A stretch of 51,956 bases of DNA, counting the filler, from Jimgerdemannia flammicorona (Eukaryota): assembly GCA_003990765.1 (NCBI GenBank). It is 2 parts of 2 records of this genome, joined end to end, with 100 filler letters (N's around TTAATTAATTAA, not from the genome) between each part and the next. Parts side by side here need not be neighbours in the genome. Positions count along the whole stretch, not along the records: positions 26,043 to 51,956 come from RBNJ01000775.1; 1 more part is not named here. One strand, given 5' to 3'. The position numbers were made by a program, and so were the translations under genes. The notes under the pieces were generated by a model that was not told the origin of the DNA, did not search any database, and was given only the letters and a program-made list of their open reading frames with translations. Shown here in pieces: positions 1 to 51,956 of the stretch (positions are counted from its first letter, which is position 1; each line of letters starts with the position of its first letter).

Positions 1-190
1 TGGAGAAGACACCGATCTGACACCGATAAAGGGGCAACTCATCACCATTGCCCTCCTCCCACCATGCCCATGCAGGCACAGCAAACCAACCCGAGGTAGA
101 GGGGGTAATAATAGGGGAAAGGGGACTCGGAAGGTCGCCCACCAAACCTTGTGACCGGTAAGGTAGCGGAGAAAGGGGCGGACACATGTG
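1..190 (+). repeat. CpG-intact copy of an unclassified dispersed repeat (runs off the left edge)
   Basis: Reverse complement of 9640-9797 joined to 15665-15703 reproduces 1-190, mostly with C>T/G>A changes (tggagaagacaccgatctgacaccgataaaggggcaactcatcacca vs tggagaagacaccaatccaacactgataaagggacaactcatcacca). Confidence 0.8.
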
Positions 191-224
191 ATGTATATAC
201 AGCCTTGAGTGATGTAAGTATCCA

Positions 225-375
225 CTTTTTTGATCAAATTTCATTGATTCACTTTTTTTGGTCAAATTTCGTCAATCCAATTTTTTTGATCAAATATTTT
301 GTCAATCCAATTTTTTTGGTCAAATTTTTAATTTTTTTGATTAAATTCATCAATATCAAATTTCTTGTCAATCTA
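225..375. repeat. degenerate ~30-bp tandem repeat
   Basis: gtcaatccaatttttttg(a/g)tcaaat recurs at 271 and 301, with weaker copies around them. Confidence 0.6.
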
Positions 376-954
376 TGATTTGATAGTTTTGACCCTGATG
401 GCACGCCATACCAGTGTGCACGGGTTTCGGCGAAACAACTCTGGCATTTCCGACGCTGCCTTTACAACATTTGTTTTCATATTCCAACAACGAACAAGGA
501 GGGATTATGGAAAGACGGCTTTTGCGGCAAAAAAAAAAAATCATCCTCCAATGCCTTCGGATTTTGGCAACACAACAACGGCACCACTCGGGCATCTCCT
601 TTGCCACCTTTACAATATCCGTGTTCCCACAACGAACAAGCAAGGATCATCGAACGTTCAAATCAGCTGCAACAACTAAACACCTTGGGCATCTTTTCCG
701 CCGCCTTTACTTCGTTGCTAACAACAAGTAGGGATCATCGAATGTTTTCGGAAAACTTGATAGCCACAAGGAGGCAGGAGACAATTCTGATGAAACTGAC
801 GATGAGCATAGCTGCAACAATCAGCTCATTTACTCGTAAGCAGTATGCTCTATCTTCATACTTTATATTGCGCCATATCCAAACGTGACAATGGCCCGGC
901 TAACGACAATGTTGACGACCTTCGTCCCCAGAAGAAGCGCATGCCACTATTCTC

Positions 955-1132
955 CATGCTGATTCGGGGTTGGCGTACTTCGACTGTACATAGTACATCT
1001 CGGTGTTGGAATCTTACAGATTTCTACTTTTCAAACGGCCACGCCGTTTTGACAAGTCCCTGGCTATCAGCATGCTTTCTCATTTCCATGGGATGGAGCA
1101 CAGGAAGAGGAGCGCTATGATGTCCTGTTAAG
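955..1132 (+). pseudogene. AAA-ATPase-like (PF09820-type) N-terminal exon relic
   Basis: Frame from 961 reads DSGLAYFDCT*YISVLESYRFLLFKRPRRFDKSLAISMLSHFHG, then after a frameshift EERYDVL, followed by GTAAGG at 1133. This matches the YxDKTxYI...RPRRFGKSLxxSML signature; Walker A G>D and a stop at 991. Confidence 0.65.
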
Positions 1133-2299
1133 GTAAGGAATGTTGTATTAGAACATATTGAACATCCTGCTTTTTTTTTTTTTTTTTTTTTTTTTCTCAT
1201 GGACGTGGAAGAGGTGATTAATAATAGAGAGAGAGAGAGAGCGAACCTACTTGTTTACTTTGCTTTCTCATGTCCCCTTTTTATTTTACATACCGTAATA
1301 CCATGTCATATTATAGCATGAGCAAAGTTCTGCCTGGTATCACCGAACCCTCCTTTCACCGCCGCACTGGGTGCAACGGCAAGGCATAGGCTTCTGCTGT
1401 GAAAGCTGGCCGAGTTTAAACCACTGGGACGTTGCTGACGTTTCGGAGATATTTGGAGCTGAGTGCTCTGAAGTTATCGTCAACCCGTTACACAAGTTGG
1501 CGAAACCCACCTTACTCTCCCAGTAGGTGATGATAGTGTTATCAGTGGGAGGGATGTTGAGTGCCTCCATCGTGCCATTGCGGTAGTCGACCTCATGACT
1601 TGCCTTGCACATTCGTGTGATTGAATGGCATAGGGGTGTGAATAAGAATATAATAGACATGAGGTCATATTCCGCCATCTCACCCAATACGCAGCAAAAC
1701 TAATATATGCCACACAAACCTCATCCTTCCTCCACCCCTTCTCTCTCCCTCTCCCCTTGCCCCAAATAAATGTTCAAAAAACTGGACACCCATGTTACCA
1801 GCACAACCCTTCCTCCCACTCCCTTCCTGTCTAGCTCCTCCCCCGATTCCAGCAGGTTGTTATCGAACAGAAACTTGTGAGGATGCGAGATTGCTGGCAT
1901 GCCTGAGGTCAAACGTCTGAACTGGATAATGCTAGGTTGCAGGCTGGGGAAGGAAAGGTGTCACAGGAGGTGGGGAGGCATGAATATACGAAGATGTGTC
2001 TTGATACAGGACTGGAACAGTTGTAGTAGTTGTGGCTATTGGAGGACGACTCAGATGGAAGATGATTTACAAAGAGTTGGTTAAGTCATATGACATGAAA
2101 TCTCTGTGGTCTGAAAAGTGACCAATAGGGTGTACAGATTTCTTGAATATCCAATTTCCTTAATCTATACTATAACTAAGCAATAGAGAACAGCTGTGAC
2201 CAAAAGGCCTGGCATCTTTCACCAGTACTATTCGGGTGACACAAGACTCAGACAACACTTTTTTACTACGTTTTTGGTGTCCGACAACTATTGACATAG

Positions 2300-4212
2300 A
2301 TGGCAATGATTGAATTGGTGAGCATACTGGCCAGGGGGGTGATGGTGCCTTTGGCTGGCAGCAGGTGGGGAGGAGGGGAGATGGTTTGGAGATGCCAGGA
2401 GCCTCGATGGCTAGCTGGGGTCCTGGTGGTGGAGGGAGGGGCGGTCTGAGGCAGAGAGGAGGGGAGAGGTCAACCTTTACTGACAAGGTCAGAATGGGGA
2501 AGATGGCCTCAGGTCTAGATGGTTGGCTGGGCCTAGGGAAGGCATCGACAGCTGCTGCTGGGGGACTGGGAGGTGCACCCAGGAGAGTCACTGAGGGTGG
2601 GGGAGGAGCGGGAGTAGAGGCTGGAGATGTGACTGGTGATGGGGCTGTGACTGGAGATCTGGCAAAAAATCCAGATGTGACAGTGGTTGATAATTTAGGA
2701 TAGTGAGTGGGCATAAGGCCCAGGGACCTAGCAGATGGAGTTATGGGCATGGTGTTGGCCCCATTACTCAAGAAGTCGAGGTTGGAATTCACAGTCACAA
2801 TGTGTTTCTGGGGCTTAGCAGTGACAGCAAGGATGATTTTGAGGCTAGTGGCACAGGAGGCAAAGGGAGTAGCATCGGTGAAGTTTTTGAAGGGAAAGGA
2901 AGGGGTCGAGGTGGGGTTCGAGGAGGAAGATGCCTTACTGGCAGCCTTGGAGAAAGGGGTGATGGTTGGTGGAGTTGTTGTCTCCATGGCCAGGTGCATA
3001 TGCTGGGACCCCTAAGTGGTGTAGTTGACAGTGCTGGATCTCTCTACGGTATCGAAGGAGAGGACCAGGGAGTTGGTTGTGGAGGTGATCAGGGAGTATG
3101 GAGAGATTGTGGATATTGGGTTCAAGATCTGGGAGGGTATGGAGCTTCAGACTGGTGATGTCAATGTCAGGGTGAGACTGGCTGAGAGGGAGAGTACAGG
3201 GAAGTCGAGGGACTGGCCAGCAATACTGAGGTGTGGACTGGTGGAGTGCAAGATCACGAGGGTGAAGGGGACCCAGGAGGAGGAGAAAGACCTGTTGGAG
3301 GCTCTGGAGGATCTGGAAGGGGCAGTCACGAGGAGGAGATTGGCCTGGAAGGAGTTTGAAGCCAGGACAGTGGTGGGGGAGGTGGATGGGAAGAGGGTCC
3401 AAATGGAGAAGGGGGCCTGGGAGAAGTTGCAGGAGAGGAAAATTCAGAAGGAGCTGCTGGTGAGGTTGGATGGGGGTAGGGTCAGTGGAAGTTCAGAGGA
3501 GAGGGGTGCAGGATTGCAGAAGAGCACCTGGGCTGAGGGGGGTGAAAGGGCCCAGAGTGGGGTTCAGCTGGGAGTGGAGGTGGAGAGGGTAGGCAATACG
3601 GAGGCAGATGCGGATATGAGTGAAGGTGTGCACCCCCAGTATAGTGTCCCAGGTGGAGCTGAGGGAGAGGAGGAGCTGCTCGATGTGCCAGATGAGGAGT
3701 GGGATGAGTCAGTGCAGAGGAGCATACTGGTGGATCCTGAGGTGGATGGGGGACAAATTGCTCAGGATGTGGCAGAGGCAGTGGATGAGGAGAACTGGAT
3801 GTAGAAGACCCTGGAAGGAGTAGCAGCTGAAGAGCTGGGGGGTGAGGATTTTAGGGTGATGGAAGAAAGGTATTGGGAGGAGATCCTATGGAGGGAGGCA
3901 GTGCTGAGGAAGATGAGGAATGAGATCCTGGCTGTTCTCCTGGAGTCAGTTGAATATCAAGTCAATGATCAGAGAGAGGAGGAACTTAGAAGGATTGCGA
4001 GTGACAGGGCACTATTCTTGTGGAACTCGAGAAAGGGACTGGAGAAGTGGTGCACAGTCTGCTTGGATTATCAGTCAGATATGGAGGTAGTGGACAGAGT
4101 GGAATGTCAGGAAATCTTGGAGGTACTGGATGCTCAGGCTAATGCAGAGGGTGACTTGGAAGCTAAATGGCACTTGGATCTGACTAGGGATGAGATGAGC
4201 ATGGAATTCTAG
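2300..4212 (+). pseudogene. LINE ORF1 (nucleic-acid chaperone), interrupted by stops
   Basis: ORF pieces 2365-2703, 2707-3015, 3025-3804 and 3856-4212 are in one frame and colinear with ORF1 of the other LINE copies. Confidence 0.8.
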
Positions 4213-4243
4213 GATGGGGTCTCTATTGCAACATTTTTTCAAT

Positions 4244-4447
4244 ATGAACAGTACAACTAGGATGTTCTCATTGAACATTAATAGATTATGGGGGGCAGCT
4301 AGGAGGAAATATATATTTGGATGGCTTAAGAGACTGGATGCAGACCTCTTCTTGTTATAGGATATTCATTATAAGGCAGATGTGGACTTACAGGATTGGA
4401 CTAGGGAATTGGGGGGTGCAGCAGTATGGAGAGGGAGAGTGTGTATT

Positions 4448-4488
<41 letters not shown>

Positions 4489-7400
4489 AGAGTGTGTATT
4501 CTCATTCGGAAAGGGATGGGGGATATTGAGGACATTGGACATTGGGGGTCTCGGGTGGTGTGGGGAGTGTGGAAGAGGCCAAGTTGGGGCTCGTTGACAG
4601 TTGTGTCTTGCTACTGCCCAGCTGAGAGAGGGGAGAGGGTGGATTGGATTCACAGATTGAATAAGGCTGGTGTATTGGGAGAAGTTGGGCTGGACTGTAT
4701 GGGGGGTGACTTCAACATGGTATGAGATAAGGAGATGGATAGAACAGATGGAGGGAGAGGCATGTGGGGTGAAAGTGGTGGGTTGGGGGACTGACTGGAG
4801 ACAGAGAGGTTGAGTTCTTTAGTGGACTCAGAGAGACATTTTTGGGCCAATCAGCGGGTATACACCCACTGGGCGGCAGGGCTGAGCTCCAGGATTGACT
4901 GGGTTTTGACAGCAGAGTGTTGGGGAGCAGATGTCTGGTCAGCGCTGGAAGTAGTTTGGTGTCCATGGTCTGATTACTGGGGGCTGCTTGGAGGGGGGAG
5001 ATTTGGAGGAAATGAGGATGGGCCTGGACATTGGCAGCTAAATTCTTCCTTATTAGAGGATAGGGGGTTGTGGGAGGGTTGAGAAACAGAGGTGGTTGGA
5101 AATATCAGTAGGTGGCAAGAACAAGGCCTTGAGATTGGAGACCACTGGAGAAGGCTGAAGGTAAATGCTCAGGGGTATTGGAGGGAAGCTGGGAAAGGAG
5201 AGTGTGCCCGGTGAAGGCAAAGGGTGCTGTGGGCCTCACAGCAGCTGGCAGTACTCATGGAGAGATGGGCAGGTGTGCTGGAAGATGGGGATGTGACTGA
5301 TTGGCATATTGTGAGAATCTGGCAGGAGGTGGGAGAGCTTAAAGGAGTGTTATGAAGGGAGGAGGAGGTGAAGTTGCAGGGAATGGTGACCCGACTGCAG
5401 TGACAGGGGCTTGAGGAGGGGGGGAGGCCTACTAGGTTTTTGTCGCAGTTGTTACAGATATGATGAATGAAGCAGTGGTGGGAGGGGGTTCTGAACGAGA
5501 ATGGTGAGCTGGTGGTGGGGACTCTGGCTATTCTGGGCCTATTGAGGACCAGATGGGGGAATCTATGGAGTGAGGAGGAAGGAGAAATGGATGCTTTGGA
5601 TATTGAAAGGCAGCTGAAGGATTGGTACCCAGACCCTGCGATGGGTCTTGGGGTATTGGGGGACCTGGTGAGTGGTGAGGAAATTTGCAGGGTTGTGGCC
5701 TCGACAAGTAAGGGGATAGCCCTGGAAGAGGATGGACTTCCCTGGGATTTTTGGCAGAAGATGGCTGGGGTGGGCAAGGTGCTAGAGGAAATGGCTGCTA
5801 TGTGTGATAGAGTTCTTCGGTCTGGGGCTTGGATTGGGGGACAGTGCTTAGGGCTAGTCTCCTTGCTCTATAAGAATAAGGGAAGGCGAGAGGACTGGAA
5901 GAACTGGCAGCCAATCATACTTCTCAACATAGACCGAAAACTGGTGATGAAGATCTTGGTGATGAGGCTGTAAGGAATCGCTCAGCATATGGAGCAGCAT
6001 GGGTTTGTTGGTGGCTGGTTGATTCAAGATGGGACAGCTTGGGTACATGGAGTGATAGAAGGTACCCAGGTGACAAGGGTAGATGGCAGATTGGTGTTTC
6101 TGGACCAAGAAAAGGCTTATGATAGAGTGCGGAGGATATGGCTGGAGGGAGTGCTGAGATGGATTGGTATCCCCCCAGGGTTCCGAGGATTATTGATCAG
6201 CCTCTTGGAGGACAGTCAGGTGATATTGGTCATAAATGGCCACAGAGGGGTGATCTTTCCCCTTGGACACAGGGTGCCTCAAGGGGACCCCTTGTCATCC
6301 ATACTGTATGCCCTTTCCCTGGAGCCTCTACTGGACAGAATTTGGTATCAGATTGGGGGTTTGGACATTTTAGGGATTAATTGGAAGGTGGGGGCCTTTG
6401 CTGATGATATGGTGGTCAGGCTGGGCTCCTTGGTGGATGTGGGGGAGTTACAGAGGTCTGTGGAATAGTATGAGAGGGGTATAGGTACTAAACTGAACTG
6501 GCACAAATGTGAGACTCTGGTGCTGGGTGGTGGAATTGTCAGTGGTAATGTCATTGGGACAGTGGTACTAGCTGGGGAACTGGTGTATTATTTGGGGATC
6601 TATTTCTCAGTGTTTGGATCTCTTCTGCCCTGAGCATGGTGGGACTGGAAACTTCTGGAGTGGGGAAATGTTCTGCTGTGATGGGGAGGTCAGCATATGT
6701 CACTAGCTGGAAGGGTGATGGTGCTGAATGTGTATTGGATGCTGAAGCTGTGGTATGTGGGATATCATTTGGATTTCCCAACCTGTGTGGTCAAGGGGCT
6801 GTTGAAGATGGCGAGATCATGAATCTGGGGAGGGCAGTAGAGCCAGGTGGGGTGGGAGGTGCTCACACTGCCCTTGAAAAGAGGTGGGCTAGGCTTAGTG
6901 GACTTTACTAAGCAGCTTCAATGTTTGAGAGCTTGGTGGTTGCATAGGGTGAGTGAGCTTCAGGGTCAGGAGTGGGTGCTGCTTATGCAGAGGTTGTGGG
7001 AGGCTCGGTACTCCCCTCATGGTGGCTCGGGTGATCTGCTTGCAATGGTGGCCATGGATGGGAGCTGGAGGATGTGGTTTATGGGCTTTTGGTGGGGGGT
7101 GGTAGATGGTGCTAAGAAAATTGGACTTCGGTGATGAGGTGATGAAGCCAAGGAGGACTGGGGACCATGGATGTGGTGGTGGGACAGGCTTCTACTGGGT
7201 GGTGTTCTGGTAGAGGACTTTCTGCTTAGCAATGGTTTGGAGTGTCTGCGAGGCCTAGGTGGAGACCTGTGGCCTGAAGCCTGGCAGAGGGTTGGTATTG
7301 GTGAGGAGTGGGATTGGAATGAACTCTGGCTTTGGGGCAAAAGAGTATAGCAGTGGCTGCCCCCCAAGTTCTGGGTGGTGTGGTGGCATGTTCTATGGCA

Positions 7401-7950
7401 GAATGTGATATTGAACTATCGGTCTGGGCACTTAGTAGCCGGTGGAGTGTTCGAGTGTGAGGATTGTTTCAGTATTGATCAGGAGGGAGGTGTGGTACAA
7501 ATACCTGAACATTGGCTTAGCAAGTGTGAAGTTTTGGAGGAGTTTTGGAGATGTATTATGGACTAGTTAGGGCTGAGTCCCTTGAAGAGAGAAGAAGGGG
7601 GGAGATGGGGAGAGCTCTGCCAGTGACTGGTGGGTGGGGTTGGGGATGAATGGCTGACCCTTGGTTGGGCTTTGACCATGTAGATGGAGTTAGCTGGACA
7701 TTGAGTTCATATCTTTAAGGAGGGGTGGTGGGTTGGGGTGGAGGACAAGGTGGTATATTGAGAATGATTGCTATTGGATATATTGAATAGCTGGTAGTGA
7801 GGTTGGGGGTTGGGTTGGGGGTACCACAGGGGTTTGGTGCAGTATATCTCCTGGAAGAGTGGTGGGAGGATTTGGATAGTGGGTAACTGGGTAGTGCTCA
7901 GACAGTGGGAGATCAAGGGAGGAGGATTGGGTCTATGGGGCATTGGTTGA
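4244..7950 (+). pseudogene. LINE ORF2: APE endonuclease, reverse transcriptase, C-terminal Cys/His motif
   Basis: GGDFN, SRIDW and SDY(H) endonuclease motifs; NWQPIILLNIDRK, DQEKAYDRV, PQGDPLS and FADD RT motifs; CEDC...HWLSKC. Many stops and frameshifts; 3' end approximate. Confidence 0.93.
4434..4501 (+). mobile_element. poly(A)-only retroposed insertion with 15-bp TSD
   Basis: ggagagtgtgtattc at 4434-4448 and 4487-4501 flanks A38 (4449-4486); absent from the homologous site in the other LINE copies. Confidence 0.85.
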
Positions 7951-8879
7951 GAGTTGGGATGGCATTGTATTGTTAGAATTATAGACATTGATAATAAAGG
8001 GCAGTATAAGGGACTATAAAAAAAAAAAAAGAGAACAGCTGTGACTGCTTTCTAGAAATGTGGCTTAGTGGCTTAGTGCTCTTACAAGATTATAAAATAT
8101 GTAGGTAAATTTGCCTATCCCTTTGTCTGTAGATAAGATTGTCTTTTAAAATCATTTAGCAGACAAATTAAAGTTTGAAAAAAATGATTTTTTGAAACAT
8201 TGTTTTTCTGTTAAAAATATATCTTAATTTGTTTAAAAACAAATTTTTTTTTTTTGTAAAATTTTTACTAAAGGTAGAATTATTATATAAAAAATTATTG
8301 GTAAATTTTTTTTTAAAAGCTATTATGATTTTAAAAGTTATAAACTTTTAAAATCTTGCCTCTAAATATAGGTGCAAAACAGTCAAAGAGATATGACAAT
8401 CTAAGGGATAATTAAAATTTTACCAAAAATAAAATTTTATTTTTAAATAAATTTAGTTATATTTTTTATAAAAAATATATTTTAAAAAAAAAAAAAAAAA
8501 TTTAAAATAAAAATTACCTACTTAGCTATATTCTCTTTTATAGAATAAGAGATATAAAATAAGACTATTTAATTTTCAAAAAAAAAATATATAATAAATA
8601 TAAAATATAATTTATTTATTAAAAAAGAGTATATAAAATATACTTTATTTCTAAAATATATTTATAAAAATTTAATATAAACTATATATATATAATGAAA
8701 TATTTTTACTAATATTTAAACTTACTTTACAAAAAATACTTTTTATAATTAGTATTTCTATTTAAATTAAGATCTATTTTAATTCAAAATTTATATCTTA
8801 ACTTTAAAATATAATAACTTGATAAAAATACATTTAAATTTAATATTCTTTATTATATTAAATTTACTATAATAGGATA

Positions 8880-9088
8880 TATCAAAAAAGTTAAAATTAT
8901 TAAATTTTAAAAAATTAGATTTAAATTGTACTTACTTTGAATTAAATTGAGCTTTAATTTAAATTGAATTAAATTGAGCTTCAATTTAAATTCAATTAAA
9001 TTGAACTAGCTCTTAATGTAATTTAAATATTTTGAATTTAATCAAATTGAAGCCAAATTTGATTTGATTCAATTAATTTTGAGTACTA
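8880..9088 (-). mobile_element. hAT-like terminal region within a very AT-rich tract (8050-9600)
   Basis: Ends ...gatttgattcaattaattttgagtacta, resembling the termini at 17135 and 45061; subterminal aattg/aatcg-like pentamer repeats. Left boundary approximate. Confidence 0.45.
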
Positions 9089-9639
9089 TAAATAATAAAA
9101 TATTTTAGAATAAATAAATTTTAGATTAAAATAGTTTAAAAGTAAATAATTAAATAGTCTATAAGTAAATATATATATTTTTAAACTCACCTTTACACCT
9201 CTGTTAAGAACTCTAAGATATTAAATAGTAAGAACTTAAAGTAAAGAAATTAGTTATACTTTTCAAATTATATATTCATTATATTATAGTTTCTATTTAT
9301 TTATTTGTATTTTGCAGTATTTAACGAAAAGGCTCTATAAGTATACAATTATAGTTAGATAGGATTAGGGTTAGGGTTTAGGTTAGGTTAGCTTCAAGCT
9401 CATTAAAATTAGTATAAAATCTATATGAAATTCTATTCTATATAAGATATACATATATACTAAATCTTATTTTATAATAATGGAATTTTAAAATATATAT
9501 ATAGTAATAGTTAATAACTTTATATTAAGCTAAAAACTTAGGTAATTATATTAGATACTATATATAAATATATTAACTATTATTATGTTTTTTTTTACTA
9601 CTATATTAGTTATAGGTTTTGGTAGATAGCTTTCTGAGC

Positions 9640-9791
9640 ATACATATCTCTTTCTCTGCTACCCTACTGGTCTCAAGGTTTGGTAGGTAATCTTTTAAGT
9701 CTCTTTTCTCCTATTATTACTCCCTCTATCTTGGATTAGTTTGCTATGCCTGCAGGAGTATGGTGGAAGGAGAATAATGGTGATGAGTTGT

Positions 9792-9797
<6 letters not shown>
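9640..9797 (-). repeat. decayed copy of the 1-190 repeat (left part of the LINE-B target)
   Basis: Colinear with the reverse complement of 28-190, with CpGs lost. Confidence 0.8.
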
Positions 9798-9831
<34 letters not shown>

Positions 9832-9899
9832 GTTACTTGGACTCCATCCTTTATTAATACCAATATGTCATCTATTAATAAACTTACAGTTTACTCTTG

Positions 9900-12800
9900 C
9901 ACTACTCAATCTCCATAGGAGTACTACTCTGCCTACTTATACAAACAAAGACCACTTTCTCACCCACTACCCCAATCCTCCCCCCACTCTGCCTACAGAT
10001 TTGTTCCACCAAATGATGCCTTCGACCCCCCTTCAACCCCCAACCCAGCCACCAGCCCAGTCAAGGTGTCTTCCATGAGGCTATGCCACCTCATCAGCCT
10101 GACCTCAGAGCTAAGTTTTCTCCCATCCTCAAAAACAAATAGCCAGTGACTGGCCAGCTCTACCCAAATGGCCAAAGCCCACCCTAATGTCAGCCATTCC
10201 TTCCTCACCCCCCCCTCCAGTCTATCTCTTAAATCCTCCCAATGCCCCTGTACATCAGCTCTCCTGCACACTACTCTCAGATGATCCTCAATGTTCTGCC
10301 AAAAGATACTAAGTACCTCACACTCTCCTAGCCAATGTTCAGGCATCTGTACATATTCCCCTTCCTGCTCTAATTTATAACACTCCTCAAAGTCAAAGCA
10401 GCCTCCCTCGATAAGATGACTGGAGCAGAAGTTGAGTATGACATTTTGCCTCAGCACATGCCACCAGACCACCTAGTACTTTGGTGGCAACCACCTCCTT
10501 ACCTTGGCACTCCAGGTCTATATACTATACCAGTCCCACTCCTCACTGATTCCTACACCCTGCCAACTGCTAGGCCACAGATCCTGGCCTGGTCCCCATT
10601 GGCACTCGATCCCATCACCAATGTCAAACTCAAGTAAGGGAATGCTACTCAGTAGCACTCGGTCCCATCGCCACATTGCTGGGTCCCAAGCCTCCTCCCC
10701 TTCATTTCCCTGCCACCTAATCTCAATGCAGCATGCCCCCTCTGCCACTCCCCACCACCAGAGTTCTGAAGGCCTACAAGCACTAGGAGATCACCTGTCG
10801 AGCCTCTCAGAGAGGACCTCATCTCCCAGACTTTCTGCAGTAGGGGAACCCAACTACCCCCTCTCAACTCCACTGCTCTCTTCAGCCACCAAGCTCTCAA
10901 GCAGTGCAGCCTTCTAGAAAAGTCGACCAGCCCAAGTCCCCCACTTGTCTGGTAAGGTCAAGACCTCCCAGTTGATCTGACTCTGCCTTCCAGCCCAGAT
11001 CCACCCCTTGGCCATCTTCATCAATCGCTTCACCACCCAAGGTGGGAAGTCCAGATGGTAAGCCAGATACCACACCTTTGGCAGCCAATAGATGTTCAGA
11101 ATTGAAATGCATCCCACCAGAGACAATTGATGGCACCCCCAGCTCTGCAGTGCCTCCTCCCAAATGCCAACCCACTGCTCCAACCAAAGTCTGGGCAGAA
11201 CCGACCCATATACTGACAGATAGATACCCAAGTACTGTACCATCTTACCAGCAGGGACAATCATACCAATAATCTCCCCACCCACTAGACCATTGCCTAA
11301 CACCATTGTTTCGCACTTATGCCAATTAAGCCTAGCCCCAGAGTTCACCTCATACCACTCCACTGTCCCCTTGAGCTCCTCAACATCTGCAACAGATCTC
11401 AGACTGACCACCATGTCATCTGCAAATGCCCTTACTTTCCACCCGATGCCAAAGAAAGAGAGCCCCACTATCCTCTGCCTGATTCTGTCTATGAAGGGCT
11501 CCAGAGACAAAGCATACAAAATGGGGGACAGCAGGTCCCCCTGGGGCACCCCCCTACCCAGGGGAAATGCTACCCCTCAATGTCCATTACACATAAGCAC
11601 TGCTCTACTCCCTTCCAGTAGGCTGACTATGGCAGTCCTGAACTGTTGCGGGACCCCAATCCTGTCCAAAACTTTCGCCAACCAGACCCATTGCACTCGG
11701 TCTCCTGGTCCAAAAAGACCAGATGCCCATCTAGTCCACTGGCTTGTGCTCCTTCAATAACGCCATATACCCATACTGTACTATCCCTGATGAGCCGGCC
11801 TCCAACAAAGCCCCACTGCTCCTCACCTAAGACTTGCTGGGCCACCTTTTGCAACCTTGTGACCATGACTTTGGTAACCAACTTTCTGTCCATATCCAGT
11901 AGCATAATTGGCCTCCAGTTCTTTCAGTCCTCTCAGCTTTCTTGGTTCTTATAAAGCAATGTCACCAACCCTAGATCCTGTTCACCTACCCATCTCCCCA
12001 TCTGTGGAATCCAATCACACAGCACCATCATCTCTCCCACTATTCCAGGGACTCCCACCATCCTTTTCCAGAAGTCCCAGGGCAGACCATCCTCTTTAGG
12101 CACTGTACCCAAGATTGTCGCAGCAAGAACCTGGTGGATCTCCTCCTCTAGCACTAGCAGTACTAAGTCATCCAACCCAGCTGCTCAGGTAGGGTACCAA
12201 TCCTCCAAAGCTTGATCTATGTCCTCAGCATCTGCCCCATCCTCCTCCTCACCCACAATCTGCTCCAATGCTCCTTTAATGATCCAAGAATGTCTTGTAC
12301 CCCATGCACCAATGAACCATCAGCATTAAGCACCCCCTCCCACCTTTGCTGTACCCTTCTCACCTGAAGGGCCCTTGTAAGAAACTTTGAGGGCTGCTCT
12401 CCTTCCTCCAGCCCCTACCAACGAAGCCATGCTGCCAGGCCCTGGACCCTCGCCTCTTCCTCATTCCTCAGCACCTGTTGTAGGTCAGCCACCTCCATTT
12501 GTAACTGTATCAAACGCCAGTCCTCCTCTCCCTCCAATGTCACCAGTCTAGCCCAGTCCTCCAAGAGTCTAGATAATCTATGCAATGCCCACCACACCTG
12601 CCTCCTCCTCTGTCTCCCTGCCTCCATATCAGCCTCACTCCAGAAGGCCCTGGCCATCTCCTTTATCCTCATCCACCAAATATCAACTGTGACACCTCCC
12701 TGCCTCCAACACTCCACCTGTATTTGAATGACTTCAGCCCATTTACCCCACTGGATCTTATCATCTAGTAGAGAGGAATTGAGATGCCAATGTCCAGGCC

Positions 12801-13524
12801 CATCCCCACTCCCCCCAAAATGTCCCTGCCCCAAAAGCCCCCAATGATCTGACCAAGGACACCATTCCACCTCCAGTGACTTCCAAACATCCAGGCCCCA
12901 GCAGCTGGCTGTCAGAATCCAATCAATCCTCATCTCCAGGCCCCCGGCCCAGTGTGTGTATACCCTCCTATTTCCCCAACATTCTCTGCCTGCATCCACC
13001 AGAGCATTAAGTCTTTCCACTTCCTCCCACGCTGTCAATCCTCCACTCTGCCCCACAGCACCTCATCCCCCATCAGTTCTATCCCTCAATATGTCACGGA
13101 CCATATTGAAGTCCCTGCCAAGCACATCTACCCCAACCTCCACAAGAATTCCACTCTCCTGTAGGCCTGTCACCCAATTCACCTGCTCACCCCATACTGC
13201 AGGGCAGTAACAGGAGCCCACCATGACAGGCTCCCAACCTGTGCATATCTACTCTCTCCAGACCAATCTATCCCCCCAGCTCTGCACATCCTATATCTCT
13301 CCTCTGCCCTTCCACACCAGAATTCCAACCTTGCCCTTCCAAACTGCCTCACCTCCCCACTCCCTTGTCCATTCTAGTCTATCCAAGTCATCCTCACACC
13401 TGACATCCTGCAAGATGAAGAGATCAGCCTCCAATCCCTTCAGCCAAGTAAAAATGTTCTTACATCGAAAAGCACCCCATAACCCATTCACATTTAAAGA
13501 AAAAATGTTGGTTGTACTATTCAT
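9900..13524 (-). pseudogene. LINE-B ORF2 (EN-RT)
   Basis: MNSTTNIFSLNVNG...ADLFILQDV, RIDW, WSDH, PQGDLLSP, FADD, HWLGEC. 3' end approximate. Confidence 0.93.
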
Positions 13525-13555
13525 AAGAGAAATTATATAGTTTCAGACGTATCCT

Positions 13556-15570
13556 CTACTGCTCCATGTCCACTTCCTCCTGTGCCCTATCCAGGTTGTG
13601 CTCAGTAATAGCTTCTGCCTCCTTGGTCCTCTCAGCCTCCAACTCAGCCAGAATTTCTGCCATCTCCCCATCCTTCTTTTCCTCAAACTCCTTGTGATAC
13701 TCCAAACAAGCCTCCTGCCAGAGCTGCAGTCCATATCTCTTAGTCCAACAGTGGGCAGCCCGCTCACCCACCACAACTGCCAGAGCAGCTTCCCTCTCCT
13801 TATCTACCTCATACCACTCCTCTTCCAAGTATACTGCCAGAATTTCGGCCTTCAATGCTGCCACCACTCCATCTTCTTGTAGGATCCTCACCCAATGCTC
13901 ATTGCTCATCACTCAGAGGTTGACTTCCCCCAGCTCTTCAGCTGCTAAGTTGTTTATCATCTGGCATACCCAGAGCAAGTTTCCCACCTCCTTCCCTCCT
14001 GGGGTTGCTGGCCTCCAGCCATCCAACATTGTTGTATCAGCCCCTATACTTGCTGACTCATTCCATTCCTCCTCAGGGACATCCACCAATTCCTCTTCCC
14101 CAGTCGCCTCTACCAATCCCCCCTTCTCTACATTTGGGACTCCAAAGTGTACCTGCTGAGTACTGTGTATCAGCACATCCTCCATCACTCTTCCTTTTGC
14201 CACTGGACTCCTTCTGATAAGAGGAGAGGGAGAAGACAAACCCTCCCAGGTTTCCTCCCAAACCTCCAGTATACCATCTTCATAAGGATTCTTGCTCGGC
14301 ACCTTCATGGCCTCCACCTGCCCCCCCTCCTCATTCTGTCCACTACTAGCAGCCCAGACACTCACCTTGGCACCTCCAGCAGTTGCACCATCACTTGCCT
14401 TCCTTGTCACCTCTACTCCCATTTTCGCCAACAATTCCCTCTGCCTTCTGCACCCTTGGGACCTCTCCCACACCTCGCAGACCCACTTTCCTCCAACCAC
14501 CTCAAGATGTGTTGCCACCTCGAATGCCTTCCATGCTCTCGCCCTCCTCTCAACTGCCCCACTCTACTCCTCCAGTGCTTCCAACAAATCCTCCTCCTCC
14601 TCCTCGCTCCCCTTTACTCTCATCACCTTACACAAGATAGCCCCCAACACCATCACTGAGGGCCAGTCCTGAGCCTTCCTAGTAGCCTCCCACCCAGCCA
14701 GCCGAATCCTGACATCAACATCCCCTGTCCAGTGGGAGGTTCCTTCCTATACTCTGAACCCAATATCGACTACCTCTCCATACTCCGCCATAATCTCCTC
14801 AACCCTCTTCCTTGTCTCTATAGTAGTAACAGTGGGAACTCCTTTTACCAGAAGTTGCACTACTCTTGGGTCCAACCGCAGGCATCTCACCATTGGTATG
14901 CATACCTCACCCACTTTCATCCCAGCCTTCAAAGTCTCCTCTAGTGGCCCAGCCTCCTCAAATCCCACCTCCACCCCTTCTAGGCCCTTCAGGAACTTAA
15001 CCGATGCCACCCCACTCATCTGCTTCGCAATCAGCCCCAGAACCATTTTTGCTGTCACCACTAAGCCCCAGAAACACATCATAACTGCAAATTCTGAGAT
15101 CGACTTCTTGAGTAACGGAGCCACCACCAGTCCCGTTAAACCATCCACTAGGTCCCTGGGCCTCATGCCCTTCCCACAGCTCAGCTTACCATCAGCAGTC
15201 CCATCTAGATTTTTTTCCAGATTGCCCATCACACCCCCATCAGTAGTCCCTGCCTCAGCCACTACCCACCCCTATGGCCCTCCAGAGAGGTACCCCCAAG
15301 AGGTTGCTGCCTGGTAGCCCTCACCGGCACCTTCCCACCCCTCAGCCAACCCTCCAATCCAGCTTCCTGTTGACCCCCCTTCACCTTCTCCACAAAGCTC
15401 GCTCTGCCAGACCCTTAACCTCCAGCTCTGCCCTCTCCTCCACTGTGTCCTCCCACCAGCAGGCCCCTCATGCTTCCCCCCAAGCCAGGGCCTCTCCCCA
15501 CTTACTGCTATTCAAATGCTCCAGGGCCACCCTGCCCAGTATGCACCCCAGGATGCTCATTGGTCGCCAT
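13556..15570 (-). pseudogene. LINE-B ORF1
   Basis: Starts MATNEH; pieces 14747-15262, 13913-14518 and 13556-13912 are homologous to LINE-A ORF1. Confidence 0.8.
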
Positions 15571-15664
15571 GATATTAGTAGTTTGTCTCCAGAAACTGTG
15601 TTGAAAGTGTTGCCAAAAGATTGTGTAACCTGAATATTACTGGAGAAAGGTGGAGCAGCATCTG

Positions 15665-16690
15665 GAGTTGTCCCTTTATCAGTGTTGGATTGGTGTCTTC
15701 TCCACTATTTTACAGATTCTGATATCTTCAGCTATATCTGAGATATATCTGTTTTAGTATAGTACCTTCTCCCTTTTGCTATCATCAATAAGGTATTATC
15801 TTGGAGTATCATAGATTATGTTGAGAGTCGACCAACCTTGGGCATTAAGTGCCCAGTATAGGTTACCTACAGGTTCTCAGTACCTGTGGTGGGGCTCTCT
15901 AGCTTTGGCAAGCTTTCTGGCAAGTATAGTTCTAGTATAGGTAATTGTTTTTCAGGTGTTATTAGTATGGAAAGAGAGATGGCCATTACAGATAGGAGGA
16001 AGGGTGATAACAGTGAACCAGTAGGGAGCCAGGCTGGAGGCAGTCACTCAGGCTGGGGCAGGTGCTGCTTCAGTGAGGCCTTTTGAGTAGTGTAGAGCTG
16101 TTAGGTAGTTGGTATCACTCTCAGCTTCTTTTGGTGATATGTATATGGGATTGGATCTTGGTCATTGGGAGGGGTTGGGGGGCCTGAGGCTATCTATTTT
16201 AGGTATCTTAGCTATACTCAACTAGAACTGAGAGCTGATACAGTAATATGATTAAGGACTGCAGGCTTGAGTAGTGGGGTATTGGGAATTTCCTCTCACC
16301 TCATGTGTAAGTCCTCTACTCATCTCATCTGGGAGAACTAGACCCTATTCACCATGATGTACTTTGATGAGAGTTTTTTCTTTACCTATTATTCTTCTTA
16401 GAGTGGCAGGGGATTTTCAATTTGGCTTGAGCATAGTCTTATATATATATTGGGGTTTCAGACATGTGCTTTTGGTTGTTAGTATATGACTGAGTTCTTC
16501 CTGGTAGTAGGGAGAGTATAGTATGCAGAATGAGGTATGGGCTACTATAGGCTCTGTTGTATTTAGTATGGTCAAGCTGCTGAACAATAGCTAGTCTAGA
16601 TTAATAGAGAGGCAGTGCTTGGTGAATGGTGGGAGAGAGTTTTGGCCTATATAGTCTAGGTTCTCTTCCAATAAAAGCTATGGAACTCTG
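15665..16690 (-). repeat. continuation of the unclassified repeat
   Basis: Joins 9640-9797 across LINE-B; a second, more decayed copy lies at 16821-17570. Right boundary approximate. Confidence 0.65.
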
Positions 16691-16820
16691 AGTCTATAAA
16701 ATAAAAAAATAAAAAAAAAAACTTTCTAAGACTTCTTTCTTCAATTTTCTTTTCTCTATTTCAGATAGATTTACTATACCTATTGCTATATCTATTGTAA
16801 GATAGTAAAAGAGATATAAT

Positions 16821-17570
16821 AGTGATGAGTTGTCTCTTTATTGGTATCAGATTGATGTTTTTTTTAGTTTTTATATCTCTAACTATATCCTAAATAATAC
16901 TCTCAAATAAATCAAATTGAGAGTTATTCAAATTGAATTAAATTGTATTCAAATTAAATCAAAGGTTTAATTCAAACTCTATTTTTAGAAATATAATATG
17001 TATCTCAACAAAAATATATTTAAATTTAATAATCTTTAACTTATTATATTTATTAAATTATTAAATTTTGGAAAATAGTATTTGAATTAAATTTCAAATT
17101 AAATTAGTCTTTGATTTGATCTATTGAGAGCACTAGTCTGGAGTATATATATTATTATCTATTTCTTTTTGCTATTATCAATAAAGTATTATTATGATAT
17201 ATTATTGACTATATAGAAAGTTAGCTAATCTTGAGGATTAAGTATTAGTATAGGTTACATGCAAGTTTTCAGTATCTATAGTGGGGCCCTCTGAGCTTTG
17301 ATAAGCTTTCTGGGGAGTATGATTCTAGTGTAGATGACAATTTTCAGATAGAGTCAGAATAGAATAGAAGATAGCTATTATAGATAAGAAAAAAGATGAT
17401 AATAGTAAATTAGTCAGATATCAGACTAAGGGTAGTTATCAGAGTTATAGTATATATTATCTCATGAGGTCTTTTGATTAACTAGTGAGTAGTGGAGTAA
17501 TATAGTGGCCAGTATTCTGGTTTTATTCAACTAGAACTAAAAGCTGATACAGTAATATAATTGAGATCTA
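16821..17570 (-). repeat. third copy of the unclassified repeat (empty LINE-B site, interrupted by a MITE)
   Basis: agtgatgagttgtctctttattggtatcagattgatg is the uninterrupted target; 17136-17570 aligns to 15745-16260. Confidence 0.7.
16895..17135. mobile_element. MITE with hAT-like terminal inverted repeats (TIRs)
   Basis: Left taatactctcaaataaatcaaat and right atttgatctattgagagcacta are imperfect inverted repeats; the segment is absent from the paralogous copy at ~15740. Confidence 0.7.
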
Positions 17571-17574
17571 CATC

Positions 17575-18144
17575 ATTATAGGTCTTCTTCTGGTCTAAGA
17601 ATTCCAGCTGTCCATCTATCCTAGCAGTGCAGGCTCCCTCAATAACACTATACACTCAGGCTTTCTCATCTCTAATTAGACATCTCTCTCTGAATCCTCC
17701 CTGCTCAGTCTCTAGAATCTATTGGGCCATCCTCTGCAGCCTAGTTATAGGATCTTCATGATCAGTTTGTGATCTATATTCAGAAGTATGATTGATCTTC
17801 AGTTCTTCCACTCTTTCTTCCTCTCCTTATTCTTAAACAGCAGAGCCACAAGACTCAAGCTTGGCCCCCTAATCCATACCTCTGAGTCTATCACCTCATC
17901 ATACATTACTATCATTTCCTCTAGTATCAACTTGACTCCTACCATCTTCTTCCAAAAATCCCACTGTAAGCTATCCTCTCCTGATACTATCCTGGAGCTT
18001 GTCATCATCAGAACCTACTGAATCTCTTTCCCTTAGACAGTAGCATCTAGGTCATCTATACTAACTATCGGATCAGGGTGTCATTTCTCCAAGTATCTGT
18101 CAATGTTCATTACTCCCACCCCTCCATCCTCCTTACTCTATAGA
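17575..18144 (-). pseudogene. LINE RT N-terminal fragment
   Basis: EDSLQWDFWKKMVG...LLFKNKERKKEWKN, homologous to LINE-A 5730-6080. Confidence 0.85.
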
Positions 18145-19159
18145 TAGTACTCTGAATGAATGTAATTGATCTAGATGAGATTTGTTTCAGATTCATCATA
18201 TGATAGATTTGAATCAACTTGGATTAGTCTCATGATCTGATCTGGATTGATCCAGATTGATTATACAAAATCTTTGGTGACATCACTCTTTCTTTTGTTC
18301 ATTTTTCACTCTGTTTTTTTTTCCTACTACACTTTGGTGATATCACCCTTTCTTTTATTCTCTCTTTTCTTTTGGTTCTTTCTTTGTTCTTTTTCTTTGT
18401 TCTTTTTCTTTTCTGCTATATTACAAGTAAATAAAACAGCAATCCTTAATTTGTACATTGATCCAGTCTACTCAATTTTTTACCCTGCAATAATTATCAA
18501 AATAAGGAGTATTCGAGGTAGGATGCACTCTCTGCTGATAATGTTAGATTCTTTCTCATATGAGCAGTATCACAAGCTGCTCATCAAGAGCCAAAGGAAT
18601 GATGGCAGTGGTGATGATGGTGGTGATAGTGATGGTGATAGCAGTGATAATGGTAGGATTGAGGGAGAATTCTGGTAACAACTTACAGTGGTCCTTCAGA
18701 CCTCAGAATTCACAGACCTCACAGCTATATATATGGTAGCCTTTTTGGAGTAGCCAATAGTAGATGTAGGTTACTTATTCTACTACTACTTATTTACTTA
18801 TATTTACTTTTAATTTCCCCTGGCATGACTCAATTCACCTTATGCTTTTCTTAGGGTCCACAGCTCTATAGCAAGATCTGCTGACTTTATTTACAACATC
18901 TGGTCAAGATGAAGAAAGGTTGGTGGACATTACAGGACATATCTTTGATGGCTGAGCTGTTATGTCAATGTATTATATGGCAGAGGACTCAAAAGAAATA
19001 AAAGCAAGCCTTTGTGAGCAATTTTGTGCAACTTGAACAACTCATCAGCATGCAACTCACTCACTTAAGCTCTTTTACTGAAATACCCATCTTTGTGTTT
19101 TATTCAACTTCATTTTTATGTAATCTTCTCTAAAAACACCCACATAATACCCACATAAA

Positions 19160-19368
19160 TCCTGTCTATATAAAACTTGTTTATATGCAACCTGTCTGCA
19201 TGCAACTCATCTATATACAATCTGTCTGCATGCAACTCATCCTCATGCAACCTGTCTGCATATAATCTGTATACATATAACCCATCTACATACAACCTGT
19301 CCACATACAACCTGTCTATATGCAACCCATCTGCATGCAACCTGTCCATATGTAACCCATCTGTATAC
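19160..19368. repeat. 15-bp tandem repeat (tgcaacctgtctgca-like), about 12-14 units
   Basis: Visible directly; translates as repeating CNLSA/YNPST or DRLHA. Confidence 0.85.
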
Positions 19369-19487
19369 TTATCTTAACACCTCAGATCAGGGCTCAGTTC
19401 CATTAGAAAGGAGAGTTCAAAGTTACCCAAGTTCAACCATGTCTGGTATCTGATCAAATAGAGAAATTTGAGAAAAAGATATTCAGT

Positions 19488-20220
19488 ATGAGCAGTACCA
19501 GCATCATCATCAAGGCTTGGAGGTCTATATTCAAATCAGAGCTAATTGTTCTTGACCAAGAGGTCGATTGGCCAGCAGAGATAACTAACAATGAAGGGAA
19601 TTATATCATTATTAATGATTATAGAGAGGTAGTTGCAATGGTGGTAAGAAATCTCTATAGTGATGAGCTTCACCACTATATCAATGAGATTTGTGAGGAT
19701 TGCATCAAATACCAGGTAGCAGAAAAGAGGGGGCGAAAAAAGCAAGGAGGGGGGGTTTGGATGAGAATTGGATATACTACAATACTGGTAAAAGATAGGT
19801 TCCAGAGTTCTGAAATCCCCCATACTTGTCTCTCATTTTTTCCTTCTTGCTAGATAATCACTCTCTTTGCCAACATACTATTTTTGATACAATTCCAGAG
19901 ATATATAAGATTCTGTACCTCTACCAGAACTTCAGAAGTACTCTTAAAGAGCAAACTATATACAAGTATGACATGACCTGAATGATGATGGTGGCTATGA
20001 TCTGGGGTTCTTTGAGCAGATTAGTAGAGTATACAGCAGGCCAGCTTGGTGGAAAAACAAAAAAAAAAAAAAAAAAAACAGCTATATATATATTCTTGAT
20101 ACAATTGACAATGCTATCCATATAAGGTAAGAAGCTCTACTTTTTTAGTGCTGCAGCCCTGGGGGTTTCTGCAGCCTGCAGAATTTCTGCTCTCCTATAT
20201 ATAAAAAGGACTAACTGGTT
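19488..20220 (+). pseudogene. possible TET/JBP-like 2OG-Fe(II) dioxygenase relic
   Basis: 121-aa ORF followed across frameshifts by F(P)EIYKIL, ANY...HDLND, EYTAGQL, ILDTIDNAIH and RISALLYIKR, in the order expected for TET/JBP motifs. Several indels must be assumed. Confidence 0.35.
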
Positions 20221-20534
20221 GCTATGCATTTTGACAGGTTTTCTAGCCAGGGCTCCCAGGGCTGGACCAAGAGCAGGCATCCACCAGTATAATCTAGCAG
20301 TATGGGGTTATGGGCCAAGGGTTCACCCAACTATATGCTCATGTTACATTAGGATATATCAGGTGTAATGTTTCTCTATCCATATATATGGACAACAATA
20401 TCACTTCAGTAATGTTCTACATCTTAGAAAGGAAGAGCCCAATCTGAGAGAATAGCGACAGAGTCTAGTATGATCTCATCTATGGTTTGGGGTCCCATTT
20501 GTGACCAATACAGCCATCTTATTCTAACCATTAC

Positions 20535-23500
20535 CATCACACCTTTCACTGATAACATTTAGGTGATACAAGATGCAGATAATACTTTTTGCAACATTTT
20601 TGGTAAAAGGAGACTATCAACATGAACAGCAATGAGCATACTGATGAGCATGTCAGTCAGGGGAGCAATAGGGCATTTGACTGGCAGCAGGTCAGGAGAA
20701 GGTGAGGAGATGGGTTGGGAATGTGGAGCTCCCTATAGTTGGCCATTACATTGGTAGTGGAGGGAGGGGTGGAATGAGACAATAAGGAGGGGGGAGGATG
20801 ACCTTTGCTGACAAGGTCAAGATGGGGAGGATGATATCTGGTCTGGATAGTTGGCTGAGACTGGGGAAGGCATCAATGGCTTCAGCTAGGGGACATGGAG
20901 GGGCCTCCATAGGAGGGTCTGGCAGTAGGGGGGGGGAGTGTAGGGGCTGGGGGTATGATGGCTAATGGAGCTATAACTGGAGATCTGGAAAAAAATCCAG
21001 ATGTGACAGTTGTTGGCAGATCAGGATAGAGGGAGGGCACAAGGCCTGGGGACCTGGCTGATGGTGTGATAGGCATGGTGTCAGCACTATTACTCAAAAA
21101 GTTGAGGTCAGAATATGCCATCACATTGTACTTCTGGGGCTTGGTGGTAAGTGTGAAAATGATTTTAGAGCTGGTAGTATAGGAGATAAAAGGGGTGGCT
21201 TCAGTGAAGTTCTTAAAGGAGAAAGAAGAGGTCAAGGTGGGATTTGAGAGAGAGGCATCATTGTTGGAGGCTGTGGAAAAGAGGGAAGTGGTGGGTGAAG
21301 TAGTGGTTCCTATGGTCAGGTGCATACACTGAGACCCCTGAGTAGTGTAGTTGGCTGAGAAGGAGAATACAGAGAAGGCAAGAGATTGCTAGTAACCCTT
21401 AAGTAGGAATCAGTTGGATACAAGGTTTTGTGAGTAAAGGGGATGCCAGAGGAAGAGGAGGACTTGCTGGAGGCTCTTGAGGATCTGGCAGGAGTAGTGG
21501 AGAGGTAGAGATTGGCCTGGAAGAAGTATGAAGCCAAGATAGTGGTGGAGATTGTGGATAGAAAGAAGATCAATATAGACCAGATGGCCTGGGAGAAGGT
21601 GCAGGAGAGGTAAATTCAGAAGGAGTTGTTGGAGAAGTTGGGAGAAGGTGTGGCAAGCAGTGGTACAGAAGAAGGGAGTACCAGACTGAGGGAGAGTGCT
21701 TGGGCAGGGGAGTGCAGGATGGCCCAGGATGTGGTCCAGGGCAGATTGAGTGAGGAGGGACTGGGCAGTGTGGTAGAGGATGCCGAAATGGGTAAGGAAG
21801 TCCACCCTCAGTATGGCATCCCGAGCAGGACAGGTGGTGAGAAGGAACTACTGGATGTACTGGAGGAGGAGTGGGATGAGTTAGGGAGAAGGAGTGCCTT
21901 AGTGGACCCCATGGTAGAGGTCAAAGGAGTTTCCCAGAGTATTGCTGAGGTGGTGGATGAAGAGAAGTAGCTGTGGAAGACTTTGGAGGAGATGGTGGCT
22001 GAGGAGCTGGGGAGAGAGGACTTCTGGTCCTAAGTGATAGGCATTGGGAGGAAATTCTCTGTGGAGAGGAGGTGCTGTGGAAGATTAGAAATGAGATTCT
22101 GGTGGTGCTCTTGGAGTCAGAGGAATATCAGGTTGATGATCAGAAAGAGGAGGTCCTTTGAAGGACAGTGAATGGCCAGGCAGTATACTTGTGGAATTCA
22201 AGGAAGGGGTTGGAGAAGTGGAGAGTAGTATGCACAGACTATCAGGCAGAAATGAAGGTTGTAGATGGGGTGGAGTATCAGGAAATCTTGGAAGCACTGG
22301 ATGCTCAGGCCATAGTGGAAGATGAGTTGGAGGCAGAGCAGTGCTTGGATCTTGCTGAGGATGGGATGAGCATAGAATACTAGACTGGGCTCTCAATATC
22401 AAATATTATTCAATATGAACAGTATAACTAGAATCTTTTCTTTGAATATGAATGGTTTGAGGGGTATAGCATAGCAAAGAAATATCTTTGGCTGGTTAAA
22501 GGGACTGGATGCAGATCTCTTCTTATTGCAGGATGTGCAGTATGAGGAAGGTATGGATTTACAGGACTGGACTAGAGAATGGGGTGGGGCAGCTGTGTTG
22601 ACTGGGTGGGTGGGTATCTTAGTTTGAAAGGGGATGGGAGATATTGAGGATATTGGACATTGGGGGAGTAGGCTGGTGTGGGGAGTATGGAAGAGGCCTA
22701 GGTAGAACCCCTTAACTGTTAGGTCATGTTATTGCCCAGCTGAGAGGAGGAAACACATCAATTGGATCAGAGGCTTGAGAGAGGCTAGAGTTATGGATGA
22801 GGCAGGGATCAATTGTCTGGGGGGTAATTTTAACATGGTACATAATAGTGGGGTAGACAGGACTGATGGCAGGAGAGGAATGGGGGGCCAAAGTGGTGGT
22901 TGGAAGATTGGATTGAGATTGAGAGATTGAGCTCCTTGGTTAACTTGGGGTGCCAGTTTTGGGCAGAGCACCAAATTTATACTCACTGGATGGCAGGGCT
23001 GGGCTCTAGGATCAACTGAGTGTTGATAGCAGAGTGCTGGGGAGAGAATGTCTGAGATACACTGGAGGTTGTCTGGTGTCCATGGTCAGATCACTGGGGT
23101 CTGATAGGGAGTGGGAGATTTGGGGGGAGTAGAGATGGGTCTGGACATTGGCAATAGAATTCTTCTTTGTTAGATGAGGGTACTTTATGGATAGACTGGG
23201 AGGTCGAAGTTATTGAGAAGATTAGTAGATGGTGGGAGCAGAGACTAGTAATTGGAGATCACTGGCAGTAGCTGAAATCGAGTGCTCAGAGGTACTGGAG
23301 GGAGGCAGGGAAAGAAAGGAGTGCTCAGTAGCAGTAGTGAGTATAATGGGCTTCACAGATATTGGTAGTGCTTCTGGGGAGGTGGGCAGTATTACTGGAG
23401 GATAGGGGAGCAGCTGATTGGAGAATTTTGCAAATATAAAATGAAGTAGATGAGCTTAAGAAAGTGGTATAAATAGCAGAAGAGGTTAAGCTGAAGGGAA

Positions 23501-25942
23501 TAGTGACAAAGTTGAAGTAGTAGGGGTTGGAGGAGGGAGAGAGGCTCACTAGATTTCTGTCCCAGTCACTCTAAGCTTAGCAAACCAGACAGAGGTGAGA
23601 TGGTATTTTGGATGAGGATGGAGAGATGGTGATAGGGATCCCAACAATTTTGGAATTACTGAGAACTTATTGGGGGAACTTATGGAGTGAGAGAGAAGGG
23701 GGTGAGGATGCCCTGAATATTGAATGGCAGTTGGAGGATTGGTACCTGGACCCAGTAATAGGTCTGGGGTTACTGGGAGACCCAGTACAAGGGGAGGAGG
23801 TGTGTAAGGTTTTGGCTTCGACATATAAGGGGACAGCTCTGAGAGAGGATAGGTTACTCTGGGATTTTTGGAAGAAGATAGCTGGGATAGAGGTGGTACT
23901 GGAAGAGATAATGGTGATGTATGATAAGATACTTCAATCTGGAAGTTAGATTGGGGGCCAGTGTCTAGGGCTGGTCTCTTTGCTTTATAAGGATAAGAGA
24001 AGAATAGAAGATTGGAAGAACTGGCAGTTGATCATGCTCCTTGACATAGACCATAAGTTGGTGATAAAGATCTTGGTAACTAGGCTGCAGGAGATTATAC
24101 AGCAGATACTGGGAGTGGAGCAGAGGGGATTTGTAGGTGGTTGGTTAATCTGAGATAGGACTGCCTGGGTCTATGGGGTGATAGAAGGTGCTTGTGTGAC
24201 TGGGGTTGACAGCCACTTAGTGTTTCTGAATCAGGAGAAGGCATACAATAGGGTGAGGAGGACCTGGCTGGATGGACTATTGAAATGTGTGGGAATTCCC
24301 CTGGGGTTCAGGTGGTCATTAATCAGTTTATTGGAGAATAGTCAAGCAATGTTAGTGGTGAATGGGCACAAGAGAGTGACTTTTTCACTTAGTTGTAGAG
24401 TGCCGCAAGGTGATCCTTTGTAACCCATCCTTTATGCCCTCTTCTTGGAGCCCCTATTGGACAGGATCCAGTGTAGAATTGTGGGTTTAGACATTTTGGG
24501 GATTAACTAGAAGGTTGGGGCTTTTGCAGATGATATGGTAGTTAGACTGAGTTCCTTAGAGAATGTTGAGGAATTAAGAAGAACTGTAGAATGATATGAG
24601 AGGGGCTCAGGTGCTCAACTCAACTGATACAAATGTAAGATACTGATGCTAGTAGTAGAATAGTTGGTGGTGACATGATTGGAATAGTGGTTCCAGCAGA
24701 AGAACTGGTCCAGTACTTGGGGATATACTTTTCAGTATATGGGTCTCTTCTGCCCCATACTTGATGGGAACAGTAGCTACTGACATAGGGAAATGTTCTC
24801 TTGAGATGGGGTGGTTGACATATTCATTGGCAGAAAGGGTGATAGTGCTGAATGTGTATTGGCTGCCAAAGCTATGGTATGTGGGGTATCATTTGGACTT
24901 CTCAGTATGGGTGGTTAGATAACTTCTGAAGATGGCAAGATCATAGATTTAGGGTGGAAGGCAAAGTCAGATAGGCTGGGAGGTTCTGACTCTACCTATT
25001 GACAGAGGTGGGCTAGGCTTAGTGGACTTTACCAAATGCCTTCATTGTCTGAAAGTCTGGTGGCTAAAGAGGGTGAGTGAGTTGAGGGGCTGGGAGTGGG
25101 TATCACTCTTGCAGAGGGTATAGAAAGTCTGATATTCCCCTCATAGATCAACTGGTAACCTGCTTGCAATGGTGGCCCTGGATGGGAGCAAGAGGATGTG
25201 CTATAAGGGCTTTTGGTGGAGAGTGGTAGATAGTGCAAGAAGAATTGAACTTCAATAATAGGGTGATGAGGGGGAGGAGGACTGGGGACCACAGATGTAG
25301 AGATAGAACAGATAACACTGGGTGGAGCATTGGTGGAGGATTTTCAGCTTAGTGATGAAATGGAATATGTGTGAGGTCTCAGGGGGGACCTGTGGCCTGA
25401 AGTATAGCAGAGGGTAGGGATTGGTGAGGAGTGAGACTGGAATGGTCTTTGGCCTTAGAGCAAGCAGGTGATGTGGTGGCTTCTCCCTAAGTTCTGAGCA
25501 GTATGGTGGAGGTTTCTATGGCGGAATATGATGCTGAATTATCAATCTGGACACTTGGTGGCAGATGGTGTATTTGAGTGTAAGGAATACATAGACCTTG
25601 GCCAGGAGGAGGGAGTGGTAAAAATGTCTGAACATTGGCTTGAGGAGTGTGAAGTCTTGGAGGAGTTTTGGCACCATATTGTGAACTAGTTAGAACTGCA
25701 GGCCCTGGTGGGAGAGAAAGGGGGGATATGGGGGGACCTCTGCCAAAGGTTAGTGGGCAGGGTTGAGGATGAATGGTTGCCCTTGGGATGGGCTCTGGCA
25801 ATTTAGATTAGGTGAGCTGGATATTAGTTATATGTCTTTGAGGAGGGCCAGCAGAATGAGGTTGAGGCTAAGGTAGTATGGTGGAAATTGTTAATACTTG
25901 ACATTTTGAATGGCTGGTGGAGAGGGTGGGGACTGGGTGGGG
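20535..25942 (+). mobile_element. decayed L1/Tx1-like LINE (LINE-C), 3' end lost in the gap
   Basis: 5' end aligns to LINE-A 2210 onward; ORF1 ~20622-22383 with an internal deletion at ~21350; ORF2 from 22415 with GGNFN, NQEKAYNRV, PQGDPL and FADD. Confidence 0.93.
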
Positions 25943-26042
25943 NNNNNNNNNNNNNNNNNNNNNNNNNNNNNNNNNNNNNNNNNNNNTTAATTAATTAANN
26001 NNNNNNNNNNNNNNNNNNNNNNNNNNNNNNNNNNNNNNNNNN
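25943..26042. other. artificial contig spacer N44-TTAATTAATTAA-N44
   Basis: Exactly 100 nt, symmetric, with a six-frame stop linker in the centre. Confidence 0.95.
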
Positions 26043-26305
26043 CAGACCCTTGACCTCCAGCTCCACCCCCTCTTCCACCGCAGCCCCCCACCAGCAGGCC
26101 CCTCATACTTCCCCCCAAGCCAGGGCCTCTCTCCACTTGCTGCCATTCAAACGCTCCAGGGCCACCCTGCCCAGTACGCACCTCTGGATGCTCGTTGGTC
26201 GCCATGATACTAGTAGCTTTTCTCCAGAAACTGTGTCGAAAGTGTTGCCAAAGGGTTGTGTAACCTGAATGTTACCAGAGAAAGGTGGTGTCTGTGTAGT
26301 CTCTT
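26043..26305 (-). mobile_element. 5' end of a LINE-B-family copy (LINE-D)
   Basis: Highly similar to 15410-15655; ORF1 start MATNEHPEV at 26205. Confidence 0.9.
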
Positions 26306-26309
26306 TCAA

Positions 26310-29300
26310 CCTTATCCATTAGATGCTCACTGAAAACTCTCATGTATCTAGCTGGCAATCTTTACTTAGATGTCTGCCATCTATGGGTCCTATAAAACCT
26401 TCTCAGCCAGTAGAGAGGAGTTAAGGTGCCAATATCCAAGTCCATCTCTACTCCCCCCAAACTGCCCCTGCCCCAACAGGCTCCAGTGATTAGACCATGG
26501 GCACCACTCTACCTCTAAAGTCCTCCAGACATCCACACCCCAGCATTCGGTCATCAGAATTCAATCTATTCTTGTTCCAAGACCATTCACTCAGTATATG
26601 TAGATCCTCTTTTCACCCCACCCTGTATAGCCCATATCTCCTAAGGAGCTAAGGTTCTCAACCTCCTCTCAAGCATCCAGCTCACCACTCCTCTCACCTA
26701 CACACCTCTCTCCATCAGTTCTATTCAACTCCAGATTCCACACTATATTAAAGTCACCTCCCAGCACATTGACACCATCCTCCAAGAGCACACCTTCCTC
26801 CAAAAGCCCCTTAATCCATATGATCCTCTCACCCCTAACTGTAGGGTAATAGTAATAGCAAGAGCCAACTTTCACTGGCTCCCACCCAGGTCAATTTCAT
26901 TCTCTCTATACCAAACAGTCTCTCCAGCTCCTGATTCCCTCTAAGTCACCTTTACCACTACACATCAAAATCACCACCTTGCCCATCCAAGCTATAGTCT
27001 CTCCCTATTCTCTAGTCCATTCTACATGGTCATCATTATCTTCATAATATATATCTTGTAGCAGAAAGAGATCTGCCTCCAATCCTTTAAGCCAAGTGAA
27101 AATGTTCTTATGCTGCCCAGATCCCCTTAACCCATTCATATTTAGCAAGAAATATTAGTTATACTATTCATAGGAAATAATGTTTAGAAGTAAGATCTCA
27201 CTCATTCTCTACAAATTCACATTCTGCCTCTCCTGTGTCAAGTCCAAGTTATGTTCTGCTTCCAGCTCTTCCTCTTTAGCTTTCTTTGCCTCCAATCTCT
27301 CCAGAAGTTCCACCATCTTGCCATTCTCCTTTTCCTCAAATTCCTCACAATACTCCAGACAGGCCTTCTACCAGAGTTGCAAACCATGCCACTCTGCCCA
27401 ACAGTAAGCAGCCTGCTCACTAGCAGTAACTGCTAGCTCAGTCTCCCTCTCCTTATCAACCTCATATCCCTCCTTCTCTAGGAAAATTGTAAGGACCTCC
27501 ACCTTCAGTGTCTTCACCATATCATCTCCTCACAGAATCTATGTCCAGTACTTCTTACTCATCACTCCCAGGTCTACTTCCCCCAATTCTTCAGCTGTGA
27601 AGTTGTTTATCATCTGATACATCCACAATAAGTTACTCACCTCTTTCCTCTCTGGAGTCACCAGCCTTCCTGTATCCAGTATCATGGTATCAGCTCCTAC
27701 ACTTGCAGTCTCATTCCACCTCTCCTCTGGGACATCTACTAGCTCATCCTCACCAACTGCCATTACCTGTCCCCCTTTCACCAAATCAGGAACTCCAAAG
27801 TGGACCTGCTTGATACCATGCATCAGTACATCTTCCACTGCCCTGCCCTTTGTAGCAGGACCCTACCTGATCAGAGGAGAAGTATCTTCCATAACAGGTT
27901 CCCAGACTTCAAACATACTATCCTCAAATAGATCTATATGTGACATCTTTCCAGCATCCTCCAGAACCCTCTCTACTACTTCTCCTCCCTTACTAGTCCA
28001 GACACTCACCTCTGCATCCACAGACTCCTCAATACCACCATCATTCTTCTTCATTCTACCTTTTATACTCACCAACAGCTCTCTCTGCCTCTTATGCCCC
28101 TGAGTCCTTTCCCACTGCCTCTTGTCAGTGCAGATATACTTTCTTTCCACAATCTCCAAATGCATTGACTCCATATATCTCTTTCAGGCCTTTACCCTCT
28201 GCTCGACAGCTCTACTCATCTCCTCCAGAGCCTCCAACAGATCCTCTACCTCCTCCTTCTCACTCCCTTTTACCCTCAATATCTGACAGATAAAAGCCCC
28301 CTATAGCATCACTGATGGCCAGTCACTTGTCTTTTCAGTGGCCTCCTTCTCTGCCAACCAAATCCTGATATCAACATCTCCAGTTCTGATGGTGGTCTCC
28401 TCTCATATCTGAAAACCAATATCAACCACATTGCTATACTCTACCATCACCTCTTTAACTCTCCTCCTCATATCAACCATTGTTACTATAGGCACCCTCT
28501 TCATTAGCAGCTGAACCACTCTGGGGTCCCATCTAAGACAATACACCATAGGGACCACCACTTCCCCAACTACCACTCCAGTCTTCAGAGCCTCTTCCAG
28601 TGGGCCTGCCTCCTCAAAGCCCACCTCAACCCCCTCTAGTCCCTTCAGGAACTTCACTGAAGCAGTCCCAGCCACCTGCTTTGAGATAATCTCCAGGACC
28701 ATTCTTGCCATCACTGCTAAGCCCCAGAAGTACAAGGTTGCCACAAACTCTGAGATTGACTTCTTGAGTAATAGTACCACTACCAGCCCCATCACACTAT
28801 CCACCAGGTCTCTCTTCTGCTTCAGAAACCCCTGCCCTACCTTGCCATCAGCCATCACATCTCTTTTTTTTTCCTGATTCTCTATCATACTCCCATCAGC
28901 AGTCCCACCCTCAGCCACAGCACCTCTAGCCCCTATGCTCACATCCCTCATCTGGATACTGCTCCCCCTACTGATGCTTGTCTTGCTCTTCCCCTCAGCA
29001 GCACCAGCCCTAGCTCCAACTAGCCATCCACTCCCTTCACCTTGTCTACAAAGCTAGGGTGGCCAGGTCTTCTCCTACTTCTACCTAATACTGGTCCTTC
29101 TCCAGATCCCTCTCCACCCTTTAACCCTCCAAAGGCCCCCATCCCTAGGCTATAACCTCTCTCCACATTCTGCCAGCTAAATGCCCCAGGTCCACCTGAC
29201 TCAGCATATCTGTCAGAACTCTTACTTGATGATATTTTTATAGTACCTTTTCTCTGAGTTGTATTAAAAACCCTTGCTTGAAGTTGGTGTAATGTGAATT

Positions 29301-29330
29301 ATACAGAAAAAAGGTATTGTTAGGTCTACT
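26310..29330 (-). mobile_element. decayed LINE (LINE-E): 5' UTR, ORF1 and endonuclease, interrupted by LINE-D
   Basis: ORF1 pieces 28403-28951 and 27539-27838; endonuclease GGDFN and SNH motifs at 26480-26770. Confidence 0.9.
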
Positions 29331-32300
29331 TTCTCTTTATAGTCTCCTATTTATAGTATTAAGCCTTTAGTAATCTGAGATAATGTCTGAGTTTTGCCAT
29401 TTACAAATTGTATAGTTCTTTTATTACTAGGTATTAGCCTGTTTTACTAAATTCTGATTGATAAAATTTCTAGAGACTCCTGTATCAAAGAGAATCTTTA
29501 TGTCTTATCCTTTAACTTAAGCTAGTATTTCAATAAGTTCTTTATTATTAATTGTAGAAATAACTTCTTGTGTCAGATTTTATTTCTTTTTCTCAGTCTG
29601 AATATTAGCTAACTTAGTAGCTCTTCTTTGACTAAGTTTACTTAAACATAAGTAATAGTCATTGAGCATTTTTGCACAATATATGTATATGCCATGAGGG
29701 TATATTTCACATAGTATATACTTATATTTTAGTTGGGAGTACTATTTTTCTTCTTTGGTAGATTTTGTTTCTTAAATAGTAACTACTATTTTGAGCTTCT
29801 CTTTAGTATTCTGAAGTAGTCCTGAGGATCTAAATTCTTTAGTTCCTCTTTCTAAGAGTGGGAAGGTTTTGACTTCTTAAACTATAAGATTATTCTTTAT
29901 AACTTCTACAATCAGTTGTGCTACTTTTTGTCCTAGTAGAACAGTATATTGTTCTTTTCCAAGGTTTCTCAGAATGACTTTAATTTTCATCCTGATATCT
30001 TTTATCAATAATTCCTCCTTCTATTGAGAGGTCATAATCTTTTGCTAGTCTACTTTTTTCTGCTATTCTAGCATAGGTACTCTGGGGTATTTATACAGCT
30101 ATACTAGTTTTTATCACTTGAGATTTTTCTAATAGTATTGTTTATAAGACAGTACTATAAAGATCATATCCTGTATCTATTGAATAGACCTTAGTAGGAA
30201 TGATTGCTTTATAGTAAAGCTTTTTAAATTTGATAACTTCTTTTATCTCAGAGATAGTATCAATGACTGAGATAGTTGAAGGTCTTGAAGAAATGTTTTT
30301 CTCTGGACAGATATTAGACATATATATGTCCTTCTTTTTACAATCAAAGCATTTGCTTTCTTTTCTAAATCTGTCTCTTTCTTCTGAAGAAAGTTTTTGA
30401 AAAGTGGGTTTCTTAAATAATAGAGTTTCTCTGTTCCAATTTCTTTTCCTTTTTCAGAGTTTCTTATGTTATTCTGTTCTCTAGATTTGGTAGTAGCAGA
30501 TACTGCTTATCTGAAGTACTATTGATTATGAGAACAGTCTGCAGAGATTTCCATTTCCTTAACTCTTCTGAATAACTATAGAGAGATACTTTAGAAAAAG
30601 TAATTTGCTCTGATTTCATTAAAGGCATTATTATCAGAATCATAAAGGTGTTCTAATATATTTAAGAAGGCTTCCATTTTTACTGTAAAGGCTTTTAGAG
30701 TTTCTTTGCTTTATTTATCTCATTTCATGACTTCCAATTGTGCTCTTGTATCTGCAAGAAGTAAAGGATTTAAAAAATATCTTTTTAGGAGATATTTAAG
30801 TCCTCTTGCTTCAGAGATTTGTAGATATCCTAGTTGGTCTCCTGTGGCATCTTGTTTAGTAACTTCAATTCTATCTTCCTAAGTAAGAGGTTAGGATTTA
30901 AGTTATAATATCAGAGGGTAGCTAAATCTCAAAAATGTATAGCTACTTTGGTAGGTTGAGCTTAGACTTTTGCAAAGACTTCTTCTGCAGTATATAATAC
31001 ATTCTTTGCTAAGATAGAGTCTGGGTTTCTTTGGTCATTCCAACTGTTGCACTTGTATTCATTATCTACTATACTTATAAATTCTGGTAGATCTATAGAT
31101 GTTCCTCCAAAAGTGAGAATTAATAATACTTTAGCTAGTTGATTCATAATAGCTATTTGTCCTACTAGGTCAGTTAATATTGCTAGTTATCTTATTAATA
31201 CATCAGTAGCTATTATTGGGGTTACTGGTTCAGGTGTAAACTCTGGTCTTCTAAAAGTTTTATCTAAGTCTTCAGAGATTTCTTCAAAAAGTCTTTCAAA
31301 GTCTTCTTCTTCTAAGAGATCTATTGCTTTCTTCTTCTCTTTAGATAATGTATCTAATAGACTTTCTGTTTCAGAAAGGTCTTCTACTGATAGTTTAGAT
31401 TCAGAATCTGAATATCTATCTTCTAGTTCAGATTCTGGTCCTAAGTGAGAAACAGATACTGAGTATAAAGAGGTATAAATTTCTGAGACAAGGGCTTTAA
31501 GTAATTCTCTAGCTTCTAGTAAATTTGCACTAGGTTCTAAACTTGTTAATTCTGGAGGTTATCTTCCTACTAGTATCTATTGTTCAGCAGATAAATATTC
31601 TGTTTGGTCTCTCTCTGAACTAAGTACAGAAGAGGTGTCTGGTTCTTGATATATATTAAAATAGATTATATGTCCTTTGTATTGAATTTCCTAAGTTGTT
31701 ATTTCAAGAGTTTCTAGTCTTTATAGTTCTTGTATATAGATGGTCTTATGACTTAGATATCTGAAGTAAAGATGAATCTTTCTTTCAGTAGAGTGATAAT
31801 AAGAAGAATTAATCTACTGAAGAATAGTAGTTTTTGTTTCAATAGAGATTAATTCAAGAAATTATTCTATTGCTTGAGCAACTGATTCAGATATTTCTGC
31901 TTTATATATATATTGTCTTACAAGTCTGTAAAACTTTTTCTAAAGATCTGTATCCCTTCTTAATACTGGATATAGTTTACAGAATTCTGAATATAAATTT
32001 TAAGCAGAATGTTTAATAAGTTCTTGTTGTTATTCTTTATGTTAACTTTCCCAGTCAACAATAGTCTTTATATTCTGTTTTCCTCTTGTTTGAGAGTCTA
32101 GGGTATCTAGTTACTTCTTAAAGGATATGTTCAGTAACAGCTTATAGGCTGTTTAACAATCCTTTATTTGTCTTATGTCAGATTGGCTCATAGATTCTAC
32201 TGCTACTAATTGTAATAATATATCTTTACTATTATAGTAGTTATACCTTTTAAGTTAATAATCCTTGATATCAATGACTTAAAGGCACTTATGTTAGATA

Positions 32301-32344
32301 TCTTTAGCTTGAGGAAGCAACTGTCTTAATGCCTAAATACTATC
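29331..32344 (-). mobile_element. old Ty3/Gypsy internal region (gag, zinc knuckle, protease, start of RT), heavily decayed
   Basis: Minus strand gives KCFDCKK..HI at ~30325-30356 and IDTG at ~30168-30182; truncated by LINE-E. Confidence 0.65.
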
Positions 32345-33746
32345 TGTTATACTTCTAATTGATCTAGTCTCCTTCTGGTAAACTTGAATAATAATTTGGC
32401 AATCATAGACTTTAATTCTTAAAGTCTAAGTCTTTTAGTATATCTTTTTTTGGATATAGTCTGGTTCTGAGAATTATATTTAGATTCTTCAGAGTTCAAG
32501 TATTTATAGAGTTTGGGGACATCTATTTTTAGATATAGTCTTTTTAGTTTAAGTTATTCAGAGACTTATCTATATACTATGAACTTTTAAGTCTTAATTA
32601 TTCTATAAATATTTTTCTGTCCTTTATTGAGTTACTTGCTTAGGGCTATTTATACATTTTTGAGGACTTTACATATTGACTGACTATTGGTAGACAGAAA
32701 GTCACTAAAAATGATATAAAAAGTTATACCATAATAGTATCATTATGAAGTCATAATAATGATATCATTTTCATATGCTAGTTATGAGATAATTGTTCTA
32801 GATTTTGACTGAGAATTATAATGCAGTATTTCATTATATCATATAGTAGTAATAAACTTCTATATAAGGAATTGGGGATTTTTTATCTAATTCTGTTTCA
32901 GATGAGAAAGAGGTTAGCTCTTTTGAGCTAGCTTCTGATCTTGTGACCTCAGATAATATAATAGACCAGTCAGGGACTAGCCTAACATTTGAGAGAACAG
33001 AAAAGCCAGATGACCAGGTGCTGACAGAGATGGAGACTTATGCAATTAGTCCTTGGAAGAGACCAATGATAGAGTTTAATACCTCATTTTTATATAGTTA
33101 AGCATCATCATTATAATGGTCTTAAAGGTTAAAGTTATTTATAAGATCTAACTCTACTTATATTATGTAGGTATCATTGAGGCTATCAATTTTGATAGGA
33201 GCTATCCCTTATATGCCACTAATGGCAAAGGACATTTCTCTGAACAATTGATAGATATAGAGCAAAATATATTATCTAAATATGGAGATATTATATTTGT
33301 TTAGTATCTCTGAAGTGTTTATACCACTTCTGATAATAAGTCTATCTGCCTGGTAGTTTCTCAATATCATGAAATATCTGGTGATCTGTTGCATTCTTGA
33401 TACAACTTCATCAGCAGCTTGTAGATACTGCTTAAGATCATAGATATTTATATCAATATATTCCCAGAAGAACTGGTGTTGATAGTTAAAGACAGCATTC
33501 CAGAGTGCTTAGTAGATACATTCAGAGAGTATAGGCATGATTTGTTTATATCTTAGTTTTGTTTTTTTTGGGGAGATGTTTATGTATTTATGTAGTAATT
33601 ATTTGAATGATCATTTTCCAGAGTCAATTTACAGAGTATTTATTTGTTTACTAAACAAACTATTTTAGTATATAGTAACTATGATTTCATAGCTTATTAT
33701 AGTTTAGTTTAGCCCATAAAGTCACTGGTCTTAAATATCTTACTAT
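32345..33746 (-). repeat. 5' LTR of the old Gypsy, proximal part (continues at 42605-42917)
   Basis: Minus-strand end TATAACA at 32345, followed by GA and a decayed PBS-like TAGTATTTAGG; matching start TGTTACA at 42917; split by the younger element's CTAT TSD. Confidence 0.55.
32834..33538 (-). pseudogene. LTR-encoded accessory ORF homologue (~234 aa)
   Basis: One frame from ATG 33538 with 7 internal TAA stops and no frameshift; colinear similarity to the ORF at 41501-42358. Confidence 0.7.
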
Positions 33747-33953
33747 TGTCATATAGTGGTTGCTGAGTCCTTCAAATATACCAGATTCTCTTCAAGGTGT
33801 ATCTCTTAGACTAACTCAAGTTTGTTATAAGTAAGTTCTTATTGGAGTGCCTTTCTAAGGTCTTATAGTCCTCAAACTTCTTATCTTTAACTGTCTTATT
33901 ATCTCTTAGATTGCTTGCAAGGAAGTGTATGTATTGCACTGAGAGGAACTGAC

Positions 33954-33986
33954 TTTATTTCAGAGGAAATAAGAGGAGTATTTATA
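33954..33986 (-). promoter_or_regulatory. LTR TATA box (TATAAATA, 33979-33986) and poly(A) signal (AATAAA, 33954-33959)
   Basis: Both motifs are conserved in the 5' LTR (TATA at 41254-41261), which places R near the LTR 3' end. Confidence 0.6.
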
Positions 33987-34225
33987 CAAAATATAATTCA
34001 ATGGTTGCTAAGATATAAAGCTAAATATAAATTCCAATAACTAAAACTACTAAGTTCCAGAGTCGGCACTGATAGTTGTATAGGTTCAGGATGCTGATAT
34101 TATTTAGAATTACATCAAAATGCTAGTGCTGGAACAATTTCATATCACCTCAGAATATTGGTGCTAGCATTATCCAGTGTTACATGAGAATACCAGTGCT
34201 GGCATTATCTAGTGTAATAAAGAAC

Positions 34226-35082
34226 TTAGAGCAGAAAGTTCAGGATCATAGGGGCTTCATCATCATCATCATCATCACTGAAGGAGATGAGATCCATGAA
34301 TTCATCATATACATCATGCATTTTGCATACTTCGCATACTTTGGATATGTCGTACATCTCATATATGTCGAAGTTACATGGGATGACATCATCACCGATG
34401 ATGTCATCACATTCAGCAGTGGGGAAATCAGGAACAAGATCTGGAGCTCTCCAGTCTATAAGATTCTCTTCCACAAAATAGAGGACAAATATGGGGTCTT
34501 GGGGAGATCTAATCTGGATACTTGGGCCTTGGAATACTGAGATCAATCCTTGCAGGAATTGGTCTGGGTTGTCCTGAAGGATAGGATGCCAGAAGTCTTC
34601 TACTTCTTCGCTATAAGAGTGATAGTGGACTAGGCTTCTGTAGCCACTCTAGCTTCTAGTGCATTGATATAGTGGGATGACAGGTCTCTGAAGTCTGAGA
34701 CTCTAACATACTCCAAGTTGGGGATCGACCATGGTGCATATCTGAAGATCTGATGGATCTTCTTAGCTATCCTTATTTTGTATATATCCATGGGAGTGGC
34801 ATCTTGTAGCTCTTGGATACTGGCCTATGGGAACTCCTGGCAGAGGAGGTTTTCTATTTCATACTCCTGCCACATTTGGAGGCATTTGGTAGCAATGGTG
34901 ATTCTTATTTCCATTTTACAGTAGTAGAGAATGAAGTGATAAGGATCTATAGTACTCAGATTGACACAAGGAGTCCTTCTTGAGCAGGTCCCCATGGCTC
35001 TTCTGATGTCTTGGAACATCCTCTCCTCAACTGAGATACCTTGGTGATTCCTTGACCTTGAGGTTTGGTGAGCAGTAGGCAT
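34226..35082 (-). pseudogene. U3-encoded ORF, 3' LTR copy
   Basis: MPTAHQTSRS...APMILNFLL; two TAG stops and a 1-nt deletion near 34613. Confidence 0.8.
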
Positions 35083-35324
35083 TTTATTTGTGGTAAGTCT
35101 TTGAGCTATTTTGGGATTAGTGGTTCTTATTGGTTGCTACTACTGCAGTTTCTTGATTCTTCTTTTATATTCTTCAGGATGCTTGTACTGTGGTCACAAT
35201 GACTCACAGTTGGTCATCATTGCTCATCTCATATGCTGTATGATTTTCTTATACTCCGATCTGGTGGCTTGCAAGGAAAGACTGTCTCCTGTACTGATGT
35301 CATCATTCTGGGGTCACAATTACA

Positions 35325-35334
35325 TCTTCCTCCT
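35325..35334 (-). promoter_or_regulatory. polypurine tract
   Basis: AGGAGGAAGA immediately precedes TGTAA of the 3' LTR. Confidence 0.85.
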
Positions 35335-35637
35335 GAATAAGGATCTTCTTGAGTATCCTTATTCATTGGTCCAGTCCTGAAAAATTTGCTGATCCTATAA
35401 CCTCTGGCAAGGGGTCAAAAAGTAGTGTTTATGGGCTGGCATCTTCTCTTTGTATTTTGGTATGATGGTGAAGGGTTGCTCCCTTCATATAGAGCAAGGG
35501 CCTGATTCTGATCTTGACCAATCAGTTGATGGTTCAAACTCCTCTAACTTCGAAAGTCTCATGGATGAGTAGTTGCCAGTGCCATATCCCTTAGAGAATG
35601 GTCCAGACAGATAGCCTGCTGGTCATGGGACATGCTG

Positions 35638-36880
35638 TTACGATTTATGGACTAGAACCTCACAGGTGGTCATTATGTTTTGCTTCTCTTGTATAGGTTT
35701 GTGGTACTTCTTAAGTCTATTCCTATATACCATGGTAGGCAGTATGGTCTCTGAGATTTTTCTAAGCCAGAAGATAGTTCCCTTGATATCTTGCATGTAG
35801 AAGAGTCCTTTCTATTTGGACTCCAGTTTTCATGACCATGAGGCTTCTATCATATTTCAATACAGTAGAACCTTTTCTCCAATTCAGATGGGTTCTAGGG
35901 CCTTGTGATTCTTTTCTGCATTCTTCTTTGTCAGCACTTGTGACTTGGTGATATAATCTTCAGCCTTCTTCCTGATTTGGTGTAGTCTCCAGATTTCTGC
36001 ATCAACCCATCTCCAAGTTAGGTCTAGATTTGTAGCTGAGGTTCCATCAGAATCTTCTTCTCTGAAGAGCAGCTCTCTTGGGGTAAAATGTGTGCTCTGT
36101 GACTATATATCTCATAGGACAGAGAGGGTGGTTGGGAGATAGTTATCCCAATTCTCATATGTCTCTGAGATCTTCACTAGGATATTCTTGAGGGTCTTGT
36201 TGATTCTCTCTGTCTGTCCATTTTCTTGAGAGTGGTATGTGGTGGTCTTGATGTACTGGATCTTGTATTTCTGATACATTATCTCATAGAATCCATTGAC
36301 AAATTCTGTTCCATGGTCTGTTGTGATTTGCTTTGGTGTCTTGTAGCAGCAGATGATTTCTCAGTGTAGGAAGTCAGCTATAGAGAGGGCATTGGCTTCT
36401 TGTAATGCTCCTGCCTCTATCTATTTAGTGAAGAGGTCTACAATAACTATAATATAGCAGTTTCCTAATAGTGTTACTGGTAGTGGTCCAATGATATCTA
36501 TTGCAATGTGGTGGAAGGGGATAGGCTCAATTCTTGATGACCTAGGTGCCTGGTCTTGCTGATCTTGTTTCTGTTTTTGGTACTTGTCACACCCTTTGAC
36601 AAATTGGCATAGGTCTTCTTCTATCTTGGGCCACTACATAGTTCTTCTTGCCTTGTCATATGTGTTGGTTCCTCCTAAGTATCCTTGCTCATGTACTTCC
36701 TTCATTACTTGATACTTCTTATGTTCAGGTATTACTAGCTTTCCTTCTTTTCTGAATATAGTGTTGTCTAATTCAAACTGTTTCCAAGTCCAGTTGATGA
36801 TAGTGATTGTCCAGGGTTCAAGGTGGTTGGGCATCTTCCACTACCCAAGATAGCTGATTAATCCATAGTATAACTCCTTA
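35638..36880 (-). pseudogene. integrase (HHCC, DDE, GPY/F)
   Basis: VHEQGYLG..CDKY, HIAIDIIGPLP, TTDHGTEFVN, YHSQENGQTERINKTL, NRLKKYH; TAA at 35638-35640. Confidence 0.92.
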
Positions 36881-36910
36881 TTCATATTAAATAGTCTTGA
36901 TGGGAGTATT

Positions 36911-38300
36911 TCAGGGTGTCCTTGAGAGTGCATCAGCATTGGTATTGGTCTTTCCTAAGCAGTGCTTGACAGTACAGTCATACTCTTGCAGTCTGTAGAT
37001 CCATTTGACATATATTCCTTTGGGGTTCAGAGTGTGAAATAGCCAGGCAAGAGTGGAATGGTCTGTTTGAATAGTGAAGTGTTTCCCAGCTAGGTAGTAG
37101 TGGAACTTGTCTACTGCCCAGACTACTGCTAAATATTCAAGCTTGTATGACTCATAGTTCTGTTCTGCTCTGTGAGTATCTTGGCTTATATAGGAGATAA
37201 CATATTTATGTCTATCTTTCTTCTGAGCTAGGACTGCTCCAAGTCCTATAGTACTCACATCTGTCTGCAGGATGAATTCTAGGTTCCAGTCTGGTCTTCT
37301 GAGGATGAGTACTTGGGTCAACCTGGTCTTGAGTTCATTGAAGGTTTCTTAGTGCTCTTTGGTCCATTCAAATTTGGTCTCCTTCTTCAGTAGCTTATAG
37401 ATAGGTGCTGCAATATTGAAGTATCCTTTGATGAATTTTCTGTAGTAGCTGGCCAGTCCAAGGAAGGCGTGGACTTCTGTAGTTGTTCTGGGTCTTGGGT
37501 AGGCTGCAATAGTCTTGATCTTTATGGGGTTTGTGTGGATTCCAGTCTGGTTGATGAGATGTCCTAGGTAGGAAATTTCTTGAGCTGCAAACTTACATTT
37601 CTTGGGCTTGATATAGAGGCCATGCTCCTTGAGTCTCTTGAGGGCTAGCTGTATGTGATTGATATGTTCCCATGCAGTGTTGCTGAAGATGATCACATCA
37701 TCAATATAGACAAAGAGCCATTTTCCAATCTTATTACTGAAGACTCTGTTCATCATTTGCTGGAAACTTGCTGGAGTATTGTACATTCCAAATGGCATTC
37801 ACAGATAGATATAGGTGGTGTCAGGTGTGATAAAGGCTGATTTCTCACTGGCATCTTGAGTGAGATTGATCTGATAGAAGCCTGAGAACAGATCCAAGGT
37901 GGTGTAGTATTTGGCTTCACTTCTAAGAGTGGTAAGGATTTCTTGAATATTTGGCAAGGGCTGCCTATCCTTCTTGGTGATGGCATTGAGTTTTCTGTAG
38001 TCAATGCAGAGTCTTGGTACAAACTCTCCAGGCTTGCTTCCTTTCTTCAGGGCTAGGACAATAGGTGAGGCCCAGGGGCTAATAGCTTGCTTGATGATTC
38101 CAGCTTCTTCTATTTCCTTAAGTTCTGCTTGCAGCCACTCTCTGTAGGCAGGTGGTATGAGTCTGGCTTTCTGGTAGATAGGCTTGGTATCACCAGTGTC
38201 AACTTCATAGTAGTACTTGGGTTCTTGATTGTAGATATCCCTAAAGTCTGTAGCAAGTACTCCTTCATTCTGGTGCAGGATCTTGAGAAGTTGTTCCTCT
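36911..38300 (-). pseudogene. reverse transcriptase and RNase H
   Basis: SPWASPIV, RLCIDYRKLN, LDLFSGFYQI, MPFG, YIDD; TDVS..GLGAVL, TDHSTL, NADALSR. Confidence 0.97.
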
Positions 38301-38394
38301 AGGGGAAAGTTTTCTCTAATGATATATGTGTACTTGTTCTGGTCCTTGTCTTTCTTATGCTCAAGTTCGGTAATCTTGGTGGCAGCATAGGCTC

Positions 38395-38820
38395 CTCTTC
38401 CAGTAGATCCAAAGCTTTGTTCTCCTCTCTTGGTCTTGATGAGTTTGATGGCTTCAATGATCTTGGGCTTCTTGACTTCGTGGATCAGCATCTAGCCAAT
38501 CCTGTCATGCTTCTTGACTTCGAAGGGGGTGGTATGGTTGTGATTTCTGACTATAAGGAAGATCTCACCAGTGTAATCAGGGTCAATTACTCCTCCTTCA
38601 ACTGAGATTTTGCTTTTGGTCAGACTGCTCCTGGTCTTGATAATTCCGGCATGGTTTTCTAGTAACTTGACTCCAATTCCAGTACCAAGTAGGGTAGTGG
38701 TCTGTGGTTCAAGGGTAGTATCTTGAATGCTGGTAAGGTCTATTTCTATGGCTCCTTCAGTCTTGTATTCTGGGATCTTGGCTTCAGGGTAAAACTTCTT
38801 GACCTTGAGGGTGATGTCTG
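38395..38820 (-). pseudogene. dut: trimeric dUTPase domain within pol
   Basis: GAIEIDL (motif I-like), TRSSL (II), GVIDPDYTGEI (III), DRIG(Q>*)M (IV), RGEQSFGSTG (V). Confidence 0.93.
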
Positions 38821-39149
38821 ATTCTTGTTCCTCCTCATTATCACTGTCAGCTTGAAGCTCTGGGGGCTGGTCATCTTCTTCAGCTTTCTTTTTTGCTTCA
38901 GTGACTTCTTGCTCATATTTCTGTTGGCAGATTTTCCTAACTTCACTGATATAGGACCAGTAGTCATTCAGGTGTTCAGAGTAGTATATCCTAGTACTAT
39001 GGGGGCATCTTCCTTGAGAGGCATAGCCATCGATAATCTTGTTGTACCACTGCTCATTTGTGAGCTTGGGTGTCTTGTTCTTGTTCTTATTCACTGAGTA
39101 CATAAAGACCTCTGTGTTCTCTTCATCTCCTTCCTCTATGTCTGGTAGG

Positions 39150-39530
39150 ACTCCTTTGTGGACATTGATAGAGACTCATACCTTTCTTCCTCTATAGTTG
39201 ATCTGCATCTTCTGGGCATTGAGGTCAATAATGGCCTTGGCCTTGTGAAGCCATTGGTTGCCAATGAGGATATTATAGTTGGTGGTGCTTGTAACAATTA
39301 CGTCTACTGGGATGGTAGCTCTTCCTATCTTGATGGGGACTTCTCAGATTTTGCCAAGGGGGGTAGCTCATATACTATCTGCTATGACATAGACCATCTT
39401 GGTAGACTCTTCAATATCTCAACCTAGGTGGTCAATTGTCTTCTTGCTCATGAGGCATCCTCCAGCACCAATATCAATGATGGCATCAAAGATACAATCT
39501 TCAATCTGATATGGAGTATAGGCTGATGTC
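39150..39530 (-). pseudogene. aspartic protease
   Basis: DAIIDIGAGGCLMS (decayed DTG) and downstream IILIGNQWL. Confidence 0.85.
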
Positions 39531-39697
39531 TTGTGCTGGTCTTCAGATTCTTCACCTAAGTTCTCAGATTCTTTCTGTGCATTGTGAGCATCTACAATCT
39601 TGTACTCTTGGTTCTTGGCAGTAGTTGCAAGTTCTACTCTCAACTGCTGTCTGAAGGCAGAAACTTCAGCTAGCTGTCTAAAAGTGGCATTGACCTT

Positions 39698-40965
39698 CTA
39701 TTCCTTGAGGTCCTTGTAGATGTCATACTGGTGGATCTTGGTCTTGCACAGCTTCTGTTCCTTCTTGCTTTCACTTTCTCCTGAGACTGGAGTAGTGCCT
39801 TCTATGATTTGGTGGACAGCTTCATCTAACTCCATATCTTGATCAATCTCCTCAGGTTGGGTCTTGCTTTGAATAGTGACAGCTGGGGTCTTCTTTGGTC
39901 TTCCAACTGGCTTGTTGTTGCTCTTCTTATCATAGGGCTTGGACCAGGTTCTGGTACCTTCAGTAGCAGGGTAGAATTCGAGCTTCTTATAGTATTCTTT
40001 ATCATCAGTATCACCAATCTCCTCGATGACTACTATATTGGTTTGTTCTCTGGTTCTGCTAGCATTGCTTGGTTGGGCTTTGTGTCTTGTTTCAGTCATA
40101 CAACTCTTTGCATAGTGGCCTTCTTCTCTACATCTGAAGTATGTGATATTGCATTCTTCTATAGCAGCTGCAAATCTCTGCACTGGTCTCCTGTTGGCAC
40201 TTCAGACTTCTCTAACAACATCACTAAGGTATACAGTTATCTTGGTGAACTGCTTGGCAAGTTCCTCCACTGGGTCAGCTTTGGCTGTCTTGGGGGTAGG
40301 TGGGGTTGGTTGTCTGTTTACAACTGTGGTAGATATGATACTAGTTGGCTTTGATGGCTCTATCTTGATGCCAGTTATTTTCTCCATTGAGTGTTCGGCA
40401 GGGTGTCTGGTAGTCCAATATCTCTGTACAAAGACCACTTTCTGATCAAGAGTCAGTGCAGCTGGGGTAGACTGGATTGCTAGGGCAATTTCAAGATGAA
40501 CTCCTTTAAGGAAGGTTGAATCTGCTATTTGTTCCTTGAGGTGGTCATCATAGCCAGCCAAGACAATCTGGGCAGATTCAGGTATAGAATGAGTTGGGAT
40601 CTTCACTAAGTCCCTGGCAGATAGTATTGAGTTGATTCTTGAGAGCTTGCTTGATCTCTTTAGTATAATATATTGTTCTGAGGAAGGTTTTCATGTTGGT
40701 AAGTTTGGCTGCACCAGTATTAGCAATGGTGGCTGCATTGAACTTATCTCTGGTAGGTCCTCTGAGGCTGACTGGTAGAAGGGCCAATTGTGCATCCATA
40801 CCAAGGGCTCGTATAGCAGCAAATTGTTCAAAGTCTTCAATGAAGATCAGGATTAACTCTTCAATAGTATATCCATAGAATGTGGGGGGATATATTTCTA
40901 TCTTGTCTTGAATTCTTGCAGGGGTGACTCTTGTAGTCAGGGTAGTTGTTGTGGGGATTGTTCAT
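39698..40965 (-). pseudogene. gag with zinc knuckle
   Basis: PPTFYG..FIEDFE, ICQGLSEDPNSFYT, YFRCREEGHYAKSC (decayed CCHC). Start approximate. Confidence 0.85.
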
Positions 40966-41000
40966 TTTTCAGCTTGAAAGTGAGGAATTTGTCTTGAATC

Positions 41001-41018
41001 ACCAGCCAATGGACACCA
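41001..41018 (-). promoter_or_regulatory. primer-binding site (PBS; tRNA unassigned)
   Basis: TGGTGTCCATTGGCTGGT begins 3 nt after the 5' LTR end TGACA. Confidence 0.65.
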
Positions 41019-41021
41019 AGT

Positions 41022-42600
41022 TGTCACATAGTGGTCACTGAGTCCTTCAAATATGCCAGATTCTCTTCAAGGTATATCTCTTAGACTAACTCAAGTTTGT
41101 TATAAGTAAGTTCTTATTGGAGTGCCTTTCTAAGGTCTTATAGTCCTCAAACTTCTTATCTTTAACTGTCTTGTTATCTCTTAGATTGCTTACAAGGAAG
41201 TGTGTATATTGTACTGAGAGGAACTGACTTTATTTCAGAGAAAATAAGAGGAGTATTTATACAAAATATAATTCAATGATTGCTAAGATATAAAGCTAAA
41301 TATAAATTCTAATAACTAAAACTACTAAGTTCCAGGGTTGGCACTGATGGTTATACAGGTTCAGGATACTGGTATTATTTAGTATCACATCAAAATATCA
41401 GTGCTAGAACAATTTCATGTCACCTCAGAATACCAGTACTAGCATTATCCAGTGTTACATGAGAATACCAGTGCTGGCATTATCTAGTATAACAAAGAAC
41501 TTAGAGCAGAAAGTTCAGGATCATAGGGGCTTCATCATCATCATCATTATCACTAAAGGAGATAAGATCCATGAATTCATCATGCAGGTCACACATTTCA
41601 CATACTTCGCATACTTCAGGTATATTGCATGTCTTGTATATGTCGAAGTCATGTGGGATGATGTCATTGCTGATGACATCATTATATTTGGCGGCAGGAA
41701 AATCAGGAACAAGATCTGGAGCTCTCCAGTCTATGAGGTTCTCTTTCACAAAATAGAGGACAAATGTGAGATCTTAGAGAGATCTAACCCGGATGCTTGG
41801 GCCTTGGAATACTGAGATCAATCCTTGCAGGAATTGGTCTAGATTATCCTAAAAGATAGGATGCTAGAAGTCTTCTACTTCTTTGCTATTGAGAGTGATA
41901 GTGGACTGAGCTTCTGTAGCCACTCTGGCTTCTAGTGCATTGATATGGTGGGATGATAGGTCTCTGAAGTCTGAGACTCTAACATACTCCAAGTTGGGGA
42001 TCAACCATAGTGCATACCTGAAGATCTGATGGATCTTCTTCGCTATTCTCATTTTGTGTATATCTATAGGAGTGGTATCTTATAGCTCTTGGGTGCTGGC
42101 TTATGGAAACTTCTGGTAGAGGAGGTTTTCTATTTCATACTCCTGCCATATTTGGAGGTATTCAGTAGCAATGGTAATCCTTGTTTCTATTTTGTGGCAA
42201 TAGAGAATGAAGTGATAAGGGTCTGCAGTACTCAGATTGATACTAGGAGTCCTTCTTGAGCAGGTCCCCATGGCTCTTCTGATGTCTTGGAACATTCTTT
42301 CTTTGACTGAGATACCTTGGTGATTCCTTGACCTTGAGGTTTGGTGGGCAGCAGACATTTCATTTGTGGTAAGTCTTTGAGCTATTTTGGGATTGGTGGT
42401 TCTTATTGGTTGCTGCTATTGCAGTTCCTTGATTCTTCTTTTATATTCTTCAGAATGCTTGTACTGTGGTCACAATAACTCACAGTTAGTCATCATTGCT
42501 CATCTTATATACCATATGATCTTCTTGTGCTCCAATCTGGTGGCTTACAAGGAAAGGCTGTCTCCTGTGCTGATATCATCATTCTGGAGTCACTGTTACA
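41022..42600 (-). repeat. 5' LTR (1579 bp)
   Basis: Direct repeat of 33747-35324; contains degenerate ~33-bp tandem units at 41340-41490. Confidence 0.95.
41501..42358 (-). pseudogene. U3-encoded ORF, 5' LTR copy (285 codons plus stop)
   Basis: ORF-track pieces 42101-42358, 41864-42052 and 41501-41749 share one frame; 858 nt in total with three point stops. Confidence 0.8.
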
Positions 42601-42604
42601 CTAT

Positions 42605-42917
42605 GTAGCTTCTGATATCAGAGGGCTGATGATATCAGTGACTAATTTTAATATACTCTAGTTTCTATAATATCATAGACTAAGTTTATAATATTAATAT
42701 AGCTAAAGACTAATTTAGTCTTATGCTATTTTTAGCATCCTTAGTGTATTTCTGAGGCATTTCCATAGTGATGTCAGTGTGAGTACACACTAAACTAGTA
42801 TAGAGACTAGTATAACTACTATGATATTGCTGGCTGAAAAGGGCTGAAATTAGTATAAAATCATTATGATCTCACTAATATTCTTAGTTTTTCTAGTATA
42901 TAATCTTACTTGTAACA
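42605..42917 (-). repeat. distal part of the old Gypsy 5' LTR
   Basis: Follows the right TSD and ends in tgtaaca (minus-strand TGTTACA). Confidence 0.5.
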
Positions 42918-42959
42918 TGAATCTGATAATGTCAGCCTGGTGATATCATCCTTTGTAAT

Positions 42960-45061
42960 GTTGGAATGTAATTTCATTACAAGAAAGTTGTAAATTGAAA
43001 TAGCAGAATAAATTATTAGATATTTTTGCCAAGTTGTAAGATCTGTTATATATTAAAAGCTCTTTAATATTACAATAATATCTTTTAGCAACTACCAAGT
43101 ACAATCTCCAATGATATATTATTACAAATCTTTATTAGCTATAACTATTAAATTTAAGAGCTATTAATAAAAATTAATTTATTAGATTATCTAAACTTTT
43201 ATAATAAGTTACTTAAGTACAATCATGATATTATAGTGACATAACTGAATAAATATAAGACCACTGCAATTTGGTGAAATATCATCTATATGCTCCTGTC
43301 ATATTAATAATAAAATCTTTTTAAATATAATTATCTCTGATAATTTAATAACTTGTTCAATTATTAAATATATTGAGTTTTACTAAGTTTTAATATTCAA
43401 AATAAGTTTTATTAGATTATTGATTACATAAGCTTTACATTTAATGCAGTAAATCTCTCATAATATTATAATAATGACCAGATCTTAATAATACTTATTC
43501 AGAGACTTAAAATTATTTCTCTATTATCATCAGCCTTCAGATAGATTAAAAAGGCCTGAACAATCAGATTAATAATATGAGCCATATAGCATATATGTTA
43601 TATTGGCTGATAGTTGAGACTATGATCAAACTCTATCTCAATTGTTGTTAAATATATTATCTGTTGTTATAGTCAATATCTAGAGTAAAAAATTAATAAT
43701 TTAAAATATAAAATAACTATTTTTTGAAAATCCAACCTTTTTCAAAAATCCAAAACTCAATCTGTTTCAAAAACCCAATTTGTTTTAAAAACTCAACTTA
43801 TTTTGAAAACTCAACCTTTTATAAAAATCCAACTAAAAACTGATTTTTTTCAAAAACCTGACCTTTTTGAAAATCTGATATGATAAGACTCACTTACTCT
43901 TTATATATCTTTATTTATATACTAAAATCTTGAATATAGCTCTCAAAGGCACTAGTAATATTTTTACTAAAATGAGATTTTAATAGTTTAATATAATCAA
44001 TTAATATATAGTTGAGTTGCCAATTTTGACAAATTCAATATACATTAATTTTAAGAAATATATATATATTTAGAAATATTCATATATCAATAGTAAAGAG
44101 TATTTGATCTGATATATTCTATTTCTAAATAAATTAAATCAAAATGAGATTAATTTGAAATATTAGAATTAATATTCAAAGTTAGAATATTAGATCTTAT
44201 CTGTAGTATAATTTTGATAGTATTATGATTTTATTGAAAGGCCAGTTTAATTTCACTTCATATTATTCCAGCAGAAGAAATAGTAATATCTAGTTTCAGA
44301 AGGTAAAAAATATCTCTTAGCTCTAAATTCTCAATAACTATAAAAGGCTAACTATCATAGATAATCCAGTAAATAAGTATATCTTGAAATAAATTTATAG
44401 AAAATCTTAGCTATTTAATATAAAAGAGAAATATCAAATAATAATAAATTAATAAGAAAAACAAAAAACAAAAAACAAAAAACAAAAAATAAATAATATA
44501 AACTATTTTTTCAAGAAAAATAATTCTATTACTTCTACTTGATAACTTTTATAAAATTTGTCAAAATATACCTATAAATTTATTATAGAGCTACTAATAA
44601 ACTTATATATTATTTTATAGTAATTACATTTAATTCTTTTGATGTCTTCATTCTTCTCATACTCTTTTGTAAACTTTTTCCAAATACTAGAGCATTCTTT
44701 TGCTTTTGCTTTTTCTTTCTAGGACTGTTGTATTGAGACTGCACTTGTTATAGCTATGCTTATTGAAGCTATATCTAACACTGAAGCTATTGCTATAATA
44801 TCTATCATAAGTGATAATATAGAAGATATATCTGATATACTTGATTGTGACATTGCTTGATTGCTAAAAAGAGTATATATATATTGTTGTTGTGAGTTGT
44901 ATTATATATAAGTTTTGAATTACCATACTTAGGCTTAAATTTTGAATTTAATTTTGAAATTCAAAATTTGAACTTTGAATTCAATTTGAATTGTGACTTG
45001 ATTTTATTTGAATTGAAACTTAAATTGAATTGAACCTCAATTTGATTCATTGGAAGTACTA
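42960..45061 (-). mobile_element. hAT DNA transposon relic (BED finger plus transposase, with probable introns)
   Basis: SSIWKKF...IKCNY (BED, ~44620-44700), WIIYD..PF.VIE (~44335-44372), ILTITTDN (~43655-43680), MAHIINLIVQAF (~43550-43587); terminus agtacta at 45061. Confidence 0.8.
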
Positions 45062-45540
45062 GAGGTGACTATATAGTAGGGTTGGATAGATATTCTAATT
45101 AGAAAGAATAAGAGGAATATTGGAAATATTAGATATTGAGGGATGCAGAGTGGTATAGAAAGTATAGAGAAGGTCAGGCTGGAGCCCCTTGACTGTTAAG
45201 TCATATTATTGCTCAGTGAAAAGAAGAGAGCACTTGGAGTGAATAAGAGAACTACAAGATATAGGTACTATGGTAATAGAGGAGATTGACTATCTGAGAG
45301 ATAACTTTAATATAATATAGGATAGGTAGTTAGACAGAACTAATGGAGAGAGGGGAATGGCTGATAAAAGTAAGAGAATAGAGAGCTGAGAGAAGATTGA
45401 GAGGCTGAGCTTACTAGTAAATACTGGACATCTTGAGTGGAAAGATTACAGGGTCTATACTTACTGAGTAGTAAGACTAGGTTCAAGAATTAACTAGATC
45501 TTGACTACTGAGTACTAGAGAGTAGATATCTGAAAAACAT
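45062..45540 (+). pseudogene. LINE endonuclease fragment
   Basis: Decayed GGDFN (gataactttaat) and VYTH..GSRID motifs, homologous to LINE-A 4460-4950. Confidence 0.8.
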
Positions 45541-47714
45541 ACTCCTTTCTTTATAAGTTCTTCTATTTCCTTATCAGACAGTTTCTTAAATCTACTTTAT
45601 AGTCTTAAGGACTCATTTCAAGATTTATACTTTTTTTTTAATTAATATCATTTGTCTTCTTTGTTGTTATTTCTGTTCTCTTTAGCTTTTGGGCTATAAA
45701 GATAGTATATGCTCTAGTAACAACTTATTCTAAATATCATTGCTTATATGGATAATTATAAAGTCATCTTTATTCATAAATATTTTCTGATAATTATAAT
45801 TATTTAGAGATAACATCAAAGAAGTAGACAGCTTAGATTTTATTTATAGTCTGTTCTTATTAGTTATATTTTACTCTTATAGTATTCAGAAGGATCTCTA
45901 GTTTTGTAGTAAATACTTTAAGATCTTCTTTTTCATCATTATTGAATCAAAGGTTCTTGAGCTTGGTTCTAGCTTCAGCAATGTAAGCAGAGCTACAGAA
46001 CTGTTGGATGATTAGTTTCTTTAGGCTCACAGTAGCTGAGTAGACTTTATAATTAGAGTAATCATTATTTCCTTTACTTATATTGATTTCAGTATAGGTT
46101 TTCCAGATAAGATGATATACTGATAAGTTGTACCACCACTAGATAGCTATATCTATGAAATAGGTGGCAACTTTTTTTACTTGTGAGCTTATAGTTATAT
46201 AAAGATCTTCAATCTCATAGTACTTATTATTATTGAGAGTACTATCTAGATTTCAATTATCATTTTATCTATTAGTATGATAATTGATATTAACTTGTTC
46301 TATAAATATTATTACTTAGTTTGCTTTGTCTTCAAATAGTATGAAATAGAGGTCTTTTATTAGTTTATTTGTTTTAATACTAAGATAAAGGGCTTTAGTG
46401 AATATAGTTACTTAGTCAGTCAGTGCTACTATCTTATCATCTACTGATATCATTCTGCTATCTCTGTTATCTATTTGGTAAGATAGTTGGGGTTCTTCTT
46501 CTGTTATTATGGTATGTTGATTGTAATTTGAGATTGACCCTTCTATGATATCACTGAGATGGGTAAGCTTATAGGCTAATAGTCTTAATGAGATGACTAT
46601 TAGATCTGCTGCAATTTTTAGTAGGTTTGATATTCTTAGTAGTAGTTCTGTAATAGTGCTGAAATCACTAATGTTAGATTCAGGTATCTCTTCAATTATT
46701 CTCCTAGGTTTGGATGATATAGTAGATATTTTACTAGATTTAGTAGTTTGTAGTTCTTGTTCCTAAATTATTCTCACTTATATATAGAGAATTTAATAGT
46801 AGAAGTGAGATTTCTTTTAGTAGATATAGTATTCTTTATAGTTTAGAAAGACCTTGGCTTTATAGTAGTAATTATTGGAAAGGAGATTCAGAAAATATTT
46901 ATATATAGTCTCAATAGATTCTCATATACATTTTTTATAAAAGTATCTATCAACTAGCTTATTAAATTTCTCTTTAAGTTTAAAGATATAGAGGACTTCT
47001 TTATTGAGTATAAGGAAGATATTAAATACTTCTTATATGATTTTGTTATTGAGTTTATTAAACTTCTCTTGACTGATATAGATTTCAATCTACTTAATAA
47101 TAATATCTAGAGAATATTTAGAGTGAAAGTACTTCTTAACTATTGTCAACAATATTAGCAATATTGACTGATTCTGATTATCTATAGTAGATTCTTAAAG
47201 AAAGATTTTTCATGAGTAGAGAGTAACTTCTACTATTACTAAATTATAATAAAACTATATATTGATAGAATTAATATATTATAGATAATTAAGCTAAGTA
47301 TTGATTCTAAGTTCTAAGTTCTTATAAAAAAAATATTAAGTTCTAATTATCTGTTGTAGTAAAGTCCAGATATCACTTTTGAGTTCTTATACTAGTAGTA
47401 GTACTATACTTATATCTTAAGTTAATTAAACTCAGAAATATTAATAAGTCAGATTTGAGAGTTCTATAATAAGAATACTACTTTATTCTTATATTCATAA
47501 AAGGCAGAGCTGAGATTATAATATACTCAGTATAGAGAGTATTTATATATATTTAAGACTAAAACTAAATATAATATACTGAGTATATATATATATATAT
47601 ATACTACTATAACTACTAGTTAGAAATTTTATAAGAATTTTTATAGAAATTTCTATAAAAATTTCTATTAGAATTTCCAGTAGCTTATAGATATATATAT
47701 AATAATTTGTTACA
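45541..47714 (-). mobile_element. Gypsy gag relic with a putative short LTR (47352-47714)
   Basis: VATYFIDIAI*WWYNL gag motif at ~46125-46172; candidate LTR TGTAACA...CTACAACA. Confidence 0.55.
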
Positions 47715-48589
47715 GATTTTATAAGCTTTAGAAGATTTCTTCTATTAATTTAATAGTAATTTTCCTTTTTAAAATATTTAAAAATATTTAAAAATATCTA
47801 TATTATAATAGTTTTAGTTTCTTTAAGAGAAAGTAACTAAGTTCTAAAAAGTTCTAATATATAGATCTAAATAGTTTAAGGAGATATTTTAAATTTAAGT
47901 TATTCTTGAAGATTTTTGAGAGAAAATATTCCAAGCTTTATTCAAGCAGACAGAAGAGATATTTATATAAGATCTGAAAGAAAGATCTAAGAAATCAAAA
48001 GAAATACTGAGAAAATATCAAAATAAAGTTTAGGCTAAAGATAATTAAGAAAGTCTACTAGTTTTCATAACTAGCTAAAGTAAGATACTTAGTAATTAAA
48101 ACTTCAGAAGTATGTTGTAGTTTATCTATAAACTATCTTTATTTTATTTTATTTTATTTTATTTATTATAAAAAGAGAGATAATTTTATTAAAGTTATAT
48201 AGATTATATATTTCACATATTACTGATAAATAATATATCAAGTTGTCATCTTAATACTTTTGCTCAATAAGATATATAACTTAAAAAAGACTACAAGTTG
48301 ACAGTAAAAATGTAAACTAGAATAAAAAGTAATATAATATATACAAAAACTAAAACTATATATAATCTAAATTATAACTATCTAAGAATTTTTATGAGTT
48401 GAAAAGTATTCTGAAATATCTATAATATTTGAAATACTTATAAAAATATAACATATGTAATCTATAGAATTCACTCATAGATAAGAAATATCAATATATA
48501 TATATAATGATAAGAGAGACTTTTTATAGCCTGAAAAATATTCTATGATAAACTAAATACTAGTATATAGCTTATAAGATCCATTCCTT

Positions 48590-49474
48590 TAACATATTGC
48601 TTGAACTTTGGTATTGAAAGAGCTTTTGTAAGTGAATTGGTAATTATATACTCTATAGAGATATATTCTAAGTATATAATATTATTTTTTATATATTTTT
48701 ATATAAAATTATGCTATATATTAATATATTTCATTCTACTATAATGTACTGAATTCTTAATGAGTGCAATCATAGATAGGTTATCTCAGCATAATATAGT
48801 ATTCTAATTTTGAGTAAATCTAAGTTCTTTTAATAACTTATATATTTACCATAAGATAATAGACTCTTTTCCATTTTCATTAATATAGAAGAGATACTTA
48901 GTTATAGATTAACAGTCATCTAGATTATCTGCTCAATTGATATTATATATATTAGATAGCTAGATGCTATTTCTCTTATTATTACTCTTACTTAATCTAA
49001 TATTACTAAAGGTAAGTATATAGTATACCATATCTTTAAGATATTTGAAAATTCTCTAAATAGTACTCTAATATAAGTTATCATAGTAGAAGAAATACTA
49101 TACTACCTTATTTATAGTATATAATATATTAGACCTTATTTCTAGTATAAGATATATAAAAACTAACTGCTTACTAATAGGGAATATTTTTATTATTATC
49201 TTTAGCACTATTTTTGATAGATATATTGTCATCATTCTCAGATATAGTATTCAGCTTTCTTAACTTTATAAAAATATCCATAGAAATATCAATGGGTTTA
49301 TATTAAAATATTCAAGAATTGTTTGAATATATATCACTTATAAGAGATATATAACACATATATTCCTATTATATATAATAGATATCTCCAAAAAGAAAGA
49401 TATATCATCTATATTAGTTATCTTGAATTCTCAGTATAGGGCTTCTTTAACTCTATTAAGTTGATTCTTACTAA
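48590..49474 (-). pseudogene. Ty1/Copia RT-RNase H relic
   Basis: EFKITNIDDISFFLEI (EFEMTDLG..FFLGI), decayed TRPDI, SRMKYINI.HNFI (RTKHIDI), NSLTKAL. Confidence 0.8.
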
Positions 49475-51011
49475 TGTAATAGACCAAAATGTACTACCCA
49501 AATTATAACTTAGCCAGATGACGCAAACAATTAGCATACTTACTCAGCATGATGTAACTTCCAGTGTATCATAGTTACTCATACCTGCTATACTTATAAT
49601 TAGCCAAGACACCAGATCAGAATTGTTTATCTGTGTCCTGTGGACACACTTATGTCCTGCGGACACACTCATGTCCGGCGGACACACTCATGTCCTGTAG
49701 ACACACTCATGTCCTGTGGACACACCTGTACTCAGAAGACACACCCAAACATTACCAAAGATAGCAAACCTATAGTTAGCCACATAGTAACCAGATAGCA
49801 ACCAACTTGTATAAATTACCCCAGAGGTGAGAGTGAATAAAACCTCAGTCTGAATTGAAGTGCAAACCAAAGAAGCCTCTAAAGATTGAGCAATTGGTCC
49901 TCTTATTCTCACTCTGGTCCACTTTCCGATACAAAGATTGATTGGTTTGCTTGCCAGATAAGCCTGAAGATTTGCTGCCTAAGTTCAAGGAGAACTTCGC
50001 TGCCTTTTGAAGAACCTGCTGCTTAAGGAATAAGCCATACTTTTGGTACACTTGCCAGATAAGCCTGAAGAATCCCAGTTTCCCACCAAGTTTAAGGAAG
50101 AACTTCACCGCATTCCCAGAAAGCCACCTTGCTCAAGCCAGTTTCTGATGCAACTTCACAGTGATCTGTTCGCACAAACGAAGCCAGTCTTTGACACAAC
50201 TTTGCCAAGAGACCCTTTCCAAGCTGCCATCCCGTTTCCCAGTTAAAGCCTGCCATTTCTGAGTTATCCACTGTATTCCCAGTTGAAGCCAAGTCCGTGC
50301 CATCCGAGTTAATTCCCAGTTAAGCTGCCATTTTCAAGAAGTCTGCCGATTCAGGAAGAACCCATGTCATCTACTGTTTTCAAGTTATCTGCATTCCCAG
50401 TTAAAGCCACTGATTCAGGAAGAATCCACACCATCGTATTCCCAGAAAAGCCACCAAATCAGGAAGAACCCTGAGTTATTATTCCCAGAAGAGCCATCTG
50501 AGTTATCTGTTATTCCCAGTGAGCCTGTTACAGAAGAATCCACACCATATAATTCCCAGTGAGCCAAATTGAGTTATCTGCCGAATTATCAGAACATCCG
50601 CATAAGGAACCTGTCACGCTATACAGAGATTGTCATACCAAGATCGTCATGCAGAAATCGCATAAGGAGAACTGCTAAATTACCAGACCATTACACACAA
50701 GGAGATCATCGTGCTACACAGAAATCACCTGTTACTCAAGAAGGAAACCGCTCGCACTACATACAAATTCTGCCATTTCCAGTTGACCCAGGAAGGAAAC
50801 CCATTCACACAAATTACCACTACACCCAGAGAACTGTCCCAATAAGGAAATCACTTGCAGATATCCAGCTTGACTATTATACCACTAAGCACCAAGGACC
50901 TCAGGAATCTTAGAACATTTTGTTACTTTTTGACAAAGTAACTGGGGGCTCAAGCCAAACTACATCAACCCTCAACCTTGTAATTTGCCTCCATTGAGCT
51001 GGCACATTACA
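49475..51011 (+). repeat. 5' LTR (1537 bp) of a less-decayed LTR element inserted in the Copia relic
   Basis: TGTAAT...ATTACA termini; TATAAA at ~49810 and AATAAA at ~49836; followed by a PBS. The partner LTR is outside the window. Confidence 0.75.
49634..49726. repeat. 19-bp tandem repeat x5
   Basis: tgtcctgtggacacact(c/t)a units. Confidence 0.9.
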
Positions 51012-51013
51012 TT

Positions 51014-51030
51014 TGGGGGCTCAACTGGGA
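51014..51030 (+). promoter_or_regulatory. tRNA-Pro-type primer-binding site
   Basis: TGGGGGCTCAACTGGGA, 2 nt after ATTACA; resembles the canonical tRNA-Pro PBS TGGGGGCTCGTCCGGGAT. Confidence 0.75.
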
Positions 51031-51050
51031 AGATTTCAAAATTGACGTGA

Positions 51051-51956
51051 CTTTTTAGCTCACAAGAACCCACAGTCAAACTAGATATATTTGATACAAC
51101 ACCAACCTCTGCTACTATAGGAGAACCAGTCATCACTAGCATTTGGACAGGAAGAGAAGTAATCACCTCAAGACTTGCCAACTATCCAGCATCAGAAGGA
51201 TCTCAACCAGAAGCAGGAGGCAGTATAGCCTGAAATCCCCAACCAGATCAACCAGATCAACCAGATCAACCAGATCAACCAGACAATACAGACAGTCCTG
51301 CTGGAGATTTTGGAGAACTTGTACAAGAACTAGAAGACTTTATTACCTGGACCCAACACCTTACAGCCAGACACCCCACACCAGTCCCACCAATCTCACC
51401 AATAGAACCCCTACCACAACCTCTTATAGAACCAGAAGTAGTTCCTACAAGAATACCTAGACCTATTCCACCCCACCCAAGGACCAGAACACCATCTTCA
51501 AGATACCCAAGCACCCTGGTCTCTAGTGATAGTTCAGAAAGTGAATCAGAATCAGAATCTGAATTCGAACCAGAATCAGAAGAAAGTGACGAAGAAATGG
51601 CCACCTCATTGCCAATCTTTGCAGGATACCCAGAGGAAGACCCCAGAGAATTCCTTGATGGAATCAAAGGAATCGCAGCCTTGAGGAATCTCTCGGATGA
51701 AAGGAAAATCACCATCTATAAAGCTCAGCTCAGAGAACCAGCCAGAGGGATTTTCCATTGAACAGCAAATAACCCAGATTCGGAACTAGCAAGACAGATA
51801 TAAGCAGCAGTCTCCTATGAGCTAGAATATCAGGCCATGGTCTACTGGCTCATAGAAAAGTATGCAGGAAATGAAACCCGCCACAAGGCTCAGGAATCCA
51901 TCATGGGAATGAAGATGAATCTTGGAGAATCACCCAGAGCCTTCTTCACAAGAATT
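51051..51956 (+). pseudogene. Ty3/Gypsy gag (partial), with PDQ-repeat, Pro-rich and acidic leader
   Basis: MATSLPIFAGYPEEDPREFLDGI...MKMNLGESPRAFFTRI from 51597 with TGA/TAA stops; the same frame continues upstream with isolated TGA stops. Confidence 0.8.

Follow-up and report, generated by a model that had tools for sequence, protein, structure and literature searches.

Copy B, a decayed reading frame in a 51,956-nt stretch of the Jimgerdemannia flammicorona assembly GCA_003990765.1 (parts of two records joined by filler; hereafter, the window), is probably a dead pseudogene member of a real, unnamed protein gene family that Gypsy-like retrotransposons carry in the U3 region of their long terminal repeats (LTRs). 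Three copies of the gene were found in the window, two in the LTRs of an inner element and copy B in a putative LTR of an outer element, with the features listed below.

33747..42600, minus strand: nested inner Gypsy-type LTR retrotransposon, recognized by direct repeats, target-site duplication (TSD), polypurine tract, and Pfam matches
41022..42600, minus strand: 5′ LTR of the inner element, about 1579 bp, TGTAAC...GTGACA, recognized by the direct repeat and end motifs
33747..35324, minus strand: 3′ LTR of the inner element, 1578 bp, 89.6% identical to the 5′ LTR by alignment
42358 to 41501, minus strand: gene copy A in the inner 5′ LTR, recognized by profile match and alignment to relatives
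35082 to 34226, minus strand: gene copy in the inner 3′ LTR, interrupted by two internal stops and, at codon 157, by a deletion of 1 base
42363..42378 and again 35087-35102, minus strand: 16-nt leader AAAGACTTACCACAAA just 5′ of the ATG, found by sequence comparison
42605..42917, minus strand: 5′ part of the outer segment, a putative LTR, beginning TGTTACAAG at 42917
32345..33742, minus strand: 3′ part of the outer segment, a putative LTR holding copy B, ending ...TATAACA at 32345
33538 to 32834, minus strand: decayed copy B of the LTR-borne gene, recognized by frame and stop mapping and homology searches
29331..32344, minus strand: internal region of the outer element, which is cut off near 29331, recognized by its frames and Pfam matches
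32320-30929, minus strand: gag-like frame of the outer element, beginning 25 nt past the segment end
30204-29819, minus strand: dUTPase of the outer element (E 2e-10 and 2e-7)
29519-29414, minus strand: aspartic protease of the outer element (E 1e-3, below Pfam's cut-off)

Nested retroelements and the position of the gene copies

The window contains an inner element that has inserted into another retroelement, far more decayed than itself, within the latter's long LTR-like terminus. The inner element has the order gag (CCHC), protease, dUTPase, reverse transcriptase (RT), RNase H, and integrase, with Pfam matches to RT, RNase H, the integrase zinc domain, and dUTPase. It is flanked by a 4-bp TSD, CTAT (33743-33746 and 42601-42604 on the plus strand), and the polypurine tract AGGAGGAAGA immediately precedes its 3′ LTR. 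As the gene is present in both copies of a 1.58-kb repeat that bounds gag-pol, together with the TSD and polypurine tract, its location inside the LTR is proven for the inner element family. Copy A was found to have 285 codons up to the TAA stop of the family, interrupted by five internal TAA/TAG codons; the first-pass annotation had given this frame 312 codons, and its end is corrected here to codon 285, where TAA falls at the C termini of the relatives. Both inner LTR copies have a stop at codon 86, and the copy may therefore already have been defective when inserted.

The insertion of the inner element splits the outer segment into 42605..42917 and 32345..33742. The segment is bounded by TGTTA...TAACA, a 5-bp inverted repeat that resembles the proven inner LTR ends, and includes the motif TGTATAAATA at 32656-32647 followed by AATAAA at 32628-32623. 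These ends, the putative TATA/poly(A) module, the strand shared with the internal genes, and the direct abutment on gag-dUTPase-protease make it plausible that the segment is the LTR of the 29331-32344 element; by the same evidence, the gene would have an LTR location in the second family as well. The internal part of the outer element is very AT-rich (GC 0.30, CpG observed/expected 0.00) with many in-frame stops, and no RT of this element was found within the window, where the element is cut off. Searches of the window by tblastn, blastn, and profile hidden Markov model (HMM) found no second copy of the outer segment, and neither a TSD nor a primer-binding site was recognized for it there. 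The two carriers are far apart: gag, dUTPase, and protease scarcely align (best tblastx match E 0.002, 28.6% over 63 aa), and the dUTPase lies on opposite sides of the protease in the inner and outer elements. Elsewhere in the window, the frames at 1-2000 and 50.6-51.7 kb matched no Pfam family.

Homology of copy B and coding constraint in the family

Copy B starts at an ATG at 33538 and extends on the minus strand for 234 codons with the N terminus M-P-I-L-S-E-C-I-Y, seven in-frame TAA codons (codons 10, 89, 110, 127, 139, 147, and 167), and an end at the TAA of codon 235 (32836-32834), which is followed by TGA. The frame with seven TAA codons placed at 32834..33538 by the first-pass annotation was thus reproduced by translation, including its M-P start. 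The acidic tail of B, EVTRSEASSKELTSFSSETELDKK, has the L-x-[ST]-F motif and matches the ...DLISF.D...DEDEAP tail of the relatives, while the LNFL end was not recognizable in B, which is the most decayed of the three window copies.

When B was compared with the inner-LTR frame, BLASTP gave 26.2 bits at an E-value of 5e-4 with identity at 29 of 147 positions (20%). The Smith-Waterman score of the pair was 82, a value reached by none of 1,000 residue shuffles (mean 35.6, SD 5.9, maximum 69). Among the 36 frame pairs of the two LTRs, with stops read as X, the claimed pair had a z-score of 6.7 and the runner-up 3.6, such that the signal was specific to the frame. The blocks previously aligned between the two frames do align, with every shuffle falling short of the real pair in the test that the first-pass annotation had proposed. 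The lack of obvious similarity at the DNA level was likewise upheld, as blastn at word size 7 between outer and inner LTRs gave no match at E ≤ 0.01. By these comparisons, the protein similarity of B to the inner frame is weak but real. The openness of a frame when TAA/TAG are read as glutamine is uninformative here, since the window has 102 frames of at least 150 aa under table 6 versus 20 under table 11.

A profile search, also proposed earlier, was performed on the six-frame translated window with a family HMM built from six metagenome relatives and including no window sequence. The profile matched both inner LTR copies (copy A at E 2e-94) as well as B, the latter at 33454-33152 (E 1.3e-4, 16.5 bits) with stops read as X and at 33457-33026 (E 3.7e-6, 23.3 bits) with TAA/TAG read as Q. 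When the outer LTR part was shuffled 500 times with its dinucleotides preserved, the best of six frames never exceeded 5.6 bits (X) or 7.9 bits (Q). Alignment of B with the family by hhalign gave a probability of 91.4% and an E-value of 8.8e-7 over 167 columns, and B as the sole query returned 160 candidates with none at E ≤ 0.01. A candidate third copy at 51388-51741 on the plus strand (HMM E 0.02-0.13) was rejected as a low-complexity Q/N-rich translation, with another frame there being the gag start of a different element.

The family was found to include at least 12 intact proteins in metagenome protein sets, 27-81% identical to the inner copy and forming at least four subfamilies. Protein searches gave seven matches, five judged true relatives and two spurious, and a further search gave nine; the members considered here are window copy A, P0001-P0005, P0008-P0015, and the frame of contig L001. 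Full-length intact members include P0010 (271 aa), the L001 frame (291 aa), P0013 (325 aa), and P0003 (342 aa), while several relatives are fragments of 87-215 aa, and the intactness of the relatives is partly a selection effect given that gene callers output open frames only. The size of the family is about 235-340 residues, every full-length member begins M-P, and the relatives have in common the blocks EYEI, AKKIHQ.FRH, and LQDN.DQ.LQGL..F.GP as well as the acidic tail. The closer relatives have the ending ...LNFLL in common, and in P0010, P0001, and P0011 it falls at the very position of the TAA in the window copy. All of the relatives are from JGI and ENA metagenome sets, with none from NCBI or UniRef, and each is named only "hypothetical protein" with no other source name. 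The 13 members searched against Pfam matched no family at E ≤ 0.01 (best E 0.088), and no fused or longer form was found among proteins of 600-2000 aa.

DNA from one relative was available through a metagenome locus scan, in which a single one of 329 pattern matches, L001 (1535 nt), was confirmed; no LTR ends and no TATA module were recognizable in this contig. Nucleotide identity at codon positions 1, 2, and 3 was 0.49, 0.61, and 0.40 between the inner copy and L001, and 0.34, 0.51, and 0.26 between B and L001. A threading control in frames +1 and +2 left the best-conserved bases unchanged. Judged from these alignments, the nucleotide conservation is a period-3 coding pattern. The 16-nt leader is identical in L001, whose subfamily is only about 37-39% identical in protein. 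Matches to the leader at 79 viral-contig loci were set aside as chance matches, none of the 79 encoding the family. Overall, the earlier proposal of a selected, LTR-borne gene family is supported by the intact relatives, the period-3 conservation, and the frame-specific signal.

Decay of the window copies and alternative readings

All three window copies are dead through C>T/G>A transitions in a context like that of repeat-induced point mutation (RIP), CpA/TpG, together with the one 1-base deletion. The inner 5′ and 3′ LTRs show 165 differences, of which 159 are transitions. The next base is A at 47 of the 92 C/T sites and T at only 2, and the preceding base is T at 28 of the 67 G/A sites. The TpA/ApT index amounts to 1.02-1.22 for the outer element and 0.77-0.82 for the inner. 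Transitions thus dominate, the context is CpA/TpG, and TpA/ApT is high, as in RIP-type repeat mutation; the CpG observed/expected ratio is 0-0.15 in all repeats, for which ordinary decay of methylated C is also a possible cause. The RIP-like pattern suggests a fungal host. Soil metagenome runs contain thousands of fragments of such copies; those on contigs mostly read G/C where the window reads A/T, and in metagenome run X1 the window-to-contig changes A>G (286) and T>C (194) compared with 154 G>A and 126 C>T. Joints seen in the mapping of four metagenome runs, each made up of contigs, fit the ambiguity of LTR-to-LTR mapping. The TAA/TAG codons are a product of this decay and not of how the host reads TAA. 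A ciliate-type code, in which TAA/TAG would be glutamine and the frames intact genes, is scarcely credible and was rejected. It is true that table 6 opens all three copies and that several window stops align with Q in the relatives. Against this, (i) the stop of the window copy is itself TAA where P0010, P0001, and P0011 end; (ii) one internal stop aligns to a conserved W; (iii) the stops differ between the two LTRs of one insertion, with only one of six internal positions in common and nearly all differences being transitions; (iv) a single TAA/TAG occurs in each of the pol frames of 295 and 434 codons; and (v) L001 is open under the standard code.

Three further readings concern the family and its location. 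The outer segment could lie outside an LTR, either as a 5′ leader bearing an "ORF0" upstream (the arrangement of Retrosat2/RIRE3/RIRE8 or Ogre) or as the solo LTR of a third element abutting gag-dUTPase-protease, in which case the family would still be real. This is unlikely; it would account for the segment being present once in the window with no TSD or primer-binding site recognized, and plant Gypsy elements with extra ORFs in an upstream position have been described (PMC3485330), but the inverted repeat resembles the proven inner ends, the segment directly adjoins the internal genes on the same strand, and the order is that of a proven LTR (leader, gene, about 200 nt, TGTATAAATA-N18-AATAAAG, and about 290 nt). 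A slightly less probable account is that U3 at some time captured a coding fragment, of host or foreign origin, which has since been carried as a passenger, with the conservation reflecting recent descent free of selection. In favor of it, searches matched the family to no function or fold, and the relatives nearest to it (60-81% identity) may be further copies of one element family in similar organisms. This account fits poorly with members that retain the M-P start, blocks, and acidic tail at 20-39% protein identity, with at least four subfamilies of uninterrupted frames of 271-342 codons, with the divergence of the carriers in sequence and dUTPase order, and with the codon-position pattern of coding sequence; furthermore, the restriction of relatives to JGI/ENA metagenome sets leaves no host source gene in sight. 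That the similarity is residual DNA homology of a regulatory LTR read by chance, or plain chance, is very improbable. The pairwise identity of B to the inner frame is only 20%, and reading TAA/TAG as Q leaves the AT-rich window open in many frames. Yet a single one of the 36 frame pairs reaches significance, no DNA-level match links the outer and inner LTRs, the window-free profile finds B with none of the 500 dinucleotide shuffles coming near, and intact relatives with period-3 conservation exist. The reading of B as a decayed member of an LTR-borne gene family is preferred.

Probable placement in U3, possible function, and known systems

In both LTRs, the gene is upstream of a common TGTATAAATA-N18/19-AATAAAG module at a distance of 175-235 nt, with the two motifs at about 1340/1370 of 1580 in the inner LTR (TGTATAAATA at 41263-41254 and AATAAA at 41234-41229 in the 5′ copy) and about 1403/1431 of 1714 in the outer. 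We infer that TGTATAAATA is a TATA box followed by a poly(A) signal at the U3/R border, an assignment based on two short AT-rich motifs within AT-rich DNA; the position of the gene 5′ of this module in both LTRs would place it wholly within U3. In this arrangement, the gene would occupy the last kilobase of the full-length RNA, 3′ of both pol and the polypurine tract, and would be duplicated onto the two DNA ends during reverse transcription. It may be expressed as an accessory gene from a subgenomic or spliced RNA, or from its own promoter in the first 240-520 nt of the LTR, with the conserved 16-nt leader before the ATG belonging to that expression unit.

The protein has a mildly basic N terminus, about 190 residues of helical core, and a tail that is disordered and strongly acidic: net charge in the full-length members is 0 to +7 over the first 50 residues and -15 to -25 past residue 200, and the tail motifs DLI[STIN]F and LNF[LT] are present in three of the four. 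Two AlphaFold models have the same helix order and unstructured tail at low confidence (mean pLDDT 49.4 and 42.1). Regulators that bind DNA or RNA and have an acidic effector tail are laid out in this way, and our best guess from it is that the product would be a regulatory accessory protein. A role in controlling expression of its own element, as a transactivator or post-transcriptionally, is suggested tentatively; counteracting host silencing or guiding integration would be the second choice. Structural searches returned nothing of note: a PDB profile search of the family had its best match at E 0.24 (ribosomal protein S13), ESM Atlas feature matches were all ≤0.83 with TM ≤0.33, and VIA-align over 48,161 chains reached a best Z of 5.4, which is noise level for helical models and was obtained with a low-confidence model as query.

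Complex retroviruses have accessory genes embedded in U3, namely, MMTV sag, lentiviral nef, and spumaviral tas/bet. Like these, the present gene is on the sense strand wholly or partly in U3, is in both LTRs, and lies behind pol in the genomic RNA, with U3 here assigned from motifs; as with sag, the gene is entirely inside the LTR in one proven case. The family size of about 250-340 aa is comparable to that of Sag or Tas, and an acidic-tailed regulator would be similar to Tas. In contrast to the retroviral systems, the carrier is a Gypsy-type retrotransposon that has a dUTPase, and no env was seen for it in the window. Comparisons by sequence, Pfam, and fold linked the family to none of Sag, Nef, or Tas-Bet, although a distant relation might escape them. 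Cassandra TRIM elements, which are non-autonomous plant elements, have a 5S RNA gene with a pol III promoter in each LTR. The family would likewise have an LTR that itself carries an independently expressed gene, such that solo LTRs would be cassettes, but differs in being a protein gene in autonomous elements. In LTR retrotransposons, the known positions of extra genes are 5′ of gag, 3′ of pol, and in antisense.

According to PMC3485330, ORF0 of the plant Gypsy elements Retrosat2, RIRE3, RIRE8, and FRetro3 sits between the 5′ LTR and gag-pol, with a similarity of about 10% compared with >60% for ORF1. ORF0 and the present gene are alike as lineage-restricted extra ORFs of several related families that evolve much faster than pol in elements with unusually long LTRs; they are unlike in that the present gene is inside the LTR, and our Pfam and protein searches gave no plant or named match. 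The Boty-like Gypsy elements of Botrytis cinerea are credited with an additional gene, brtn (Zhao et al. 2011, as cited in PMC8365987). Compared by description from that citation, brtn is similar as an extra gene of a fungal Gypsy element missed by standard genome annotation; it is antisense according to the title of the paper, whereas the family gene is on the sense strand in the LTR. U3 variation in the Podospora element crapaud involves LTRs of 339-443 bp with a variable U3 half of <200 bp, and the accessible part of that description reports no ORF. Full-text literature searches found no case of an ordinary Gypsy-type retrotransposon with a conserved protein gene within its LTR.

A broader possibility, offered with considerable reserve, is that a Gypsy-type lineage of soil eukaryotes, probably fungi, carries a U3 accessory gene, such that its LTRs, including solo LTRs, would be promoter-gene-poly(A) cassettes whose product, a regulator with its acidic effector tail, activates the element or blunts host silencing, a counterpart of sag/nef/tas arisen outside the retroviruses. 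The only database members of the family are metagenome hypothetical proteins. Assigning the family to retroelement LTRs is in itself a useful annotation. If confirmed, these findings would mean that a "complex" genome organization arose independently in retrotransposons, and would provide an unnamed protein family that is testable for element expression or evasion of genome defense. They would also warn annotators that long and solo LTRs may hold coding sequence hidden by repeat masking.

Nested retroelements and the rest of the window

The window is a retroelement nest, and the flagged frame lies in the putative LTR of an outer element into which an inner element has inserted:

41022-42600, minus strand: 5′ LTR of the inner element, direct repeat of 1579 nt
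33747-35324, minus strand: 3′ LTR of the inner element, direct repeat
42917-32345, minus strand: outer segment, starting with TGTTACAAG at 42917 and ending ...TATAACA at 32345
33538-32834, minus strand: flagged frame, ATG at 33538, TAA stop at 32836-32834, starting MPILSECIY*ALWNAV...

The direct repeats of the inner element were found to be 89.6% identical (1418/1583 aligned bases), with termini TGTAAC...GTGACA, a polypurine tract (AGGAGGAAGA) preceding the 3′ LTR and a 4-bp target duplication (CTAT on the plus strand). Its minus-strand gene order was gag (CCHC), protease, dUTPase, RT, RNase H and integrase, with Pfam matches to dUTPase (5e-24), RT_RNaseH_2 (4e-33), RVT_1 (8e-19) and Integrase_H2C2 (3e-12). 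The surrounding outer segment is more decayed and AT-rich; downstream of it, in the same orientation, come a gag-like frame, dUTPase (E 2e-10, 2e-7) and, under Pfam's cut-off at E 1e-3, a protease motif, before the element is truncated at about 29331. The internal parts of the two elements scarcely align (best tblastx E 0.002, 28.6% over 63 aa); at the sequence level, the elements are far apart. Their dUTPase and protease regions were located at 38398-39469 (inner, minus) and 29414-30204 (outer, minus). The dUTPase lies 3′ of the protease in the inner element and 5′ of it in the outer, which suggests that dUTPase was placed twice independently or that a rearrangement took place.

Elsewhere, the window contains AT-rich debris and LINE-like copies whose coding strand is strongly enriched in G. 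Four stretches of ~50% GC (2707-7900 and about 20400-26000, plus; 10000-15350 and about 26000-29300, minus) displayed an extreme GC skew of +/-0.4-0.5, a G-rich coding strand and a CpG o/e of 0.15; RVT_1 matches were detected in two (5467-6633, E 3e-18; 10791-11549, E 1.5e-11), and the stretches have the appearance of LINE-type elements whose sense strand is unusually rich in G. Two 44-N runs (25943-25986 and 25999-26042), where oppositely oriented G-rich/C-rich blocks meet, may be an assembly gap or masked stretch. A tandem repeat at 19161-19368 (15/30/45-nt unit, CCTGTCTACATGCAA...) yields a repeat rich in Cys and Gln on translation; its keratin-B2 Pfam matches were sub-threshold and probably spurious. 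The start of a further retroelement's gag-like frame (...FAGYPEEDPREFLDGIKGIAALRNL...) was observed at 51200-51956 (plus), preceded by a fivefold CAACCAGAT repeat and a Ser/Glu-rich stretch; its likely LTR, at about 49.5-51.2 kb, held no member of the LTR-gene family. CpG o/e was 0.71 in 1-2000 versus 0.00-0.25 in all other measured parts; this is the only window end that looks like non-repeat DNA, and its frames matched no Pfam family.

Homology of the flagged frame and coding constraint on the family

The first-pass annotation had read the flagged frame as interrupted by seven TAA codons and distantly related, at the protein level, to the LTR-encoded protein of another Gypsy family; the partner frame is present in both inner LTRs. 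The translation was as claimed, with internal TAA at codons 10, 89, 110, 127, 139, 147 and 167, and a TGA directly after the terminal stop. That the frame is open when TAA/TAG are read through has little meaning, since window-wide 102 frames of at least 150 aa were found under table 6 versus 20 under table 11. Comparison of the two frames by BLASTP gave E 5e-4 (29/147 identities), and their Smith-Waterman score of 82 was reached by 0/1000 shuffles (top shuffle 69). With all stops as X, the claimed pair alone stood out among the 36 frame pairs between the two LTRs (z 6.7, runner-up 3.6). The outer and inner LTRs had no match at the DNA level, in agreement with the annotation. The strongest test was an HMM built only from relatives outside the window and run on its six-frame translation. 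Only both inner copies (E 1e-94 to 1e-38) and, ranked after them, the flagged frame (E 1.3e-4 with stops as X, 3.7e-6 with stops as Q) scored below E 0.01. The flagged frame scored 16.5 or 23.3 bits, against best-of-six-frames maxima of 5.6 or 7.9 bits when the outer LTR part was dinucleotide-shuffled 500 times, and hhalign returned a probability of 91.4% (E 8.8e-7). These results confirm the annotated similarity.

Exhaustive searching with the inner frame as query returned seven matches, five of them true relatives; the other two, P0006 and P0007, are repeat proteins judged spurious. A profile search added six relatives. All were 27-81% identical to the inner copy. Their sole sources were metagenome sets of JGI and ENA, where they sit on contigs of 600-4848 nt and carry the label 'hypothetical protein' or none. 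Four members were full-length and uninterrupted: P0010 (271 aa), P0003 (342 aa), P0013 (325 aa) and the 291-codon frame of metagenome contig L001, which is open under the standard code. Such intactness is partly a selection effect, as gene callers list open frames only. The flagged frame and every full-length member began M-P, and conserved blocks were found throughout the alignment. With codons threaded through the protein alignment, nucleotide identity at positions 1/2/3 was 0.49/0.61/0.40 (inner copy versus L001), 0.34/0.51/0.26 (flagged frame versus L001) and 0.38/0.50/0.31 (flagged frame versus inner copy). This pattern is not an artefact of the protein alignment, since threading the inner/L001 pair through two wrong frames left the best and worst conserved physical bases unchanged. 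The co-linearity of four distant full-length frames, together with the codon pattern, indicates purifying selection on a protein and supports the earlier view of a selected LTR-borne gene family.

Decay of the window copies

The stops could be taken to reflect a code in which TAA encodes Q. This was rejected, as the family's own stop is TAA (the ...LNFLL C-terminus of P0010, P0001 and P0011 coincides with the TAA codon of the window copy), one stop lies opposite a conserved W, and each pol frame has one TAA/TAG. Instead, the window copies are dead, and their stops arose by decay of RIP-like or methyl-cytosine type. Transitions accounted for 159/165 differences between the inner LTRs; 47 of the 92 C/T sites stood before A and only 2 before T, while T preceded 28/67 G/A sites. 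CpG o/e was 0-0.15 in every window repeat, compared with 0.71 at 1-2000, and TpA/ApT rose to 1.0-1.2 in the outer element. The gene copy of the inner 5′ LTR has five internal stops and that of the 3′ LTR two stops and a 1-base deletion, with only one stop position common to both. Contigs of four public runs yielded thousands of inner-element fragments, mostly with G or C where the window has A or T. From the mutation pattern, the host may be a fungus.

The inner element family was very abundant in these runs (X1, X2, X4 and X5; three labelled soil metagenome, X5 a coded organism), with 6824 contig pieces in X1 alone, and most pieces showed 90-99% similarity. The element would seem to be present in many copies in some common soil organism, either the host or one closely related to it.

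Position within the LTR and possible role

Within the inner LTR (1579 nt) the gene spans positions about 243 to about 1100, and within the outer segment (about 1714 nt) positions about 521 to about 1228. In both, it is followed 3′ by TGTATAAATA, a gap of 18-19 nt and AATAAAG, leaving about 210 nt (inner) or about 280 nt (outer) to the LTR end:

41263-41254 / 41234-41229, minus strand: TGTATAAATA / AATAAA, inner 5′ LTR
32656-32647 / 32628-32623, minus strand: TGTATAAATA / AATAAA, outer segment
42363-42378 and 35087-35102: 16-nt block AAAGACTTACCACAAA, inner LTRs (353-368 in L001)

Judged by motif, the downstream module would mark the U3/R border with a TATA box and poly(A) signal, and the gene would lie in U3. 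The 16-nt block directly 5′ of the ATG is shared without mismatch by the inner LTR and L001, while the flanking DNA does not align and the proteins of the subfamilies sharing it are just about 37-39% identical; a degraded look-alike, judged by eye, precedes the flagged frame. Its 79 matches in viral contigs were attributed to chance, as 0/79 encode the family. The reverse complement includes GGTAAGT, the consensus 5′ splice site. Possible roles of the block are a leader, part of the start context, or a splice donor on the antisense strand.

No usable matches to the family protein were found in Pfam, PDB, Atlas or fold searches. Two low-confidence AlphaFold models (pLDDT 49 and 42) concur in a helical core that leads into a pair of short strands and an unstructured tail. 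Net charge was 0 to +7 over residues 1-50 and -15 to -25 beyond residue 200, and DLI[STIN]F and LNF[LT] motifs were present in 3/4 full-length members. By composition alone, the protein would fit a regulator that binds nucleic acid and has an acidic effector tail; on the same basis, a transactivator or RNA regulator acting on the element is the favoured role, though with low confidence.

Retroviral genes embedded in U3 include MMTV sag, nef and tas/bet, which are closest to the LTR gene by position, though Pfam, PDB and fold searches showed no similarity of its product to these proteins. The ORF0 of Retrosat2, RIRE3 and RIRE8 lies upstream of gag (PMC3485330), whereas the gene here is within the LTR. 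Botrytis brtn, as cited in PMC8365987, is an antisense extra ORF and is sited elsewhere. Full-text searches of a limited literature library yielded no LTR-borne protein gene for Gypsy-type retrotransposons. Overall, at least one dUTPase-bearing Gypsy-type element, and probably a second that differs greatly from it, carries a real but unnamed gene family in its LTRs, and the flagged frame belongs to that family as a dead, heavily mutated copy.

Follow-up and report, generated by a model that had tools for sequence, protein, structure and literature searches.

A probable accessory gene within the long terminal repeats of a decayed Ty3/Gypsy element from Jimgerdemannia flammicorona

The element and its internal frames

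The stretch of DNA analysed here (the window, 51,956 nucleotides including filler) joins two parts of two records of the Jimgerdemannia flammicorona assembly GCA_003990765.1, with positions 26,043 to 51,956 derived from RBNJ01000775.1. This part harbours a Ty3/Gypsy element bounded by long terminal repeats (LTRs) that is complete but dead, every internal frame being interrupted by stops. Its main features are the following:

33746..42600, minus strand: degenerate Ty3/Gypsy element with the order LTR, gag (CCHC), dUTPase, RT, RNase H, integrase, LTR
41021..42600, minus strand: 5' LTR, starting with TG; the CA end lies at 41022 on a TG..CA reading
33746..35324, minus strand: 3' LTR, 89.7% identical to the 5' LTR
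42601..42604, minus strand: 4-bp target-site duplication ATAG, with its partner at 33743-33746 on a TG..CA reading
35325..35334, minus strand: polypurine tract AGGAGGAAGA, abutting the 3' LTR on its upstream side
38492..39175, minus strand: dUTPase-domain frame upstream of RT (PF00692, E 6.5e-17; score 62 bits, cut-off 22)
36911..38491, minus strand: RT and RNase H frames (PF00078, RVT_1, 38491-37349; PF17917, RT_RNaseH, 37348-36911)
36360-36112, minus strand: integrase, a weak rve_3 match (E 0.0025, under the Pfam cut-off)

Two direct LTRs with TG..CA ends and a short target-site duplication are as expected for a Ty3/Gypsy LTR retrotransposon, and the succession of RT, RNase H and then integrase (the last on a weak match) is the pol order of this group. 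The dUTPase domain lies inside pol, as in the dUTPase-bearing Gypsy lineages. Also weak is the match of the gag CCHC knuckle to zf-CCHC (E 0.0078, under the Pfam cut-off), while no protease family was reported in the Pfam search of the element's frames, and no tRNA was matched to a primer-binding site. The two LTRs align over 1580 columns with a single 1-nt gap, and 157 of the 162 substitutions between them are transitions. A third LTR copy is absent from the window.

A broken frame in both LTRs

Each LTR carries one further frame, which does not belong to gag or pol:

41501..42358, minus strand: LTR gene of the 5' copy, pseudogene; ATG-to-TAA, 285 codons plus stop, with 5 internal stops
34226..35082, minus strand: LTR gene of the 3' copy, pseudogene; disrupted by 2 stops and, near 34614, by a 1-nt deletion

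A preliminary description, made from the sequence alone, had reported the same ATG-to-TAA frame in both LTRs, which is borne out by reading both copies. The frame begins 243 nt into the LTR and runs in sense orientation. Both copies in the window are pseudogenes. The 5' copy is interrupted at codons 86 (TAA, position 42103), 93 (TAA, 42082), 165 (TAG, 41865), 170 (TAG, 41851) and 195 (TAA, 41776), and the 3' copy at codons 86 and 151 (both TAG). Codon 86 is the only lesion common to the two copies; all others are intact in the sister LTR. That the lesions complement each other had likewise been noted before, and this stands for the two TAG stops of the 5' copy and for codon 151 and the deletion of the 3' copy. 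Two further stops of the 5' copy, the TAA codons 93 and 195, had been overlooked; both are sense codons in the 3' copy.

All six stop positions are occupied by Gln or Trp in relatives of the frame, with Glu or Ala at two of them in the metagenome contig L001 (see below). The shared stop had been explained as a CAR>TAR change, and this fits the residues found at codon 86, namely Gln in three close relatives and Glu in L001. How many of the C sites are changed between one LTR and the other depends on the following base (CpG 53%, CpA 30%, CpC 21%, CpT 2.8%). This dependence points to a directed C-to-T process, which would be either RIP-like or a deamination of methylated C. The window copies were killed by C>T and G>A transitions after or around insertion. 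The shared stop at codon 86 can stem from two parallel hits or can be inherited from the parent copy. The parent may then already have lacked a working gene, which would make the gene dispensable in cis.

A comparison of the two LTR copies with each other gives a dN/dS of 0.30, which might be read as selection after insertion. The inter-LTR substitutions by codon position (38, 20 and 48) are, however, neutral given the C and G content of each position (p = 0.21), so that the low value results from the transition-only spectrum and not from selection.

Other copies in public runs

The LTR and the adjoining gag region are covered by short contigs, 85-99% alike, in four public runs (three soil-metagenome runs and one coded-organism run), with 2128, 422, 192 and 211 contigs aligned per run. 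These four (X1, X2, X4 and X5) come from a list of 13 runs, of which X3 and X6-X13 contain small shares only and did not enter the analysis; no RNA run was among the 13, which carries no information on expression. Positions with A or T in the window tend to show G or C in these other copies; in run X1, for example, A>G and T>C were counted 86 and 58 times, against 43 and 27 for G>A and C>T. The stop at codon 170 (41851), the only stop of the 5' copy among the 40 of 364 differing positions that were listed, shows the sense letter in the other copies at 244.7 of 249.3 depth in X1, 60.4 of 60.4 in X2, 11 of 13.8 in X5 and 40.5 of 40.5 in X4.

Coverage by the other copies ends at the LTR edge, with a depth of about 0 past 42648. 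Two contigs run from the LTR start (42600) into the polypurine-tract sequence that flanks the 3' LTR of the window. Hence, the gene-bearing LTR is part of full elements in other copies as well.

Intact relatives and coding signatures

Intact homologues of the frame, 247-342 aa in length, were found among public metagenome proteins and on one metagenome contig, L001. With the 5' copy as query, in which the stops were given as X (P0001), a word-based search yielded 5 homologues among 204 candidates, and a family profile run against 1,835,955,588 representatives retrieved 5 clusters and nothing else. The homologue P0003 is a full-length and uninterrupted protein of 271 aa that extends from an MPxxxQTSRSR start to an ILNFLL end, and in a tblastn search it matched 42358-41504 with 61% identity (E 7e-108). 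More distant are P0010, P0011 and P0012, which share 32-40% identity with the window frame and match only the two LTRs in the window (E 1e-40, 4e-34 and 3e-8, respectively), as well as P0013, a further distant member obtained by cluster look-up. Motifs shared by the distant members include W[HQ]EYEI, AKKxHQxFRHxP, WNPxLxDxPDQ and F[QE]GPxI.

At the DNA level, a first scan for metagenome loci with the alignment A3 and a scan of viral contigs gave no locus, and a second metagenome scan gave L001 only. This contig of 1345 nt is the only related DNA locus that was compared, and it represents a partial LTR without internal sequence. It carries an intact frame of 323 codons from its ATG within a stop-free run of 343 codons. 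The source contigs of P0011 and P0007 measure 4848 nt and 2375 nt, respectively. A duplicate of gag or an extension of pol was considered as an origin of the frame and discarded: four family members match the LTRs only in tblastn searches, and the L001 frame is closed by a stop inside its TATAAAA box. The location in the internal region that is typical of plant aORFs, ORF0 and CERV was likewise not found, the family matching only the two LTRs.

The comparison of the window frame with L001 reveals the pattern of a protein-coding sequence. Over 209-211 codons, pN amounts to 0.23-0.25 and pS to 0.74, and the first, second and third codon positions differ at rates of 0.33, 0.23 and 0.50. The resulting dN/dS of 0.08-0.09 (bootstrap 0.06-0.24) is approximate since synonymous sites are saturated, and the plain pN/pS of about 0.32 can serve as a safe upper figure. 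The conserved part of the ORF aligns at 65% nucleotide identity with 3 gapped columns (one in-frame codon), whereas the stretch between the stop codon and the TATA box shows 47% identity and 52 gapped columns. The tail is variable in length, and P0002-P0005, P0009, P0011, P0013, L001 and both window copies nevertheless all have the C-terminal motif in frame. Taken together, these signatures place the LTR frame under purifying selection in its intact relatives.

These data also bear on the possibility that no gene exists at all, and that the open frames arose by chance or were picked by gene callers from rare open copies of a conserved non-coding LTR. It could be argued in its favour that a protein database can only ever sample copies with an open frame, and that both window copies are broken. 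Yet, in 1000 dinucleotide-preserving shuffles of L001, the longest open frame measured 92 codons in the median and 194 at most, and none reached 323, compared with the stop-free frame of 343 codons in the actual contig. Coding-type periodicity, a pN far below pS, indels that preserve the frame and protein motifs conserved in P0010, P0011, P0012 and P0013 at 32-40% identity are further arguments against a non-coding sequence. Judged by these signatures, a chance or non-coding origin would have a very small probability and may be considered excluded for practical purposes. The preliminary description had proposed to test for an open frame, for indels that keep the frame and for a dN/dS below 1, and all of these were found with the relatives P0003 and L001. 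Its claim of a genuine protein-coding gene of the LTR is hence supported by intact homologues, a dN/dS of about 0.1, codon periodicity and in-frame indels, and the frame probably represents a real LTR-borne accessory gene.

Position of the gene relative to the LTR signals

The frame is flanked on either side by short motifs that resemble promoter and polyadenylation signals:

42438..42448, minus strand: GAATATAAAAG box in the 5' LTR, 87 nt ahead of the ATG and without differences between the two LTRs and L001; by its motif, a candidate promoter for the LTR gene
35162..35172, minus strand: GAATATAAAAG box in the 3' LTR
41253..41263, minus strand: TGTATAAATAC box in the 5' LTR, conserved in L001; presumed promoter of the genomic RNA by its motif
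41229..41234, minus strand: AATAAA in the 5' LTR, 27 nt past the start of the TATAAATA box
33978..33988, minus strand: TGTATAAATAC box in the 3' LTR, with AATAAA at 33954-33959

The contig L001 is collinear with the window LTR, with GAATATAAAAG upstream and TGTATAAATAC plus AATAAA downstream of its frame. The upstream TATAAAA had been mentioned in the preliminary description, and it is indeed present; its distance from the ATG, given there as about 80 nt, is 87 nt in the window and 65 nt in L001. Between the end of the frame and the TGTATAAATAC box lie 238 nt, which places the TATAAATA/AATAAA pair about 240 nt past the stop codon.

A TATA box followed by a poly(A) signal is the classical arrangement in LTRs, in which transcription starts at or past the signal, so that the signal is read in the 3' LTR only. 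The spacing of TATAAATA and AATAAA is 25-27 nt in the window and in L001, and the intervening sequence has diverged. This conserved spacing suggests that the genomic start lies at or after the poly(A) signal, which in turn would place the gene in U3. On these sequence motifs, U3 is the most likely location of the frame. The TATAAAA box, on the other side, is exactly conserved between the window and L001 although its surroundings are poorly conserved. This suggests that the box acts as a second promoter, which would serve the LTR gene.

The same conservation could also be accommodated if the gene were real but located in a very long R region. The TATAAAA box would then be the genomic promoter and the frame a leader ORF0 that is repeated at the 3' end, and TATAAATA would not act as the genomic promoter. 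ORFs upstream of gag are described for plant Gypsy elements, such as ORF0 of Retrosat2 (PMC3485330), which would be in line with such a leader frame. However, with an R of 1.2 kb, every genomic transcript would contain an active poly(A) signal 1.2 kb from its start, and the spacing of TATAAATA and AATAAA is kept at about 25-27 nt in both lineages despite the diverged sequence between them. We therefore consider a long R unlikely and a gene in U3 the better description of the locus.

The encoded protein

The LTR protein is predicted to be soluble. It begins with a basic N-terminal part, continues with a helical core and ends in a long acidic tail whose length varies. The first 45 residues contain 7-10 K or R as compared to 2 D or E in P0003, L001 and the window copy, and the N-terminus is rich in arginine. 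The last third is strongly acidic and contains many bulky hydrophobic residues; over the last 60 residues, a net charge of about -13 to -16 was found in 5 of the 7 sequences examined. Hydropathy gave no membrane segment in three members, in which the maximum of the 19-residue Kyte-Doolittle score is 0.47-0.74. Across subfamilies, the tail retains the motifs [DE]DLIxF and P-x-[IV]-LNF (DLIxF and xLNF). By contrast, the tail stretch with 'CEVC' is confined to the subfamily of the window element and missing from all homologues. Its depth in other copies is 3.9, as opposed to hundreds to thousands in most LTR bins, and the near-empty bin 41605-41691 corresponds to this subfamily-specific part of the tail. 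A clathrin-box or LIR reading of DLIxF was dismissed because the last position of the motif varies.

AlphaFold models of P0003 and of the L001 core agree in their pattern of secondary structure, with low mean pLDDT values of 52.6 and 55.7. The predicted order comprises a short helix, a long helix, several short helices, a beta hairpin over xPYFVEENxIDW and a disordered tail. None of the 11 family members examined, nor the pieces of the LTR frame in the window, matched a Pfam family (E below 0.01), and a profile search of the PDB gave 0 matches at E up to 10. In the ESM Atlas, the best score was 0.91 to an unnamed cluster, with recognition below threshold. With the low-confidence model as query, the best Foldseek matches had E values of 0.54 (PDB) and 0.17 (BFVD), and a wide VIA search reached a best Z of 3.8. 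MarR-like rows near Z 3 in the VIA search were set aside, as this is the noise level for helical models. The LTR gene would define a new protein family for which Pfam, the PDB and fold comparisons with these poor models gave no relatives.

The lack of a recognisable retroelement domain in the family could reflect a host-gene fragment that was captured into the LTR and persists as a passive passenger without a role for the element. LTR elements do capture ORFs, and the ORF3s of bdelloid rotifer elements are described as an example (PMC5408684). Against such a capture, the exhaustive profile search gave no cellular homologue, only the 5 small metagenomic clusters, and no fused or longer form of the family was found in a search that is weak evidence by its own terms. 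Furthermore, the frame is open and constrained between lineages with saturated synonymous sites, and the adjoining LTR has diverged almost beyond alignment, which argues for selection within the element lineage. A passive passenger is very unlikely, and an accessory gene of the element remains the preferred interpretation.

A possible role of the LTR gene

The LTR of this family probably carries an accessory gene of about 270-325 codons between TATAAAA and TATAAATA/AATAAA, and each LTR would then be a self-contained unit. The upstream TATAAAA box would start an mRNA of about 1.2 kb that ends at the LTR's own AATAAA, while in the genomic RNA this frame would be the one closest to the 3' end. 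The protein could then be a trans-acting nuclear factor without enzymatic activity that regulates the family or serves it as an adaptor, for example, by activating the LTR promoter or by docking host factors via its tail motifs. This reading as activator or adaptor draws on composition and motifs and is tentative. The basic N-terminus together with the acidic-hydrophobic tail is compatible with a transactivator or an anti-silencing factor, as had been proposed before in view of the acidic tail, and is not specific for either. Candidate models include a Tas- or Tax-like activator, a CERV- or Rev-like RNA factor and an anti-silencing factor.

In its most far-reaching form, the proposal regards the LTR as an autonomous cassette of promoter, 270-325-codon gene and terminator, so that the dose of a trans-acting factor would scale with LTR count. 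The factor would be a promoter activator or a silencing antagonist that docks host proteins via DLIxF and xLNF. We regard this as possible, though doubtful. If true, each insertion would add two expressed copies and each solo LTR would retain one. Solo LTRs, which are commonly regarded as inactive relics, could thus stay expressed genes that supply the trans factor.

Comparison with known systems

Retrotransposon LTRs are treated as non-coding control regions, which annotation masks and in which gene callers ignore or mislabel ORFs. Sense ORFs within or overlapping U3 are known from MMTV (sag, encoding a betaretrovirus superantigen), HIV/SIV (nef) and foamy viruses (bel/bet). MMTV Sag is a type II membrane glycoprotein. 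Activators of the foamy-virus Tas type combine a DNA-binding part with an acidic, hydrophobic activation tail and activate the LTR.

The present gene resembles MMTV sag in that a sense frame lies in the LTR upstream of the presumed promoter, is duplicated with the LTR and would occupy the 3' end of the genomic RNA. In contrast to Sag, the LTR protein is devoid of a hydrophobic segment, and its low hydropathy maximum (see above) does not agree with a type II membrane glycoprotein. An env-like ORF3 was discarded as well, as there is no hydrophobic segment and the frame begins well within the LTR, at 243 nt. Moreover, sag, nef and bel/bet belong to vertebrate retroviruses, and no sequence or fold relation to them was found in the profile, PDB and fold searches described above. 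Different from all three is also that the whole frame, its candidate promoter and its candidate terminator are contained within one LTR. With a gene in a Ty3/Gypsy LTR, U3 accessory genes would no longer be limited to a few retroviruses of vertebrates and would extend to the retrotransposons of a soil eukaryote.

A plausible functional model is provided by CERV of Cer1, a Ty3/Gypsy element of C. elegans, which is described as a non-enzymatic, nuclear accessory protein that acts on the element's own RNA (PMC10309623). Like the LTR protein, CERV is presented as a lineage-specific accessory protein of a Ty3/Gypsy element without outside homologues, although it is encoded outside the LTR (PMC10309623). 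Further extra ORFs of LTR retrotransposons comprise the plant aORFs and brtn of Boty (PMC7264820) as well as ORF0 in Retrosat2, RIRE3 and RIRE8 (PMC3485330). Together with the bdelloid ORF3s, these share with the present gene that they are family-specific additions with an unknown or non-canonical function, conserved within element lineages, as far as the accounts of these elements extend (PMC7264820, PMC3485330, PMC5408684). Unlike the LTR gene, however, aORFs, brtn, ORF0, ORF3s and CERV are all placed in the internal region in these accounts (PMC7264820, PMC3485330, PMC5408684, PMC10309623). A literature search for ORFs inside retrotransposon LTRs, whose coverage left most subscription journals outside, gave MMTV and internal-region ORFs only. 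The LTR gene could offer a clean case for asking which accessory functions are required by LTR retrotransposons in addition to those of gag and pol.

With regard to its pol region, the element has counterparts among fungal Gypsy elements with dUTPase, which include PosPlaTy3-5 of Postia placenta, with dUTPase between PR and RT, as well as elements of Phanerochaete and Tmt1 of Tuber (PMC2864245). Gypsy elements of bdelloid rotifers also bear a dUTPase (PMC5408684). As in the window, the domain is located just upstream of RT in pol, while the parts of these reports that deal with the elements mention no LTR-borne gene, in which they differ from the element described here (PMC2864245, PMC5408684). 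For the RNase H of the window element, the nearest named Atlas cluster is commonest in Basidiomycota.

The two LTRs

The Cys-rich stretch in the tail of the LTR gene (41605-41691), whose 'CEVC' motif had been singled out in the preliminary description, was found in none of the homologues. It was also barely covered by contigs of other LTR copies aligned from the public sequencing run X1: the depth was 3.9, where most bins elsewhere in the LTR reached values in the hundreds to thousands. This stretch is an insertion specific to the subfamily of the window element. Opposite the acidic tail, both LTRs additionally carry an antisense frame in which the GAT repeats translate as Ile-rich sequence. 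This frame is likely a side effect of the tail's low complexity:

41408-41815, plus strand and 34127-34540, plus strand: antisense frame of 135-137 aa over the acidic tail

The C-to-T differences between the LTRs (33746-35324 versus 41021-42600) depend strongly on the following base: 53% of CpG, 30% of CpA, 21% of CpC and 2.8% of CpT sites differ. With CpT spared and CpA heavily lost, this pattern resembles fungal RIP more closely than plain CpG decay.

pol and primer-binding region

Two further features lie between the LTRs:

38492-39175, minus strand: dUTPase domain in pol, immediately upstream of the reverse transcriptase
40980-41020, minus strand: sequence directly following the 5' LTR, beginning TTGGTGTCCATTGG

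A dUTPase adjoining the reverse transcriptase on its upstream side is reported for some Gypsy elements of basidiomycetes, where it lies between protease and reverse transcriptase (PMC2864245), and of bdelloid rotifers (PMC5408684); the window element resembles both in this respect. The sequence at 40980-41020 does not correspond to the common primer-binding site for initiator-Met tRNA.

Genomic surroundings

The flanks of the element (42601-50000 and 30000-33745) have a GC content of 24-30%, as opposed to 40-44% within it. Its setting is an AT-rich region full of repeats.

Outside the element, four stretches are related at 68-76% identity (direct families D3-D11, inverted pairs I1-I5):

2000-8000, plus strand: GC-skewed repeat families
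10000-16000, minus strand: the same
20000-26000, plus strand: the same
26000-30000, minus strand: the same
5974-6468, plus strand: RVT_1 frame
10914-11576, minus strand: RVT_1 frame
~4450-4486: poly(A) run of 37 nt

Two runs of 44 N (25943-25986 and 25999-26042) were read as masked or unresolved sequence inside one of these GC-skewed elements; their coordinates are those of filler. The four stretches combine a GC content of ~50% with an extreme GC skew (+/-0.37 to 0.52), the strand of the reverse transcriptase frames being rich in G and poor in C. They may be LINE-like elements whose composition or mutation history differs between the strands.
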